Source of the DNA: Candidatus Dormiibacterota bacterium
GTDB taxonomy: Bacteria; Chloroflexota; Dormibacteria; Aeolococcales; Bog-877
Direction: 5' to 3'
Assembly: GCA_027339635.1 (NCBI GenBank)
Contig: DAHWNZ010000002.1
Location: forward strand, 24,874 to 88,873
Length of the DNA stretch: 64,000 nucleotides
Shown: positions 1 to 64,000 of the stretch, one piece after another
Numbering within the stretch: the first letter of the stretch is position 1
Layout of the letters: each line of letters opens with the position of its first letter
Position numbers and translations under genes: made by a program
Notes under the pieces: model-generated
Told to the model about the DNA's origin: nothing
The model's input: only the letters and a program-made list of their open reading frames with translations
Database searches by the model: none

Positions 1-72
1 TCGCACGGGATATTGTGGCCAACCCTGCTCTCGCACGCCAAATTTGAGCCGGCATCTGCTAACGTGCGCAGC

Positions 73-1116
73 ATGGGAGCCCTGATCGCTCTGATCGTAA
101 TCATCGTCTTGGCTCTCATCTTCGTGCGCCTCAGCGTGCGGGTGGTGCAGCAGGGCCAGAAGGGCGTGGTGAAACGCCTGGGACGCTTTCACGCCACCCA
201 CAACCCCGGGCTCATCTTCCTGATTCCTTTCTTTGACAGCATGGCCCGGGTGGACATGCGAGAGGTGCCCCGGCGCGGCGACAAGCAGGATGTGATCACC
301 AAGGACAACGTTGCCGTGGGCGTCAGCGCCACCATCTTCCACCAGGTGGTGGATGTGAACAAGGCCCTCTTTGAGGTTCAGGACTATCTCGTGGCCATCG
401 ACCAGATCGGGCGCACCGCCCTCCGCGCCGTCTTCGGGACCATGACCCTGGATGAGGCTCTCTCGGAGCGCCAGCGGATCAACACCCTCTTGAGCGAGCA
501 CATCGCCGAAGCCACCGAGAAGTGGGGGGTCAGGGTGAACCGGATCGAGGTCCTGGACATCCTCCCGCCCCAGAACATCCTGCGCGCGATGGAGGAGCAG
601 AAGGAGGCCGATCAGCACAAGCGATCGGTGATCCTGAAGTCGGAGGGGGACAAGCAGGCCGCCATCAATCAGGCCGAGGGCGAGGCTCAGGCCAACATCA
701 CCAGGGCGACCGCCCAGAAGCAGGCAACCGTCCTCGCGGCTGAGGCGAGAAAGCAGGCCCAGATCCTGGAGGCCGAGGGCAACCAGGAGAGTCAGAAGTT
801 GGAAGCTCTGGGCGAGGCAGCGGCGATCGACTCTGTGTTCAGGGCGATCCATGAGGGCAAGGCCAGTCCCGATGTGCTGTCGTTCTGGCAGCTGAAGAAC
901 CTCTCCCGGCTCGCCGACAGTCCCAATGCCAAGCTGATCGTGCCCGCTGACTTCGCCGGACTGCTTGGTGCCGCCCAGGCCTTGGTCGACACCATGGGAT
1001 CGCCGGTCACGCCGCCGGCACCCTCTCTGCCCAGCAATGGAAAGCCCGTACCGACTGTGTCGGCACACGCTGGACCCAGGTCGAGGCGGAGCGAGTCCGA
1101 GGCCAAACCCTCTTAG
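73..1116 (+). CDS. SPFH/Band 7 (stomatin/QmcA-like) membrane protein
   Basis: N-terminal TM, then RLGRF..PGL..IPF.D, QDVITKDNV and E.WG..V.R.E SPFH motifs and a coiled-coil tail. ATG 73 preferred (TGcTAACGT at 57-65). Confidence 0.93.
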   Translation: MGALIALIVIIVLALIFVRLSVRVVQQGQKGVVKRLGRFHATHNPGLIFLIPFFDSMARVDMREVPRRGDKQDVITKDNVAVGVSATIFHQVVDVNKALFEVQDYLVAIDQIGRTALRAVFGTMTLDEALSERQRINTLLSEHIAEATEKWGVRVNRIEVLDILPPQNILRAMEEQKEADQHKRSVILKSEGDKQAAINQAEGEAQANITRATAQKQATVLAAEARKQAQILEAEGNQESQKLEALGEAAAIDSVFRAIHEGKASPDVLSFWQLKNLSRLADSPNAKLIVPADFAGLLGAAQALVDTMGSPVTPPAPSLPSNGKPVPTVSAHAGPRSRRSESEAKPS

Positions 1117-1140
1117 AGTCCGGCTCCGTGCGAGTGTTGG

Positions 1141-1395
1141 TTGCCGTCACCAGGTCGCGTGCTCGCGGCGATGTTTGATCATGGCCGGGTGATGCGCAAC
1201 GGGATTGAAGCTCTGGCCGGGGAGGAAGGTTTGGTGTCGGTGGAGATCCCCGGCAGCATTCACCTGGGAGCCGTCCACGCGCGGGGCGAGGACTGGCCGG
1301 CGCTCTCAGCCTACGGAGACCCAATCGCCGCAGGCACGATCGTCTACATAATGGAGGTCAACAAGGGCCACTTGATCGTGGCCCCGCAGAGCTGA
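1141..1395 (+). CDS. NfeD-like C-terminal OB-fold protein (short, no TM)
   Basis: G.V...GE.W.A.....I..G..V.I......L.V.P pattern; directly downstream of the SPFH gene. Start uncertain (ATG 1171 possible). Confidence 0.75.
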   Translation: MPSPGRVLAAMFDHGRVMRNGIEALAGEEGLVSVEIPGSIHLGAVHARGEDWPALSAYGDPIAAGTIVYIMEVNKGHLIVAPQS

Positions 1396-1672
1396 TTCCA
1401 AGCGCCGGCACCAAGCCGGACGGGCTGGCGCGTAGGGTTCGGCGGCAGCCGCCGCTGCGCCCCTCCGACCAGGGCACGGTCCCTCCGGTGGTGCCCCTTA
1501 AGGTCGGGGTCGGGCGTCACGATCGGTGGGGATGCGCCCGGTCCCTGGCAAGGACCTGCACAGCCAGCCCGGGGGTTCACTCGGCGGTGATTGCAGGACG
1601 GTTCAGGATCTTCCTCGGGCCTCGATCCGTCTGCTGGTGGACCAGGCTCACCTGGGCCGCGCCCAGCGCTGA

Positions 1673-2779
1673 TCAGACGTTGAAAAGGAAGTGCATGACG
1701 TCCCCGTCTCTGGTCAGATAGTCCTTGCCCTCCAGCCGGCGCTGGCCGCGTTCCCGCACCCCCGCGTATCCGCCCGCGGCGACCAGATCCTCCCAGTTGC
1801 AGACCTCGGCACGGATGAATCCGCGGGCAAAGTCCGAGTGGATGGTCCCCGCCGCCTCGACGGCGTTGGAGCCGTCGGTGACCGTCCATGCTCTCACCTC
1901 CTTCTCCCCGGCGGTGAAGAATGTCAGCAGCGACAGCGCGTGATAACCAGCCCGGCTGAGACGGGGCAGACCCGCCTCCGCCAATCCCATGCCCGCCAGG
2001 AACTCCGCTGCCTCCTGCGGCTCCAGCTCGCTTAGCTCAGCCTCCAGCCTGGCCGAGACGGCGACGAAATCGGCACCCTCCTTCGCGGCGCGGGCGAAGA
2101 TCGGGGCCGCGGCACCCTGGGCTGGGTCTGCGCCCAACTCGTCCTCGTCCACGTTGGCGACATAGATGACCGGCTTGGCCGTCAGCAGCTGGGCTTCCTT
2201 CAGGGCCGGCGCTTCCTCATTCGAGAGCTCAACGGCGCGCGCGGGAACCCCTCGATCGAGGGCGGCCCGCACTCGTTGCAGAGCCTCCACCTCGATCCTT
2301 GCCTCCCTGCCTCCGGCTCCCGCCCTGGCGGTCCGGCCCACCCTGTCCAGGCGCCGATCGAGGGCCGCTATGTCCGCAAGGCTCAACTCCAGCTCCAGGA
2401 TCTCCAGATCGCGGGTGGGGTCGAGCCGCCCCTCGACGTGGCCGACATCCGACGCTGAGAAGGCTCGCAGGACGAACGCTATGGCATCGGCGCCGCGCAC
2501 ATGGCCCAGGAACTGGTTGCCGAGCCCCTCACCCTGACTGGCTCCGCGCACCAGGCCCGCGATATCGGTGAAGGTGACGGTGGCGGGGATCACCTTGGGG
2601 GGTTTGAAGATCTCCGCCAGCCGCTGCAGCCTGGGGTCCGGCACCGGCACCACCCCGGTGTTGGGCTCTATGGTCGTGAAGGGAAATGCCCCCACTGCCG
2701 CGTGGGCCCTCGTCAGAGCGTTGAAGAGCGTGGACTTACCCGCATTGGGCAGGCCGACGATCCCGACCGACAGGCTCAC
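1673..2779 (-). CDS. ychF: Obg-family ATPase YchF
   Basis: GIVGLPNAGKSTLFNALT, FPFTTIEPN, DIAGLV.GAS.GEGLGNQFL, C-terminal TGS ending DGDV.HF.FNV. Confidence 0.97.
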   Translation of the reverse strand: MSLSVGIVGLPNAGKSTLFNALTRAHAAVGAFPFTTIEPNTGVVPVPDPRLQRLAEIFKPPKVIPATVTFTDIAGLVRGASQGEGLGNQFLGHVRGADAIAFVLRAFSASDVGHVEGRLDPTRDLEILELELSLADIAALDRRLDRVGRTARAGAGGREARIEVEALQRVRAALDRGVPARAVELSNEEAPALKEAQLLTAKPVIYVANVDEDELGADPAQGAAAPIFARAAKEGADFVAVSARLEAELSELEPQEAAEFLAGMGLAEAGLPRLSRAGYHALSLLTFFTAGEKEVRAWTVTDGSNAVEAAGTIHSDFARGFIRAEVCNWEDLVAAGGYAGVRERGQRRLEGKDYLTRDGDVMHFLFNV

Positions 2780-2788
2780 CGAGGGATC

Positions 2789-3622
2789 TCAGCCCTGCTC
2801 GGCTCGGTCGAGCTGATAGTGGCTGACGACAGAGGCCAGGCCACCATCCCCGGGGCCGCCCGTCACCCATTCCGCCAGCTCCAACACCTCCGGGGCTGAA
2901 CCCTGGACGGCAACCGGGTGGCCCACGGCACGCAGCATGGGCAGGTCGTTGGGGGCATCGCCAAGGGCGACCACGTCGCCGGGGTCCAGCCCTAGGTGGT
3001 GGCAGAGAAAGAGCACCGCCTCTCCCTTGTCGACCCCCTTGGCCGTTATCTCGCAGAAGCCAACGATGGAGCTGGTCACCTCCGCGCCCTCCCCCGCCAC
3101 AGCCGCCACCTCCGCCATGACCTGGGGGAACTTAGCTCGGTCCGCCACGACGACGGTCAGCTTGGTCGTGCCCTCCAAGAGGCGGACTTCCAAGGGTGGG
3201 TCCTTAGCGACGGTCGCGGGAATCTGGGCGATGCTGGTGTAGAACTCCACATCCGGGGTGATGGCGTCGACCAAGAGCTGGTCACCCTGGTAGACATTGA
3301 CGGCCCAGCCACGTTGGCGGGCCAATTCCAAAACCGGCAGCGAGACTTCGGAGTCCACCTCTTGGCGCCTCAACACCGGCCCTGGCCCGTCTCCGGCGGG
3401 AAGCTCCTGGATGAGGGCTCCCTGGTAACAGATGAGGGGCAGCCGGGTCTGGAGCTCTTGGGCGTAGGGGAGAGCTGAGCGATACATGCGCCCCGTGGCA
3501 ATCCCCAACGGCACTCCCACCGACTGAGCCCGATGGGCCGCCTCCACGTCCCTAGGGTCGAGGGTGAGCCGCCGGTCCAGCAGGGTCCCATCCAAATCCG
3601 AGATCAAAAGGCGCGCGGTCAT
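2789..3622 (-). CDS. Cof-type HAD-IIB hydrolase
   Basis: DLDGTLL, ATGR, GVDKG, GDAPND motifs; GGAGG before ATG 3622. Confidence 0.92.
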   Translation of the reverse strand: MTARLLISDLDGTLLDRRLTLDPRDVEAAHRAQSVGVPLGIATGRMYRSALPYAQELQTRLPLICYQGALIQELPAGDGPGPVLRRQEVDSEVSLPVLELARQRGWAVNVYQGDQLLVDAITPDVEFYTSIAQIPATVAKDPPLEVRLLEGTTKLTVVVADRAKFPQVMAEVAAVAGEGAEVTSSIVGFCEITAKGVDKGEAVLFLCHHLGLDPGDVVALGDAPNDLPMLRAVGHPVAVQGSAPEVLELAEWVTGGPGDGGLASVVSHYQLDRAEQG

Positions 3623-3942
3623 GGCCTCCATCGCTCCGGCGTGAAGGGGAAGGACGACGGCCTGGGGCACCTGGTACTCATACCCGCCGATTGTCGCCGA
3701 TCGGCGCTGGCTGGCGGCGGCGCAGTCAGCGGCCGATGTGTCCACGGCGGCGCCGTTGGAGCGGCCTGGATGCTCCCCATCTGAGCTCCAGGTTCCCTCC
3801 GGTTGGCTCGGCATGCGCAGGAGCGATGCGCCTGGAAGCGCCATCGGGCTCCGAGCTGGCGCTCGTTCCCGCAATCCCAGCGGCGCTGACTTCGGCTATA
3901 TTGAATTCCTTGCCAGTTCATCGCAGGCGCCCCTTCCGTCCG

Positions 3943-5160
3943 GTGGCGCCCACCTACAACGCTCCAGCCTCGGCTGAGCCAGCACCCGCGGCGCCGGCTC
4001 CTTCGCTGAGCTTCTCCGAGCTCGGGCTGTCTTCGGGGATGCTGGCCACCCTGGACGAGATTGGATACTCCGAGCCCACTCCGATTCAGGCTCTCACCTT
4101 GCCCGCGGCCCTCTCGGGCAGGGACGTGATCGGACAGGCTCAGACCGGTTCCGGGAAGACCGCCGCATTTGCGATACCGGTGCTGGAACGCTTGACGCCG
4201 GGGCGGACCGAGGTGCAGGCCCTGGTGATGTGCCCCACCCGCGAGCTGGCCGCCCAGGTGACGGCCGAATTCGAGCGCCTGGGCAGGGCCGCTCAGGTGG
4301 GCACCCTGGCCATAGTCGGCGGTGACCCCATCCACCGCCAGCTGACCGGCCTCAAGGAGCACCCAGCGGTGGTGGTGGGCACCCCGGGGCGCATCCTGGA
4401 TCACCTGCAGCGAAGGACGCTGTCGCTCAGGTCCATCCGCTTTGCGGTGCTGGATGAGGCGGACCGTATGCTGGACATGGGCTTCGCGCCGGATGTCGAG
4501 CGGATTCTGCAACAGACTCCCCGGGAACGGCAGACGCTGCTGTTCTCGGCCACGGTCCCGGGCTGGATCCATCGGCTGGTGGAGCGCCACATGCGCAACC
4601 CCGAGACCATCTCCGTCAGCGGCCAGGCGGAGCTGGTGAGCACGGTGAGCCAGTGGTGCATCGAGTGCTCCTGGGCCGACAAGGTGGAGGCGCTCTCCCT
4701 GCTTCTGGACAGCCCCAGGGTCACCTGCGGCCTCATCTTCACCGCCACCAAGCGCAATGCCGACATGCTGCACACAGTGCTGCTGGGGCGGGGCTACGAC
4801 GTCACGGTGCTGCATGGGGATCTCTCCCAGTCGGATCGGGACCGAGCCCTGAAGAGGTTCCGCGACTCCAAGGTTCGGTTCCTCATCGCCACCGACGTCG
4901 CCGCCCGTGGAATCGACATCGACGACATAAGCCACGTGATCAACTACGACGTCCCCGCCAGCCCTGAGGACTACATCCACAGGGTGGGCAGGACCGCCAG
5001 GGCGGGGCGGGACGGGGTGGCGCTCACGCTGATCACGCCCATCGAGATCCTCAAGATCCGGGACATCGAGAAGCACACCCACCGGCCCATCGAGCGGCAC
5101 ACGCTCGAGGACCTCCACCAGCTGGCCGGAACCCTCAACACCGTAACCAGCGTCGGCTGA
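3943..5160 (+). CDS. DEAD-box RNA helicase
   Basis: Q-motif PTPIQ, AQTGSGKT, PTRELA, TPGR, DEAD, SAT, ARGID, HRVGRTAR; start approximate. Confidence 0.96.
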   Translation: MAPTYNAPASAEPAPAAPAPSLSFSELGLSSGMLATLDEIGYSEPTPIQALTLPAALSGRDVIGQAQTGSGKTAAFAIPVLERLTPGRTEVQALVMCPTRELAAQVTAEFERLGRAAQVGTLAIVGGDPIHRQLTGLKEHPAVVVGTPGRILDHLQRRTLSLRSIRFAVLDEADRMLDMGFAPDVERILQQTPRERQTLLFSATVPGWIHRLVERHMRNPETISVSGQAELVSTVSQWCIECSWADKVEALSLLLDSPRVTCGLIFTATKRNADMLHTVLLGRGYDVTVLHGDLSQSDRDRALKRFRDSKVRFLIATDVAARGIDIDDISHVINYDVPASPEDYIHRVGRTARAGRDGVALTLITPIEILKIRDIEKHTHRPIERHTLEDLHQLAGTLNTVTSVG

Positions 5161-5214
5161 AGCGGGCCTGTCGCCAGCTTCAACTCACGGCCCTTAGCAC
5201 GTCCCCAATTCTTG

Positions 5215-5223
5215 TGCTATAGT
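5215..5223 (+). promoter_or_regulatory. Extended -10 promoter element (TGcTATAGT) of the padR-ABC operon
   Basis: TGnTATAGT ends 12 nt before ATG 5236. Confidence 0.55.
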
Positions 5224-5235
5224 GCGCTTTGCAAT

Positions 5236-5937
5236 ATGGCTGATATTAAGACTCCGGGTGGCCTCGACCTCGCCATGCTGGCCGTCCTGGGCATCCTGAT
5301 GGAGGGCGATCGCCACCCCTACGACATAGCTCGTGAGGTGAAGGTGCGTCACCACGAGGAGCCGCCGGGGCACACCCCGAGGTCGCTGTACCACGCGGTC
5401 GAGAAGCTCTGCGATCTGGGGCTCATCGAGGTCGTCGAGACCATCCGAGAGGGACGGCGCCCAGAGCGCACGGTGTATCGGATCACCGAGGAGGGCATGG
5501 AGGAGCTGCGCCACGGGCTGGTCGACCTTCTCATCAACCCGAACCTGGGCAACCGGATGTTCAAGGCGGCGGTGGCCAGGCTGGGCTACCTGACCGAGGG
5601 GGATGCGCTGATGGGACTGGGCCTGAGACTGGCCAACCTCCGCGGCCTGATCGCCCATCAGGAGGCGACGGCCCGGATTCTCCGGGAACAGACCAGGATT
5701 CCCCGGTTGTTTCTGCTGGAGATCGAGTTGTCGACGGCTCAGATGCGGGCCGAAGCGGCCTGGGTGGAGTCCGTCATGGATGGGATCCGGCAGGGGGAGT
5801 TCGACGTCGAAGCAGAGTGGATCGCGCGGATGCCGCACGCAGTAGCGGGCGAGGGAGTGGCTCTGGCGATGCAGGGACGCGATCGGCCGCGAGGGGCGGG
5901 GCCGACGCAACAGGAATCCGTGGAGGACAAGCGGTGA
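5236..5937 (+). CDS. PadR-family transcriptional regulator
   Basis: HPYDI, SLYHAVEKL...GLI, GRRPERTVYRITEEG winged helix; GTGA overlap with next gene. Confidence 0.92.
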   Translation: MADIKTPGGLDLAMLAVLGILMEGDRHPYDIAREVKVRHHEEPPGHTPRSLYHAVEKLCDLGLIEVVETIREGRRPERTVYRITEEGMEELRHGLVDLLINPNLGNRMFKAAVARLGYLTEGDALMGLGLRLANLRGLIAHQEATARILREQTRIPRLFLLEIELSTAQMRAEAAWVESVMDGIRQGEFDVEAEWIARMPHAVAGEGVALAMQGRDRPRGAGPTQQESVEDKR

Positions 5938-6914
5938 GCACAGCACAAGCCGGCGATGCGGTTATCTCGACCACTGATTTGCGGCGCACCTTCAAGAGCC
6001 GCAGGGGGCTGGTGGAGGCCGTGGCGGGCGTCACCATGACCGTGCTCCAGGGCGAGATCTTCGGTTTTCTCGGCCCCAACGGTGCCGGCAAGACGACCAC
6101 TCTCAGGATGCTGGCGACCCTGCTGCCACCCACCTCGGGGGCGGCAACCGTTGCCGGTCGCGACCTGCTGCGGGATCCCGGCGGGGTGAGGGCCAGGATC
6201 GGCTACGTGGGCCAGGCCGGCGGCTCGGATCCCGAGGTCACAGGAAGGAACGAGCTGGCGTTTGAGGCGCGCCTCTACGGGATGCCTGCCAAGCAGGCCG
6301 CCTCGCGCTCGGATGAGCTGCTCACAGCCCTGGAGCTGCAGAGCTGCGCCGACCGCAAGGTCAAGACCTACTCGGGCGGGCAGCGCCGCCGCCTCGACAT
6401 GGGGCTCGGGCTGGTGCACTCCCCAGAGCTGCTCTTCCTCGACGAGCCCACGACCGGCCTGGATCCCCAGAGTCGGGCCCGCATGTGGGACGAGGTGCGC
6501 CACCTGCGCGACCGCGGGACCACCGTCTTTCTGACCACCCACTACCTGGAGGAGGCGGACGCTCTCTGTGACCGGCTAGCGATCATAGATCACGGGAAGA
6601 TCGTGGTCGAGGGCACCCCCGATGCGCTGAAGCGGGAGGTTGCGGGCGATGTCGTCACCCTGGGGGTGACGGGGCGGGGCCAGGCGGTTCTGGATCTGGT
6701 CCAGCAGCAGCCATTTGTGCGCGAGGCCACCCTGGACGACGATCTGGTACGCCTCTACGTGGACCACGGCGAGACCGCGGCCCCTGACCTGCTCCGGCTC
6801 CTCGACGGCGCCGGCCTGGAGCTCACCACCCTCGCCATGAGTCGGCCCAGCCTGGACGACGTATTCCTGCGCCAGACCGGGCGGTCCCTGCGCGAGTCCG
6901 AGGCGGCGGCATGA
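5934..6914 (+). CDS. DrrA-type ABC exporter ATP-binding subunit
   Basis: GPNGAGKTT, YSGGQRRR, LFLDEPTTGLDP, TTHYLEEA, PSLDDVFL. Confidence 0.95.
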   Translation: MSTAQAGDAVISTTDLRRTFKSRRGLVEAVAGVTMTVLQGEIFGFLGPNGAGKTTTLRMLATLLPPTSGAATVAGRDLLRDPGGVRARIGYVGQAGGSDPEVTGRNELAFEARLYGMPAKQAASRSDELLTALELQSCADRKVKTYSGGQRRRLDMGLGLVHSPELLFLDEPTTGLDPQSRARMWDEVRHLRDRGTTVFLTTHYLEEADALCDRLAIIDHGKIVVEGTPDALKREVAGDVVTLGVTGRGQAVLDLVQQQPFVREATLDDDLVRLYVDHGETAAPDLLRLLDGAGLELTTLAMSRPSLDDVFLRQTGRSLRESEAAA

Positions 6915-6942
6915 CCAAACACCTGACCGAGGAGGCCATCCC

Positions 6943-7704
6943 GTGAAGCTCATACGTGACACCTGGCTCGTATTTCAGCGCTATTTCTCCTTGTTCATCC
7001 ACAACCCGGCCTGGGTCGCCGTGGGCGTCGTGCAGCCGGCGCTTTACCTGCTGCTGTTCGCCCCTCTGCTCAAGGCCATCGTGCACCTGCCCGGATTTCC
7101 CCCGGGCGGCGCCTACAACGTGTTCGTCCCCGGGCTGCTGGTGCAACTCGGGATATTCGGCGCATCCGGAGTTGGCTTCAGCCTGATCTCGGAGCTGAGG
7201 GGCGGTGTTGTGGAGCGGCTCAGGGTGACGCCGGTCAGCCGTCTGGCCCTACTCCTGGGAAGGGCCCTCCGGGACACCCTGACGCTGCTGGTGCAGTCCC
7301 TCATCCTGATCGCCCTCGCCCTGCCCTTCGGGCTCAGCATTCAGCCGGTGGGCATCCTCATCATGCTGGCCCTGGTCGGCCTGATAGGCCTGCTCTTCGC
7401 CTCGGTCTCCTACTGGCTGGCCCTGGTGCTCAAGGACGAGAACTCCTTCGCGCCAATCATCTTCACGGCGGCCCTTCCCCTCCTGCTGCTCTCGGGCGTC
7501 CTGCTGCCAATGACCCTCGCGCCCCAGTGGCTGCAGACCATATCCACCCTCAATCCACTGTCGCACGCGGTCACGGCCGCCCGCTCCATCTTCCTGGGGC
7601 ATCTCGTCAACGCGACGGTGGGGGAGGGCATCCTGATCGTCGCGGTGCTGGCGCTGCTGGCGGTGGCCGGGGCGGCCAGGGCCTTCAGCAGGGCCGTTGC
7701 CTGA
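6943..7704 (+). CDS. ABC-2 type exporter permease
   Basis: About 6 TM, ERLRVTPVSR, APQWLQ..S.LNPLSH; GAGGAGG RBS. Confidence 0.93.
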   Translation: MKLIRDTWLVFQRYFSLFIHNPAWVAVGVVQPALYLLLFAPLLKAIVHLPGFPPGGAYNVFVPGLLVQLGIFGASGVGFSLISELRGGVVERLRVTPVSRLALLLGRALRDTLTLLVQSLILIALALPFGLSIQPVGILIMLALVGLIGLLFASVSYWLALVLKDENSFAPIIFTAALPLLLLSGVLLPMTLAPQWLQTISTLNPLSHAVTAARSIFLGHLVNATVGEGILIVAVLALLAVAGAARAFSRAVA

Positions 7705-7717
7705 CGGATCGCGCGCC

Positions 7718-8635
7718 TCAGGTTCTGGTCAGCTTCGAATACGCCTGGGGGACCGGCCCCTTCCAGGCGTCGGCGTGGAAGATGCGCGCCAGGATCTCAA
7801 TTCCGTCGACCACTCTGGGCCCCGGCCGGTTGAAGTACCAGGATCCATCGACCGCGAAGACCATCCCCTCCCTGACCGCCGCCAGGTCTCCCCAGCCGGG
7901 CAGCTCGGAGAGCCTGGCTCCCTGCTCGCAGCTGCCATCGAGCCGGAACCCACACGGCATCAGGATGATGATCTCGGGGGAGGCGGCGCGCACCTCGTCC
8001 ATGCTCACCTCGCGGGACCGCTGCCCCGAGGTGCCGAGGACGTCGATGCCTCCAGCGACATCCACCTGATCCGGGACCCAGTGGCCCCCGATCATGAGGG
8101 GGTCAACCCACTCCAGGCAGACAACCCGAGGCCGGGGCCTGCCCGCCACGGCTCCCCGGATGGCGTCGATCCGGGCCCAGAGGCTCCGAACCAGCTCCGC
8201 CGCGCGCTCCTTGGTGCCGGTCGCCCGCCCCACGTCCGCAATGGTGCGCATCACGTCAGCCAGAGAGCTGGGCTCCAGGGAGAGTACGGCGGGCTTGCCC
8301 GGCAGCAGGCGGGCAGCGTCGAGCACCTGCGGGTAAGCCACCGCGCAGACCTCGCACAGTTCCTGGGTCAGGATGATGTCCGGGCGCGCCCGCCTGAGCC
8401 CCTGATGATCCAGACGGTAGAGGCTGCTTCCCTGGTGTAGCGCCTCGCGCACATGTCGGTCGATCTCCCCTGGGGACGAGCTGCTGTGATCCAGCTCGGA
8501 AACGGTCAGAACGGGCTTGAACTCCGCCTGGGGCGGGAAATCACACTCGTGGGTGATCCCGACAACGCTCTGGCCCAGCCCGAGGGCAAAGCAGATCTCG
8601 GTCGCGCTCGGAAGCAAAGACACGATCCGCATCAC
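7718..8635 (-). CDS. BtuF-like (cobalamin/Fe-siderophore) binding-fold protein without signal peptide
   Basis: MRIVSLLPSATEI, GITHECDFP, PDIILTQELCEVCAV, FNRPGPR; start overlaps the stop of the YhaN-like gene. Confidence 0.85.
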   Translation of the reverse strand: MMRIVSLLPSATEICFALGLGQSVVGITHECDFPPQAEFKPVLTVSELDHSSSSPGEIDRHVREALHQGSSLYRLDHQGLRRARPDIILTQELCEVCAVAYPQVLDAARLLPGKPAVLSLEPSSLADVMRTIADVGRATGTKERAAELVRSLWARIDAIRGAVAGRPRPRVVCLEWVDPLMIGGHWVPDQVDVAGGIDVLGTSGQRSREVSMDEVRAASPEIIILMPCGFRLDGSCEQGARLSELPGWGDLAAVREGMVFAVDGSWYFNRPGPRVVDGIEILARIFHADAWKGPVPQAYSKLTRT

Positions 8636-11121
8636 GAGCCCTGCGGAGACGAGATCGACGGGCCGTTCTCGTCGGCGGAAGCCGGTACCGGAGTCAGGGC
8701 GAGGACGGGCACCACCTTCTGCTGCGCCCATTCCGCAACCCTGCGCTCGTGTGAAAAGATCACAACCTGAGAGGTCTCCGAGAGCTCGAGCAGCGTATCC
8801 AGCAGGGCGAAGCAGCGACGGTCATCGGAGTTTACGGTGGGGTCGTCGAAGATCAGAGGCAGCTCCTCCCCTTTGGGTGAGAGCGCCTGGGCCAGGACCA
8901 TCCTCAGGCACACGTAGATCTGCTCCTGGGTCCCTTGAGAGAGGTGGTCCACGGGGATCTGCCTCGTCGAGTTCGGGGCGGCGACGTGCATGGAAAGATC
9001 CTCAGGGTCAACCCAGGCCTGGGAGTAGCGGCGATGGGTGAGCTGTGGCAGGCGCCGAGCGAGGCCATCCGCCAGCACCGGTGCGAGGCTCTTCTGGATC
9101 TCTCCCTCTGCCGCCTCCAGCTCTGAGATGGCCAGGTTGACCGCGGCCTCGGCGCGCTCCATGCGTGCCAGCTCAGAGCCCAAGTCCGCCACCTGCTCCT
9201 CCAGCTCCACCAGATCGCCCGACTCCTTCAGCTGCTGCTTGAGACTTCCCTCCCTGGGCAGGAGCTCATCTCGGAGCCGATCCCTCTCGAGCCGGGCTTG
9301 ATCGTACTCGGCGCGCAGGTCGTCGGCCGGCCTGGTGGTCCGGGTTGGCGCCCCCGCCCTGGCCCTGGCACCCACCTCGGACCGCAGCTCCTCAGCCCTG
9401 GTCACGAGCCCGCGAAGCTCCCTCCCGTTGAGACGCTCCTCACGACGCAGTCCCAGCTCGAGCCTTCGCCTCTCGGCCTCGACGGCCTGCTCGGCATCCC
9501 GGGCCATCTGGGTCAACCGGGCCGCGATCGCCTGGGGGTCGGGTTCCTCGATGCCCATGCTGGCGCCACGCTGTACCAGCTCCTTACGGGCTCTGTCCAC
9601 GGTGGACTGCCATGAGGCCACCTGCTGCAGAGCCTCCTGGAGCGGCGGCAGCTCCTGGGCCAGCTGCAGCAGCTGGCCCCCGCTGAGCTGGGTCAGACCC
9701 AGCTCTGAGATCCGCTGGCGCGCCTTGGCGCGCTGGGCCAAGACCTCCTCCTGGGCGGCCACCGCCTTGAGCACCTCCGGGTCCCGGCTCCGCCTGGCCC
9801 TGCGCACCTCCGCCACGGACGAGAATCCGGCCACAGCGAGCACCCGTCGCAGGCGGCGCTGGAGGTAAAGGAACAAGGTTGCACCCGCAGCCAGAATGAC
9901 CAGGCCGCCCAAGAACATTGGTACCGGCAGCTCCGTCGGAGATGCGGTTATCGCCCGACCGATGAGCACGATTCCGATGACCCCGGCCGCGAGCGCGATG
10001 AGATCGGAGCTCCAGCGGTGCAGGGCAACAGAACGGCGGTCCAGCAGCTCGAGCCGCGCCGCACCTCCGGCCTGGGCGGGAAGCGGCGGAACGGCCCTGT
10101 CGATGGCCTCGCCAAGATACTGCAGCTCGCTCACCGAGAGCTCCGCCGCCAATTTGGCGCGGGCCCGGTCAGCCGGCGTCAGCTGCGCCACCTTCTGCTC
10201 CGCCTCCGCCAGCTGCTGGGCCAATTGCGTGATTCCAAGGGCTGCGTCTCTCACCGCCTCAGGGTCGGCGGGGACCGCGAGGTCTGGAATGGCCCCGAGC
10301 GAGTGGTCGATCTCTTCGATGGCGATCAGGTCCTGGTCGAGCTCCGCCAGCTCCGCGAGCTTCCACGCCAGCTCCGCTTCCGACGCCACCTTCTCCGCGC
10401 TCTCCAGCCGTCCTCGTATCTCCTCCAACTGGGACAGCTCGTCGCCTAACCTCTGGCGGATCTCCACCGCCTGGGCGAGCCTCTGCTTGGCCTCGTCGAG
10501 ACGGGTGGCCAGCTTGTCCATGGGACGCTCCCTGGTGCGGTCGGCGCGGAGGTGTTCCTGGCGCCACTTCTTCAGCAGCTCCAGCGCCGCGCGGACACTG
10601 GTGTGAGCACCAGAAGTGGAGGTGGCCCTCTGCAGGTCAGCCTGCAGCGAGCTACCGCTTATCTCCAGGATCTGGTCCTGGGCCACGGTCGAGATGGCGA
10701 GGAACGCCTCCCGGCTCATGCCCAGGGCGACCGAGACGTCGACGGTCCGACCCCTGCGGAAGAGATTGGTGGCGTCTCCGCCACGGACCTCGTCGGTCAC
10801 CTGGCAGTTGTCCGGCTGCTCCAGGTCCCGTATGAAACGGTAGCGTCCGGAGCCCAGCTCCACCTCCGTCTCAACTGTGAAGTTGCGCCCCTGCCAGGGC
10901 CTGAAGCGGCGCAGGACCTGCTCCGACTCCTTGGGCATCCGCCCCCGACTGGGCAGGTCGACGCCCGCGAGCGCCACCCGCAGGGCGGTGTGCAGGGTGC
11001 TCTTCCCGGATTCATTGGGTCCGTAGATGACCGTGATCTTGGGGTCGAGGTTGAAGATGCCGCGCAGAGCGCCGAAACGCTCCAGCTTGACCGAGTTGAT
11101 CTTCACCGGTCCCTCCCCCAT
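8632..11121 (-). CDS. YhaN/SbcC-like SMC-type ATPase with central TM hairpin
   Basis: Walker A GPNESGKST, long coiled coils, signature LSQG, Walker B LIFDDP, H-loop FSH; two hydrophobic helices mid-protein. Confidence 0.88.
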   Translation of the reverse strand: MGEGPVKINSVKLERFGALRGIFNLDPKITVIYGPNESGKSTLHTALRVALAGVDLPSRGRMPKESEQVLRRFRPWQGRNFTVETEVELGSGRYRFIRDLEQPDNCQVTDEVRGGDATNLFRRGRTVDVSVALGMSREAFLAISTVAQDQILEISGSSLQADLQRATSTSGAHTSVRAALELLKKWRQEHLRADRTRERPMDKLATRLDEAKQRLAQAVEIRQRLGDELSQLEEIRGRLESAEKVASEAELAWKLAELAELDQDLIAIEEIDHSLGAIPDLAVPADPEAVRDAALGITQLAQQLAEAEQKVAQLTPADRARAKLAAELSVSELQYLGEAIDRAVPPLPAQAGGAARLELLDRRSVALHRWSSDLIALAAGVIGIVLIGRAITASPTELPVPMFLGGLVILAAGATLFLYLQRRLRRVLAVAGFSSVAEVRRARRSRDPEVLKAVAAQEEVLAQRAKARQRISELGLTQLSGGQLLQLAQELPPLQEALQQVASWQSTVDRARKELVQRGASMGIEEPDPQAIAARLTQMARDAEQAVEAERRRLELGLRREERLNGRELRGLVTRAEELRSEVGARARAGAPTRTTRPADDLRAEYDQARLERDRLRDELLPREGSLKQQLKESGDLVELEEQVADLGSELARMERAEAAVNLAISELEAAEGEIQKSLAPVLADGLARRLPQLTHRRYSQAWVDPEDLSMHVAAPNSTRQIPVDHLSQGTQEQIYVCLRMVLAQALSPKGEELPLIFDDPTVNSDDRRCFALLDTLLELSETSQVVIFSHERRVAEWAQQKVVPVLALTPVPASADENGPSISSPQGS

Positions 11122-11134
11122 CTCCTGGCATCGT

Positions 11135-12235
11135 TCACAGCAGGGCCGGCTCCTCCCCCAGCAGCGCGTTTAGGCCAGCCAGCAGTGCGGCTTGGACCAG
11201 CTCGCTGTCGAAGTCAGGGCGGGCCAGGAGCGAGCGCACGAACTGACCCCTGGCGTCCGGGGCCTGACGCAGCTGTTCCAGGTCTAGCTGGGGGCGGCAT
11301 GAGATCACGAGCTCGACCGAGCGCCCATTCACTCGGAGCCGCTCCAGGAGCTCCTGACGGCTCAGCCGGACCCCGGCCGCGAGCTCTCCCGTCACTCTGA
11401 CCCGGTACGCCACATCGCCATCCTCTTGGACTTGTATCGCGCCCAGGACCCGGTCCGCGATCGCCTCCGAGTGCTGGCATCCCGTCACGTCGACCTCTAT
11501 CTCGGCAAGTTGGAAGGTGCCGACCGGCACGATCTCCACGCGCGGTGGACCCTGCTCGTCGAGCTCGACCACGGCTGGCCCCCGTGTCCCCTCCTCTCCG
11601 AAGGTGAGTGGCTCCGGGTTTCCGGGATAGACCAGAAGCCTGCCCACCCGCGGCTTGTGGAAATGTCCGAGGAGGGCATACCGGAAGCCACTCCTCTGAA
11701 TCTCGTCCTCGCTGAACGGAGCGTGATCCTCCTTACCCTCACCCTGCTCCGGCAGCTGGCCCCGTTCGGACCCGTGGAAGAGGGCGACAGCCGGCCCTCC
11801 CTTGGGCACCTTGAACCTGTGCAGGAGATCACCTGTGCCCTTCGGCTTGAGGTGAGCCACCCCGAACACCCGCCACCCCCCGAGCTCGTAGGGTGTGAAC
11901 TCGCCGCCTTGGAAGATGTGCACGTTCTGGGGCCAGCGCTCGCGTGAGTAGAGGGAACCGGGGTGCAGGTAGTCGTGATTGCCCGGGCTGATGAGGACTG
12001 GGCACGAGGCCCTCTCGAACTCCTGCTGCAGGAATCTCGTCGTGTCGCCCTGGGAACGCAGATCCTCGTACAGGTCACCGCCGATGGTCAGCGCATCCGC
12101 CCGCTGCTCCACGGCCATGTCGACGACCCTGCGAAAGGTCTGCCGGATCGCCCAGCGCCGCCTTCTGGCGGCGGCGAGGCCCAGCCCCGAAAAGGAGGCG
12201 TCGAGGTGGACGTCGGCGCAATGGATCAAACGCAT
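11135..12235 (-). CDS. YhaO/SbcD/Mre11-like metallophosphoesterase (DNA repair exonuclease)
   Basis: HCADVHLD, GGDLYE, PGNHD, FHGS, LGHFH, YPGNPE. Confidence 0.92.
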   Translation of the reverse strand: MRLIHCADVHLDASFSGLGLAAARRRRWAIRQTFRRVVDMAVEQRADALTIGGDLYEDLRSQGDTTRFLQQEFERASCPVLISPGNHDYLHPGSLYSRERWPQNVHIFQGGEFTPYELGGWRVFGVAHLKPKGTGDLLHRFKVPKGGPAVALFHGSERGQLPEQGEGKEDHAPFSEDEIQRSGFRYALLGHFHKPRVGRLLVYPGNPEPLTFGEEGTRGPAVVELDEQGPPRVEIVPVGTFQLAEIEVDVTGCQHSEAIADRVLGAIQVQEDGDVAYRVRVTGELAAGVRLSRQELLERLRVNGRSVELVISCRPQLDLEQLRQAPDARGQFVRSLLARPDFDSELVQAALLAGLNALLGEEPALL

Positions 12236-12307
12236 GAGCGCAATATGCAACACTGGAGGCTCTTCGTGTTGAGCCTCGCCCCCTCCGGGGCCAACTACAC
12301 TGCCCCC

Positions 12308-12532
12308 ATGGCCCCAATTCTCCCACCAGGACCGGTCGACCAGGCGAGCCGGGTCGTGCTGCGCAAGATCAACCGACGCGCCCCGTCCTTCATCAGCAAC
12401 ATGGTGCGCGCTCGCCTGGTGGGACACCAGGTCGAGGTGGGGCAGAAGATCCTGGTATACCAGGTCGCGTTCACCGAGCCGCACGGGTTGGTGGAGGTAA
12501 CCCCGGCCACGGTGATCGAGTTCATCAACTGA
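12308..12532 (+). CDS. Small protein resembling the CDC48/VAT N-terminal subdomain 2 (DUF6849-like)
   Basis: In-frame ATG within ORF 11963..12532. V.RARL.G..V.VG....Y.V..TEP.G.V.V...T.I.F pattern; ends 5 nt before the ABC gene. Confidence 0.6.
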   Translation: MAPILPPGPVDQASRVVLRKINRRAPSFISNMVRARLVGHQVEVGQKILVYQVAFTEPHGLVEVTPATVIEFIN

Positions 12533-12537
12533 AGGCC

Positions 12538-13452
12538 ATGTCCCACCCGGTCCTGGAGGCGAGGGATCTCCTGCGGCGCTTCTCGAACGGGAGGGGCGTG
12601 GGACCGCTCAACCTTCTTGTCAGCCAGGGTGAGGTGTTGGCCCTGGTCGGGCCCAACGGCTGCGGCAAGACGACCCTGCTGCGCTGCCTGGCAACCAGGA
12701 GCACCCCAGGCCAGGGTGAGGTGCTTTGGTTTGGTGACCGAGACCCCGCCCTTGCCCGCCCCCGCCTGGGGGTGGTGTTCGACGCGACCGCCCACGCGGA
12801 CGAGCTCAGCGCCAGAGAGAACCTGGCCTTCTTCGCCTCCGCGCGGGGCGCCCCGGTGGGACCTTCAACGCCCCTCCTATCTCAGGCTGAGTTGAGCGAC
12901 GTCGCCGATGAGCCCGTCGCGTCCTACTCCTACGGGATGCGACGGCGGCTGTTGCTGGCGGAGGCGCTGGCCGGCGACCCCGAGCTCCTCCTGCTCGACG
13001 AGCCAACGCTCGGCCTTGACGTGGCCGGCCAGCGGTGGCTGGCGGATGTCCTCCAGGAGCGGGCGGCGAGAGGAACGGCGGTGTGCATCTCCACCAACGA
13101 CACCGAATTCGTGGAGTCGGCGGCGACTCGGGTCTGTTTTCTGGTGGATGGACTGGCCGTCCATGACTCTCCCCTCGACGAACTGCTGGCCTCCCTCGGC
13201 GGCAGCAGAGAGATCCACCTCACATCCAGGAGCCAGCTGCCGGTGGAGAGGCTTCGCTGCGTGCCAGGGGTCGAGGGGGTCGCTCTCGTCGAAGGAGGGG
13301 CGATCGTCCTGGCCCACCAGCGAGAGGGGTTGCTGGCGGACCTGCTGGCGACCATGGGAGACCTCGACCGCACCCTGGTCGACCTCTCGGTGCGGGAGCC
13401 GGGGCTGGCCGACTGCTTCTTGCGGATCACGGGGCGGGCTCTCGGTGACTGA
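12538..13452 (+). CDS. ABC transporter ATP-binding protein
   Basis: GPNGCGKTT, YSYGMRRR, LLLDEPT. Confidence 0.92.
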   Translation: MSHPVLEARDLLRRFSNGRGVGPLNLLVSQGEVLALVGPNGCGKTTLLRCLATRSTPGQGEVLWFGDRDPALARPRLGVVFDATAHADELSARENLAFFASARGAPVGPSTPLLSQAELSDVADEPVASYSYGMRRRLLLAEALAGDPELLLLDEPTLGLDVAGQRWLADVLQERAARGTAVCISTNDTEFVESAATRVCFLVDGLAVHDSPLDELLASLGGSREIHLTSRSQLPVERLRCVPGVEGVALVEGGAIVLAHQREGLLADLLATMGDLDRTLVDLSVREPGLADCFLRITGRALGD

Positions 13453-14221
13453 GAACGCCCCCGCCATGGGCCTCAAGACCTCCGCACCTCCCAGGACTCC
13501 GGGGACGGGCCCCCGGTCACTGTGGCAGCTGGAGTTGCGGGCGACCCTGTCGCGCCGCCGGGCGCTGGCGATAAAGATGGGTTTTCCACTCTTGCTGGTG
13601 ATTCCCCTGGTCGCCACCGACGCCCCCCAGTTCTTCGCCGGGATGCTTCTCACCATCCTCATCGCCATGGTGGGCACGGTCGGGACGGGCGTCAGTGTCA
13701 CCCGCTCCCGGGGATCCGGGTGGCTCGACCGGCTGGCGGTCCTTCCCCTGCCGAGATGGCGGATATCGCTGGAGATCTTCTTCGCCGGGTGGCTGGTCGA
13801 CTGCGTCCAGGCCACCATCGTCTTTTTGGTGCTGGAACTGGCTCAGCGCCCCGACCCGTTCGCGATCCTGACCACCTGGCTGCTGGCGCTGGCGACCTTG
13901 GGGTTCTCGGGCGCCATCGGGCTCGCGGTCGCGACTCTGACCGACAACGCCGGGGAGGCGATGCTCTTTCTGGCGGTCATCCTGGCACCGATGCTCTTTC
14001 TATCGGGACTGTTCACCGGGGTCCCGGCCACGGGGATCCGCTACTGGGTCGCTCAGGTGTTGCCGTTCAGCTACCTGAGCGACGGGTTCCAGCTGTGTCT
14101 GCACGGAAACCCGCCCTATGGCAGCTCCATGAGCTTTCTCCTGGCCGCGATCGGCTTCGGAATCGTGGCCGTGGGGGCCAGCGCCGCTCTGGGCCGAGCG
14201 CTCCTGGCGCGAGGGGCGTGA
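13445..14221 (+). CDS. ABC-2 type permease
   Basis: About 6 TM, GWLDRLAVLP, FLSGLF...LPFSY; overlaps the ATPase stop. Confidence 0.85.
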   Translation: MTENAPAMGLKTSAPPRTPGTGPRSLWQLELRATLSRRRALAIKMGFPLLLVIPLVATDAPQFFAGMLLTILIAMVGTVGTGVSVTRSRGSGWLDRLAVLPLPRWRISLEIFFAGWLVDCVQATIVFLVLELAQRPDPFAILTTWLLALATLGFSGAIGLAVATLTDNAGEAMLFLAVILAPMLFLSGLFTGVPATGIRYWVAQVLPFSYLSDGFQLCLHGNPPYGSSMSFLLAAIGFGIVAVGASAALGRALLARGA

Positions 14222-14636
14222 GGAGAGCCGACCGCCGCGCCCAGCCCGCAGAAGCCACCGTCGACTGCCTCCTTACCGGGTCAGCGGCGCGGGACCGGGC
14301 CCGGCACGATGCGCCCGCTGCGCGGCCACCGCCAAGCCGACTGAGCTATTGCATCAGGCGGGCGATTACAGGGGAATCCGGACCCCGGCCCCCGGGCAAA
14401 CGCCCGCGTCGACAGCGGTGCAACAACTGCCACCTCACTGGGGCCAAGGGGTTGGACGCCCGAACCGGTGCTGACCGAGATTCCGCTTCGCCGGTCAAAG
14501 TGGATGGCTGGGCCCCGGGGCACCCGTAAGCTGCAACTGGCCAGCCGGCCAGGCACCGGTCGCAGACACAGAACCGAGAGCGAGGGCAACCCGGGGGAGT
14601 GCGAGGTCATCACCTCAGGCCACGCCGCACAGCCGG

Positions 14637-15482
14637 TCAGCCTGGCCTGTCGGCCGCCTTCCCCGTTGGGTAGCGTCGCTGCCGCCACAACCACAGCCCG
14701 CCCAAGAACATCAGCAAGCCGACGACGATGAGCAGTCGACTGAGAGCGATGGGCAGGTCGGCACCCGTGGATGGGGTCTGCGCCCCAAGAACTCCCTGGT
14801 GCTGTCCGGCGCCGGGATCCCCGCCAGGCTGTCCGGGGGCGGTGGTGCTTTGGCCGAGCACTCCGCCAGCCGGGGTTGATAGGTTCGTGAAGACCGGCTG
14901 CACGGTGACGCTGGCGCTGCCACCCTGGTATGGGTTGCCGGCGGCCAGCGGCATTAGCCACCTGACGGTGAAGGTTTCGGCCGCCACCCGCCCACCGCCG
15001 GCGGTTGTGACGGGAAGATTACCGGTGTCGCTCACGCAGTAGCTGGCGTTTGGGTACGCGGCCGGCTGGTCGAGCTCCGCGGAGGTGTAGCAGGCCACCG
15101 GGCCAACGAGGAAGAGCTGGCCTGTGCTGTCGTTGATGATCTGCACCTGCAAACCGGTCTGCGTACCGTCGAGCAGGGCTTCGGTCCCCAGGGCGGATCC
15201 TGGCTTCCCACCTGCGGACATGGACGCGCTCGACACTCGAAGCACAACCTTGACCGGATGGCCCACGTAGGGGTTGGCAAAGGTCTCCTGGCAGCTTCCG
15301 CTCGAGCCCGGCATCAGCGCGGCCGAGGTGCCGCAGACGCTGAGGGTGGTCGCGGCCGACACGGTGGTAGACGCGGCGAGACCAAGGGCCGTGCCCGTGC
15401 CACCGCTCAGCAGGCCCAGGCACACCAGGACCAGGGATGGCCGTGTCCGCTGGCGCAGCCAGTGCAGCGCTATCACCGCCAT
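14637..15482 (-). CDS. TasA/camelysin-like secreted subunit with C-terminal sortase-like sorting signal
   Basis: N-terminal hydrophobic leader; AAGNPYQGGSASVTV shared with 15778..16884; C-terminal GVLGAQTPSTG + hydrophobic helix + RQRR. Start uncertain. Confidence 0.7.
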   Translation of the reverse strand: MAVIALHWLRQRTRPSLVLVCLGLLSGGTGTALGLAASTTVSAATTLSVCGTSAALMPGSSGSCQETFANPYVGHPVKVVLRVSSASMSAGGKPGSALGTEALLDGTQTGLQVQIINDSTGQLFLVGPVACYTSAELDQPAAYPNASYCVSDTGNLPVTTAGGGRVAAETFTVRWLMPLAAGNPYQGGSASVTVQPVFTNLSTPAGGVLGQSTTAPGQPGGDPGAGQHQGVLGAQTPSTGADLPIALSRLLIVVGLLMFLGGLWLWRQRRYPTGKAADRPG

Positions 15483-15736
15483 CCCGCCATCCGGCCCGTC
15501 AGGGCAGGTCCGACCTGAGCCCGGGCCCGTGTGCCTGCAGCCCGCCTGCCCGAAGCGCTTGCCCGGGTCGTCGGCGTGGTGCCGTGGGGCGCCGGGTGGC
15601 ACTGCCAAGGCATCCCTGCCCAAGAGCTCGCGGAAGTCCCTCCTTGGGAGCCTGCGGCCCTTTTGGTGGACGCCCGTTGCGGATCGTTCAAAGCGTTCAA
15701 GTCTCCTTGTCGATCGATTGGAAAGGAATCCGGTTG

Positions 15737-15766
15737 GAGGAGCCGGCTCCTGAGAGCCGGCTCCTC
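15737..15766 (-). terminator. Perfect 13-bp stem-loop just downstream of the major TasA-like gene
   Basis: GAGGAGCCGGCTC-ctga-GAGCCGGCTCCTC; lacks a strong U-tract, so may be an mRNA stabiliser or partial terminator. Confidence 0.7.
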
Positions 15767-15777
15767 GCACACGGTCG

Positions 15778-16884
15778 TCAGCCGACCGTGATGTTCCAGA
15801 AGGTCTCGCCCTGCTGGGGGAAATCGTCGTTGCTGGTCAGGTCGCTCGGGTTGGCTCCCGCCTTGTACACGACGTAGGAGGCGTTGGCATAGACGTTGTA
15901 GGTGAAGTTCAGCACGTCACCTGCCTTGGGCATGGCGCCCGTGCATGAGGAGACGGTCAGGCCCAGGGTGCTTACCGCGGCCGAGGCCACGTTCGATCCA
16001 AAGGCAGGAAGCGGCGACGGTGTCGTGATGCTGTACTGGCAGACATCAGGCGTGGTCGCGGTGCTCTGGGTGACGTCCGTAGCCGAGAACTCTGAGGGAG
16101 CGGACGGCGTGTAGTTGTTGGTGTTGAAGACTTGGACGGGGACGTTGTAGCCGACGTTCAGGGTGGTCGCGCTGGGCGAGGTCACCGACTCGAAGATGGG
16201 CCCGGTCGGGTACTCGGGCGCGTGCCCGGAGTTGTTGGTGTCATTGACGGACTGCACCGCCCATGCGTCAACCGAGATGGAGGCCGACCCGCCCTGGTAA
16301 GGGTTGTTCTGAGCCGGTGTCCCGATGTTCATCGCCCCGCTGATGGTGAACGTGAAGGACCCGCCGCTGGTCGGGTTCCAGAGGTCCACCACCTGGTTGT
16401 CGTCACTGCTGCAGGCCTGCCAGCCGGCGGCTGTCTGAGCGGTGCTGCAGTTGGAAGCGCTGGGAGTTCCCCAACCGAAGAGCTGGGTTCCGATGCCGTA
16501 CTCCGAGGCGGCGGGAGTCGAGATGGTCGGCACCAGGCCGTATGCCCCACCGATCAGGGGCGAGCCGCCAGGGGTGCCGGCCTTGGACTCGGTGGAAACG
16601 TTGAGCAGCAGCCAAGCCGGGGCCGTGCCCGTGTAGTCGACCGTATAAGTGCAAGTGGATCCGAGGGACTGGCCGGGGACTATATCCGAGAAGTTGCAAG
16701 AGCTCGCGTTTGCCGAACCGGTGTTGGTCAGCGTGACGGTGGCCGCGCTGATGGTCGAGGTTTGGGGCGTGGCCGCGCTGCTGAACAGCGCGTAGCTGGC
16801 CCCGATCGCCAGGGCTGCCGCCGCGCCCACCACGCCGATGGCGCTGAGGACGAGCGTCAGCCGTCGGTTTCTACCGATGGACAT
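15778..16884 (-). CDS. TasA/camelysin-like SipW-dependent secreted protein (putative major fibre subunit)
   Basis: Basic N-terminus + hydrophobic helix + GASYALFSS...STISAA SipW-type leader; N.YQG motif; S/T/N/G-rich with Cys pairs; AGGAG RBS. Confidence 0.78.
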   Translation of the reverse strand: MSIGRNRRLTLVLSAIGVVGAAAALAIGASYALFSSAATPQTSTISAATVTLTNTGSANASSCNFSDIVPGQSLGSTCTYTVDYTGTAPAWLLLNVSTESKAGTPGGSPLIGGAYGLVPTISTPAASEYGIGTQLFGWGTPSASNCSTAQTAAGWQACSSDDNQVVDLWNPTSGGSFTFTISGAMNIGTPAQNNPYQGGSASISVDAWAVQSVNDTNNSGHAPEYPTGPIFESVTSPSATTLNVGYNVPVQVFNTNNYTPSAPSEFSATDVTQSTATTPDVCQYSITTPSPLPAFGSNVASAAVSTLGLTVSSCTGAMPKAGDVLNFTYNVYANASYVVYKAGANPSDLTSNDDFPQQGETFWNITVG

Positions 16885-17065
16885 CCTGAGTTACTCCTAA
16901 AAATTTCTGCTTGGAGATGCGCTGTGGCACATCCCGGTTCACCTTCTCCGCTCCTCTTTCCGTGCTCCTATCTCCTTCCTCCCATGTGCTCTGCACCTGC
17001 CGTCTCGTTGCCAAACTGGGTCAGCCGACGTCCCCACCCCTGGTCGGACCCCGGGGCGCACCCGC

Positions 17066-17740
17066 CTACCACGGGCGACCCATTGAATCGGCCTCCTTCT
17101 CTCGGGCCGCCCGCTCCTCGGCGTCAATCGCGCGCCAGCGCCGACGCGTCTCCCCGGTCACGAAATAGAGGACGGGGATCATGATCAGGATCACGAATGT
17201 CACGGGCTGATGGACCGCCGTCAGCACGTACCCCCCCAAGGGGATGCTGCCCTGATAGACGCCCAGCACATCCGCCGCCGCGACCGGCAGGGCGTCGGGC
17301 ACGTTGTTGGCGTCACCCTTGGTGCGGTATTCGACCTGGGTCAGGCCGCCCGGGCCTGGCCCGGTGCCAACCGAGTAGATGCGGTGGGTGATCACCAACG
17401 GGGCCTGCCCCGCGGTCCGCGCAGGGTCTACGAAGGTTATGATCTGCCCCTTGCGCAGATGGCTCGCCTGCGCCAGAGTGACGGTTCGGTCGTAGATCAA
17501 ATCTCCCGGCACGAAGGTGGGGGCCATGGAGCCGCTGGCCACGCTGAAGGCGGGATGGCCGAACACGACTCGTTCTCCGTAGGGGCCGTTCTTCACGGTC
17601 ACGGCGAGGAATATCGCCACCGCCAGGAGGAGCACCACCAGCACCGTCAGGAGGGTGGCCAGAGCGTTGAAAAACCGACCTGCTACGCCATGGCTCTGCC
17701 GCTTCGTCGGCCCGACGTTGACCGAGACCCGATCGGTCAT
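17066..17740 (-). CDS. sipW: SipW/Sec11-type signal peptidase I (copy 2)
   Basis: SGSMAP...GDLI, ITHRI, TKGDANN.PD (Ser/His type); N- and C-terminal TMs. Confidence 0.93.
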   Translation of the reverse strand: MTDRVSVNVGPTKRQSHGVAGRFFNALATLLTVLVVLLLAVAIFLAVTVKNGPYGERVVFGHPAFSVASGSMAPTFVPGDLIYDRTVTLAQASHLRKGQIITFVDPARTAGQAPLVITHRIYSVGTGPGPGGLTQVEYRTKGDANNVPDALPVAAADVLGVYQGSIPLGGYVLTAVHQPVTFVILIMIPVLYFVTGETRRRWRAIDAEERAAREKEADSMGRPW

Positions 17741-18411
17741 GGCCGCCTCCCGCTGGCGCGGGCGGGGGACTCGGTCTCCGGCCCCAGCAGGCGCCAGCGA
17801 CGTCTGAACTCTCCCGCTCCCAGGAACACGACCAACAGAACCGCCAAGATCACAAAGGTGGTCGGCTGGTGGAGTGCGCTCAGGACGTAGGCTCCGTCCG
17901 GTACCCGGACCCCCTGGTAGATGCCGACGATCGCGGCGGGCGCCACCAGCCCAGCATCGACCACGTTGTTGGCATCGCCCTTCGTTTGGTACCTCACCCC
18001 ACCCGGCGCGGGACTCGGAATCACCTTGTGAATGCGATGGGTGATGAGGATCGGCGCTCCCGCCTGAGTGAACTCGCTTGATCGAAACGTGATCACCTGA
18101 CCCCGGTGCAGATGCTCAGCGGCCGAAAGAGAGATTGGGTTGTCCAGGATCAGGTCTCCAGCGTCAAAGGTGGGGGTCATCGAACCGCTGGCGACCTCCA
18201 GAAGCGGGTGCCCCAAAACCGACGTCTCCCCATCCGGCCCCTGACGGACAAGCGCGACCAAGAGGATGGAGCCGAGCAGCGCCACGACTGCCAGAAGGGT
18301 CAGGAGGTTGACGACCAAGCGCGCCGTATGGGCCGCCAAGGAGCGCGTCGCGGCGGTCCGAGCAGGAGAGCCGGCAGCTCCGCCATCAGCAGTCCAGAGC
18401 ATCTGGTTCAT
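17737..18411 (-). CDS. sipW: SipW/Sec11-type signal peptidase I (copy 1)
   Basis: SGSMTP...GDLI, ITHRI, TKGDANN..D; ATGA overlaps at both ends. Confidence 0.93.
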   Translation of the reverse strand: MNQMLWTADGGAAGSPARTAATRSLAAHTARLVVNLLTLLAVVALLGSILLVALVRQGPDGETSVLGHPLLEVASGSMTPTFDAGDLILDNPISLSAAEHLHRGQVITFRSSEFTQAGAPILITHRIHKVIPSPAPGGVRYQTKGDANNVVDAGLVAPAAIVGIYQGVRVPDGAYVLSALHQPTTFVILAVLLVVFLGAGEFRRRWRLLGPETESPARASGRRP

Positions 18412-19463
18412 GGCTGGAAGTACCACAGGTGGTCCGCCAGAGGGCCCGACTGGTCGGTGTCCTGGAGCAACAGGTAAGCGACGTAGGTGGTGTCAGGTGA
18501 TAGCAGCCCCGTGGGATTGCTCCCGGAGGCCACGTCCGAGGCCACGCTGAAGGTGATCACCACGCGCTTGCTCTTGGGGCCGTTGGGCGTCGGCTGGGTG
18601 GTCCCAAAGGCGGCGGGGGAGACCTGGTAGTTGGAGTAGACGACGCTGACAGCAACCGGGGCGATCACCGGTTGCCCGGTGAAGCTCAGATGGCCGTCGG
18701 CTCCGGCGCTCACCTGGGAGGCCTGATAGATGGCGACGTACGGGATTCCAGTCCCTGAAGCCGCGTACCCGGCTGCCGAGGGCTCGCTCATGACCCCGGC
18801 CGGGACCGCGACCGTCAGTGCCTTGTCCAGGATGCAGATGTCGTACTGCTCAGCGGACGTCGATGCCCCTGGCGCCAGGCTAGTGGAGGGACAGGTGGGG
18901 GTCGTCGACGGGACGTACTGCGACAGTTCGCTCTCGTCACAGTAGCCTGCCGCGAAGCTGTCGCCGTGGGCGGGAGTGGAGGCGCTGCCGGTCACCCCGT
19001 CGCTTGCATCCCCAACTCCGATCGTCCCCGCTGGGAGCCCCATCGACGCGGGAAGAAGGGACCTTGCCGAGGTGATCAAGGACTCGAAAGGCGGCGGCAT
19101 GGCCCCAATCTGAGAGCCCGGAGCCGGAGGCGTGGTGCTAACTCCGAGGTAGGGGTCGTAGCTCAGGTTGGCAACCTGCTGGCAGGCGGCCGCTGCCGGC
19201 TGCGGAGTGGCCACAGGGGACGGGCTGGGCCCCGGTTTGAACTGGTTGCCGGCGGTGAAGCTGCTACTGCCCGGGGCCGCCTGGGAGGTGAAGAGGGCCC
19301 CAGTCGTGCCGAGCCCCAGCACGGAGCCCGCCAGCAGCACCAGCACCGCGATCGCCGGGATCCTGCTGACAACACCAGCCTTGCCGGGCGGGTCGTAGGG
19401 CAGGGGACGCCACTCATGGTTTTCTAGAGATCCCGATCGCCGCCACGGGAGGTGCTCAGCCAT
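18408..19463 (-). CDS. SipW-dependent secreted protein (TapA-like position)
   Basis: Hydrophobic helix then GTTGALFTSQAAPGSSSFTAG, matching the SipW-cognate GTxAxF...FxAG pattern; GGAGG before ATG 19463. Confidence 0.75.
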   Translation of the reverse strand: MAEHLPWRRSGSLENHEWRPLPYDPPGKAGVVSRIPAIAVLVLLAGSVLGLGTTGALFTSQAAPGSSSFTAGNQFKPGPSPSPVATPQPAAAACQQVANLSYDPYLGVSTTPPAPGSQIGAMPPPFESLITSARSLLPASMGLPAGTIGVGDASDGVTGSASTPAHGDSFAAGYCDESELSQYVPSTTPTCPSTSLAPGASTSAEQYDICILDKALTVAVPAGVMSEPSAAGYAASGTGIPYVAIYQASQVSAGADGHLSFTGQPVIAPVAVSVVYSNYQVSPAAFGTTQPTPNGPKSKRVVITFSVASDVASGSNPTGLLSPDTTYVAYLLLQDTDQSGPLADHLWYFQP

Positions 19464-19669
19464 GAAGCCTCCGAGCGCCCTCAACAGTCGTGCCGGATCC
19501 CACGCGCGCAAACCAGACTCCCTGGGTGTTCGGGCGCGGCCCCCCAGCCTGGCACGGGCCTTCTATAGCACCGACTGATACCAGGTCCACGTCCTCCCAA
19601 CTCCCGCCACGACTGTGCCGCTAAGTGTAACGGGGTGTCAATGGGTTTGAACGCCTTGTTACAGAAGGG

Positions 19670-20401
19670 TCAGTGGCAGTTCGCGGCCGTTGAGGTCAGA
19701 AAGATCAGGATGACGGCGATCAGGTTGAACGACGCGTGAAGAGCCATCCCTGGGTACAGGGATTTGGTCCTCTGGTAGACCAGGGCCAGGGCCACACCGG
19801 CTATGAAGAGCGACGGCCCGAGGAGCAGGATCGACCCCCCGACCGAAAGGGTGTGGGCCAAGGCGAATACGGCGGAACTGGCCACGACAGCCCAGGTCGT
19901 GCCCAGGCGGCCCTGGAGCCCTCCGAAGATGAAGCCCCGGAACGTGATCTCCTCCACGATGGGGGCGATCACCACGATCGCGATGATCCCCAGGTAGGCG
20001 TCCTGGCCGAAGCCCTGGGAGATGTCGCATCCCTGCGGGTTGGTCATGCCCCCCAGCAGGGGCGACAGGGCGACCGAGATGAAGCTGGTTAGGAACTGCA
20101 ACGCCAGGGCCACTACCGGCATCAGGGGCAGGACCCAGAAGGGTGGGCGCCGCAGCCCCAGTTCGGACCAGATGCGCCCTTTGTGGCGGCTGGCGAAGAA
20201 CACCACCACCGCCAGCAGTGCCCCGTAGAAGGCAACGGTGGTGGCCATGTTGTAGTAGGGCAGAATTGCCTGCCCGGAGTGCCCTGTCAGGCTCCCGATC
20301 ACCCTGGCCTGGCTGAGACCGTCCACCACCGCCGCCACCAGATAGACCGCCACCAGCACCGCGGGGATCGCGACCACAATCCCGAACACCACCTCGCGCA
20401 C
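19670..20401 (-). CDS. CPBP/CAAX (Abi) intramembrane glutamic endopeptidase
   Basis: APIVEEITFRG, FALAH, HASFN; true start probably further upstream (see findings). Confidence 0.92.
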   Translation of the reverse strand: MREVVFGIVVAIPAVLVAVYLVAAVVDGLSQARVIGSLTGHSGQAILPYYNMATTVAFYGALLAVVVFFASRHKGRIWSELGLRRPPFWVLPLMPVVALALQFLTSFISVALSPLLGGMTNPQGCDISQGFGQDAYLGIIAIVVIAPIVEEITFRGFIFGGLQGRLGTTWAVVASSAVFALAHTLSVGGSILLLGPSLFIAGVALALVYQRTKSLYPGMALHASFNLIAVILIFLTSTAANCH

Positions 20402-20457
20402 GCCCCAGGAGGTGTGACTGGGTGGGCTCTCAGGCTCGGGGTCGACCAGCTCGACGC

Positions 20458-21150
20458 TCAGGGGCGAGTCCAGGCACTGCCGGTCGGACGCTCTCTCTCG
20501 GTGCTCTCAGACGAAGCCGGCACCGCGGGTGCCGAGGGGGGCAACGGGACGGTTCCCGACCATGGCATCGACCGCGGCGCTCCCTGCACCGTCCAGCGCC
20601 CGGTCGGGGTGATGTTGGTGCGGCGCCGCTGGGTCAATTCTTCGGCAGGGTGCTGGGCCAGAGGTCGCTCCCCCGGGACCGGGCTGAGGCGCACCCAGAG
20701 AACGCCCAGGGTCACGAAGAACACGAGGTAGACGGCCGTGATAATCGAGGACGCCTCCAGCGTCCCGACCGCCACCGCCGCCACCAGCTCGAGGACCAAC
20801 CCGACCACCACCGAGCTGCGGCCGGAGGTCATCCTGGCACCGGGACGGAGCACGCCCGCCGCGCCGCTCAACATCAAAAGATCGCCCAGCAGGCCCACGA
20901 TGGCCCCTGCCAGCACGGGCAGGTAGGAGGCGGGCCCCTGGGGCGGCCCAGCCTGACTCATGGCCGACATGACGGCAACGAGGGAGGCCGCGTTGGCGAC
21001 CGCGGAGATCAAGGCTATGGCCAGAATGGCCCACCCAAGTCGCAGACCCCACTCACCCGCGCGGGCAGCGACCGTGCCGGCACCGGAATCCGTCCGCGGC
21101 CTGTCGCCGGAGCGCCTGGCCCTGGTCGGGCGCTGCTGGATCATCCCCAT
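20458..21150 (-). CDS. Hypothetical membrane protein (about 4 TM, Pro-rich tail)
   Basis: Four hydrophobic stretches; co-directional with the CPBP gene. Confidence 0.6.
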   Translation of the reverse strand: MGMIQQRPTRARRSGDRPRTDSGAGTVAARAGEWGLRLGWAILAIALISAVANAASLVAVMSAMSQAGPPQGPASYLPVLAGAIVGLLGDLLMLSGAAGVLRPGARMTSGRSSVVVGLVLELVAAVAVGTLEASSIITAVYLVFFVTLGVLWVRLSPVPGERPLAQHPAEELTQRRRTNITPTGRWTVQGAPRSMPWSGTVPLPPSAPAVPASSESTERERPTGSAWTRP

Positions 21151-21371
21151 ATGATGCGCCACTTGGCGCTGCCACCTGTGACACTCCACTGGGATTGGCC
21201 CCACCCCTGAGTGGTTGGTCGACCCCCCGGTGAGCGGCTGAGCCCCGACTTACGGCCCCTGAGCCGGGCCCTGGCCGCTGCCTCGCGATGGTGGCGGAAG
21301 CCAGCACTCCATGATCTGGGCGCGACTTGGCCTCCTGTCCGCAATTTGAGTCGAAGGTATAATTCCGAGTC

Positions 21372-23303
21372 ATGCCAGCACCTCGCAAGACCCCTGGCGC
21401 TGCGCCGCCCTCGGTGCTGGATCGGGTGAACTCCCCCGCCGATTGTCGTCGACTCGACCTCGGGGAGTGCCGGCGCCTCTCTCAGGAGATTCGGGAGTTC
21501 CTGGTGGAGAAGGTCTCCAGGACCGGCGGGCACCTGGGGCCGAACCTGGGGGTGGTGGAGATCACCCTGGCCATCCATCGGGTGTTCGACAGCCCCCGCG
21601 ACCGGATCGTCTTTGACACGGGCCATCAGGCCTACGTGCACAAGATCCTGACCGGGCGGAAGGACCAGTTCAACAACCTGCGTCAGGCGGGCGGGATGTC
21701 GGGGTACCCCAACCGTGAGGAGTCTCCCCACGACGTGGTGGAGAACAGCCACGCCTCGACCGGACTCAGCTACGCGTTGGGCCTGGCCCAGGCGAGGCGT
21801 CGCCGCGGGGATCCTGGCAAGGTGGTGGTGGTCGTGGGCGACGGATCGCTCACGGGCGGCATGGCCTATGAGGCGCTCAACAACATAGGTTCCCTGCGTC
21901 CCGATCTGGTGATCATCCTCAACGACAACGGGCGTTCGTACGCCCCCACCGTGGGCGGGCTGGCGAACCATCTGGCCCGGCTCCGCCTCAACCCGCGGTA
22001 CGAGGCGGCCAAGACCGGGATCGGTGACTTCCTGAGTTCTCTGCCGGCGGTCGGCGAGCCGGCCCACGAGATGGCGCGTCGCTTCAAAACCGGCGTGAAG
22101 CAGCTGGTGTCCCCCAACGTCTTCTTTGAGGACCTGGGCATCAAGTACTCGGGCCCGATCGACGGGCATGATCTCGAGGCGGTGGAGGGGGCGCTCAAGC
22201 TGGCGCGCAACCTGAGAGGGCCGGTCGTGGTCCACGTCGTCACCGACAAGGGACACGGGTTCAGCCCTGCCGAAGACGATGAGATCGACAAGTTCCACGG
22301 TGTGGGGGCCTTCGACGTCTCGACAGGGAAGATCCACCCGGCCGGCGTCAGCTACACGGACGTCTTCGAGGAGGTGCTACTGACCCTCGCCGAGGAGGAT
22401 CCGAGCCTGGTGGCGATAACGGCCGCGATGGCCTCCTCGACGGGTTTGCTGAAGTTCTCCACCCGCTTTCCCGATCGCTTCTATGACGTCGGCATCGCGG
22501 AGCAGCACGCGGTCACCTTCGCGGCCGGCCTGGCCATGGGGGGGCTGCACCCGGTCGTGTGCATCTATTCCACCTTCCTGCAGAGGGCCTTTGACCAGGT
22601 CATGTGCGATGTCGCTCTGCACAACCTGCCGGTGACTTTCGTGCTGGATCGCGCCGGCGTCACCGGACCCGACGGCAGCTCCCATCACGGGATGTTCGAT
22701 CTCAGCTACCTGCGCATGGTGCCCAATCTCGTGGTGTCCACTCCGCGAGACGCGGCCGAACTCGGCCGCCTCACGGCCACCGCCGTCCGGCATCCAGGCC
22801 CCTTTGCGATCCGATACCCGCGAGGTGCCGCCGGCGAGCTGGTGGTTGACATCCGGCCACTTCCGAGCCTGTCGTGGGAGGTCGCGAAGGAGGGGGGAAA
22901 GGACGTCCTGATCTGCGCGGCGGGCAAGATGGTGGGGATCGGCCTGAACGCCTGCAGCCTGCTCGAAGCGGCCGGGATCACCGCCACAGTCGTCAATGCA
23001 CGCTTCCTCAAGCCGGTTGACCGCAGGCTCCCGGACTGGGCCCGCGCCCATAGGGCAGTCGTCACCCTGGAGGACAACACGGTGCGCGGTGGGCTCGGGG
23101 CGGCGGTGATGGAGAGCCTCATGGCCGCCGGCGTGGTGTGTCCGGTCCGCCAGGTTGCCCTGCCCGACAGGTTCCTGCCCCACGGATCCCAGGCGGAGCT
23201 GTTGTCGGAGTTCGGGCTCACCCCAGAGGGGGTGGCGGAGGCGGCGATCGCCGCGCTGGAAACCAGTGAAGGAGGGACGGCCGCGGCCCAGGCCGCCGGC
23301 TGA
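21372..23303 (+). CDS. dxs: 1-deoxy-D-xylulose-5-phosphate synthase
   Basis: GGHLGPNLGVVE, DTGHQAYVHKILTGR, GDGSLTGGMAYEALNN, DVGIAEQHAV, IYSTFLQR; TATAAT at 21358-21363. Confidence 0.97.
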   Translation: MPAPRKTPGAAPPSVLDRVNSPADCRRLDLGECRRLSQEIREFLVEKVSRTGGHLGPNLGVVEITLAIHRVFDSPRDRIVFDTGHQAYVHKILTGRKDQFNNLRQAGGMSGYPNREESPHDVVENSHASTGLSYALGLAQARRRRGDPGKVVVVVGDGSLTGGMAYEALNNIGSLRPDLVIILNDNGRSYAPTVGGLANHLARLRLNPRYEAAKTGIGDFLSSLPAVGEPAHEMARRFKTGVKQLVSPNVFFEDLGIKYSGPIDGHDLEAVEGALKLARNLRGPVVVHVVTDKGHGFSPAEDDEIDKFHGVGAFDVSTGKIHPAGVSYTDVFEEVLLTLAEEDPSLVAITAAMASSTGLLKFSTRFPDRFYDVGIAEQHAVTFAAGLAMGGLHPVVCIYSTFLQRAFDQVMCDVALHNLPVTFVLDRAGVTGPDGSSHHGMFDLSYLRMVPNLVVSTPRDAAELGRLTATAVRHPGPFAIRYPRGAAGELVVDIRPLPSLSWEVAKEGGKDVLICAAGKMVGIGLNACSLLEAAGITATVVNARFLKPVDRRLPDWARAHRAVVTLEDNTVRGGLGAAVMESLMAAGVVCPVRQVALPDRFLPHGSQAELLSEFGLTPEGVAEAAIAALETSEGGTAAAQAAG

Positions 23304-23353
23304 CGCGACTTCCTTCGTGAGCCGCTGGGGCCTTCCGACCCTGCCCCGCAAAA

Positions 23354-24325
23354 GTGCACCGCTCCCGCCCTCCACCGGGACGGTTCGGCCGTGACGGCTT
23401 GAGCCCGCAGCGGCGGGCCCTCCTGATCCTGGCCGGGGCGAACTGCCTGTTCGCGGGGTCGTATGTCACCGCCAAGCTCGCGCTGACGACCTGGCCCTTC
23501 GCCAGCCTGAACATGGTTCGCTTCACGGTGGCGGCTTTGGTGCTGGCCCCATATCTGTGGCGCAACCGCGGGCTTCTCCCCCACGGCCGCTCGGATCAGC
23601 TGCGGCTCGCCGCCATGTGCGCCCTGGGATTCATCGGCAACAAGGCCTTCGAGTACTGGGGGCTCAGCATCACGACCGCCACCGACATGGCCCTGCTCAT
23701 AGGCGCCGAGGCGCTGGTGACGGTACTGCTCTCGGTTCTGCTCCTGGGTGAACGGGTGAGGCGCTGGGAGACTATGGGCCTGGTGGCCGGAGGGTTTGGC
23801 ATCTACCTCGTCATCGTGGGCGGGCTTCGCCTCCCCAGCGGCTTTGGGGGCGGCCAGGCGCTGGGCAACCTGCTGATCCTGGTGTCCCTGGTGCTGGAGG
23901 CCTTCTTCACCATCGTCGGCAAGACCGTGGTGTCCCGCTATCCTCCGTTCCTGGTGACGGCCGCCATAGTCACGGGCAGCCTGGTCGCCTGGTGGCCAGC
24001 GGGGCTCTCCGCGCTCGCAGTGCGGGGATGGCCAGGCCTGACCTGGGGCGTGGTGGTAGCAGGGCTGTACCTGGGAGTCGTCACCACGGTCATGGGTTAC
24101 TGGGCGTGGTTCTACGGCCTGCAGCGTGTCATGCCGGGGGCCATGGCCCCTCTCCTGTTCATCCAACCCCTGGTGGGCACAGCCCTTGCCGTCCTGATCC
24201 GCGGGGAGCGCCCGGGATTGGCCACCCTCATCGGCGGGGCGCTGGTGTTGGCGGGCGTGGGGCTTGTGGTGGCGACCCGGCAGCCACTTCCGGCCGCGCC
24301 AGCGGCGGGAGCCGGGAGCGGCTGA
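23354..24325 (+). CDS. DMT/EamA-family transporter
   Basis: About 10 TM, two EamA repeats each ending in GER. Confidence 0.9.
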   Translation: MHRSRPPPGRFGRDGLSPQRRALLILAGANCLFAGSYVTAKLALTTWPFASLNMVRFTVAALVLAPYLWRNRGLLPHGRSDQLRLAAMCALGFIGNKAFEYWGLSITTATDMALLIGAEALVTVLLSVLLLGERVRRWETMGLVAGGFGIYLVIVGGLRLPSGFGGGQALGNLLILVSLVLEAFFTIVGKTVVSRYPPFLVTAAIVTGSLVAWWPAGLSALAVRGWPGLTWGVVVAGLYLGVVTTVMGYWAWFYGLQRVMPGAMAPLLFIQPLVGTALAVLIRGERPGLATLIGGALVLAGVGLVVATRQPLPAAPAAGAGSG

Positions 24326-24465
24326 CAGGCTGGATCACCGCCTCGCGACGTCCGTGACAAGCTGGCAACAACAGCCCTGAGCAGCCCCGGCCGGGTTAGC
24401 CTGGTTTCAGGACATCCGCCGCCGCACCCCTTCACGGCGACGGGCGCCGCGTCCTACTCCCTCCT

Positions 24466-24521
24466 TCCGTCGGCCCTTCCTCCGACGGACTCCGCCGCCC
24501 CGGCCCGCGCCGGGGCGGCGG
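24466..24521 (-). terminator. Tandem stem-loops downstream of glnA
   Basis: CCGCCGCCCCGG (24492-24503) / CCGGGGCGGCGG (24510-24521) and TCCGTCGG (24466-24473) / CCGACGGA (24482-24489). Confidence 0.65.
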
Positions 24522-24529
24522 CTCCCAAA

Positions 24530-25987
24530 TCAGCTGTCCGCGTACAGCAGAAACTCGTAGGGATGTGGCCGCAGCCTCACCGGATCGACCTCGCGCTCGC
24601 GCTTCATCGTGATCCAGTGTTCCACCAGGTCGTCGGTGAAGACGCCTCCCTGATACAGGAAATCCTGGTCCTGTTCCAGGGCGGTGAGCACCTCAGCCAA
24701 GCTTCCTGGCAGGTCGCGAACCTCGGCGGCTGCCTCGCCGGTCATCTCATAGAGGTCGCCCTCAACCGGTGCTGGCGGCTCGATCTTATTGCGGATGCCA
24801 TCCAGGCCGGCCATCAGCATGGCGGAGAATGCCAGGTAAGGATTGGCCATCGCATCGGGGGAGCGGAACTCCAGGCGCCGCAGCTGGGGGCGCTCGCTGT
24901 AGGTTGGGATCCTGATGCAGGCGCTGCGGTTCCTGGCGCTGTACGCCAACTTTATGGGAGCCTCATAACCGGGCACCAGGCGTCGATAGCTGTTCGTGGT
25001 GGGCGCTGAGAACGCCAGCAGAGCGGGGGCGTGGGCGAGGAGGCCGCCAATGTACCAGCGGGCCAGATCTGACAGCAGGGCGTAGCCATCCTGGTCGAAG
25101 AAGAGGGGTATGTCCTCCTTCCAGAGGGACTGGTGGGTGTGCATCCCGCTGCCGTTGTCACCGAACAGCGGCTTGGGCATGAAGGTGGCGCTGAACCCTT
25201 CCCGGTAGCAGACGTTCTTCACGATGTATTTGAAGGTCATCACCTTGTCCGCCATGGCGACCATGGTGTCGTAGCGCATGTCGATCTCGGTCTGACCGGC
25301 GGTGCCCACCTCATGGTGGTGCACCTCGACGTCGATGCCCGCGTCAGCCAGGGCCAGTGAGATCCGGCTCCGCAGGTCCTGGAGCTTGTCGACCGGCGGC
25401 ACCGGAAAGTACCCCTCCTTCATCCGAGGGCGGAAGCCCAGGTTCGGCACCCCGTTCTTGCCGCTGTTCCAGATCCCCTCCACAGAGTCGATGTGGTAGT
25501 ACGCCTCGTTCACGGTCTGATCGAAGCGGATGGAGTTGAAGATGTAGAACTCCATCTCCGGCCCCCAAAAGCTGGTGTCCGCGATTCCCGACGCTCGCAG
25601 ATACGCTTCCGCCTTCTGGGCGATGAACCTCGGATCCCGGCTGTAGCGGCTCTTGGTGACGGGATCCACGATGTCGCAGATCAGCCAGAGAGTCGGCACC
25701 TCCAGCACTGGGTCGGCGCAGGCGGTCCTGGGGTCGGGGAACAGCAGCATGTCACTCTCATGGATCTGCTGGAAGCCCTTGATGCTGCTGCCATCGAACC
25801 CGATGCCCTCGGCGAACAACCTCTCGGTCAGCTCCGAGGTCGGGATGCTGAAGTGCTGCCACTGTCCCAGGAGGTCACTGAAGCGGAAGTCGACGAACTT
25901 GATCCCCTGGTCCCTGGCGTACGCGATCACCGCCTGGGGATCGGTTCCAGGGGTGGTGCCCAACCTGCCTTCCAGCGCCATGGCCAT
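24530..25987 (-). CDS. glnA: Glutamine synthetase type I (GSI-beta)
   Basis: FDGSSI, HHEV..AGQ.EI, FMPKP.FGDNGSGMH, NRSA.IRIP; adenylylation-type DLY motif. Confidence 0.98.
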   Translation of the reverse strand: MAMALEGRLGTTPGTDPQAVIAYARDQGIKFVDFRFSDLLGQWQHFSIPTSELTERLFAEGIGFDGSSIKGFQQIHESDMLLFPDPRTACADPVLEVPTLWLICDIVDPVTKSRYSRDPRFIAQKAEAYLRASGIADTSFWGPEMEFYIFNSIRFDQTVNEAYYHIDSVEGIWNSGKNGVPNLGFRPRMKEGYFPVPPVDKLQDLRSRISLALADAGIDVEVHHHEVGTAGQTEIDMRYDTMVAMADKVMTFKYIVKNVCYREGFSATFMPKPLFGDNGSGMHTHQSLWKEDIPLFFDQDGYALLSDLARWYIGGLLAHAPALLAFSAPTTNSYRRLVPGYEAPIKLAYSARNRSACIRIPTYSERPQLRRLEFRSPDAMANPYLAFSAMLMAGLDGIRNKIEPPAPVEGDLYEMTGEAAAEVRDLPGSLAEVLTALEQDQDFLYQGGVFTDDLVEHWITMKREREVDPVRLRPHPYEFLLYADS

Positions 25988-26113
25988 GCAGTTCCTCCTC
26001 GAAGACGGTTGCCGACTGGGAAGAGGCTAACACCGCTTTGGCCACCAGGAATCAGGTGGATTACACGATGAAGGCGGCTATGGCTATGGGTACTATCTCC
26101 GAAGTGACGCCGA

Positions 26114-26413
26114 TCAGCCCGGCTCGACGGGGATCGCGACCTTCACCGCGACCTTGGCTCTGGCCGAGTCTCGGTCGGTGAAGTACTCCTTATTGATCCC
26201 GGTGTACTCCTGCCACTCCTGGGGCAGGTCCTCCTCGGCGTAGATGGCGTCGACCGGACAGGGATCAACGCAGGCGCCGCAGTCGATGCACTCCTCGGGG
26301 TCTATGAAGAGCATCCGGTCCTCATCATCGCCGATGATGCAGTCCACCGGGCACACTTCCACACACGACTTGTCCTTGACGTCGATGCAGGTCTCACCAA
26401 TGACGTAGGTCAT
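26114..26413 (-). CDS. fdxA: FdxA-type 7Fe/8Fe ferredoxin
   Basis: MTYVI...CIDVKDKSCVEVCPVDCI...CIDCGACVDPCPVDAIY. Confidence 0.95.
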   Translation of the reverse strand: MTYVIGETCIDVKDKSCVEVCPVDCIIGDDEDRMLFIDPEECIDCGACVDPCPVDAIYAEEDLPQEWQEYTGINKEYFTDRDSARAKVAVKVAIPVEPG

Positions 26414-26513
26414 CCGGGTTGGAACTCCTCAAACCAGCGCTGGGCCGCTATGCCTGGCAGCCCTACTTCTGCTCCGAGAATAGCAGAGGGCCCGGAGGGG
26501 CCCGGGGACAGGG

Positions 26514-26750
26514 TCAGGAGGTTGCCTGTTGGATGCCGTTGGAGATGTTGGAATACATCCCCCCGACGTGGTGCCCCAGCACCACCATGATGACGATGAC
26601 GACCATGGCAACCAGCATCAGGATCAGCGCGTACTCAACCATTCCCTGCCCTCGAGAACCCCTCCGGAGACGCCCTGGGTCCAGCGTCCCCACCGGGGAC
26701 ATCGCTGCAGGCCAAAGCGCCTTTGAAGAGCCCCTTCTGGGCTTCTGCAT
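26514..26750 (-). CDS. flp: Flp/Fap type IVb pilin
   Basis: RGQG|MVEYALIL prepilin cleavage and Flp motif, then a hydrophobic helix; start uncertain (26750 or 26702). Confidence 0.88.
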   Translation of the reverse strand: MQKPRRGSSKALWPAAMSPVGTLDPGRLRRGSRGQGMVEYALILMLVAMVVIVIMVVLGHHVGGMYSNISNGIQQATS

Positions 26751-26923
26751 GCCGCCAAGGGTATTAGACCGGCACCGCGCGGCGACCTCCCGGCGCACGA
26801 TCGTTACAACTTCGTCTTTCCGGGCCGCCCCTGCCCTTGGGCCGCGCGGCCATAGAATCCCAGGTTACAGGCGTTTTCAGCCGATGCGGCAGGCGCGGAC
26901 CCTGGAAGCAGAGAGGATCACAG

Positions 26924-27661
26924 TTGAGTCAGCTCCCGGCCCCGTATCGGGCCCACCCGCTACCCGTCGCTCCGCGATTTCTGGCCGCCTTCCTCGATTT
27001 CCTGATCCTTCTCGTGCCGGAGATCATCGCCTACGTCCTGATCGCCGGGCCCACCGTGTCGCGGGCCGACAACTACCTGACCCAGCACCCCAAGCAGGGC
27101 GTGTCGGCCGCTCTCTCCCACACCCCCGGCTACGCCGCCGCCAACCTTCACTTCTTCATCGTGATCGAAGCTGTCACCGCCCTTTACCTCATCGGGACCT
27201 ACCTCGCCTTCTCGGCCACGGTAGGCAAGCTGGTGGTCGGCCTGCGAATCACCAGGGTGGACGGCGGACCCCTGCTGGTAAGGGACGTGGTCTTGAGATC
27301 GCTGCCCTTCTGGGTTCCCTGGTTGATCCCCGGCGTGGGACTCTACCTGAACTTCTTCCAGTTCGTGGGAGGCAGCATCCTGCTGGCGTTCAGACCTGAC
27401 CATCGCGGCCCCGAAGACCTTCTGGGCAACTCCATAGTGGTCTGGCGCGAGGATCAAGGGCGGTCTCTTGGGGATATAGTCGCGATCGGGCCGCCGCGGC
27501 AGCCCCCGGCCACCCCTCCGGACCCGACTCCGAGGGGCGGGGGGCACCTTCCGGGATGGGAGCCGGCTCCCCAACCGCCGCTGGTGGACACCCCGCCGTC
27601 GGAGGCGCGCACCGACCCAGCTCGCGCCGAGTCACCTGAGGACCGGGAGGAACGACCGTGA
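26924..27661 (+). CDS. RDD-family membrane protein
   Basis: RFLAAFLD, TVGKLVVGLRI..VDG, RG..D; Pro-rich tail. Confidence 0.85.
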   Translation: MSQLPAPYRAHPLPVAPRFLAAFLDFLILLVPEIIAYVLIAGPTVSRADNYLTQHPKQGVSAALSHTPGYAAANLHFFIVIEAVTALYLIGTYLAFSATVGKLVVGLRITRVDGGPLLVRDVVLRSLPFWVPWLIPGVGLYLNFFQFVGGSILLAFRPDHRGPEDLLGNSIVVWREDQGRSLGDIVAIGPPRQPPATPPDPTPRGGGHLPGWEPAPQPPLVDTPPSEARTDPARAESPEDREERP

Positions 27662-28296
27662 CGCTCATCGAATCGATGGAGCTGGATGCCCCGAGCCATG
27701 AGGTTTGGGGGCTGCTGGTGGAGAGGGGAGCCGTGCTTCGACTGCTCCCTGGGCTGACCCCGTCCGGCAGCGGCCGGGGAACTCTCCGCATCACCCTTGA
27801 CGGACACTCTGTCACCTACCGCGGATACGCTCGACAGCACCTGGACGACCCCGACCACCGGGTGACCTGGACTCTGAGTGGGCGCGAGGTGCGCGGCACG
27901 GGCAGGGCCCACGTGGAGGTGCGCGCCCGTTTCAAGCCGGTAGGGGACGACCGCTGCGACCTCCGGCTCACGGTACTGGTCGACGGACGGGGCCGCCTCA
28001 ACGAGGTCAGCCAGGAGGCGCGCGACCGAGCGGTGCGCGCAGCCATCTCCCGCTTCCGGAGGTCGCTGGAGCAGGAGCTCTCAGAGTTCGGCCCGGCAGC
28101 GCTTCCCGTGGAGGAACCGCAGACGGCTGCTGATGCCCCCGCCACGGACCCGACGGTTCCCGAGCTGGAGATCGTACCGCCGGTTCCGGAGCAGCGCCAC
28201 CTGGCCCGCAACTCCATGGTCTATGCCCTCGGCGGCCTCATCCTGGGAACCATCGCCGCTTCCCTGTGGCGGTGGTTGGGCAGCCGGCGCCGCTAG
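27658..28296 (+). CDS. SRPBCC/CoxG-like protein with C-terminal TM anchor
   Basis: APSHEVW..L......LLPG, SGRE.RG.G.A pattern; Pro/Glu linker and terminal TM. Confidence 0.75.
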   Translation: MTLIESMELDAPSHEVWGLLVERGAVLRLLPGLTPSGSGRGTLRITLDGHSVTYRGYARQHLDDPDHRVTWTLSGREVRGTGRAHVEVRARFKPVGDDRCDLRLTVLVDGRGRLNEVSQEARDRAVRAAISRFRRSLEQELSEFGPAALPVEEPQTAADAPATDPTVPELEIVPPVPEQRHLARNSMVYALGGLILGTIAASLWRWLGSRRR

Positions 28297-28388
28297 CGGC
28301 GGCTAGGGCCGAGGGCGAGAGGCAGGGGGACGACCAGGCGATCCTGAAGTGACCAGCGGTTATCGCCGAGGGGCACGCCGGCTCGCGA

Positions 28389-28963
28389 TCAGGGGAGCAC
28401 CAGCAACGCCACCAGGACCAGCCAGACCGTCATGGAGCCGTAGAAGATCCTCTCGACCAGCCCATAGTGGCTAGACCGCGAGCGCCGCTCCACGGCCATC
28501 AGGATGAAGCAGAGGAGCATCCCCGCGGCGAGTACCCCGCTGCCCAGGCCGATGCCGGGGTACAGCCCATCCTTGGACAGCACCGTTGGCAGCCGCAACG
28601 CTGCCAGCCCGACCGATCCGAACGCGATGGCCGCCAGCACTCCATGCGCGACTCCGGTCACCGTCGGGGTGGTGCCGGGCGTGTCCATGGGAAACCAGCT
28701 GATAGCCAGGCGGGAGGCCGCGAACAGGAGCAGCAGTCCGACGACTAGGCTGGAGCCGGGGATCGCCGCCATGCCAATGGCGGCGCCGACACCAGCCAGC
28801 GCATAGGCGATGGTCTGGACCCGGTAGCCCGCGCGATACGGGGGATGCCGTACTGGCTGACCGGGTTGCGCACCGGCGACAGCCCGGTCGGGAGCAGGTG
28901 CAGCGCCAGCAGCGCTAGCGCGCCGGCTCCGACCCCTAGCCCGATCAGGATGACGCTGATCAC
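28389..28963 (-). pseudogene. DUF998-like membrane protein split by a -1 frameshift (pseudogene or read error)
   Basis: LHLLPTGLSPVRNPVSQYGI in one frame continues as PYRAGYRVQTIAY...FPMD...H...GLVERIFY in the next; junction at G5 run 28840-28844. Confidence 0.75.
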
Positions 28964-29025
28964 GGGCGGACCGGACGGCGGCCTGGAGCGCCTGACGCCG
29001 ACCACGACGGCTTGCGCTCGGAATT

Positions 29026-29044
29026 TAGGCAACCAGGTTGCATA
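29026..29044. promoter_or_regulatory. Palindromic operator, probable MarR site
   Basis: TAGGCAACC-A-GGTTGCATA (one mismatch) between divergent marR and DUF998-like genes. Confidence 0.6.
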
Positions 29045-29062
29045 TCGGTATCATAGAAGGCC

Positions 29063-29560
29063 ATGGCGGTGATGGCAACTCCCTACCGGTTTGGCGACCT
29101 GCTCGCGCTGGCGCGCAGGAGCTGGACTCTTTCGATGGCAGAGGAATTGGCGCGGCGGGGGTTCTCGGACTACCGGGTCACAGACGCCGCCAGCATGCGT
29201 CTGCTGCTGACCGGACCCCTCTCGATCGGGCGCCTGGCCCGAGCCATCGGCGTGAGCCGCCAGGCCGCCAGCAAGATCGTCCGCGGCCTGACCGCGCGCG
29301 ACCTGGCGGAGACTCGGCCCAGCCCGCTTGACGCCAGGGCGACGCAGATCACGCTGACCGAGACCGGATGGGCCTATGCCAACGCCGTGGTGGAGGTCAT
29401 CGACAAGCTCAATCACAGCCTTGCCAGTCAGGTTGGTGAAGCTGACCTGGCCGCGGCGGACAGAGTCCTGCGCCTGGTGCTGGCCGGCGGTGTGCTTGAA
29501 CCAGCCGCATCCCGGCTGCCGACTCCCGGACTTGGCCGGTCGCCGAGTCGGATGGGGTAG
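29063..29560 (+). CDS. MarR-family transcriptional regulator
   Basis: LARAIGVSRQAASKIV..L, SPLDARA..ITLT..G. Confidence 0.92.
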   Translation: MAVMATPYRFGDLLALARRSWTLSMAEELARRGFSDYRVTDAASMRLLLTGPLSIGRLARAIGVSRQAASKIVRGLTARDLAETRPSPLDARATQITLTETGWAYANAVVEVIDKLNHSLASQVGEADLAAADRVLRLVLAGGVLEPAASRLPTPGLGRSPSRMG

Positions 29561-29587
29561 CGGACGCCCCTCCCGGCCCTCCTTGGA

Positions 29588-30457
29588 TCAGTCTCTGGGC
29601 GCTGCCCCCCTGCGGTGGCGGCGGCGTGGCTGCCCCGCCCCTTCGTCGGCCGCCCTGGGCTCCTGCATCAGGTCGGCCGCCGGGATCGCCATCACGGTGC
29701 CGCTCTCGGTCATGGTGACCAACACTTGCTCCCGGACCAGGCTGATCTCCGTGATGACGGCCGCCCCGTCCGCAAGTTGAAGCTGGGCCCCAGCCTTGGG
29801 CAGACGCCTCTTGAGGTCCACGTACTGCTCGTTCTCATACTGTAGGCAGCACTTCAACTTGCCACACATGCCGTTCAGCCTGGTGGGGTTGAGGGGGAGT
29901 CCCTGCTCCTTGGCCATCTTGATCGTCACCGGAACGAATTCCTTGAGCCAGGAGGAACAGCAAAGGCGGTTCCCGCAGGGCCCGTACCCGTCCTGGATGC
30001 GAGCTTCGTCGCGGCTGCCGATCTGGCGGAGCTCGACTCGGCAGCGCAGCCTGGTCGCCAGCTCCTTGGCCAGATCCTGGTACTGCGTCTGCCGCTCCGC
30101 CGTCAGGTCGAAGAGGATCCTGGCACCGTCGAAGCTGATCTCCGCCCTGGCGATCTTGACCGGAAGGTGGCGCTCCTCCACCAGCTCCCGGGCCAGGCGC
30201 ATCGCCTCGGGTAGGCGGCTGTCCAGGGACGCCCGCTGCAGCAGGTCCTCAGGAGTCGCCTCCCGCAGGAGGGGGGGCAACGGGTTCGGCAGCATGGAGG
30301 GATCGAGGTCAGCCGCCGCCATCACCACCTCGCCTATCTCCAACCCCCTGGCCACCTCGGCCACCACCTTGGTCCCCGGCGGCGGATCCCCGTCACCGGG
30401 GCTGTAGTAGTTGAGCGGCCCGTGGCGCCGGAACTTCACTCCCACCGTCATCGTCAT
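29588..30457 (-). CDS. ricT: PSP1-domain RicT/YaaT protein
   Basis: VELRQIG.RDEA, GPCG..LCC, MAKEQ.L.LNP.RL.G.CGKLKCCL.YE; follows holB. Confidence 0.92.
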   Translation of the reverse strand: MTMTVGVKFRRHGPLNYYSPGDGDPPPGTKVVAEVARGLEIGEVVMAAADLDPSMLPNPLPPLLREATPEDLLQRASLDSRLPEAMRLARELVEERHLPVKIARAEISFDGARILFDLTAERQTQYQDLAKELATRLRCRVELRQIGSRDEARIQDGYGPCGNRLCCSSWLKEFVPVTIKMAKEQGLPLNPTRLNGMCGKLKCCLQYENEQYVDLKRRLPKAGAQLQLADGAAVITEISLVREQVLVTMTESGTVMAIPAADLMQEPRAADEGAGQPRRRHRRGAAPRD

Positions 30458-30466
30458 AACTGCACC

Positions 30467-31534
30467 TCAGCGCATATCCGAACGGTCGGCCCGTGGTTCT
30501 CCGCCGCCCGCGAGACGCCTCGGGGCCTGGGGCCCCAAGAAGGCAAGCAGCAGAAACCTGTCCAGGACCAGCCTCGGGTTGGCACCCTCGTCCAACCTGG
30601 ACAGCGAGTCCAGAGCAAGATCGTAGCGCCTCAGGCACTCCGCGAGCCCGAGCTCGGCCGCCAGCGCCCGGCTCTGGTCACTCCAGATGGGGAGTCCCGG
30701 CCTGGCACCGACTCCTGCCGCCAGCCGGCAGCACTCCCTCAGGAAGACCACCCAGTTGCGGACCGTGAGGATGACCTGATCTCGGCTGCGCCCGCGCTCA
30801 GCCACTTCCTGGCTCACCTGGAGGAGGCCGCCCGGTCCTCGCTCGGAGCAGCCCACCAGGGCTGCGACGGCGGCGCGGTTGCGCTCTTCAAGCTCCGGGT
30901 CCGCGATCAGCTCCAGAGCCAGCCCCGGCGCGCCCTGCGAGAGGGACGCGGCCACCTCCGCGGCGCTGGTCGAACAGCCCGACCGGCCCACCAGCCAAGC
31001 GGCGATGGTGGGCTGATCCACAGGACCCAGGAGGATCTGGGTGCACCGGCTGCGCAGCGTGCTCGGGAGCCGCTCCGACTGCGGGCGGGATGTGGTTAGG
31101 CAGATGACCGATCCCGGAGGTGGCTCCTCCAGAATGCGCAGCAGGCTGTTGGCCGCCTCCAGGGTCAGGCGCTCGGCGTTCGCGATGACCGCCACCTTGG
31201 GCCCCCCGGCATACGAGGTCAGACTCAGGAAGTGCTGCAGGGTAGGACCCTCGCCCGGGTCGCCGTCCCGGTCCGTTATGCGCTCGATCTTCAAGTTGCC
31301 AGAGGCGTCGTCGAACCACAGGTCGGGGTGGTCCAGCAACCCATTGGGCCAGCCGCCGGCCGCGAGCAGTTCCCAGGCCAGCGCGAGCGCCACCGTCGTC
31401 TTGCCTATCCGGGCGGGGCCTGAGATCCAGTAGGCGTGGGATACCGAACCCGCGGCGACCTCCCGCCGCAGGTGCATGATTTGCTCTGAGTGCCCGACCA
31501 CAGACCCCAGGGACAGCTCGACCTCGTCGATCAC
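30467..31534 (-). CDS. holB: DNA polymerase III delta' subunit
   Basis: HAY.ISGP..IGK, HPD, AERLT.EAANSLL.ILEEPP, TLRSRC. Confidence 0.9.
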   Translation of the reverse strand: MIDEVELSLGSVVGHSEQIMHLRREVAAGSVSHAYWISGPARIGKTTVALALAWELLAAGGWPNGLLDHPDLWFDDASGNLKIERITDRDGDPGEGPTLQHFLSLTSYAGGPKVAVIANAERLTLEAANSLLRILEEPPPGSVICLTTSRPQSERLPSTLRSRCTQILLGPVDQPTIAAWLVGRSGCSTSAAEVAASLSQGAPGLALELIADPELEERNRAAVAALVGCSERGPGGLLQVSQEVAERGRSRDQVILTVRNWVVFLRECCRLAAGVGARPGLPIWSDQSRALAAELGLAECLRRYDLALDSLSRLDEGANPRLVLDRFLLLAFLGPQAPRRLAGGGEPRADRSDMR

Positions 31535-32670
31535 TACGGCCAGTACGATCCCGAGTGCCGTGGCTCGGGTAACGAAGCCTGCAGGATGGCTCCGGTCTCA
31601 AGCACCGCCGCGCTCACCTCGGCGGGGCTTCCCCCGCTGAGGTTGACGTGTCCCAGCTTGCGCAGCGCCCTGGGCTGCTTTCCGTACAGGTGTACCCTGG
31701 CCAGGGGCACCCCTAGGAGCCGCTCCCGTTCGGGTGCTGCCGAGAGCACGTTCACCATCGCATGTGGCCTCACGGTGCCGGTGGCACCGAGGGGCCACCC
31801 CAACCCTGCCCGAAGATGGTTTTGGAACTGTGAGACCACGTCGCCGTCCAGCGTCCAGTGACCCGAGTTGTGGACCCTGGGAGCCATCTCATTGGCCACG
31901 AGACGATCTCCCACCTGGAACAGCTCGACCGCCAGCACCCCGCAGTATTCCAGCTCGTCCATCACCGCCAAGGACAGCTGCTCCGCCTCGGCCTGCAGCC
32001 TGGAGGTGAGCCCCGGAGCCGGTGCCAGAGAGAGGCGCAGAACGGAATCCTCATGATGATTCTCCGTCAGGGGATAGAAGGCGACGGCCCCCGTCCTTGA
32101 CCTGACCGAGATGATCGAGAGTTCACGCTCGAACGCGACCTCGCGCTCCAGGATGCTCGGCACCCCGCCGACAGCCGAGAATGCGCGCTCCATGTCCTGC
32201 CTGCTCGCCACCTGAGATTGGCCGTGGCCGTCGTACCCGAGTCGCCTCGACTTGAGACGCGCCGGGTGGCCGACCTTGGCCCAGGCGGCGTCGAAGTCCT
32301 CCGGTCCGTCGACACGGGCATGTTCCGCGGTCGGAATCCCGAGGTCGGCGAAGATCCGCTTCTCGAGGAGGCGATCCTGGGCCACCGCGAGGGCCGGCGG
32401 GCCGGGAAAGACCTCGGTGCTCGAGGCCAAGCGCGCGGCGGCTTCCTGCGGGACCGACTCGAACTCGAAGGTCACGAGGTCAGAGCAGGCCCCGAGCTCG
32501 GCCAACATCGCGGGATCGGTGTACGGGCCTATGAGGCGGCCGCCCACCTGACCGGCGCAAGAGTCGGGCGCCGGGTCCAAGAAGGTGAAGCTGAGCCCCA
32601 GGGGATATCCCTCAAGGGCCATCATCCGGCCCAGTTGACCGCCCCCCAGGCAGCCGATCCTTGACCCCAC
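31534..32670 (-). CDS. purK: N5-CAIR synthase
   Basis: GGGQLGRMMA, TFEFE, GYDG.GQ, NEMAPRVHNSGHW, RKLGH. Confidence 0.97.
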   Translation of the reverse strand: MGSRIGCLGGGQLGRMMALEGYPLGLSFTFLDPAPDSCAGQVGGRLIGPYTDPAMLAELGACSDLVTFEFESVPQEAAARLASSTEVFPGPPALAVAQDRLLEKRIFADLGIPTAEHARVDGPEDFDAAWAKVGHPARLKSRRLGYDGHGQSQVASRQDMERAFSAVGGVPSILEREVAFERELSIISVRSRTGAVAFYPLTENHHEDSVLRLSLAPAPGLTSRLQAEAEQLSLAVMDELEYCGVLAVELFQVGDRLVANEMAPRVHNSGHWTLDGDVVSQFQNHLRAGLGWPLGATGTVRPHAMVNVLSAAPERERLLGVPLARVHLYGKQPRALRKLGHVNLSGGSPAEVSAAVLETGAILQASLPEPRHSGSYWP

Positions 32671-32673
32671 CGT

Positions 32674-33195
32674 TCAGCTACCCCCTGTGGTGAGAGGGCC
32701 GGGAGGAGGGAGGGTCATCACGCTCTCCGTCTGGGCCTTCCGCCAGGCCAGCAGCCGTCCTCGGAGCCCGCGGTCGGTGAGGCTCAGAATGGAGGCCGCC
32801 AACAGGGCGGCGTTGACCGCTCCCGCCCTGCCGATGGCCAGGGTGGCCACCGGCACACCGGCGGGCATCTGCACGATCGACAGCAGCGAGTCCACGCCGC
32901 GCAGGGAATGCGACTCGATGGGCACGCCCAGCACCGGCAGATGAGTCTTGGCCGCCATCATCCCGGGCAGATGGGCCGCTCCACCGGCCCCCGCGATGAT
33001 CACCCGCAGACCGCGGGCCTCGGCGCTCTCGGCCCACTGGAAGAGCAGGTCGGGGGTGCGGTGAGCCGAAACCACCCTGGTCTCATAAACGACGCCCAGG
33101 TCCTGCAATCGCTCGGCGCAGGCTGCCATCGTCTCCCAATCCGAACTTGAGCCCATGACCACCCCAACGGCCGCTGCGCCCGCTCCAATTTCCAC
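32674..33195 (-). CDS. purE: N5-CAIR mutase
   Basis: [34 protein letters not shown]; AGGAG before GTG 33195. Confidence 0.97.
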
Positions 33196-33251
33196 CCGGC
33201 TACTCCTTCTGAACTCGTGAAGCCCAGGCCAAAGCAATCAAGGGCTGGCGT

Positions 33252-34070
33252 TCAGCCGCCTGTCACCCGCTCGCTGGGCTCGGTGCGAGCCGTCCCGTCG
33301 GAGGCCAGCTCCTGCCCCGTCAGCGCCTGGATCGAGGCCATGATCCCCTCTGTGGCGTTGCGAAGCCCTCCGGGCCCCGGGCCCGGCTTGGGGCGCCCGT
33401 CGGTGAACAGAGGAGCCCCGAAATGCACCACCACCTGCGCCTTCCTGGGCCAGTGGTAGCCGGCCGGGAGGGCCGCGAAGGTGCCCACCACCCCCACCGG
33501 AACCACCGGGACCCCGGCCGCCGCCGCCAGATGGGCGATTCCCCGCTTGCCCTTGTGGAGCCTGCCATCGGCGCTGCGGCCCCCCTCCGGGAAGACCACG
33601 AGGTTCCACCCCTCGGCCAAAAGCCGCCGGACCAGCTTGACGGACTGCCGGGGAGGGCGCTCCCTCTCCACGGCGATGGCCCCCACCGTGAGGGCCACCA
33701 GGGCACCCTTCCACGCTTCGTCAAAGAAGTAGTCGGCGGCCGCTGCCACCAGCGTCCTCCGCCTCAGCCTGGGAGGAAGGGCCAGCAGGATCGCGGGGGT
33801 GTCCAGGTGACTGGAATGGTTGGCGGCCAGCAGGAATGGTGGCTTGAGGCCCCGCAGGTTTTCCAAGCCGACCACCTTGGGGTTGCCGTAGTAGCGCAGG
33901 ACCGGCCCGATGACGAAGTTCAGCAAGGTGGAGCGCAGGGCACGCGCCGCGGGGCTTCGCGCCCAGGGCAGGTCGCGATCCCGGCGATATGCCTTGCGCC
34001 AGGGACTGGGCCTCCGGCCCTCCGGTTCATCTACCATCCGCACCTTCGTATGGAGGGGCCTCTCAGCCAA
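33252..34070 (-). CDS. Lysophospholipid acyltransferase (PlsC-like)
   Basis: NHSSHLD, FPEGGRS, VPVVP. Confidence 0.92.
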   Translation of the reverse strand: MAERPLHTKVRMVDEPEGRRPSPWRKAYRRDRDLPWARSPAARALRSTLLNFVIGPVLRYYGNPKVVGLENLRGLKPPFLLAANHSSHLDTPAILLALPPRLRRRTLVAAAADYFFDEAWKGALVALTVGAIAVERERPPRQSVKLVRRLLAEGWNLVVFPEGGRSADGRLHKGKRGIAHLAAAAGVPVVPVGVVGTFAALPAGYHWPRKAQVVVHFGAPLFTDGRPKPGPGPGGLRNATEGIMASIQALTGQELASDGTARTEPSERVTGG

Positions 34071-34127
34071 GTCACAGGGCCAAGCCTTCCTGCCGAGTAT
34101 AGGTCTGGGAACTTCCGGCTGTGGGAA

Positions 34128-35141
34128 TCAGCCGGCCCCCATCCCGATGCGCTGGCGGATCAGCCCCTGCTGCGAATACCAGGCGAGGGTGGATCGGATG
34201 AAATCCGCAACCGGCTGGTATTCGAAGCCAAGCTCCTGGGCCGCCCTGGATCCATCGTAGGCATGCCCGTGCAGGAGTGTGCGCACCATCTCCGAGCAGA
34301 TGGGAGGCCGGCGAGAGAAAGGTCGGTAGAGAGTGCCCGCCAGCCCGCCCGCGCCGAGCGCCACGAAGGCGGGGACCAGCCGCACCGGATAGCGATGACC
34401 CGTCACCTCCGCCACAGCCTCCATCAGCTCTCCTATCTCCATGGTGAAGCCGCTCACCAGGTAGCGCCGCCCGGGCACGCCCACCGTCGCGGCCAGCAGG
34501 TGGGCCGTGGTGCAGTCGGCCACCCCGACGAGACTCACCCTGGTGTCGACCATCCAGCGGAGTCGCCCATCCGCGTAGCGGATGAGCCACCTGGCGGTCC
34601 CTCCGGTGCGCCCCTCCCCCTGCACCGAGGATGGGTTCACGCACACCAGCTCGACTCCCAGTTCCCCCGCCAGCACCTGGGCTTGCCGCTCGGCCAGGAA
34701 CTTGGATCGTTCGTAGTTGGACAAAAACCAGCCGCGGTGGGGGCTGTCCGCGGTCGCTACGGTGCCGTGGGCCTCTCCGATTGTGGCCGCCGAGGAAGTG
34801 TAGACGAGCCTCGAGACCCCGGCGGCCGCCGCCGCCGCGACCACGTTGCGAGTGCCCTGAACATTCACCTGGTACAGGGGTCCAGGGTCCCTGGGACACA
34901 TTGCGTTCAGGCCGGCGGCGTGGAATATGACAGAGCATCCACTGGCCGCCTGGCGAAGACTGGCTGGGTCCAGCAGGTCGACCGCGACCGGCTCGGCCCC
35001 GCTGCGGCGGAGTTGCTCGCCGGCAGGGCGGGACCTGACGCCCGCCCTGACCCGACGGCCGCTGCCCACCAGCGCTCGGGTCAGCGCGGATCCGATGAAG
35101 CCACTTGCCCCGAGCACCAGGACCGGGGGCCCCGAGCTCAC
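34128..35141 (-). CDS. NAD-dependent epimerase/dehydratase (HpnA/DFR-like extended SDR)
   Basis: GASGFIG, FHAAG, NVQGT, YERSK, VNPSSV.G; GTGA overlap with pgsA. Confidence 0.88.
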   Translation of the reverse strand: MSSGPPVLVLGASGFIGSALTRALVGSGRRVRAGVRSRPAGEQLRRSGAEPVAVDLLDPASLRQAASGCSVIFHAAGLNAMCPRDPGPLYQVNVQGTRNVVAAAAAAGVSRLVYTSSAATIGEAHGTVATADSPHRGWFLSNYERSKFLAERQAQVLAGELGVELVCVNPSSVQGEGRTGGTARWLIRYADGRLRWMVDTRVSLVGVADCTTAHLLAATVGVPGRRYLVSGFTMEIGELMEAVAEVTGHRYPVRLVPAFVALGAGGLAGTLYRPFSRRPPICSEMVRTLLHGHAYDGSRAAQELGFEYQPVADFIRSTLAWYSQQGLIRQRIGMGAG

Positions 35142-35782
35142 CGACGCTGATCCTCCGGCGGCCGCTGACGGACCGCAACCTGGGCAAACCGAATGAGGTA
35201 GTCGACCCCCGAGCCGAAGGTTATGAGAACAGCCAGCGCCATGACCCACTGGTCCAGCCCCAGCGGTCCCAGACCGGAGTCCAAATTGAGAATCGATACG
35301 AGTATCGCCAGGAACTGGATGGCCGCCTTGACCCGGCCCAGCTGGGAGGCCGTGATCAGAACTCCCTGCATCGCTGCGGACCCGCGAAGGCCCATGATCA
35401 CCATCTCGCGGCCGATGATCACCAGGGCTGCCCAGGAGCTGGTGCGAGAGATCGCGACCAGTCCGATCAGGGCCGCCGTCACCAGCACCTTGTCGGCTGT
35501 CGTGTCGAGAAAGCTCCCGGTCGCAGTGCTGACCCGCCAGTGGCGGGCCAGATACCCGTCCAGATAGTCGGTGAGAGCAGCTATCAGGAAGAGCAGCGCG
35601 GCCGGAAGATCGAGGTGAGCCAGAACCAGGGCCATCACAACCGGGGCCAGGACCAGCCGCAGGCCCGTGGCACCGGTCACCAGCCCCGTCTGCCACCCCC
35701 GCCCCCGCCGCTCCGAGGCGAGCGCTCCTGCCACCTGAGATGTCGCGGAGTCGACGTTCGGTACTCTCATTGGCACAGACAT
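35138..35782 (-). CDS. pgsA: CDP-alcohol phosphatidyltransferase (PGP synthase-like)
   Basis: TDYLDGYLAR....S..GSFLD..ADK, GRE, GRVKA. Confidence 0.88.
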   Translation of the reverse strand: MSVPMRVPNVDSATSQVAGALASERRGRGWQTGLVTGATGLRLVLAPVVMALVLAHLDLPAALLFLIAALTDYLDGYLARHWRVSTATGSFLDTTADKVLVTAALIGLVAISRTSSWAALVIIGREMVIMGLRGSAAMQGVLITASQLGRVKAAIQFLAILVSILNLDSGLGPLGLDQWVMALAVLITFGSGVDYLIRFAQVAVRQRPPEDQRR

Positions 35783-35927
35783 GGAGACGAGGGGCCTTCC
35801 CGCTCAGCGGCGGGCGACAAGTCCTGGGTCATGACTCGAAGCGAGGACCCACTGACCTTCCTTCCTCATCAATGAGCCGATCACACGCTCGGCCCGCCGT
35901 CCGGCAACGCACCGGCGCCACCACCCG

Positions 35928-35936
35928 ATCCTAGCA
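35928..35936 (-). promoter_or_regulatory. Extended -10 (TGcTAGGAT), putative internal promoter for the pgsA-epimerase-acyltransferase genes
   Basis: TGnTAGGAT on the minus strand in the ptsP-pgsA gap. Confidence 0.4.
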
Positions 35937-35961
35937 GTCACGGGGCCTGGCGGCCGCCACC

Positions 35962-38451
35962 CTATCGACCTGCCGCCAGAAGATCGCGCACCTCCCGAGC
36001 GGACGCCAGGCCCAGGGCTTGGTCGGCGAGCCGCCTCGCGGTGTCCGAGTCGACCCGCCTGACGGCGGCCTTGGCCGCGGGAATCAGAGCCGGAGTCATG
36101 GATAGCTCGGTTACCCCCAGGCCGATCAGGAGGGGCACCGCCAGGGCGTCCCCCGCCAGCTCTCCACAGACTCCAACCCACTTGCCCTGTGACCGTCCGG
36201 CTGCGGCTGTCTCCCCTATGAGGCGGAGCACCGCCGGATGCAGAGGGTCGGCCATGGCGGCAACCTCGGAGTTGGTGCGATCCGCAGCCAGGGTGTACTG
36301 GGAGAGGTCATTGGTCCCGATCGAGAAGAAGTCGACCTCGGAAGCCAGCCTGTTGGCGGTCAGTGCCGCCGCGGGCGTCTCGACCATGATCCCCACCTCG
36401 AGGGAGCCGCGCCAGTCCGGGGTGGCGAGATCCTGGATCACCCGAGAGACGACCCGGCGCGCCTCGACGATCTCAGCCACGGTGGCGACCATGGGGAACA
36501 TCAGGCGCACCCGGTGGGTGGTGGCGACCGCGACTATGGCGCGGACCTGGCCGTAAAGCAGCTCCGGACTCTGCAGTCCCAAGCGCAGGCCCCGCACCCC
36601 CAGAGCCGGGTTTTCCTCGCTGGGGCGGTGGATGTAGCGCAGCGGCTTGTCCGCCCCCACATCGAGGGTCCTGATGGTCAGCGGCCGGGGGAAGAGGATG
36701 GAGCAAATGTCCCGGTACACCTCGCGCTGCTCCTCCGAACTTGGCAGGGCGGGAGCGTCCTGGAACAGGAACTCCGTCCTGAGAAGGCCCACCCCATCCG
36801 CTCCTGCGTCGACGGCGGCGCGGGCGTCGGCGATCGATCCGATGTTGGCAGCGACTTCGATGGCGACCCCATCTGCGGTGCGGACCGCGGCCGCTATGGT
36901 CGCGGGCTTGGAAGGAGCCGTTGCCCCACTCGCCGAAGCTCGAGCCAGGTCCGCCGGGCTGGGGTCGAGGACGAGCCTGCCCGAGTCACCCTGCAGGATC
37001 ACCACGGTCCCCTCAGCTATCTCTAGCACCCTGGCACCCAGTCCCACCGCAGCCGGTATCCCGAGGGCGCGGGCCAGGATTGCCGAGTGGGAGGTGGGAC
37101 CCCCGCCCGCGACCGCGATCCCGAGGACGGTCTTCCGGTCAAGACCAGCGGCGTCGGTGGGAGTGAGCTCCTCGGCGACCAGAATCCCGACCCCGGTCGG
37201 AGCTGCGGTGCCCGCCCCGAGAATGTGGGCCAAAACTCGGCGGGAGACCCCTTCTAGATCCAGCGCCCGGGCTCTGAGGTTCTCGTCCTTGATCATTTCC
37301 CACTTTGACATGGCTAGGGCCACGCTCTCGGACCACGCGCGGGCCGCTCCCGAGCCCCGGTCGATCTCCGCCTTCGCCCCCTCCAGCAGCTCGGGGTCCT
37401 CCAGGAAAAGCATCTGAGCGTCTAGGATCGCCGCCTGGTATTCACCGGCGCGCCGACTGGTGGCTTCTCGGAGCTGGCTCAGGTCCTCCCTGGTTGCCTC
37501 CAGGGCGGCCCTCAGGGCCCCGCTCTCCTCCTCCTGGGACCCGGCGGCCCGGTCCGGTATTTCAAGCGTCGGCTGAATCAGATGGACCACCCGGCCCATC
37601 GCCTCACCCGGCGCAGCGGGAATGCCCTGGATGAAGCCGGACGACCCACCGGGCTCGAGGGGTATGGGTGCTGGAGGTGGATTCGGGGCCGGGGCAGGTT
37701 GGAACGGCGGCTCTCCGAATCGGTCGAGGGCCAGTCTCTCGACGGCTCTCAGGAGCTGTGTCGCCTGGGGACCCCTGGCCCGCACCCTGAGCTTCTGGCC
37801 TCGGGCCACCTGGAGCTGGGCTATGGCATTGAGGCTGCGCCCCGATGCCGGGCCCTGGCCCGTGTCCTGGTTGGCGAGCTCGACCACGGCATCGAACTTG
37901 GCCAAAACGGAGATGAGCTTGGCGATGGGACGTGCGTGGAGCCCCATGGGGAGGTCCACCGGCACCATCAGCTCCTCCCAGCCCTCATCGCTCGAGAACT
38001 GGTCCGACGGGGCGCTCTCCGCGAGCGCCTCGACCGGCGCCAGCTGGGCCAGCTTGCCGGCGAGGCCCTCCTCCGCGGCATCGGCCACCTCCTTGAGAGA
38101 GCCTCCGATCTGGGCGGCGACCGCCGCGGCCACCGCTCCCTCCACGAGCGCGGCCCCGCTGAGCAGCACCGAGCGCCGCCGCTCCTCCGCTACCATGTCG
38201 CGAGCGAGCTCGGCCGAGAGCAGGGCGCTTCCCAGGTCCATCAGCACCAGCACCCCCGCCGGAGTCCACACTTCGGCTATGGCGGCAGCTATGCGCGCGG
38301 CGTCTGTGCCTAGCCCCTCTGCGGGAGGCGTCAGCCCTCCCGCGGCCTCGATGCGAACGTCCGCGGCCATTGCCCGCGCCAGGGTCGCCGCCCCCTCGGC
38401 GATGGCGGCGCTGTGCGACACGAGCACCAGGCCTACCCGCTCCCGTGGCAT
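35962..38451 (-). CDS. ptsP: DhaM(EIIA)-HPr-Enzyme I triple-fusion PEP phosphotransferase
   Basis: VLVSHS and DLGSA (DhaM EIIA), GLHARP (HPr), TSHSAILAR, GLLRTE, IGTNDLSQY, GVCGE (complete EI). Confidence 0.93.
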   Translation of the reverse strand: MPRERVGLVLVSHSAAIAEGAATLARAMAADVRIEAAGGLTPPAEGLGTDAARIAAAIAEVWTPAGVLVLMDLGSALLSAELARDMVAEERRRSVLLSGAALVEGAVAAAVAAQIGGSLKEVADAAEEGLAGKLAQLAPVEALAESAPSDQFSSDEGWEELMVPVDLPMGLHARPIAKLISVLAKFDAVVELANQDTGQGPASGRSLNAIAQLQVARGQKLRVRARGPQATQLLRAVERLALDRFGEPPFQPAPAPNPPPAPIPLEPGGSSGFIQGIPAAPGEAMGRVVHLIQPTLEIPDRAAGSQEEESGALRAALEATREDLSQLREATSRRAGEYQAAILDAQMLFLEDPELLEGAKAEIDRGSGAARAWSESVALAMSKWEMIKDENLRARALDLEGVSRRVLAHILGAGTAAPTGVGILVAEELTPTDAAGLDRKTVLGIAVAGGGPTSHSAILARALGIPAAVGLGARVLEIAEGTVVILQGDSGRLVLDPSPADLARASASGATAPSKPATIAAAVRTADGVAIEVAANIGSIADARAAVDAGADGVGLLRTEFLFQDAPALPSSEEQREVYRDICSILFPRPLTIRTLDVGADKPLRYIHRPSEENPALGVRGLRLGLQSPELLYGQVRAIVAVATTHRVRLMFPMVATVAEIVEARRVVSRVIQDLATPDWRGSLEVGIMVETPAAALTANRLASEVDFFSIGTNDLSQYTLAADRTNSEVAAMADPLHPAVLRLIGETAAAGRSQGKWVGVCGELAGDALAVPLLIGLGVTELSMTPALIPAAKAAVRRVDSDTARRLADQALGLASAREVRDLLAAGR

Positions 38452-38465
38452 CTGACGGGCCCCCC

Positions 38466-39689
38466 TCAGATGCCGCCGTAGGCCCGGTAGAGGATCTCGG
38501 CGGGGTGCACCACGGTCAACCCGGTGGCCTTCGCGATCTGCCAGCGACAGGTTTCGCTGTCGCAGGCCACGAGGTCGGGCGCGGAGGCTTGGATGTCGGC
38601 GAACAGGGGGCCACCGACGCGCATGGCAATGTCGTACTTCTCGCGCTTGATCCCGTAGGTTCCGGCCACACCGCAGCAGAGCTGATCCATCTCCACCAGG
38701 CGCAGCCCCGGCACCAGGGAGAGCAAGTCAAAGGCCGGCTTGCCGATCAACTGGTTCTGCTGCTGGCAGGGGGCGTGGTAGGCCACCGTCAGGGGTACCG
38801 GTGCGAAGTCGGTCTTGAGCTCATGGTGCTCGTGCAGTCCCAGTAGAAACTCGAAAAGGTCGACGGTGCGCCGACTCACGTCAACGAGGCTGGGATCGCT
38901 CAACCCCAGAATCTCGAGCCCCTCTCGCTTCAGCATCAGCCCACAGCTGGTGGACGATGAGATCACGGGGAGCCGCTCCGTGGACGGTCGCGAGAGCTGC
39001 CTTGCCAGCCGGGTCACGTAGCGGCGGGCGGCGGGGAATAGCCCGTTCGATTGCAGGGGCAGGCCACAGCAGTCCTGCTTCGGGACCACCACCTGGAAAC
39101 CCTGATGCTCTAGCAACCTCACCACCTTCATGCCGAGATCGGGCTCGAAGTGCTCTGTGCTGCAGCCGTGGAAGTAGACGACGCGTCGGCCTGACGGTGG
39201 AGACGTATGCCGGCTGACCCAGCGAGAGAACGGACGGGTGGCAGCCTGAGGCACCGGCGCCAGACGGTGGACCCCGATGGTCTTCTCCCCGGCCAGCCGC
39301 AGCCATCGATTGCCCATCGCCCAGTTGAACAAGGGGGCGACGGGCCGGCCTGCCCGGCCCATCAGGCCCGGCCTTGCCAGCAGCTGATCTCTCAGCGGTA
39401 CCCCATCCTGGTGTTTCAGCTCGGCCCTGGCTCTTGAGTTGATCTCCGCAATGCGGACTCCCTGGGGGCAGACCCGAGAGCAGACACCGCAACCTGAGCA
39501 GAGGTCGACCGAGTGGTCTGGGGAGTGGGATCCGGCGCGGAAGCGCTCGGCCTGAGGCCCGACCGTCTTTGGGCCAGCGAACAGCTCCGTCACCGCCGCA
39601 ACGGGGCACGCGCTCTCGCAGACGGTGCACTTGATGCAGTGATCCAAGGAGGCGCGCACCTCGAATGGGGAAAGCGCTTCAGATGTCAC
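38466..39689 (-). CDS. glpC: Anaerobic G3P dehydrogenase subunit C
   Basis: CIKCTVCESACP, CSGCGVCSRVCP, two CCG domains. Confidence 0.93.
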   Translation of the reverse strand: MTSEALSPFEVRASLDHCIKCTVCESACPVAAVTELFAGPKTVGPQAERFRAGSHSPDHSVDLCSGCGVCSRVCPQGVRIAEINSRARAELKHQDGVPLRDQLLARPGLMGRAGRPVAPLFNWAMGNRWLRLAGEKTIGVHRLAPVPQAATRPFSRWVSRHTSPPSGRRVVYFHGCSTEHFEPDLGMKVVRLLEHQGFQVVVPKQDCCGLPLQSNGLFPAARRYVTRLARQLSRPSTERLPVISSSTSCGLMLKREGLEILGLSDPSLVDVSRRTVDLFEFLLGLHEHHELKTDFAPVPLTVAYHAPCQQQNQLIGKPAFDLLSLVPGLRLVEMDQLCCGVAGTYGIKREKYDIAMRVGGPLFADIQASAPDLVACDSETCRWQIAKATGLTVVHPAEILYRAYGGI

Positions 39690-40924
39690 ACAGGACCTCC
39701 CAAGATGGCCGTCGCGGCCGCGTATCCGGTCGCCAGGCTGATGCCGTTACCGGACAGTTCGCGCCAGGGCACCGCCCCGGTGAGCAGGGCACCGACCGCG
39801 TGGACGTTCCGGTAGACCGGTTCTCCCGAGGCGTTGAGCGGCCGCAGCTGGTTGTCGACGGCCAGGCCGATGCGGTCGCGTCCGTGCTCCTGGAAGTAGG
39901 TGCCGTTGTGGTCACCGGATGTGGCGCTCACCGGCAGCCCAAGAACCACCTCGCGAGGAGCCTCGGCCCGCTCCGAGACGATGCCACCGGTCGCGATGCC
40001 ACCGGTCGCCAATACGAAGTGGTCGGCCTCGAACTCAACGGAGCGGGACGATTCCGCGACCGTCACGGATTTGAGCAGCCCCGTCTCCCCCGACCCTCGG
40101 GTGGCGGTCGAGCCGATCAGGAGCCGTCCTCCATGGCGACGCAGCGCCTGCCCGAGGACTGTCTGCAGGCGCAGCCCGGGTATCGACGGCGGCAGGGTTG
40201 GGATCTCGAAGACGGGTCTGCCAATGGAATCGGTGAGATCACTCCACACCTCATGTGCCATGGAGAGTCCCAAAACGGCCGGAAGCCCGACCGCCTGCTC
40301 CTCGGCCAGTTCCGCCCGGACGCCGCGAGCAAGCTCCGAGCGGACGTGGGGCAACTCCAGCCGTCTCGCCAGGAGCTGGGGCCTCAGCGCGCGCGCGTCT
40401 CCCGCAAGCCCGACCTCCACCGCTCTGGCGCTCAGGGCTCGGCTGGAGCGCTTCAGGTTCTCGGCCACAAGCTGCGGGTAGAAGTCCCGGTAGTTGCGTA
40501 TGCCCACGATCAGCACCTCCGCGCCTGCCGGGAGGTCTCCCGCGGCCATGGTTTCCGGCACGATCCCCGTCGGTCGGATCCCGCCCACCGCGGTCGGCAG
40601 CATCAGGTTGTGGTCGAGGGCGCCCGCATAACCGAGCGGTGCGGCGAGCTCGAGGAACCATTCCACACTCTTGGAGAGCGCATCCAGGGACGCTCTGGCG
40701 TAGGGGTGGTCGGGGTGCCCCGCCACGTACGGGGGCAGCTCCTGGCCCGGGCTCGCGACCAGATGGGGGGCGTAGCCGAGGATATCCACGACCGCCGGGG
40801 ACAGAGGCAATCCCCCCTGGCCGGTGGCGACCACGGCCACGTCGAGCCCAGCCTGGGCGAGCCGCACGGCCGCCGTGAGGCCGGCCATCCCGGCGCCGAC
40901 CACGACCACGTCGTGTTTCACCAA
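39686..40924 (-). CDS. glpB: Anaerobic G3P dehydrogenase subunit B
   Basis: GAGMAG, PAVLG, EIPTLPPSIPGLRL, LATG, SGNG. Confidence 0.92.
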   Translation of the reverse strand: MVKHDVVVVGAGMAGLTAAVRLAQAGLDVAVVATGQGGLPLSPAVVDILGYAPHLVASPGQELPPYVAGHPDHPYARASLDALSKSVEWFLELAAPLGYAGALDHNLMLPTAVGGIRPTGIVPETMAAGDLPAGAEVLIVGIRNYRDFYPQLVAENLKRSSRALSARAVEVGLAGDARALRPQLLARRLELPHVRSELARGVRAELAEEQAVGLPAVLGLSMAHEVWSDLTDSIGRPVFEIPTLPPSIPGLRLQTVLGQALRRHGGRLLIGSTATRGSGETGLLKSVTVAESSRSVEFEADHFVLATGGIATGGIVSERAEAPREVVLGLPVSATSGDHNGTYFQEHGRDRIGLAVDNQLRPLNASGEPVYRNVHAVGALLTGAVPWRELSGNGISLATGYAAATAILGGPV

Positions 40925-40976
40925 GATCCTCCGCGCACTAGGAACGGTCGGCTTCCGGCTTCATCTCTGGACCGCC

Positions 40977-42548
40977 TCATTCCGGCAGGTGCTCGAGATC
41001 CAGGATCCCCTGAAAGATCCACTCATCCAGGCGCTCCTGCCGCAGCTGATCTCCCCAACCCATGAGCTGCACCCCCTTCCAGCGTTCCTCCACGAATGCC
41101 AGCAGGGAGGCGGTGGCGGCCCGGGCGTCATAGTGTCCGTCCTCATGGAGCAGACCCGCCACGCGGAAGGCGCAGAATCCACCCTGGCAGGGGCCCATGC
41201 CCACCCGCAACGCGCGGCGGAGGTCATCCAACGCCCAGTTGGACCGCCGGGCCACTGCCATGCGCAGGTCCCGACGCGATACCAGCTCGCATTCGCAGAT
41301 GAGCGGGTCGTCGGGATCGTCGGTCTCCATCTCCTCCTGGCGCGCACCCAACCAGTAGAAGTGCTGGGCCTCACTGTCGGGTAGGGGCTCGACATCGGTG
41401 CTGCATGAGGCGGCCAGTCCGAGCTTGCCGCAGGCCAGGTCCACCGCGTCCTTGGCCATCAGCCGGAAGGTGGTGAACTTGCCGCCGGTCACGGTTACGA
41501 AGTTGCCCACGCCCTCCAGCTGCTCGTGATCCAGAACTGAGTGAGAGCGGGTGACGTCCCGCGTGTCGCTGACTCCACCGACCTCGCCCTTGGGCAGCAG
41601 CGGCCGAGCACCGGCCCAAACCCTTAGGGCCCGCCCCTTGCTGAATCCGGGCACCAGCGCCTCCCCCGCCTCCATCATCGCGGCGACCTCGGCGGCGGTC
41701 GGGTCTATCTGATCTGGATCCTCGACGGGCACGTCGGTGGTCCCGATCACGCTGACGGTGCGGATGGGAACGATGATGTCACCGTCTCCGGGCATGGTGC
41801 ACCGGTTCACCACGGTGTTGACCAGACGGTGATTCATCGCGACCATCACCCCCTTGCCCGGCACCACCCCGACCCGGCAGCCAGCCATCGTAGCGACCCG
41901 CCCACTCCAGGCTCCGGAGGCGTTGATCGTGCAACGGGCCCTAACCAGAACCTCGGCACCGCTTCTGTTGTCCCGCAGTCTCGCACCGATCACAGCCGAG
42001 CCCTCGACCTCCAGGGCGGTGAGCGAGTGGTAGGGCAGAATGTTCGCTCCCCGCTGGGCCGCGCCGCGAACGCAGGCTGAGACCGTCTTCCAGGCGTCCA
42101 CCGACGCGTCCGGGACCAGGAACGCGCGGCTGATCCTGGGATTCAGGCGCGGCTCGCGGCGCAGGGCCTGGGCCACTGAGATCTCTTCGACCGGGACCCC
42201 GGCCGCACGGCAAGAGGGCTCGAAGAGGTCGGCGTAGGCCGGGTCATCGAGAGGCGTGGTGACGAACAGGCCCCCTGTGTCCTCGATGCAGTCCGAGGCC
42301 ACCCTGCGCAGGACCAGGTTCTCGGCGGCACACTCCTGGGCCGATGAGGGGTCCTTGACGACGTAGCGGCCGCCGGAATGCAGCAGGCCATGGAACCGCC
42401 CGGTGGTGCCGGTGGCAAGATCCCCCCGGTCGACCAGGGTGACGTGGAGACCCCGCAGAGCGGAGTCCCACGCCACCCCGGCCCCGGTCGAGCCGCCGCC
42501 AATCACCAGGACGTCGGTCTCGAGGTGCGGCATGCCGAGGATGGTCAC
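40977..42548 (-). CDS. glpA: Anaerobic G3P dehydrogenase subunit A
   Basis: IGGGSTG, GTTGRFHGLLHSGGRY, GGKFTT.RLMA, CECE...GMGPCQG.FC. Confidence 0.94.
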   Translation of the reverse strand: MTILGMPHLETDVLVIGGGSTGAGVAWDSALRGLHVTLVDRGDLATGTTGRFHGLLHSGGRYVVKDPSSAQECAAENLVLRRVASDCIEDTGGLFVTTPLDDPAYADLFEPSCRAAGVPVEEISVAQALRREPRLNPRISRAFLVPDASVDAWKTVSACVRGAAQRGANILPYHSLTALEVEGSAVIGARLRDNRSGAEVLVRARCTINASGAWSGRVATMAGCRVGVVPGKGVMVAMNHRLVNTVVNRCTMPGDGDIIVPIRTVSVIGTTDVPVEDPDQIDPTAAEVAAMMEAGEALVPGFSKGRALRVWAGARPLLPKGEVGGVSDTRDVTRSHSVLDHEQLEGVGNFVTVTGGKFTTFRLMAKDAVDLACGKLGLAASCSTDVEPLPDSEAQHFYWLGARQEEMETDDPDDPLICECELVSRRDLRMAVARRSNWALDDLRRALRVGMGPCQGGFCAFRVAGLLHEDGHYDARAATASLLAFVEERWKGVQLMGWGDQLRQERLDEWIFQGILDLEHLPE

Positions 42549-42564
42549 TGCCGGCCCTGCAGGC

Positions 42565-44067
42565 TCAGGCCTGCTCCACCCAATCGAAAGTACGGGTCAC
42601 CGCCTTCTTCCAGAGGGCGTACTGGCTGTCACGCTGCTTGGGGTCCATGTGTGGCTCCCACGTCCGGTCCACGGCCCAGTTGGCTCGAAGCTCGTCCAGG
42701 GCGCCCCAGAAACCGACCGCCAGGCCAGCGGCGTAGGCGGCGCCCAGGGAGGTGGTCTCCGCCACCTTGGGGCGGATCACCGGGACCCCGAGAACATCGG
42801 ATTGGACCTGCATCAGGAGCTCGTCGTGCACCATGCCACCGTCCACCTTGAGGGAGGTGAGCGCCACTCCGGAATCCTTGTCCATCGCGTCCACCACCTC
42901 CTTGGTCTGCCAGGCGGTGGCTTCCAGGACGGCCCGCGCGATGTGGCCCTTGTTGACGTACCTGGTCAAACCGGCGATGACTCCGCGCGCGTCACTGCGC
43001 CAGTAGGGGGCGAACAGCCCCGAGAAGGCGGGGACGAAGTACACCCCGCCGTTGTCCTCCACCGTGGCCGCAAGCTGCTCGACCTCCACCGAGCTCTTGA
43101 TCATGCCCAGGTTGTCGCGCAGCCACTGCACCAACGCTCCCGTGATGGCGATCGAACCCTCCAAGCAATACACGGGGTCGTTGTCCCCGATCTTGTAACC
43201 GAGCGTGGTCAGAAGACCGCTCTTGGACGGCACGGGCGAGGTCCCCGTGTTGAGGAGCAGGAAGTTGCCGGTGCCATAGGTGTTCTTGGCCTCGCCGGGG
43301 CTGAAGCAGGTCTGCCCGAATACCGCAGCCTGCTGATCGCCGAGATCTCCCGCCACGGGGACACCGTCCAAGGGGTAGACGCAGCTGCCGTAGAGCGCGC
43401 TGGAGGGCCGGATCTTCGGCAGCATGGCCTTGGGAATGCCCATCACCCGCAGGATCTCATCGTCCCAATCGAGGGTCTTGAGGTCCATCAGCATGGTGCG
43501 GCTGGCATTGGTGACGTCGGTGATGTGGAGGCCGCCGTTGACGCCCCCGGTCAGGTTCCAGATGCACCAGCTATCGATGTTCCCAAAGATCACCTCCCCG
43601 CGCTCGGCCCGCTCCCGCAGGCTGGGGTCGTTGTCCAGGATCCACCTGACCTTGGGTCCGGAGAAATAGGTCGCCAGCGGCAGGCCGACCTTGGCCTGAA
43701 AACGGTTCTGCCCCCCGTCCCTGGCCAGCTCATTGCAGATGGCGTCGGTCCTGGTGTCCTGCCACACGATGGCGTTGTACACAGGGCGGCCGGTGGTACG
43801 GTCCCAAACCACCGCGGTCTCGCGCTGGTTGGTCACTCCGATCGCGGCTAGGTCAGAGGAGCGACAAGACGCCTTCTGCAGGGCGCCGGCAATCACCTCC
43901 TGGCTGCGCTGCCAGATCTCCATCGCGTCGTGCTCGACCCATCCGGGCTTGGGAAAGATCTGCTTGTGCTCCTTCTGGTCGACCGCTATCACCGTTCCCG
44001 AGTGATCGAAGATCATGAACCTGGTGCTGGTGGTCCCCTGGTCGAGAGCCCCCACATACTTAGCCAT
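42565..44067 (-). CDS. glpK: Glycerol kinase
   Basis: [42 protein letters not shown]. Confidence 0.98.
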
Positions 44068-44128
44068 CGCGCTTCCTCCAGTCCCAATCGTTTGGCGAGG
44101 TCGTCGCTCCCGGCGCCCCGGTCTTGTC

Positions 44129-44767
44129 CTAATCGCTTGCCGCGAAAGCCTCCCGCGCCGCTTTCATCAGCATCCAAGAGGAGGTCGCCCCGGGGTCCTG
44201 ATGGCCCGCGCTGCGCTCCCCCAAGTAGCTGGCCCGGCCCCGGTGGGCGACCAGAGGGACGGTGGCGAGGGCACCCTGATGGGCCGCCTCTTCCGCCGCC
44301 GCCAGCGCCACTTCGAATGTCTCCCCGGACCCGAGGCCGTCCTGCAAACGCTTGCTCGCCGGCAGCAGGGCGTCCAGCATCGTCTTGTCGCCGGGTTCCG
44401 CCTTTCCCCTGGCTCTGACCGCCGCCACAGCTGCGGTCAGAGCCGAGGCCCAGTCGTTCGGGGTAACCTCTCCCACTCCCTTGAGGCTGGTCCCCATCTG
44501 CAGGAAAAGAGTGCCGTAGAGCGGTCCGCTGGCACCGCCAACGGTTGAGATAAGGGTCATCGCCACCGTGCGAAACAGGCTCGCAACGTCCTTCTGCTCT
44601 AGTTGCTCGAGCTTGGGGAGCACGGCGCGCATGCCGCGATCCATGTTGATCCCGTGATCGCCATCGCCAATCGCCGAGTCAAGTTCGGTCAGGTACTCCT
44701 TGTTGGCCTCCATCGCCTGCCCAAACAGGGTCACGAAAGTGCGGGCCCGCTCGAAGGTGACGTTCAT
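44129..44767 (-). CDS. dhaL: Dihydroxyacetone kinase subunit L
   Basis: [46 protein letters not shown]. Confidence 0.96.
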
Positions 44768-44809
44768 CTGTGTGATCCTCCTTCAGCCAGGGCCCTTCTG
44801 CATCGCCCC

Positions 44810-45811
44810 TCAGAGCCCCCAGCGTAGCCCTGGAGTGTTGACCGGCGCGTCCCAGTACTCGGTCATCTCCCGGTCCAGGCGCAGCAGGGTGATGGAGCAG
44901 CCGGCCATCTCCAGCGAGGTGATGTAGTTGCCGATGAGGTTTCGCTCGATCTTGATACCGCGGCTCTTGAGGAACCGGTCCAGGGCCCGGTAGACGATGT
45001 AGAGCTCAATCAGCGGGGTGCCGCCCATGCCGTTCACGAAGGCCAGGACCGAGTCCCCCGACTTGAATGGAAGATCCTCGGTTATCGAGGTCGCCATCAG
45101 CTCCACTATCTCGTCCGCAGGCGCCAGCTTGCGCCGCTCTCGCCCGGGTTCCCCGTGGATCCCGATGCCGATCTCCATCTCGTCCTCGCCGAGGTCAAAG
45201 GTCGGCTTGCCGGCGGCAGGAACGGTGCAGGAGGTCAGTGCAACCCCCATCGTCCGGCCCTCAGCGTTGACCCGACGGCAGAGCTCCGCCACCTCCGCCA
45301 GAGAGCGGCCTGCCTCGGCTGCCGCTCCGCAGATCTTCTCCGCCAAAACGGTCACCCCAACCCCGCGACGACCCGCGGTGTAGAGGCTGTCCTGGACCGC
45401 CACGTCGTCATTGGTGATGACGGCCGCGACCTCTATCCCCTCCTCCTTGGCCAGATCCGCCGCCATCTCGAAGTTGAGGATGTCGCCGGTGTAGTTCTTG
45501 ACGATGTGAAGGACACCGGCACCGCCGTCGACGGCCTTGGTGGCGGCCAGGATCTGGTCCGGCGTCGGAGAGGTGAAGACCTCGCCGGGACACGCGGCGG
45601 ACAGCATCCCCGGGCCTACGAACCCGCCGTGCATCGGCTCGTGCCCGGAGCCCCCGCCGGACACCACCGCCACCTTGCCACGGACGGGAGCGTCTGCCCG
45701 CATCACAAAGTAGGGATCGAGGGAAACCGTGAGCCGATCTGAGTGCGCGGCCAGGATGCCTTCCAGCTCCTCGCGGACCACGTTGTCCGGGTTGTTGATC
45801 AACTTCTTCAT
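44810..45811 (-). CDS. dhaK: Dihydroxyacetone kinase subunit K
   Basis: [27 protein letters not shown]. Confidence 0.97.
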
Positions 45812-45822
45812 CTGCCTTCCCC

Positions 45823-46770
45823 CTACTCCGTGGGCACGGCCCGACCGGGAGCGGGCTCTTCGTTCTTCTTCATCCGCGCGGCCAGCACATCGCCTATGAA
45901 CCAGTCGTAGAGCAGGACCCCTATCACCCCGCCGATCAGGGGACCGACGATCGGGATCCAGAAGTAGTTGCTGAAGACCAGCCCGGCGTGGTTGTAGGTT
46001 CCGGGGAAGGCGGTCTCGCCCCAGCCGAAGAGCCAGGCCACCATCCTGGGCCCGAAGTCACGAGCCGGGTTGATCGCGTATCCCGCGTTGGGACCGTACG
46101 ACATGCCGATCGCGGCCACCGCGATGCCGACCATGAAGGGGCCGAAGTTGCCCTGGGGAGCGATCGAGTTGCGGCCATCGGTCAGCGCCAAGACGAAGAT
46201 CAAGAGAAAGGCGGTGCCCACGATCTGGTCGATTAGAGGTCCAAGGCTGCTGCCATGGAAGTAGGCGGCCGGAAAGGTGGCGAAGATGGAATACGTCGCG
46301 ATCGCCGTCCCCGCCTGGGGGACCGCCTTGGCGGCCAGGTCGAACGCCTGGATCGCAGGGCCGTAGACCATGTACACCAGCAGGCCGCCGAAGAAAGCCC
46401 CGACCAGTTCAGCTATCCAGTAGGGCACAACCTTGTTCCAGGGGAAGCGGCGCCGCACCGCCAGCCCCAGGGTGACGGCGGGGTTCAGATGGGCTCCGGT
46501 CACACCGCCCGCCACGTAGACGGCAAGCGCCACCGCGAACGCCCAGCCAAAGGTGATCAGCAGCCACCCGCCTACCCCGGTGAAGATCGTCGTCGGCGAT
46601 GATGTGCGCCCCGAACCCGGAAGTCCCGCCACCGCCACCGCGACCACGCCATCGCCGAAGGCCAGCAGGCACATGGTGCCGAAGAATTCCGCGCTGAGCT
46701 CCCCCCACAGGCCGCTCAACCCGAACATCGAGCGACCCTCGCCGTGCATCGGTTTGATTTCTGCCGCCAT
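45823..46770 (-). CDS. glpF: Glycerol uptake facilitator (aquaglyceroporin)
   Basis: GAHLNPAVT and AINPARD motifs. Confidence 0.95.
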
Positions 46771-46875
46771 GTCCCTGCGCCCTCCTGAGTTGAACCGGCT
46801 CCAGAACCGCTGCTTAGGCCGAGGCGCCGCGGCGGGTGCCGGTGTCCCCGCCCCTCCGCTACGACCTAACGGCTG

Positions 46876-46905
46876 ATGCTAGTACCGACTCTCATGCGGA
46901 GTCAA
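46876..46905 (-). promoter_or_regulatory. Sigma70-like promoter of the glycerol operon with palindrome
   Basis: TTGACT-N18-TAGCAT on the minus strand; GACTC-N7-GAGTC inverted repeat overlapping the spacer and -35. Confidence 0.55.
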
Positions 46906-47108
46906 CAGTCTGTGGTAAACACGCAATGCGAGGGGGTGATAACACTGCCCGTCCTGGTTTTTGAACTCACGAAGGCCAGGCGGGCCATGGAGGCACCAAT
47001 GCTGCCCGGGGCTTGCCATCGATGCCTGAGATTGAATGCTCAGATGCTGGGACGGATGCTCAGGGCCGACAGGTGACTCTCAGCGGTTGGCGACTCGCCC
47101 GGGCGCGC

Positions 47109-47798
47109 TCAGACCGCCCCCCGAGTCGTGGGCGCGGCACCGCGCCTCTGGGGAGAGCCAGCGCCAGACTGGGCCGGATCCTCCGAACCCGGGCCTCCCT
47201 GGGCCTCTCCCCGCAATTGGGCCCGGTACTGCGTCCAGACCGCGTGCACCCGCTGCAGGGCGGTGAAATTGGTGGCCACCACCAGGATCCAGAGCACGAT
47301 CGTCATTTGGTTCACCAGCAACCCCAGGGCGGTGATGACGACCCTCTCCGGCCTAGCGAACCAGCCCACGTCGCATGTGAACCCCAGCGATTGCGCCCTG
47401 GCTCTGACGTAGCTGACCAAGAGCGAGCCCAGCAGCGCTCCCACGATCAGGAACACCTCCAGGTCCTTGTGCTCGCGCACCAGGAACAGATAGAGGAGGC
47501 CGAGATAGACGACGCCCTCCCCGTAGCGGTCCGCGGTGGAGTCGAGGAAGGCCCCGTAACGGTGGGTCTTGCCGGACGCCCGCGCGACCGCCCCGTCCAG
47601 GATGTCGAAGGAGCCCGCCGCCAGCAGGACCAGCCCCGCCGGGATCAGCAGGTCCAGAGCTATCAGCACCGCCGCGCCCATGGTTATCAAGAGGCCCACC
47701 AGGGTCAGCACATTGGGGCTGACGCGGACCAGTTGGGCCGCCTTCGCGAAGCGCTGGGCGCCCGCCCTAACGGATTTCTGCAGCAGTCTGCTGAACAA
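47109..47798 (-). CDS. Phosphatidylinositol(-phosphate) synthase-type CDP-alcohol phosphatidyltransferase
   Basis: SPNVLT, DILDGAVAR, GAFLDS..DR, VSYVRARA, RPER; same operon as ino1 and pimA. Confidence 0.9.
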   Translation of the reverse strand: MFSRLLQKSVRAGAQRFAKAAQLVRVSPNVLTLVGLLITMGAAVLIALDLLIPAGLVLLAAGSFDILDGAVARASGKTHRYGAFLDSTADRYGEGVVYLGLLYLFLVREHKDLEVFLIVGALLGSLLVSYVRARAQSLGFTCDVGWFARPERVVITALGLLVNQMTIVLWILVVATNFTALQRVHAVWTQYRAQLRGEAQGGPGSEDPAQSGAGSPQRRGAAPTTRGAV

Positions 47799-48936
47799 CC
47801 GAATTCACCTCATCTTGCGAGCGCTGCGCCAGGGCGCTCTGGTAAACACCGTAGACCCGGTCTGCCACCAGCGGCCATGAGTACCGCTCCGCGGTTGCTC
47901 TGCCCGCGCTAGCCATCGCCGTTCTGGTCTCCGGGTGGTCGAGTAGAAAGCTCAGGGCCGAGGCCATCCGGCCATCGTCCCCCGGGGGCACCAGAACTCC
48001 CTCGCGCCCGTCCGTAAGGACGTGGCGGAACCCGTCTATCGCGGTCGCCACGACGGGGCAGCCGGAGGCCATCGCCTCCAGCAGGATCACCCCAAATGAC
48101 TCCTTGCCGGTGTTGGGGGCGCAGTAGATGTCGGCGGCGGTGAAGTAGCCGGCCTTCTCCGCTTCCGGCACGAAGCCCTTGAAGTGGACGTCCGGGATCC
48201 CTTCCTCCTCCACCCGGCGCTGGTAACCGCGCCGCAGGGCGCCATCGCCGACTATCACCAGCTGGCAGTCCCCACGCACCCGTCGCAGCAGCTGGTAAGC
48301 GTCCAGCAACGTGGACAGCCCCTTGCGCTCCTCAAGCCGCCCCAAGAACAAGATGGTGCGCTGCCGCTCGCGGGCTATCCCCGCGGCGGGCGGAGCGTCG
48401 GGGCGGAAGACAGTCGGGTCTATGCCGTTGGGAATCACGGTGTAGTCGGCGGGAAAGTACCGGGCGACGAAGTCACGAGCCGGCTCGGAGACCGCGATGC
48501 AGCGGTCGAGGCGCCGAAACTGGCGGCGCAGGATGGGCCTGCCGTAGTAGTAGCCCAGGTTCTGGCGGGCGTAGGCGTGAAAGGTCCCCACCGCAGCCGC
48601 CGACCGATTCAGGCGCAGCACGCTGAGGGGCAGGGCGGGCATCAGAGGCTCGTGGATGTGGATGACGTCGAACGACTCCCGGGCCAGCAACTCCTTGATC
48701 CTGCGCGACAGGTGGAACGACAGCGAGATCCGTGCCACCGAGCCGTTGGCGGGGATTGGGATAGGCCTTCCCAGCGCGATCAGACCCTCAATGCCGGCAC
48801 CTGAGGATCCCGTCGAGGGTGCCAGCACGGTGACCGGCACCCCGCGGGAGCGGAGCTCGGCCGCCAGATGACGCACATGCTCCCCGACACCCCCAGAGCG
48901 GCCGTAGTCGTAGGGGGATACCATCGCCACCCTCAT
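47767..48936 (-). CDS. pimA: GT4 glycosyltransferase, PimA-like PI mannosyltransferase
   Basis: MRVAMVSPY....GGV..H, HIHEP..P, TFH, RKG, APNTG.ESFG.ILLEAMA. Confidence 0.82.
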   Translation of the reverse strand: MRVAMVSPYDYGRSGGVGEHVRHLAAELRSRGVPVTVLAPSTGSSGAGIEGLIALGRPIPIPANGSVARISLSFHLSRRIKELLARESFDVIHIHEPLMPALPLSVLRLNRSAAAVGTFHAYARQNLGYYYGRPILRRQFRRLDRCIAVSEPARDFVARYFPADYTVIPNGIDPTVFRPDAPPAAGIARERQRTILFLGRLEERKGLSTLLDAYQLLRRVRGDCQLVIVGDGALRRGYQRRVEEEGIPDVHFKGFVPEAEKAGYFTAADIYCAPNTGKESFGVILLEAMASGCPVVATAIDGFRHVLTDGREGVLVPPGDDGRMASALSFLLDHPETRTAMASAGRATAERYSWPLVADRVYGVYQSALAQRSQDEVNSVVQQTAAEIR

Positions 48937-50006
48937 GCCGATGCCTCGATGGGTGGTTGGAAGGGCGGTGGATCCTGGATATCCTCAGCCGTCATGGGCG
49001 CTCCGAAGATCGGATTCATGACGTGCCACTGATCTGGATTGCGCCTCAGCTCCGGCTCCAAAACTGCGAGCAGCTCATGTGCTGCCCGCCTCAGGGTGAG
49101 CTCTGGCTGCGGCCCCGGGGCGACCCGGATCGGCGGGTAGCCCCGGCAGAGGTAGTTGTCCTGGGGGTCCCGAACCAGGGACACGGGCAGGATCACGGCA
49201 CCGGTGCGGGCGGCTATCTCCACAGCTCCCAGGGGAATGGAAGCACGCCGGCCCATGAATGGCACGGCCGCACCGGTGCCCAGCAGGTCTCGATCGATCG
49301 CCATCACCACCACCCCGTTGTGGGACAGGACGCGGTAGATCTGCCGGACGGCGGCAGCGCCCGATCGATGGACTGCCATCTGGTCACCCCTGCGCACGGC
49401 GTCGACGTTGAGGGGGATGACCTGGCAGCCCACCCGGGAGCGGGTGCTGACCAGCCAGTTGAAACACCTGATCGGTCTGACCTGCTCCGCCAGGAGCGCC
49501 AGCCCGGAGCCCTTGGAGGCAAACTGCTCGCGGAGGGCGGCGATGGCCGCCTCCCAGGAGCCAAGGTGAAGGCTGACGATGATGACCCCCTTCCCCTCCT
49601 CCCATGCCTCGTCCAGGTAATGGGCGTCCTGCATCCGCAGCCAGGGCGTCCAGGATTCCAGCGGACGGTGGGCCATCTGCAGCACATCGATCCAGGCCTT
49701 GAGAAAATTGCGCACGTTGCGGCGGACCAGCCGCCTCATGCCTCGGCGACCCAGATCCGGGCGGATCACCATGAGGTTGGCTCTAAGGCCCCGCCAATGC
49801 GACGGCCAGCAGAGGGTGAGTGACGCCGCCAGCGGGCCCGTGATGGCGTAGGCCGCGCGCCGGTCCAGAGCCCGCAGGGCCGTTTCAGCAGCCCGAAGGC
49901 CCAGATACGGCAGCAACGGCTCCCGGGGGTCGGGGCGTACCAGCTCCTGAGCGTCGCTCGCAACGCAGGGCTTCTCCGCCCTCCACAGGCGCAGTCCGGA
50001 GATCAC
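48933..50006 (-). CDS. PatA/LpxL-like acyltransferase (copy 2)
   Basis: HLGSWE, DRD, P.G...IA.RTGA, PDQWH; GTGA and ATGA overlaps. Confidence 0.85.
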   Translation of the reverse strand: MISGLRLWRAEKPCVASDAQELVRPDPREPLLPYLGLRAAETALRALDRRAAYAITGPLAASLTLCWPSHWRGLRANLMVIRPDLGRRGMRRLVRRNVRNFLKAWIDVLQMAHRPLESWTPWLRMQDAHYLDEAWEEGKGVIIVSLHLGSWEAAIAALREQFASKGSGLALLAEQVRPIRCFNWLVSTRSRVGCQVIPLNVDAVRRGDQMAVHRSGAAAVRQIYRVLSHNGVVVMAIDRDLLGTGAAVPFMGRRASIPLGAVEIAARTGAVILPVSLVRDPQDNYLCRGYPPIRVAPGPQPELTLRRAAHELLAVLEPELRRNPDQWHVMNPIFGAPMTAEDIQDPPPFQPPIEASA

Positions 50007-50956
50007 CTTGCGGTCTCCGCGCCAGGTGGCGCCAGGGGCAAGCGGTGGAAGGCAAACCACTGGGAGGGGTCCAACCGGATCATGGCCTCAAAGGAGTCGG
50101 CGATGCCCTGGGTCAGGATGCCGACCCTCTCCTCGGTGGCTCCGCTGTTCGGTGGGGACAGCGGCGGCCACAGGGCGGCCTCGTGCCCGCCCCCACGAAG
50201 GCGCCTGACGTAGCCGGGAATCAGGGTCGCGTTGGTGCGGATCGCCAGGGTGGCGGGGCCGCCTGGAAAGAGGACAGACCGGCCGAGGAACTTCACCGCC
50301 ACCCCCTGACCGGACTTGTCGATGTCCGCGGCGAGGCAGAGAACATCTCCCTGGCGCAGGGCACGCAGTGCCTGCCTGGCGCTGGCTGGCCCGGTCGGGA
50401 TCACCCTGACACCCACCTTCTCTCGTGCCGCGCGCACCAGATCGTCGACCGCCGGTGGGCCGAACTGGTCCGCGACCGCATGGACCTGACGACCGCAACT
50501 GGCGGTCACGGCTGCTCCCAGGTCCCAGTTTCCGAAGTGCGGAGTCACCACGATCGCCGGCTGTCCCCCCGTCAGCTCCTTCTCCAGGGCCGCCGTCTCG
50601 GGCTTAGGGTCGCCGTCGATGACCGCCGCCAGCAACTTCTCCAGCACCAGGAAGTCCATCACGGTTCGGGCATAGTTGCGAAAGGCCCGACGGGTCAGCC
50701 GGGCCGCCTCCCGGCGATCTCCGCCCGTGAACACCAGATAGTTCTGGAGGGCGACCTCGGCCCGGCTGCGCAGGAGCAGGTGGGCCGAGGCCCCCCCGAT
50801 GTCGGCGAGGCCGTAGCGGGTGCGGTCGGGGAGGCGGCGGGTGATCACGGTCGCCGCCCGGAAGGCGAGGCCAAGATGCTCGCCACGGCGCCGCCATCTC
50901 CGGATGGAGGGACCCCGGCGGCGCTGCGGCACCGCCGGCCCGGGATCCATCGCCAT
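50003..50956 (-). CDS. PatA/LpxL-like acyltransferase (copy 1)
   Basis: HFGNWD, GPATLA..T.A, P.QWF; GGAGG-rich RBS. Confidence 0.87.
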   Translation of the reverse strand: MAMDPGPAVPQRRRGPSIRRWRRRGEHLGLAFRAATVITRRLPDRTRYGLADIGGASAHLLLRSRAEVALQNYLVFTGGDRREAARLTRRAFRNYARTVMDFLVLEKLLAAVIDGDPKPETAALEKELTGGQPAIVVTPHFGNWDLGAAVTASCGRQVHAVADQFGPPAVDDLVRAAREKVGVRVIPTGPASARQALRALRQGDVLCLAADIDKSGQGVAVKFLGRSVLFPGGPATLAIRTNATLIPGYVRRLRGGGHEAALWPPLSPPNSGATEERVGILTQGIADSFEAMIRLDPSQWFAFHRLPLAPPGAETAR

Positions 50957-51039
50957 GGCCCGCTCCCCTCCTCCGATCGCACTGACTTCCAAATCGTTCT
51001 CCGGCACCATGGCCGCGGTCAACGCGGCCAGCCTCTGGC

Positions 51040-52227
51040 CTAGGCTTGGGAACCGAGCCTGGCACCGTCGCCAGCCACCGCTTCTGGGGCCGGGACCGGC
51101 GCTCGATCGACCGACTGTGCGAAGGCCTCGGGGTCGCTGATGCAACTGGCTCCCACTTTGCCTTCGATGAAGAGCTCGGTCAACTCATGAGCGCGCTCGT
51201 CGGACACCTGAAAGGGAGGTGACTTCATGAAGTAAGAGGAGGGCCCTTCCAGAGCACCGGACAGCCCCCGGTCCAGCCCCAGCTTGCAGCACCGCACAGC
51301 GTCGATGACTATCCCCGCAGAGTTGGGAGAGTCGTGCACTTCTAGTTTCAGGTCCACGCTGAGGGGCACCTCCCCGAAGGCTCGCCCCTCCATGCGGATG
51401 TGGGCCCACTTCCGATCCTTCAGCCAGGGGACATAGTCACTGGGGCCGATGTGGACATCCTCGGCTCCCACCTCGTGCTGCATCTGGGAGAGCACCGAGT
51501 TGGTCTTGGAGATCTTCTTGCTCTCCAGGCGCTCCCGCTCCAGCATGTTTAGGAAGTCGGTGTTGCCGCCGAAGTTCAGCTGATAAGTGTGCTCGAGTTC
51601 GATGCCACGCTCCTGGAAGAGCCTGGTCAAGACCCGGTGGATGATGGTGGAACCCACCTGGGACTTGATGTCATCACCGATGATCGGCAGGCCGCGCTCC
51701 TCAAAGCGCTGCCGCCAGTACTGCTCGCGGCCGATGAACACCGGTATGCAGTTGACCATGGCACAACCAGCCTCGAGAATCTGCTCCGCGTACCACTTGG
51801 CCGCCATCTCGGAGCCCACGGGGAGGTAGTTCACCACCACGTCAGTCTTGGTGTCCTTCAGAATCTTGACGATGTCGGCCGTCGGTCCAGGAGCCTTCAC
51901 GATCACCTGGGAGAGGTACTTCCCAAGGCCGTCGTGGGTCATCCCCCGATGCACAGGCACACCCAGCTTGCCAACTTCAGCGAATTTGATGGTGTTGTTC
52001 TGTCCCCGCCAGATGGCTTCCCCGAGGTCGTAGCCCACCTTCTCCTCGTCGATGTCGAAGGCGGCCGAGAACTCGATGTCGCTGATGTGGTATCCCCCCA
52101 GGTTGACGTGCATCAACCCGGGCACATACTCGTTCTCGTCGGCGTCTTTGTAGAACTCGACCCCCTGCACCAATGACGAGGCGCAGTTGCCCACCCCGAT
52201 TATCGCTACGCGTACCTTGCTGCTCAT
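51040..52227 (-). CDS. ino1: myo-inositol-1-phosphate synthase
   Basis: [51 protein letters not shown]. Confidence 0.97.
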
Positions 52228-52677
52228 CTAATTCACCTCCGGAAGCGGGCGCTCCCGGCCGGAGCTGGGAAGCGGCTGGTTGACTGCATCCACCTGGTCT
52301 CGGTCGAGACCGGCATCGGTTCTTGGTTCTGCACCCCCCTTCAACAGCTCGGAGAAACGGTGTAGGGAGGCGGATATGGAGTCCCGGTCCAGGCGGCAGA
52401 GCACCTCGCGGCCCTCCCGCTTGGTGACCACGATGTGGGCCCGGCGCAAGAGCCTCAGGTGCCAGGACATCCGCGGTTGACTGATCCCGAGCAGAAGCGC
52501 CACGTCTGACACCCGGGCCTCCTTGACCTGGGCCAGGCGAGCCACAATTCGCAGCCTGGTGGGATTTCCCAGGCCCTCGAAGTAAGAAGCGAGCTCCCAG
52601 TCCGCTGCCGAAGCGACGGGAAGCGGAAGCACGTGGCGCAGGGATCGTCCCTCTTCAAGCGGACTTGGCACAGTCAC
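52228..52677 (-). CDS. ArsR/SmtB-family regulator heading the ino1 operon
   Basis: GLGNPTRLRIV, ISQPRMSWHLRLLRRA.IV...REGR; stop abuts the ino1 ATG. Confidence 0.88.
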   Translation of the reverse strand: MTVPSPLEEGRSLRHVLPLPVASAADWELASYFEGLGNPTRLRIVARLAQVKEARVSDVALLLGISQPRMSWHLRLLRRAHIVVTKREGREVLCRLDRDSISASLHRFSELLKGGAEPRTDAGLDRDQVDAVNQPLPSSGRERPLPEVN

Positions 52678-52874
52678 TTAAACGATTCTTTCATAAACGC
52701 TCCGTTATGTATGCTAAGCGGCCCCAGGTTCACTGTCAAGCTCAAATGGACCTCCAGCGGCGCTTCCAGCTCCCACCATCAGGGGACCCGGAGCCCCCGA
52801 TGGGCAGCTGCGATGGGCTCTGAGCCGGGGGGAGAACTCGAGCCCAGAGGCCCCCGCAGGGGGTAACGGGCCGC

Positions 52875-52905
52875 TTGATCGTACATCGACGAAGTACGAT
52901 ATAGT
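52875..52905 (+). promoter_or_regulatory. ars promoter/operator
   Basis: TTGATC-N19-TATAGT overlapping ATCGTACATCG-A-CGAAGTACGAT (11-1-11 dyad, one mismatch). Confidence 0.65.
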
Positions 52906-52950
52906 TTGTAGCGACCGCCCCTTGGCGGTGAGCGTTCTGAGGAGTCTGTC

Positions 52951-53340
52951 TTGGAAATTAAGGTCTTTGATCCCGCGATGTGCTGTTCAACGGGTGTGTG
53001 CGGCCCCCGAGTGGACCCGGCACTGGCTCAGTTCGCCGCCGACCTGGAGTGGCTCCGCTCCGCCGGAGCCAAAGTGAGGCGGTTCAACCTGGGACAGGAG
53101 CCCGGCGAATTCGTGTCGTCCCCCGCCGTGGCCACCCTGCTCCAGCAATCAGGCGAAGCTGCGCTCCCAGTGGTCCTGGTTGGGGAGGAGGTGAAGTCCG
53201 TCGGGCGATATCCGTCTCGCGATGAGCTGACGGTCTGGTCGGAGATCGGCCCCCATGCGAAGGATGATGAGTTGGCACCGGTCACAGCCGCGCCCCCTTC
53301 GGGCAACTGCGGCCCCAGGGCCTCCTCGGGCTGCTGCTGA
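52951..53340 (+). CDS. arsD: Arsenite metallochaperone
   Basis: FDPAMCCSTGVCG, RFNL.Q.P..F, GRYPSR, terminal CC. Confidence 0.95.
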   Translation: MEIKVFDPAMCCSTGVCGPRVDPALAQFAADLEWLRSAGAKVRRFNLGQEPGEFVSSPAVATLLQQSGEAALPVVLVGEEVKSVGRYPSRDELTVWSEIGPHAKDDELAPVTAAPPSGNCGPRASSGCC

Positions 53341-53350
53341 GAGTTGGGGA

Positions 53351-55162
53351 GTGCTTGAATACATCCTCGCCGCACCAACGCGCTACCTGCTGTTCACCGG
53401 CAAGGGCGGCGTGGGTAAGACCTCCATCTCTAGCGCGGTGGCGGTGGCCCTGGCGGACCGGGGGGCGCGGGTGCTGCTGGTCAGCACCGACCCGGCTTCC
53501 AACCTCAGCGAGGTGCTCGGCACATCACTGGGCGGCGAGCCGAAGCAGGTCGCAGGAGTGGATAGGCTCTTCGGGCTCGACATCGATCCTCTGGCGGCGG
53601 CAGCCGCCTACCGGGAGCGAGTGGTCGGCCCTTACCGAGGGACGCTCCCGCCCCAGGTGATCGCGGGCATTGAAGAGCAGCTCTCGGGCTCATGCACAGT
53701 GGAGATTGCCGCCTTTGATCAGTTCACCGAGCTCCTCGCGGATCCCCGGGGTTTTGACCACGTGGTGTTCGACACCGCGCCGACCGGTCACACCCTGCGG
53801 ATGCTCTCCCTACCAGGGGCGTGGACAAGCTACCTGGACGGCAATCAGGTCGGCGTCACTTGCGTCGGGCCCCTGGCGGGGCTGACCCAGCAGCGCGCTC
53901 GCTACCGGGCCGCGCTCTCCGCTCTGCGCGACTCTGGCACGGCCACGCTGGCGCTGGTGACACGGCCCGACGCCGGAGCCCTGTCGGAGGCCTCCCGAGC
54001 CAGTGAAGAGCTGGCGGCAGAGGGCCTGACCAACCAGCTCCTGGTGCTGAATGGGGTCTTTCCCATCTCCGCTAGCGAGCCAGCGGGAGACCCCGTGGCG
54101 GTGGCCTACACCTCCCGCCAGAGGTCAGCTCTGGCAACGATGCCCCAGAGCCTCGGCCAGCTTCCCCGGGAGGAGGTTTGCCTGCAGCAGAACCCCCCGC
54201 TGGGGCCGGCAGGCCTTCGAAGCTTGCTCGCACCGGGCGACACTCCCACGGCGCCGAGACCAGGGGGGCAAACAGACGAGCGTTCCTTAGGGGCTGGCTT
54301 TGAGCCCCTGGTTGAGAGCCTTGTCGCAAGCAGGCGCGGGCTGGTGATGACGATGGGCAAGGGGGGCGTGGGCAAGACGACGGTGGCCGCAAGTCTGGCC
54401 CTGGCCGTCGCTCGTCGCGGGGTGCCCGTGGTGCTGTCCACCACCGATCCCGCCGCGCATCTGGAGCAAACCCTGGGCGACTCCGACGAGCTGCCGCCCG
54501 CGCTCGTCGTGGAGCGAATCGACCCGGAAGCGGCGACCGCCGCCTACACAGCGGAGGTGCTGACATCTGCGGGCGCCCGGCTTGAGGGGTCCGCTCGAGA
54601 TGTGCTCCTGGAGGACCTGCGGTCTCCCTGCACCCAGGAGATTGCGGTCTTTCGCGAGTTCGCCAAGACCGTGGCCCGTGCCGAAGACAGGGTCGTGGTG
54701 CTGGACACCGCTCCCAGCGGTCACACCCTGCTCCTGCTCGACGCGGCCCGCACCTTTCGCCAGGAGGTGAGCCGTCGGGCGGACGAACTACCGGTGGAGG
54801 TCGAGCGGCTTCTAGACCGCTTGAGCGACCGAGACTACACAAGGGTACTGGTGGTCACTCTGGCGGAGCCGACACCGGTCCACGAGGCCCAGGCCCTGCA
54901 GGAGGACCTGCTCCGGGCGGGTATCGCACCGATGGCCTGGGTGATCAACCAAAGTTTGCTGGCGTCAGCCACCAGAGATCCGCTCTTGGCGCAGATCGCC
55001 AGCCATGAGAGCAGGTGGTTCGACGTGGTCAGGGACCTCTGTCAGACCGTGTTCGTGGTGCCCTGGCAGGTTACTCCGCCGGTCGGGGTGGCGGGTCTTC
55101 TGACGCTGGCCGGCCAGAGACTGTCGGGAGCCACCAGGTTGGCCGAGCCGGTGCCTAGGTGA
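53351..55162 (+). CDS. arsA: Arsenical pump-driving ATPase
   Basis: Two GKGGVGKT and two DTAP(T/S)GHT motifs; Cys in SGSCT, TCVGP and SPCT. Confidence 0.96.
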   Translation: MLEYILAAPTRYLLFTGKGGVGKTSISSAVAVALADRGARVLLVSTDPASNLSEVLGTSLGGEPKQVAGVDRLFGLDIDPLAAAAAYRERVVGPYRGTLPPQVIAGIEEQLSGSCTVEIAAFDQFTELLADPRGFDHVVFDTAPTGHTLRMLSLPGAWTSYLDGNQVGVTCVGPLAGLTQQRARYRAALSALRDSGTATLALVTRPDAGALSEASRASEELAAEGLTNQLLVLNGVFPISASEPAGDPVAVAYTSRQRSALATMPQSLGQLPREEVCLQQNPPLGPAGLRSLLAPGDTPTAPRPGGQTDERSLGAGFEPLVESLVASRRGLVMTMGKGGVGKTTVAASLALAVARRGVPVVLSTTDPAAHLEQTLGDSDELPPALVVERIDPEAATAAYTAEVLTSAGARLEGSARDVLLEDLRSPCTQEIAVFREFAKTVARAEDRVVVLDTAPSGHTLLLLDAARTFRQEVSRRADELPVEVERLLDRLSDRDYTRVLVVTLAEPTPVHEAQALQEDLLRAGIAPMAWVINQSLLASATRDPLLAQIASHESRWFDVVRDLCQTVFVVPWQVTPPVGVAGLLTLAGQRLSGATRLAEPVPR

Positions 55163-55301
55163 TTAGGCCAGCCCCACCATACCCGGCGGGCACAGACGGC
55201 CCAGGTGCCTGGACTGGTCCTGGGAGACAGATGGCGCCGGGGTCGCTGCCGTCAAAGACAACGCCAGATGGCGGCCCCAGGCAGCCACCGTATTCACAGG
55301 C

Positions 55302-56623
55302 TTGCTGAGCGGCGTTCCCCTCACGGCGGCGGCAACCGCCATCTTCCTCTGCACTCTGACCCTGGTAATCGTGCAGCCGCGCGGGATTTCCATAGGCTGG
55401 TGGGCTGGTGGAGGTGCCCTGCTGACCCTGGGGATCGGAGTCGACCAGCTGGCCAATGTGGCGGCGGTCTGGGGGATTGTTTGGAACGCCACGGCCACGT
55501 TCGTGGCCGTCATCGTGATCTCCTTGGTGCTGGATGGCGCCGGCTTTTTCGAGTGGGCGGCGCTCCGGGTGCTCCGCGCCGCCCACGGCCACACCCTGCG
55601 AGCCTTCTTCTTCGCGATTCTGCTGGGGGCGCTGGTGGCGGCAATGTTCGCCAACGACGGCGCGGCCCTCATCATCACGCCCATCGTCTACCAGCAAATG
55701 CGGGTGCTCGGCTTCACCCGCCAGCAGTCACTGCCTTTCGTCATGGCCGCCGGGTTCATCGCGGACACCGCCAGCCTGCCGCTTGTCGTGTCCAATCTGG
55801 TGAATATCGTGAGCGCGAACTATTTTCACATTGGCTTCGTCACCTACGCCGCGACGATGCTTCCGGTCGATCTGGTCAGTTGCGGTGCCAGCATGCTGGT
55901 GCTCTACTTGTATTACCGGCGAGCCCTGCCGCCACGGTACGAAGTGGCGGCACTGCCTCCCCCTTCCGCCGCGATCCGCGATTGCCGCCTGTTCAAAGCC
56001 GGTTGGGTCTTCCTTCTGCTGCTGCTAGCGGGTTATCTTGTTTCGGAACCGCTGCACCTGCCAGTCTCCCTCTTCGCAGCTACGGGGGCTGCGGGCCTGA
56101 TTTTGCTCGCGCGGGGCTCGGCCACGCTCTCCGCCGCGGGGATTCTGCGCCGCGCCCCTTGGACCATAGTGGTGTTCTCCCTGGGCATGTATCTGGTGGT
56201 TTATGGTTTGCGAAATGCTGGCCTCACCAACTATCTGAGCCAGGGCTTGAGTCACGTGCAAGCGGCGGGGATCGTTCCCTCAGCGTGGTCGTTGGGCTGG
56301 GAGCTGAGCTCCTGTCGGCCGTCATGAACAACATGCCCACGGTACTGGTGGGCGCCCTGGCCGTCTCCGGAGCAGGCTTGCACGGCCTGCCCCGCGCCGC
56401 GACGGTCTACGCCAACGTGATCGGCTGCGACCTGGGGCCGAAGTTCACTCCCATCGGGTCCCTGGCGACGCTGCTGTGGCTGCATGTGCTGGAGAGCAAG
56501 GGGATGAAGATAGGCTGGGCCAGCTACCTCCGTACAGGATTCGTACTCACAGTCCCGGTCCTGACGCTGACGCTGCTGGCCCTGGCGGGCTGGATGTTGT
56601 TGATTCGTCCCGGCACCGGCTGA
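55302..56623 (+). pseudogene. arsB: Arsenite efflux permease split by a -1 frameshift (pseudogene or read error)
   Basis: WNAT, FANDGAALI.TPIV, DTASLP.VVSNLVN in one frame; MNNMPTVL, IGCDLGPK.TPIGSLATLLW in another; junction about 56285. Confidence 0.85.
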
Positions 56624-56836
56624 GCGGAACAACACCGAGATCACCCGCTCCCTGGTGGGCCTGGCACGGCTCGGTGTGAACCCACCGACGGCCCCCTGCA
56701 TGACAAGATGGGCCCCTTCATCAGCGGCCCTGGGGCGATGGCGACTGCCGGAGTACGGCTCGCGCCTTGGCGTTGTGATCTCCCTACCCATTTCGGTGGC
56801 CCCAACCGAGCCGCGTGTCACGATCTGGTGTTGCGT

Positions 56837-58672
56837 TCACGCGACCGGCCAGTCCGTGTTCGGTAGCGCCCGGGTGCCCGGCGCTGGTCCCGGTGCCTCC
56901 GCCCTACGCAGGGCATCGGCCACCAGCGACAGCGCATGTTCTCTGGTGGCAAGCTCTTGGCGGACTCGCGCGGACGCGGTGTCGCCCTCGGCACGCAAGT
57001 CCTCAGCAAATGTCACCGCCTGCCGCACCGTGCGCTCGGCTCCTTCCAAAGCCTGGGCCATCCCGTGGCGCCACTCCCTCTCCCTGGCAGCAAGCCTCTC
57101 GACCACGTCATGGTGCACACGCCCGCAGTGCCGATCCACCAGTTCCAGGCCGCGGCGCAGAGCATGCTTCTGCGCCCAAACCACTCCCACCCGCCCGGGG
57201 GCCATTCCCTGCAGCGCTGTGGAGATACGCTCAAGCGCAAGCTCGGGTTGCTCGATGAGCAGCAGGCGGCGACTGCTCGGCTCCAGGTCGGTGGGCAGAC
57301 TGAGCTCGTCCAGGTCCACCTCGAAAACCTCGGACGCGACTCTGACAACCTTGCCGGCAAGCGCGTTGACCCGCGCCTCATGGCGCTGCGCCACCTCGGC
57401 CAGGCCCGCCCCCAGGTCTTCCTCCAACCGCTCGATCCAGCGGGAAAGCTCGGAACGGATCACGGCGGCCAACACCTCCCCCAGTCTTTCCCGCAGCTTT
57501 GCTCGACCCTTGGCGACCTGCTGGGAGACCTCCGCTCGTATCAACTCCTCCCCTTCGCTGCGAAACCGGCCGATCAAGGGGTCAACGGTTGTGCTCAGCA
57601 GCCGTCTCATATCGGCAGCCAAGACCTCCTCAGCCTCGACCGTCTGCCGGGCTACCTCGCTCAAGCGCTCGGCGAGAACGGCGACTCTCCGCTCCAGTTC
57701 CGCGGCCGAGAGGTTCATCGCAGCCTCCTGGACCGCGAGCCCCCGCCGCTGCTGGACAAGCGATCGCGCCGCCACCGAGTGCGCTCTCTGCAACAGGAAC
57801 CGCCCGCGATCCTCGACCAAGAAGCGGTCGAGGGCGCGTTCCAGGTCGGAGAAGCCCTGGTCGCGAAGGCGGGCGGAGATGGGAAAGAGGGGCGGGTCCT
57901 GATCCCCCACCGCCTGTGCGAGAACCGAGCGGACAAACGCCACCGACTGCCTGAGCTCGGACTCCGACAGGAGGTCGACCTTGTTCAGCGCGAATGTCAG
58001 ATGGGAGACGTGGCTGCGCACCTCGGCCAGGAAGTCGAGCTCCGCATGACTGGCCGGGCTGTCGACGGAGAGCAGGAACACAGCCGCGTCGGCCTCCCGC
58101 AGGATGGCGTAGGCGGCCGCTGTGTTGTGCGCATGGCTCGAACCTATCCCAGGAGTGTCGATCAGGATCACCCCCGATTCGAGCAGATGAGCGGGATGCT
58201 CCACCTGCACCCCCGCGACTCCCTTACGGTTGCCCGGGTTCCCCACCTCCGTGGCGTACGCGGGCAGCTCCTTCAGAGTCACTTCCAGGTGCGATGTGCC
58301 CCCGAGATCCACCAGCACGCGGGGCCTTTTCCCATAGCGCACCGAGAGAGGGACCGAGGTCATCGGGATGACCCCCACGGGCATCACCTCGGCACGAAGC
58401 AAGGAGTTGATCAGAGTGCTCTTGCCACGTTTGAACTCCCCAAGGACGGCGAGGGTCAGCCGCCCGGCCAAAAGCCTCTCGGCGGCCTCGTGAATGGTCC
58501 TGGCCTCGACCGGGTCGCCGCCGGCTAGGGCGAGATCCCCGAGCCTCTCCAGGGCTTGCGTCAGTTCCTCCTTCTGGTGCCGCCATTCGCGCAGCGCCGA
58601 CTCGGAGTCCTGGCCGGCTTGCTTGAGCTGCCAGGGTGACGACGACCCCAAAGCACAGTCCTCGTGAGCCAT
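56837..58672 (-). CDS. Bacterial dynamin-like GTPase
   Basis: G1 GEFKRGKST, G2 T in PMTS, G3 DTPG, G4 NKVD, long helical C-terminus. Confidence 0.9.
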   Translation of the reverse strand: MAHEDCALGSSSPWQLKQAGQDSESALREWRHQKEELTQALERLGDLALAGGDPVEARTIHEAAERLLAGRLTLAVLGEFKRGKSTLINSLLRAEVMPVGVIPMTSVPLSVRYGKRPRVLVDLGGTSHLEVTLKELPAYATEVGNPGNRKGVAGVQVEHPAHLLESGVILIDTPGIGSSHAHNTAAAYAILREADAAVFLLSVDSPASHAELDFLAEVRSHVSHLTFALNKVDLLSESELRQSVAFVRSVLAQAVGDQDPPLFPISARLRDQGFSDLERALDRFLVEDRGRFLLQRAHSVAARSLVQQRRGLAVQEAAMNLSAAELERRVAVLAERLSEVARQTVEAEEVLAADMRRLLSTTVDPLIGRFRSEGEELIRAEVSQQVAKGRAKLRERLGEVLAAVIRSELSRWIERLEEDLGAGLAEVAQRHEARVNALAGKVVRVASEVFEVDLDELSLPTDLEPSSRRLLLIEQPELALERISTALQGMAPGRVGVVWAQKHALRRGLELVDRHCGRVHHDVVERLAAREREWRHGMAQALEGAERTVRQAVTFAEDLRAEGDTASARVRQELATREHALSLVADALRRAEAPGPAPGTRALPNTDWPVA

Positions 58673-58767
58673 GACGACCTCTGGGTTTTGACCTTCTACC
58701 AGCAGAAGCCATCAGCTGGGATTCCCAGCGAAGGCGGGCCTCATCGCCAGTCTCGACTGTATCAGAC

Positions 58768-60060
58768 TCAGTCGCGAGGACCAGATCCGGGCCGGGCCGT
58801 CGCTCTCTCTCGGCCACGACGCAGAACGTCGAACGCGAGCACGCTGATGAGGGACAGCAGCATCCACCCCGCGGCGTATGCGAAGCCGACGCTCGGAGAC
58901 ACCGTCACGTACAGGATGCCGACCACCGTCGATGATGTCAGGTCCCCGATCGCCTGGGTTGCCCCCAGGATCCCGTAGCCGCTGCCGCGCAGGGAATCGG
59001 GAAGGAGGCGGGCGAAGAGGGTCGACTCCGCGGTCTCGGCCAGGCCGATTCCGCTGCCGGCCAGGGCGAACGCCAAAAGTAGGGCCAGGGGAGACCGCAA
59101 CTGCGCAGCGAAACCAAAATAGGCCAGAACGTATAGACCAGCGCCGGTGGCGAACACCGCGCGAGCGTCGCCCCGGTCCAGCCAGTGACCTCCCCCGAAG
59201 GCGACCACCGCTCCGACGGCGTTGTGCCCGCTGTAGAGCAGAATCGCCAGCAGGGTGGCGAAGGCAAGGGTGGTCGCGCCGTTGTGAAGCAGTTGGGTGG
59301 CACGCAAGATGAGAAGCGTGGTGGCTACGTTGCCCAGCTCGAACAGGGCAATGGGAATCAGCGCTCGCAGCACCCCGGCCTGGCGCATCGCCCCCAGCTC
59401 CAGGCGCACCCGCCGCGGGACCAGGCTCGTTCCCTGGCGCCGCGCCTCCCGGGCAGCGACCGAGATGGCGACAGCGGCCAGTGCACCGGGGATGAAGGCG
59501 AAGTAAATGGCCGGTCGGATGCCGACCCAAGCCACCAGTCCGGCGGCGAGCAGGGGACCTACCACGGCCCCCAGGTTGTCGCCGGCCCGCTCCAACCCGA
59601 AGGCCCTGCCGAATCCCTGGGATGGTGCCAAGGAGGCGAGCAGGCTGTCCCGGGCCGGCGACCGCATGCCCCTGGAGGTCCAGGCCAACGCGCGCAGCAC
59701 CCCCACCTGCCAGGCGGCGACGCACAGGCCGATCGCGCCGGTCGCAAATGCAGTTCCCAGATAACCGCTGCTGGCCAGCCTGCCCCGCAGCTTGCCGTCG
59801 TTGGCGAGTGGCCCGGACAGGAACTTGGCGACGCCTGTCAGGGCGTCGCTGAGCCCCTCGATGAGCCCCAAGGTGGCGGCGCTGGAATGAAGCGTCGAGA
59901 CCAGAAAGCTCGGCAGGATCGCCGTGGCAATCTCATGTCCGGAGTCGGAGAAGAAGCTCGTGAGGCCGACACTGGCCACCCCTCGGCTCAGCCACCCGGT
60001 TCGACCCGGCGTCGGGTTCACCTCCTCTGCCGGCTGACCGTCCTGTCCCTCCGGGCTCAT
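58768..60060 (-). CDS. MFS transporter
   Basis: About 12 TM, SFFSDSGHE, RG.RSPARD.LL, GRAFGLERAGDN.GA. Confidence 0.92.
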   Translation of the reverse strand: MSPEGQDGQPAEEVNPTPGRTGWLSRGVASVGLTSFFSDSGHEIATAILPSFLVSTLHSSAATLGLIEGLSDALTGVAKFLSGPLANDGKLRGRLASSGYLGTAFATGAIGLCVAAWQVGVLRALAWTSRGMRSPARDSLLASLAPSQGFGRAFGLERAGDNLGAVVGPLLAAGLVAWVGIRPAIYFAFIPGALAAVAISVAAREARRQGTSLVPRRVRLELGAMRQAGVLRALIPIALFELGNVATTLLILRATQLLHNGATTLAFATLLAILLYSGHNAVGAVVAFGGGHWLDRGDARAVFATGAGLYVLAYFGFAAQLRSPLALLLAFALAGSGIGLAETAESTLFARLLPDSLRGSGYGILGATQAIGDLTSSTVVGILYVTVSPSVGFAYAAGWMLLSLISVLAFDVLRRGRERATARPGSGPRD

Positions 60061-60132
60061 CGCTTCAGGACATCCTGAGCGGCCATCCGAGCTTGGTTCG
60101 GCGTCGGCGTCGTCAGCGACCCCGGATCACGC

Positions 60133-61176
60133 TCAGCCGACCAAGACCACCAGCTTGCCCGTGAAGTCCCCCGACTCGAGCTTGGCGAACGCACTGCGCA
60201 CATCGCCCAGGCCGACCGTTGAGTCGATCAGGGGATGGATCCCGGACGCCTCGACCATGGCCAGGAGCGAGCGGAATTCCTGCCTGGTCCCCATGGTGGA
60301 TCCGAGCACCTGCAGCTGGCGCCAGAACACCCGGCGTAGATCCGCGGGAGGGTCGGCGCCGCCGGTGGCGCCAGCCACGACTATGGCGCCGCCGCGCCGC
60401 AACGAGCGCAGGCTCGTCCCCCAGGTTGGCTCGCCCACCGACTCGATCACCGCGTCGACTCCCTCGCCCTGGGTGAAGGAGAGCACCTCGGAAACACCCT
60501 CGCGGCCGGGGCCGACCGTCTTGTGCACCCCCCGCGCCTCGGCGGCCTGACGCTTCAGGGTGGAACGGCTGGCGACGATGACGCGCAGGCCGCTTCCCAG
60601 AGCCAGCCGCTCTGCCGCAGTCGAGAGGCCGCCGCCCGCTCCCTGGATGAGGATGGTGTCTCCGGGCTTGACCCTGGCCTTGGTGAACAGCATGCGATAG
60701 GCAGTCAGATAGGAGGTTGGCAGGCAGGCGCACTCCGCGGCCGACAGTCCCTTAGGAGCCGGGAAAATGTTGAGGGCCGGCACAACGCAGTACTCAGCCA
60801 GGGTGCCCTCCAGGGCCCCCTCGGTGAGCAGGGCGAAGTGACGGCAGTAGGTCTCATCCGCGCCGAGACAGGCGTGGCACCTGCCGCAGGTGACAACTGC
60901 ATGAGCGACCACGACGGTCCCCAGCGGCAGGACCTCCTCTGTTCCGGGCCCGTAGGAATCGACCCGGCCGACCACATCACACCCCAGGGTCCTCGGGTAG
61001 CTTTGGGGGGGTGCTCCGACTCCCCTGAGGGTCCACAGGTCGTGGTGGTTCAAGGCGGCGGCGGTCACCGCGAGACGGACAAACCCCTGGCCGGGGTCGG
61101 GCAGCGGACGTTCTCCCACCTCCAGTTTGTCCAGGGGACGGGCGCCGTCAGCGCCGGTAGCGTAGGCGGCCAACAT
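60133..61176 (-). CDS. Zinc-binding alcohol dehydrogenase/MDR oxidoreductase
   Basis: NHHD, CGRCHAC...C structural Zn site, GAGGG, GSTMG, GKLV. Confidence 0.93.
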   Translation of the reverse strand: MLAAYATGADGARPLDKLEVGERPLPDPGQGFVRLAVTAAALNHHDLWTLRGVGAPPQSYPRTLGCDVVGRVDSYGPGTEEVLPLGTVVVAHAVVTCGRCHACLGADETYCRHFALLTEGALEGTLAEYCVVPALNIFPAPKGLSAAECACLPTSYLTAYRMLFTKARVKPGDTILIQGAGGGLSTAAERLALGSGLRVIVASRSTLKRQAAEARGVHKTVGPGREGVSEVLSFTQGEGVDAVIESVGEPTWGTSLRSLRRGGAIVVAGATGGADPPADLRRVFWRQLQVLGSTMGTRQEFRSLLAMVEASGIHPLIDSTVGLGDVRSAFAKLESGDFTGKLVVLVG

Positions 61177-61434
61177 GGCAGTGCACCTCCCAACCGCGGC
61201 GAACCCTCCACCGCTGGAGGGCCCCCTAGACCAACTGGTCCCAGTCTAGCCAAACCGGACCGGTCGGCCAAGCGACGGTCTCCATCTCGCCGGCGGCGAG
61301 CCAGCGGTCCCTGCCGCTAGATTCGGTTGCACCATCATGACAGGGAGAGCTCGGGATTCCAAGGCTGGCCACCTCATCCAAAGGCGCCTGAGGCGCGCTG
61401 CGCCGGAGCGATCGCCGGGGGCCGGTGGGGCCTG

Positions 61435-62031
61435 ATGTCGCAGGTGCATCCCGGGGAGCGGTTGGTTGCTGACTATCTCGCCCGGCTGGATCGAGAGCTG
61501 ACCCGGCTTCCCGAGGCCGCTCGACGCCAGACCATGGAACAGATCAACTGCCGAATCAGGAAGGCGGATCTGAACCTGGAGGACGCTTTCGCAGTCGGCC
61601 TGCTGCTGGCCCAGATCGGCAGCCCACGACAGGTCGCTGCCAGGGCGAAAGCGGTCACCGAGAGTGAGCACGCGGGCAGCGCGGACGCTCTCTGTCCCTG
61701 GCTGCTTCTGCTGGGCGGCTTCGTCTTCATCATAGGTTGGTTTCTCGGGGCGGGGCTGCTCTGGTCATCGCCGACGTGGACCACCCGGGACAAGCTGTTA
61801 GGCACCTTGATCTGGCCGGGGGGGCTGGCAGCGCTGGTGGTGCTGGGCAGTTTCTTGGAAGCGACCAGCGCGTGTGGCGGAGCCGCCGCGTCCGGCCATC
61901 AGGTAGGCGCTCACTGTGCACTGACCCGGCTCGGTTTGGCCCCGGCGGCGGTCATCCCTCTGGTCGCAGTCCTGGTCATCGCTCCGATCCTGGTTGCGAT
62001 CCATCTGGAGCGCGTCCGGCGGCGAGCCTGA
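61435..62031 (+). CDS. HAAS-domain membrane protein
   Basis: V.DYL.RL...L..LP...R.....I......LL..IGSP..VA pattern, then TMs and WSSP.W..RDKLLGTL.WPGG. Confidence 0.78.
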   Translation: MSQVHPGERLVADYLARLDRELTRLPEAARRQTMEQINCRIRKADLNLEDAFAVGLLLAQIGSPRQVAARAKAVTESEHAGSADALCPWLLLLGGFVFIIGWFLGAGLLWSSPTWTTRDKLLGTLIWPGGLAALVVLGSFLEATSACGGAAASGHQVGAHCALTRLGLAPAAVIPLVAVLVIAPILVAIHLERVRRRA

Positions 62032-62182
62032 TGGCCTAGCGCACAGCGGACCCGGACCTCCCGGGTCGCCCTCGCGCCTTCCGGCGACGACCGCCGTCCC
62101 CCTGATCTATCCTCATTCGCCAGTGACACTCACAACCCTTGAGCCGAGGCCCCGCCGCCGGAACCGACCCGGATACGAGGGG

Positions 62183-63421
62183 ATGCCCTCGGTCAGCCCG
62201 ATCATCATCGAGTCACTCCGGCGGCGCATGGACCGCGTCTCCCGGCGGATGGCGATCGAGATGGCCAGGACCATCCCGCTCGCTGAGGGTGTGGCCGGAG
62301 GCTCTGCCTTTGGCAGCGAGGTGTTGGCCGCCTGCCGCGAAGGGGTGGGCACGCTTCTCTCGCTGTGGGGCGAGGCTCGCCCACCTTCCCACCTCGAGCT
62401 GCAGCAGCTGTCGCGGATGGGTGGGCGGCTCGCCAGCACAGGTGTGCCCCTGGACGCGATCCTGCGGGCGTATCGTGTCGCCGCTCTGGTCATCTGGCAG
62501 CACGTCATCGAAGTGGTGCGAAACCATCCGGAGATCGACGCCCAGTCGGTGCTGACCGCGGTCGGGCCGCTCTTCGATTACCTCGACGCGATCAGCGTCG
62601 CCGTGAGCACCAGCTACCTTGAGACTCGCGAGAGGACCAGACGCGAACAGGACCGGCAGTACGATCAGTTCTTCGCCGAGGTCATCCAGGGCACCGCCGA
62701 TCAGGACATGGTCGCGCGGGCCGCTGCTGGTGGCACGGTGTTGGAATTCCCCTATCAGGTGGTGGTGACCTCCGCCGAGGACACCACGGCCGAGGCGACA
62801 ATCGCCACGGCGTGGATGGTCGTGGGGGCCCAGGTGGCCCTCAACCAGGCCAGTGTCGTCGCCCTGGTGCCCGCGACGGTGAAGGTGTCAACCCTTCAGC
62901 GCCTTCTGAGAGTCGCCGTGGGCACCGACCGGCTTCCGTGGAGCATGGCGTTCGGGCCAAGGGCCGGTGGCCTTGCTGACGTGCCCGGGGCCGTGCGATC
63001 CGCTCGGGATGCCCTGGCGGTGGGCCAGATCCTGATGCCGCGCGAGAATCTCTACGACGCCGCCAAGCTCCACCCATATCTGGGGTGGCTGCACGACCTT
63101 GGCGGCCTCAGGAGCTTCGTCGAGGACACCCTCGGCCCGATCCTGGCTCGAGAACAGGTTCGCAGCACTCCACTTCGCCTGACGCTTGAGGCTGTCCTGT
63201 CGGAGAGGGGGCTCTCCGAGGCCGCTCGGGCGCTCGGGGTCCACCGCCACACCCTCCTGTACCGCTTGGACCGGATTCAGAAGCTGGTCGGGCCCTGGGA
63301 GAAGGCCGACGACCGACTTCGTTTTGAGCTCGCGCTGCGCGGCTACCGCCTCCTCGACGGCTTGGGGGCACTGGAAAACCCGAGGCTGGCGGGTGCGGGT
63401 CGCAAGGCCGCCATCGCCTAA
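62183..63421 (+). CDS. PucR/CdaR-family transcriptional regulator
   Basis: N-terminal helical sensor (GVPL..ILRAYR), C-terminal HTH AARALGVHRHTL.YRL.RI. Confidence 0.9.
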   Translation: MPSVSPIIIESLRRRMDRVSRRMAIEMARTIPLAEGVAGGSAFGSEVLAACREGVGTLLSLWGEARPPSHLELQQLSRMGGRLASTGVPLDAILRAYRVAALVIWQHVIEVVRNHPEIDAQSVLTAVGPLFDYLDAISVAVSTSYLETRERTRREQDRQYDQFFAEVIQGTADQDMVARAAAGGTVLEFPYQVVVTSAEDTTAEATIATAWMVVGAQVALNQASVVALVPATVKVSTLQRLLRVAVGTDRLPWSMAFGPRAGGLADVPGAVRSARDALAVGQILMPRENLYDAAKLHPYLGWLHDLGGLRSFVEDTLGPILAREQVRSTPLRLTLEAVLSERGLSEAARALGVHRHTLLYRLDRIQKLVGPWEKADDRLRFELALRGYRLLDGLGALENPRLAGAGRKAAIA

Positions 63422-63533
63422 CCCATCTGAGTCTAAGAATCAAGCCTTGAGAAGAACTCGTGATGGCGTTCCAAATGGTGGGGTGCGCGCGGGATACTGG
63501 AGGTCGATGGGCTGGCCAGACAGGAGGTAGAGA

Positions 63534-63902
63534 GTGGTGCCTGAATCGAGAGAACGCCTGTTGACCATAGTCGCCGCTGCCGGCGCCCTGGACGTGGCCA
63601 GCTTCCTGGCCACGCGGCGGCAGGAGATTTTCAGAGCCTCAACAGGCCGAGCCGCAGGTTCGGTCGCGGGCCTACTGTTGTGGTCAAGCCTCGCCGGGAC
63701 CTCACTCGGGGAGAGGGTGCGGCCGAATGACCGAGCCCTCCGTTCGACTACCTCCCTCCTCGCTGTGATATGCGGACTGGGGAACCTGGCCCTGATGGGG
63801 GTGCACCTCAAGGTGCGTAAGGGCCAGCGGCGAGCCCTACTTGGCGGCGTGCTCGGTCTGGCCGCTCTCAGCAGCGGGCTGCGGCGCCTGTTTCGAGCCT
63901 GA
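63534..63902 (+). CDS. Hypothetical small membrane protein
   Basis: AGGAGG RBS and several hydrophobic segments. Confidence 0.6.
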   Translation: MVPESRERLLTIVAAAGALDVASFLATRRQEIFRASTGRAAGSVAGLLLWSSLAGTSLGERVRPNDRALRSTTSLLAVICGLGNLALMGVHLKVRKGQRRALLGGVLGLAALSSGLRRLFRA

Positions 63903-63960
63903 GCGGCGGTGCGGCGCGATGCGGGACCGATTGGCCCCTGGGCAGAACGCGCACTGGGCC

Positions 63961-64000
63961 TGGTACCCGCACGGGGAGTCGAACCCCGGTTACCACCTTG
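63961..64000 (-). tRNA. 3' half of a tRNA, probably tRNA-Glu (truncated by window edge)
   Basis: Reverse complement CAAGGTGGTAAC-CGGGG-TTCGACT-CCCCG-TGCGGGT-A-CCA: T-arm, acceptor strand and encoded CCA; only the last anticodon base (C) is visible. Confidence 0.88.

What the first reader, a model, noticed from the sequence alone, without database searches (positions are those of the whole stretch)
14637..19463. Candidate cell-wall-anchored TasA-type fibre system with twin SipW peptidases
Seen: five co-directional genes. These are a SipW-leader protein (GTTGALFTS...FTAG), two ATGA-coupled SipW/Sec11 peptidases, a TasA/camelysin-like protein (GASYALFSS leader, N.YQG motif), and a paralog sharing NPYQGGSAS that ends in TPSTG + TM + RQRR. 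Known: Bacillus tapA-sipW-tasA has one SipW, and TasA polymerises by donor-strand exchange without a sortase tag. Inference: a three-component fibre (tip or nucleator, shaft, sortase-attached base) combining SipW-triggered polymerisation with covalent wall anchoring, in a lineage unlike Bacillus.
Basis: partly seen in the sequence, partly recalled or inferred. Interest (0 to 1): 0.85.

Follow-up and report, generated by a model that had tools for sequence, protein, structure and literature searches.

The report
SipW–TasA-like fibre operon with wall anchor
An uncultured soil and mine-water bacterium carries a five-gene cassette that most likely builds a TasA-type surface fibre with a starter or tip protein, a shaft protein and a base protein that carries a cell-wall anchoring tail; this extends a design so far discussed mainly for Bacillus and Clostridium relatives.

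Summary
Five co-directional minus-strand genes lie at 14637-19463. They encode a leader-bearing protein (g1), two ATGA-coupled archaeal/SipW-type signal peptidases, a TasA/camelysin-like protein (g4), and a paralog (g5) ending in TPSTG + hydrophobic segment + RQRR.

The genome is a Dormibacteria-type MAG. The order SipW -> TasA-like -> anchored paralog recurs in 9 of 10 related loci. All 11 g5-like ORFs examined keep a [TA]PxTG sorting tail. The genome has one sortase and about six other proteins with the same tail.

g1 resembles TapA in three ways: it lies upstream of SipW, its stop overlaps the SipW start, and its post-leader N-terminus mimics that of g4. g4 has a very conserved N-terminal extension. 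g5 appears to lack that extension.

This fits a polar model: g1 strand -> g4 polymer -> g5 terminator anchored by sortase. Polymerisation and anchoring are inferred, not shown. The Pfam TasA model does not hit the window proteins, and fold matches to TasA are middling.

The combination is not unprecedented. LPXTG-bearing TasA paralogs and sortase-anchored donor-strand pili are already discussed in print.

Verdict: real, coherent, and a new variant of a known kind.

The parts
18408..19463 (-). g1: TapA-like initiator/tip candidate (351 aa). It has a short cytoplasmic N-terminus, a SipW-type leader (..LGTTGA|LFTS..), a post-leader stretch resembling the N-terminus of g4, a Pro-rich linker, and a conserved C-terminal domain of about 215 aa with unknown fold.
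   Evidence: ORF and translation. No Pfam or NCBIfam family. Family of 21 representative clusters in 1.84 billion proteins. The C-domain recurs in 400-1040 aa proteins, three of which carry DUF11. Family alignment A3. Its stop overlaps the SipW1 start (ATGA).
17737..18411 (-). SipW1: archaeal/Sec11-type signal peptidase I (224 aa), translationally coupled to g1 and to SipW2.
   Evidence: TIGR02228 78.2 bits (cut-off 51.85) and NF046067 SipW 85 bits (below its equivalog cut-off of 190). GSM / THR / KGDAN motifs kept. Pairs with the first SipW of L002 in the tree (95/96).
17066..17740 (-). SipW2: second archaeal/Sec11-type signal peptidase I (224 aa).
   Evidence: TIGR02228 86.5 bits. Catalytic motifs kept. 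Pairs with the second SipW of L002 (98/98).
15778..16884 (-). g4: candidate major (shaft) subunit (368 aa). It has a SipW-type leader (IGASYA|LFSS), a highly conserved N-terminal extension (residues 33-49), a TasA/camelysin-like beta-sandwich (about 50-215, ending in NNPYQGGSA) and an extra Ig-like C-terminal domain (226-368).
   Evidence: Homologs. Alignment A1. 32% identity over 224 alignment columns to PF12389-bearing P0019. ESM Atlas: 25 of 30 neighbours in clusters where 42-46% of members carry PF12389. Model pLDDT 64.9. VIA: TasA fibre 8aur_A Z 6.3, rmsd 4.2, 151 aligned; C-domain against SbsC 2ra1_A Z 9.7, rmsd 2.4, 95 aligned. The N-extension is the most conserved segment.
15737..15766 (-). 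GC-rich 13-bp hairpin just after the g4 stop. Candidate attenuator, terminator or mRNA stabiliser that could set the shaft-to-anchor ratio.
   Evidence: Fold -37.2 kcal/mol, z -4.41, 0 of 200 shuffles as stable. GC hairpins stand at the same place in L002 and L012, seen by eye. It is not called by the T-run terminator scan.
14637..15482 (-). g5: candidate terminal anchor subunit (281 aa). It has a signal peptide with a conserved AXA-type site (..VSA|A..), a TasA-like domain paralogous to g4 but without the N-terminal extension, a Gly/Pro-rich linker with GVLG repeats, and a C-terminal sorting signal.
   Evidence: 57 homologs. Alignment A2 uses 37 of them. hhalign to A1: 99.1%. Model pLDDT 76.9. 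VIA best matches: CfaE/CfaB pilins Z 7.0, rmsd 2.8, 119 aligned; TasA 5of1_B Z 5.1, rmsd 3.3, 120 aligned, 18% identity.
14673..14777 (-). C-terminal sorting signal of g5: TPSTG, a hydrophobic helix and RQRR.
   Evidence: T and G of the motif are invariant, and T-P are at least 90% conserved, in 37 of 37 aligned homologs. The same tail is present in 11 of 11 g5-like ORFs of L002-L012. It is the most conserved stretch of the family (0.82 against 0.57 for the core). The Pfam Gram_pos_anchor model gives only 10.1 bits.

Best explanation
The cassette most likely encodes a SipW-dependent, TasA-superfamily surface fibre with built-in polarity.

Shown:
- There are two active-looking SipW/Sec11-type signal peptidases.
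- g1 and g4 carry SipW-type leaders.
- g4 and g5 share a TasA/camelysin-like beta-sandwich domain.
- g5 ends in a conserved [TA]PxTG + hydrophobic + basic tail.
- The genome has one sortase, and other proteins carry the same tail.
- The gene order is conserved across related genomes.

Inferred:
1. After SipW cleavage, g4 exposes a conserved N-terminal strand of about 15 residues. This strand inserts into the sandwich of the next g4 (donor-strand exchange, as in TasA) and builds the shaft.
2. g1 behaves like TapA. It offers a look-alike N-terminal strand to the first g4, which starts the fibre. g1 stays at the distal end and displays its own C-terminal domain.
3. g5 has the acceptor domain but no donor extension. 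It takes the last free g4 strand and ends growth.
4. The housekeeping sortase cuts the TPSTG signal of g5 and links it to peptidoglycan. Failing that, the tail holds g5 in the membrane.
5. The hairpin after g4 lowers read-through into g5, so shaft subunits outnumber anchors.
6. The second SipW travels with g1 and may be specialised for the g1-type cleavage site. That site has a small residue at -2, where g4-type leaders have an aromatic or large one.
For: Peptidases. Both pass TIGR02228. All 16 SipW sequences compared keep the GSM, THR and KGDAN motifs.

TasA link.
- g4 aligns end to end with P0019: 32% identity over 224 alignment columns (g4 residues 6-215), pairwise E 4e-12. P0019 passes PF12389 at 35.3 bits against a cut-off of 22.5.
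- Two members of the g4 family score 22.0 and 21.3 bits.
- 25 of 30 ESM Atlas neighbours are PF12389-bearing clusters, score 0.96.
- VIA aligns 151 residues of the g4 N-domain to the TasA fibre subunit 8aur_A (Z 6.3, rmsd 4.2).
- VIA aligns 120 residues of g5 to TasA 5of1_B (Z 5.1, rmsd 3.3, 18% identity, the highest identity in that list).
- g4 and g5 are paralogs: hhalign 99.1%, E 4e-19.

Donor strand.
- Residues 33-49 of g4 are disordered in the monomer model (pLDDT below 50 up to residue 47). Yet they are the most conserved segment (0.86 against 0.70 for the core).
- They occupy the position of the TasA donor strand, residues 28-38 (PMC9674648, passages).
- hhalign places g5's ..TVSAATTL on g4's ..ISAATVTL. 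The conserved AXA site of g5 therefore leaves its mature form without the 12-15-residue extension.

g1 as a TapA analogue.
- It lies upstream of SipW and its stop overlaps the SipW start. The introduction shown with the outline of PMC10151520 mentions the same overlap for tapA-sipW, although the passage is cut off there.
- Its post-leader LFTS.A.P..S..TAG resembles the N-termini of g4-type proteins. TapA resembles the TasA donor strand in the same way.

Anchor.
- The tail is conserved in 37 of 37 aligned homologs and in 11 of 11 locus ORFs.
- There is one sortase in the genome: PF04203 69.8 bits, TIGR01076 39.9 against 39.35, with a LITC motif.
- Six further ORFs carry xPxTG + TM + basic tails. 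Three of them, plus g5 itself, have the same GVLGA.. prefix before the xPxTG motif (picked by eye from the regex output).
- Sortase occurs in 195 of 201 genomes of the class, including all 18 that have a g5 match.
- No Omp85/BamA was found in the genome (87.7% complete).

Synteny.
- SipW -> g4-like -> g5-like in 9 of 10 loci; the tenth is cut at the contig end.
- SipW lies within 5 kb upstream of g5 at 11 of 17 places in genomes of the class.
- The twin SipW duplication predates the split of the window and L002 lineages (95/96 and 98/98).
Against: - No curated model places the window's own g4 or g5 in the TasA family. PF12389 gives no hit at E up to 1 by hmmscan or E up to 10 on the genome. 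TIGR04088 gives no hit at E up to 1.
- The PF12389 matches of relatives cover only profile positions 3-78 of 196, that is the leader plus the first strands.
- Profiles of both families find nothing in PDB sequences at E up to 10.
- Foldseek gives only non-specific beta-sandwich hits.
- The VIA scores for TasA (6.3 and 5.1) are tied with many unrelated sandwiches. For g5 the best matches are chaperone-usher pilins, not TasA.
- The sorting motif has T or A where the canonical signal has L. Pfam Gram_pos_anchor scores 10.1 bits against a cut-off of 20.
- The sortase fits no curated class: the best is class E at 58 bits against a cut-off of 160. It is not near any of the loci.
- Which peptidase cuts g5, and where, cannot be told from sequence.
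- At 4 of 17 g5 places no SipW was found with this query, and 2 more lie at contig edges.
- There is no expression or protein evidence.
Confidence: 0.6

Rival explanations
1. The genes encode SipW-processed, non-polymerising surface or secreted proteins (camelysin-like monomers). g5 is an independent wall- or membrane-anchored surface protein, and g1 an unrelated secreted protein that merely shares the peptidase. The operon groups substrates with their peptidases and builds no fibre.
For: Nothing here shows polymerisation. Fold matches are generic beta-sandwiches. Curated TasA models miss the window proteins. The genome also has SipW + TasA-like pairs without an anchor, for example on C33.
Against: The disordered N-terminal extension of g4 is its most conserved part. 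That is hard to explain for a monomer. The post-leader segment of g1 mimics it. g5 lacks exactly this segment. The fixed order SipW -> shaft-like -> anchored paralog and the hairpin after g4 fit a stoichiometric assembly.
Confidence: 0.2
2. A fibre is made, but g5 is only a membrane anchor. Its C-terminal helix and basic tail hold it in the cytoplasmic membrane, as proposed for the membrane anchor TafF of archaeal Tafi, and sortase does not cleave it. The conserved TPxTG would then serve another purpose, such as a hinge, a glycosylation site, or recognition by another protease.
For: The motif is non-canonical, and Pfam Gram_pos_anchor is below its cut-off. The sortase is unclassified and unlinked to the loci. 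BsaA oligomers of C. perfringens strain 13 were reported as membrane-anchored, not wall-anchored (PMC11580942, passages). A CPBP-family intramembrane protease flanks the cassette.
Against: The tripartite tail is the most conserved part of the family. It is shared by unrelated large surface ORFs of the same genome, as expected for a general sorting signal. Sortase is near-universal in the class (195 of 201 genomes). The CPBP gene stays in place where the cassette is missing, in G297 and G251, so it is a flank and not a dedicated partner.
Confidence: 0.15
3. The ORFs are chance open frames of a high-GC genome, or the arrangement is a mis-assembly of a metagenome bin.
For: The genome is a 206-contig MAG with 67% GC. 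Long spurious ORFs are common in this window.
Against: Each gene has homologs with conserved domain structure. The same order occurs in other organisms. Independent runs carry contigs that bridge the junctions.
Confidence: 0.01

Closest known systems
Bacillus subtilis tapA-sipW-tasA (TasA fibre, TapA initiator, SipW peptidase)
   Same: The gene order is accessory protein, then SipW, then the TasA-like major subunit. The accessory gene's stop overlaps the SipW start. The leaders are SipW-type. The accessory protein's N-terminus resembles that of the major subunit. There is an N.YQG-type motif near the end of the core; that TasA itself carries it is recalled, not tested here. Donor-strand exchange and TapA strand complementation are taken from PMC9674648 (passages) and PMC10151520 (abstract).
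   Different: There are two SipW genes. g1 shares no detectable similarity with TapA beyond its architecture (no NCBIfam or Pfam hit). g4 carries an extra Ig-like C-terminal domain, best matched by the S-layer protein SbsC (Z 9.7). A third component, g5, carries a sortase-type tail. The lineage is Dormibacteria. The window proteins do not reach the PF12389 cut-off.
Clostridium perfringens sipW-bsaA-bsaB(-bsaC) with adjacent srtB
   Same: SipW plus a TasA-like polymer subunit plus a TasA-like paralog. In most strains that paralog carries an LPXTG motif. The authors suggest sortase attachment and heteropolymers formed by donor-strand exchange (PMC11580942, passages).
   Different: There the sortase gene is adjacent and the motif is canonical LPXTG. 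BsaA is locked by isopeptide bonds, and its secretion is helped by type IV pilus proteins. There is no TapA-like gene and only one SipW. Anchoring by the LPXTG paralog is a suggestion there too, not a result.
Enterococcus faecalis Elr (WxL) pilus
   Same: A Gram-positive fibre polymerised by donor-strand exchange. It has a predicted tip adhesin, an LPxTG protein that ends assembly, and sortase-dependent retention on the wall (abstract). The logic is the same as the model proposed here.
   Different: The protein families are unrelated (WxL pilins and a DUF916/DUF3324 membrane chaperone). There is no SipW. The authors report the system as confined to Bacillota.
Archaeal strand-donation fibres of the TasA superfamily (ABP, AbpX, Tafi) and bacterial abpX loci
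   Same: Jelly-roll subunits joined by strand donation. Tip and membrane-anchor proteins are proposed for Tafi (PMC12337348, passages). Bacterial abpX loci are often linked to SLH or LPXTG anchor proteins and sortases (bioRxiv 10.64898/2026.01.04.697558, passages).
   Different: The subfamilies and the secretion routes or peptidases differ: Tat in haloarchaea, and a 10-TM peptidase for AbpX. Here the anchor is itself a paralog of the shaft subunit. The only hint of a link to TafA is an NCBIfam E-value of 0.031 for g5.
Sortase-polymerised SpaA-type pili
   Same: A wall-anchored Gram-positive fibre whose base subunit is attached by a housekeeping sortase.
   Different: No pilus-specific (class C) sortase was found in or near the loci, and no curated pilin family was hit. 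Subunit joining would be non-covalent strand insertion, not sortase transpeptidation.

Membership tests
TasA/camelysin family (Pfam PF12389 Peptidase_M73) | Match to the family HMM above the gathering score (22.5 bits) | tested here: not met
   There is no PF12389 hit for g4 or g5 at E up to 1, and none in the whole genome at E up to 10. Relatives of g4 score 22.0 and 21.3 bits. The linking proteins P0018-P0020 score 28.1-36.2 bits, but only over profile positions 3-63 of 196.
TasA/camelysin family (Pfam PF12389 Peptidase_M73) | Sequence homology to accepted members over the whole domain | tested here: met
   g4 residues 6-215 align with P0019 residues 2-201 at 32% identity, pairwise E 4e-12. 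The database E-values of the three PF12389-bearing hits are 2.4e-6 to 4e-4. 25 of 30 ESM Atlas neighbours are clusters in which 42-46% of members carry PF12389 (a lead, not a test).
TasA/camelysin family (Pfam PF12389 Peptidase_M73) | Jelly-roll / beta-sandwich fold like TasA (5OF1, 8AUR) | tested here: inconclusive
   g4 N-domain against 8aur_A: Z 6.3, rmsd 4.2, 151 aligned, rank 14 and tied with other sandwiches. g5 against 5of1_B: Z 5.1, rmsd 3.3, 120 aligned, 18% identity. Foldseek did not list TasA.
TasA/camelysin family (Pfam PF12389 Peptidase_M73) | Polymerisation by N-terminal donor-strand exchange | not testable with these tools
   Only indirect evidence is available: a conserved, disordered N-terminal extension.
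SipW-dependent-type signal peptide (TIGR04088) | Match to the leader model (cut-off 19 bits) | tested here: not met
   There is no hit for g1 or g4 at E up to 1. Relatives P0019 and P0016 score 18.4 and 17.3 bits. The ..G[AT][ST].A|LF[ST]S pattern is visible and conserved.
Archaeal/Sec11/SipW-type signal peptidase I (TIGR02228) | HMM above the cut-off (51.85 bits), and the Ser/His/Asp catalytic motifs | tested here: met
   The scores are 78.2 and 86.5 bits. The GSM, THR and KGDAN motifs are present in both, and in all 16 SipWs compared. That these motifs hold the catalytic residues is recalled from the SipW literature.
Bacillus SipW equivalog (NF046067) | Equivalog cut-off of 190 bits | tested here: not met
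   The scores are 85 and 88 bits. The two proteins are of the same type but are not orthologs by NCBI's criterion.
Sortase substrate (LPXTG-type cell-wall sorting signal, PF00746) | Tripartite C-terminus: pentapeptide ending in TG, hydrophobic segment, basic tail | tested here: met
   The tail is TPSTG + helix 245-270 + RQRR. It is conserved in 37 of 37 aligned homologs and 11 of 11 locus ORFs.
Sortase substrate (LPXTG-type cell-wall sorting signal, PF00746) | Match to PF00746 above 20 bits, with the canonical Leu at position 1 | tested here: not met
   The score is 10.1 bits, E 0.82. Position 1 is T or A throughout the family.
Sortase substrate (LPXTG-type cell-wall sorting signal, PF00746) | A sortase encoded in the same genome | tested here: met
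   There is one PF04203 match at 69.8 bits on contig C99. It fits no curated class.
Sortase substrate (LPXTG-type cell-wall sorting signal, PF00746) | Cleavage and linkage to peptidoglycan | not testable with these tools
   This needs protein chemistry.
TapA (B. subtilis TasA anchoring/assembly protein) | Sequence or model similarity to TapA/YqxM | tested here: not met
   There is no NCBIfam or Pfam hit for g1 and no usable ESM Atlas neighbour.
TapA (B. subtilis TasA anchoring/assembly protein) | Functional hallmarks: upstream of and overlapping sipW; SipW leader; N-terminus like that of the major subunit | tested here: met
   The ATGA overlap is in the sequence. The leader and the post-leader similarity were judged by eye.
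Sortase-polymerised (SpaA-type) pilus | Pilus-specific class C sortase and pilin genes in the locus | tested here: not met
   The genome has a single sortase, elsewhere in the genome. No sortase was found in any of the loci with the window genome's sortase as query.

The most novel reading that the evidence does not exclude
Dormibacteria build a third kind of monoderm pilus. It is a chaperone-free, SipW-gated donor-strand-exchange fibre of the TasA superfamily. Its growth is started by a TapA-like tip protein and ended by a donor-strand-less TasA paralog. A single housekeeping sortase then links that paralog covalently to the wall through an unusual (GVLGA.T)PxTG signal. The two SipW paralogs have split specificities, one for the tip protein and one for the shaft protein. 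The whole cassette behaves as a replaceable, fast-evolving surface-structure island at a fixed chromosomal site.
Probability: 0.35. Interest if true: 0.7.

Novelty: new variant of a known kind. Interest (0 to 1): 0.5.

Why it matters
TasA-type fibres are the best-studied protein scaffold of Gram-positive biofilms, but how they are fixed to the cell remains unclear. TapA is only 'thought to be involved in anchoring' (PMC9674648).

A family in which the anchor is itself a paralog of the shaft subunit, lacks the donor strand and carries a sortase signal gives a clear and testable answer for one branch of the superfamily. It also fixes the polarity of the fibre: tip first, base last.

The finding shows that the design 'strand-exchange shaft plus sortase-anchored terminator', just described for an unrelated enterococcal pilus, also exists in an uncultured lineage of acid mine and soil habitats outside Bacillota.

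The non-canonical but strictly conserved TPxTG signal and the unclassified single sortase define a sorting system that could be tested in vitro.

The cassette is present or absent at a fixed site and is replaced by divergent versions. This suggests it is a variable surface structure under diversifying pressure.

Tried and rejected
- Complex prediction. Complex prediction on g4 residues 33-222 plus g5 residues 35-215 gave 'no answer': score 0.01 against a mark of 0.32, and the controls were not run. It counts neither for nor against binding.
- Foldseek against the PDB. Both models gave only scattered beta-sandwich hits with low TM-scores, and TasA was not listed.
- PDB by sequence. Profiles A1 and A2 gave 0 matches at E up to 10. 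P0019 gave only two chance-level hits.
- VIA wide for g5. TasA was not among the 50 rows shown. It appeared only in the second look at Foldseek's top 1000.
- PF12389 on the whole genome gave no match at E up to 10.
- Rfam on 14300-20600 at E up to 1 gave 0 matches, so no known riboswitch or leader was found.
- The promoter and terminator consensus scan found 0 promoters and one terminator-like site on the wrong strand inside g4. This was no more than in the shuffles.
- I asked whether the 295-bp g4-g5 spacer is a remnant of the small extra TasA-like gene seen in L012. tblastn found no match in the spacer.
- The CPBP protease upstream was considered as a dedicated tail-processing enzyme. I rejected it as a system part because it stays next to the ABC transporter where the cassette is missing.
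- RNA evidence: no RNA holder is listed among the sequencing runs. The runs laid are contigs only, so nothing can be said on expression.
- The ESM Atlas gave no usable neighbour for g1.
- Supplementary files of papers were not opened. The supplements of PMC11580942 (gene-neighbourhood data for its Fig. 9) and of the AbpX and Elr preprints may already list loci of this kind, and I could not check.
- Searches for prior mention: searches found the papers cited. 'Dormibacterota' plus 'sortase' found 0 papers.
- Twenty of the 57 g5 homologs were left out of alignment A2: P0038, 40, 42, 45, 47, 48, 50, 52, 54, 55, 57-59, 61-63, 67, 69, 71 and 72. Most are from short contigs or are near-duplicates. 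Their tails were not inspected.
- The fragment P0014 and the three PF12389 proteins were left out of A1.
- The seven credible sorting tails were picked by eye from about 75 regex hits.
- X16 and X17 give identical figures and are probably one data set filed twice.
- The tallies include genomes flagged as unpublished. G171 is in all three, G287 is, and eleven more are. Two of the 11 SipW-adjacent g5 places are in G171; without it the count is 9 of 15.

Full report
WHAT IS THERE

The window is high-GC (about 0.65-0.69 throughout). It belongs to a 2.82-Mb, 206-contig metagenome-assembled genome, 87.7% complete.

Five genes lie head to tail on the minus strand between 14637 and 19463.
- g1, 18408-19463, 351 aa.
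- SipW1, 17737-18411, 224 aa.
- SipW2, 17066-17740, 224 aa.
- g4, 15778-16884, 368 aa.
- g5, 14637-15482, 281 aa.

The g1 stop overlaps the SipW1 start, and the SipW1 stop overlaps the SipW2 start, each as ATGA. About 180 bp separate SipW2 from g4, and 295 bp separate g4 from g5.

The ATG at 15482 is the likely start of g5, because homologs begin there. The conserved MAEH.PW.RS start of the g1 family supports the ATG at 19463.

Contigs from other public runs bridge the SipW1/SipW2 junction and the g4-g5 spacer at 99% identity or more. The layout is therefore not an assembly accident.

WHAT THE PARTS ARE

The peptidases. Both pass the curated archaeal-type signal peptidase I model TIGR02228 (78.2 and 86.5 bits against a cut-off of 51.85). 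Their best named match is Bacillus SipW, though far below its equivalog cut-off. Both keep the GSM, THR and KGDAN motifs, as do all 16 SipW sequences I compared.

g4. It has only 12 close relatives among the 5.8 billion clusters searched, one of them a fragment; one is labelled Candidatus Dormibacteria. There are also three weak hits to proteins that carry Pfam PF12389 (Peptidase_M73, the TasA/camelysin family).
- The pairwise alignment with one of these, P0019, runs over g4 residues 6-215 at 32% identity. It includes the N.YQGGSA motif near the end of the domain.
- P0018-P0020 pass PF12389, and two members of the g4 family score just under the cut-off. These matches cover only the leader and the first strands.
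- The window's own proteins get no PF12389 or TIGR04088 hit.
- The ESM Atlas puts g4 residues 1-222 next to PF12389-bearing clusters in 25 of 30 hits.

g5. Its family is larger: 57 hits. The profiles of the two families align with 99.1% probability over 141 columns. g5 is therefore a paralog of the g4 N-terminal domain.

STRUCTURES

The g4 model is of middling confidence (pLDDT 64.9). The g5 model is better (76.9; core mostly above 85).

Foldseek gave nothing specific for either model. The exhaustive VIA search gave the following.
- It aligned 151 residues of the g4 N-domain to the TasA fibre subunit 8aur_A (Z 6.3, rmsd 4.2). This is tied with many other sandwiches.
- It matched the g4 C-domain (226-368) to a domain of the S-layer protein SbsC (Z 9.7, rmsd 2.4, 95 aligned).
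- For g5 the best matches are the donor-strand pilins CfaE/CfaB (Z 7.0, rmsd 2.8, 119 aligned).
- TasA monomers 5of1/5of2 score Z 5.1/5.0 with 120/124 residues aligned and 18% identity, the highest identity in that list.

I read this as a pilin-like or jelly-roll sandwich that is compatible with TasA but does not prove it. The family assignment rests mainly on sequence and context.

THE TAIL AND THE SORTASE

In the alignment of 37 of the 57 g5 homologs, the T and G of TPxTG are invariant and T-P are at least 90% conserved. A hydrophobic segment and basic residues follow. This stretch is the most conserved part of the family (0.82 against 0.57 for the core). All 11 g5-like ORFs in the fetched loci end in the same way.

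The genome has one sortase, on another contig. It passes PF04203 at 69.8 bits and just passes TIGR01076. It has a LITC motif but fits no curated class.

A scan of all six frames of the genome found six further ORFs with xPxTG + TM + basic tails. Three of them, plus g5 itself, have the same GVLGA.. prefix before the xPxTG motif (triaged by eye). One of these tails also matches the g5 profile. The tail therefore looks like this lineage's general sorting signal.

Sortase occurs in 195 of 201 genomes sampled from the class, including all 18 with a g5 match. No Omp85/BamA was found in the genome. This fits a single-membrane envelope.

CONTEXT AND DISTRIBUTION

Ten related loci from species-representative genomes were fetched. 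Their labels are Candidatus Dormibacteria or Dormiibacterota, two unnamed 'bacterium' MAGs, one Chloroflexia MAG and one Actinomycetes MAG.

Nine show SipW -> g4-like -> g5-like in that order. The tenth is cut at the contig end. Most have one SipW and no g1. L006 has two SipW + TasA-like modules before the anchor.

The full five-gene form with g1 and twin SipW occurs in the window, in L002 and on contig C194 of the same bin. In the SipW tree, the window's first and second peptidases pair with the first and second of L002 (95/96 and 98/98). The duplication is therefore old and has been kept.

In 201 genomes of the class, g5 matches occur in 18. All are in one order (families f1, 7 of 22, and f2, 10 of 51). 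None occurs in the other three families, and none in the two genomes of the same genus. SipW lies within 5 kb upstream at 11 of 17 g5 places. Two places are at contig edges, and four have no SipW with this query.

The cassette sits between a CPBP-family protease gene and an ABC-2 transporter. The same flanks occur in six other loci.
- In same-genus G297 the two flanks are about 108 bp apart. In the closed genome G251 they are 825 bp apart. These are empty sites.
- C194 carries a cassette only 32-54% identical in protein sequence between flanks that are 83-85% identical.

The cassette thus behaves as a replaceable island. C194 is either a co-binned relative or a second copy; I cannot tell which.

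HOW IT MOST LIKELY WORKS

The published TasA mechanism is as follows. SipW removes the leader. Residues 28-38 of one subunit then complete the sandwich of the next. TapA, whose N-terminus resembles that strand, provides the first strand (PMC9674648, passages; PMC10151520, abstract).

Three observations here fit the same logic and give it polarity.
1. By analogy, g4 is cut after A32. Residues 33-49 are disordered in the monomer model, yet they are the most conserved segment of the family.
2. g1 is placed and translationally coupled like tapA. After its leader it carries a look-alike stretch (LFTS.A.P..S..TAG), followed by a Pro-rich linker and an unrelated conserved domain. That domain recurs in larger surface proteins, some with DUF11 repeats.
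3. g5 has the acceptor domain. Its conserved AXA site aligns inside the mature part of g4, so mature g5 lacks the extension.

The resulting model is: g1 strand -> g4 -> g4 ... -> g5. g1 sits at the distal end and g5 at the base. g5 is then fixed by sortase, or at least by its membrane helix.

A 13-bp GC hairpin directly after g4 (-37.2 kcal/mol, z -4.4) would favour an excess of shaft over anchor. Hairpins stand at the same place in L002 and L012.

The extra SipW travels with g1. g1-type leaders have a small residue at -2, where g4-type leaders have Y, F or M. This suggests split specificities, but it is speculation.

All the steps after 'the genes encode these domains' are inferred.

COMPARISON AND NOVELTY

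The closest system is tapA-sipW-tasA. The differences are the second peptidase, the extra C-domain on the shaft, the anchored paralog, and the lineage.

The anchor idea is already in print in related forms.
- Most C. perfringens strains have an LPXTG-bearing BsaB homolog beside sipW-bsaA and srtB. TasA-family genes are said to sit often with LPxTG and sortase genes (PMC11580942, passages).
- Bacterial abpX loci have LPXTG or SLH anchors.
- Tip and membrane-anchor proteins are proposed for archaeal Tafi.
- The enterococcal Elr pilus combines donor-strand exchange with sortase anchoring, in an unrelated family reported as confined to Bacillota (abstract).

I found no paper that links Dormibacterota with sortase. 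The other searches found none that describes a donor-strand-less anchored TasA paralog. I could not see the supplements of these papers.

I therefore rate this a new variant of a known kind, of moderate interest.

LIMITS

- There is no expression, protein or structural experiment.
- The single complex prediction gave no answer.
- The genomes are MAGs.
- Some tallies include genomes flagged as unpublished: G171, G287 and others.

Noticed in passing
L012 (= G000 contig C194, 1-7514): A second complete cassette sits between the same flanking genes as in the window. It holds a g1-like gene, two SipW genes, a g4-like gene, a small extra TasA-like gene and a g5-like gene with an APTTG tail. The flanks are CPBP protease (83% aa identity) and ABC-2 permease (85% aa identity); the flanking DNA is 78-79% identical. 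The cassette proteins are only 32-54% identical to the window's. This is either a co-binned related population or a segmental duplication, and it looks like allelic replacement of a surface-structure island.
   Followed up: partly
window 19670-20401 and 13466-14221; G297 contig C111 18592-20168; G251 C1 373448-375711: Empty sites. In a same-genus genome the CPBP gene and the ABC-2 permease gene are about 108 bp apart. In a closed same-family genome they are 825 bp apart. The 4.9-kb cassette is therefore a presence/absence polymorphism at a fixed chromosomal site.
   Followed up: yes
L013 (= G000 contig C33, about 3238-4970): A third, simpler locus in the same genome holds a SipW (217 aa) plus a TasA-like protein (333 aa, leader ..ASFALFYD). 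It lies directly after a 1017-aa regulator-like ORF that, by eye, looks like a large ATPase with helical repeats. There is no anchored paralog.
   Followed up: partly
G000 contigs C130, C142, C151 (ORF ends listed): Several large ORFs (330-730 aa) end in xPxTG + TM + Arg-rich tails. Two of them (one on C130, one on C151) carry the same GVLGA.. prefix before xPxTG that g5 and the C194 paralog have. This looks like a lineage-specific, non-canonical sorting signal served by a single unclassified sortase.
   Followed up: partly
window 15778-16200 (g4 residues 226-368): The shaft candidate carries an extra C-terminal beta-sandwich domain. Its best structural match is a domain of the Geobacillus S-layer protein SbsC (Z 9.7, rmsd 2.4, 95 aligned). 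Bacillus anthracis S-layer domains match at Z of about 6. It may mediate lateral packing or adhesion.
   Followed up: no
L006 7047-12859; L003 9189-9692; L007 3005-3715; L011 5475-7082: The cassette varies between genomes. L006 has two SipW + TasA-like modules before one anchor. L003, L007 and L012 have an additional short TasA-like gene between shaft and anchor. L011 (an Actinomycetes MAG) has a short leader-bearing ORF upstream of its single SipW, which may be a mini TapA-like gene.
   Followed up: no
window 14600-19520: Near-identical DNA of the cassette occurs in contigs of mine-drainage, mine-tailings, sediment and soil metagenomes from 7 studies. Eight rows are not flagged as a possible source and hold 0.78-0.92 of the sampled words. 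Runs X16 and X17 give identical figures and are probably one data set filed twice.
   Followed up: partly
window 21372-23303 and 12538-14221: The neighbours look ordinary, judged by eye from the translations and not scanned against families. They are a 643-aa ORF that looks like 1-deoxy-D-xylulose-5-phosphate synthase, on the plus strand, and an ABC transporter ATPase plus ABC-2 permease pair.
   Followed up: no
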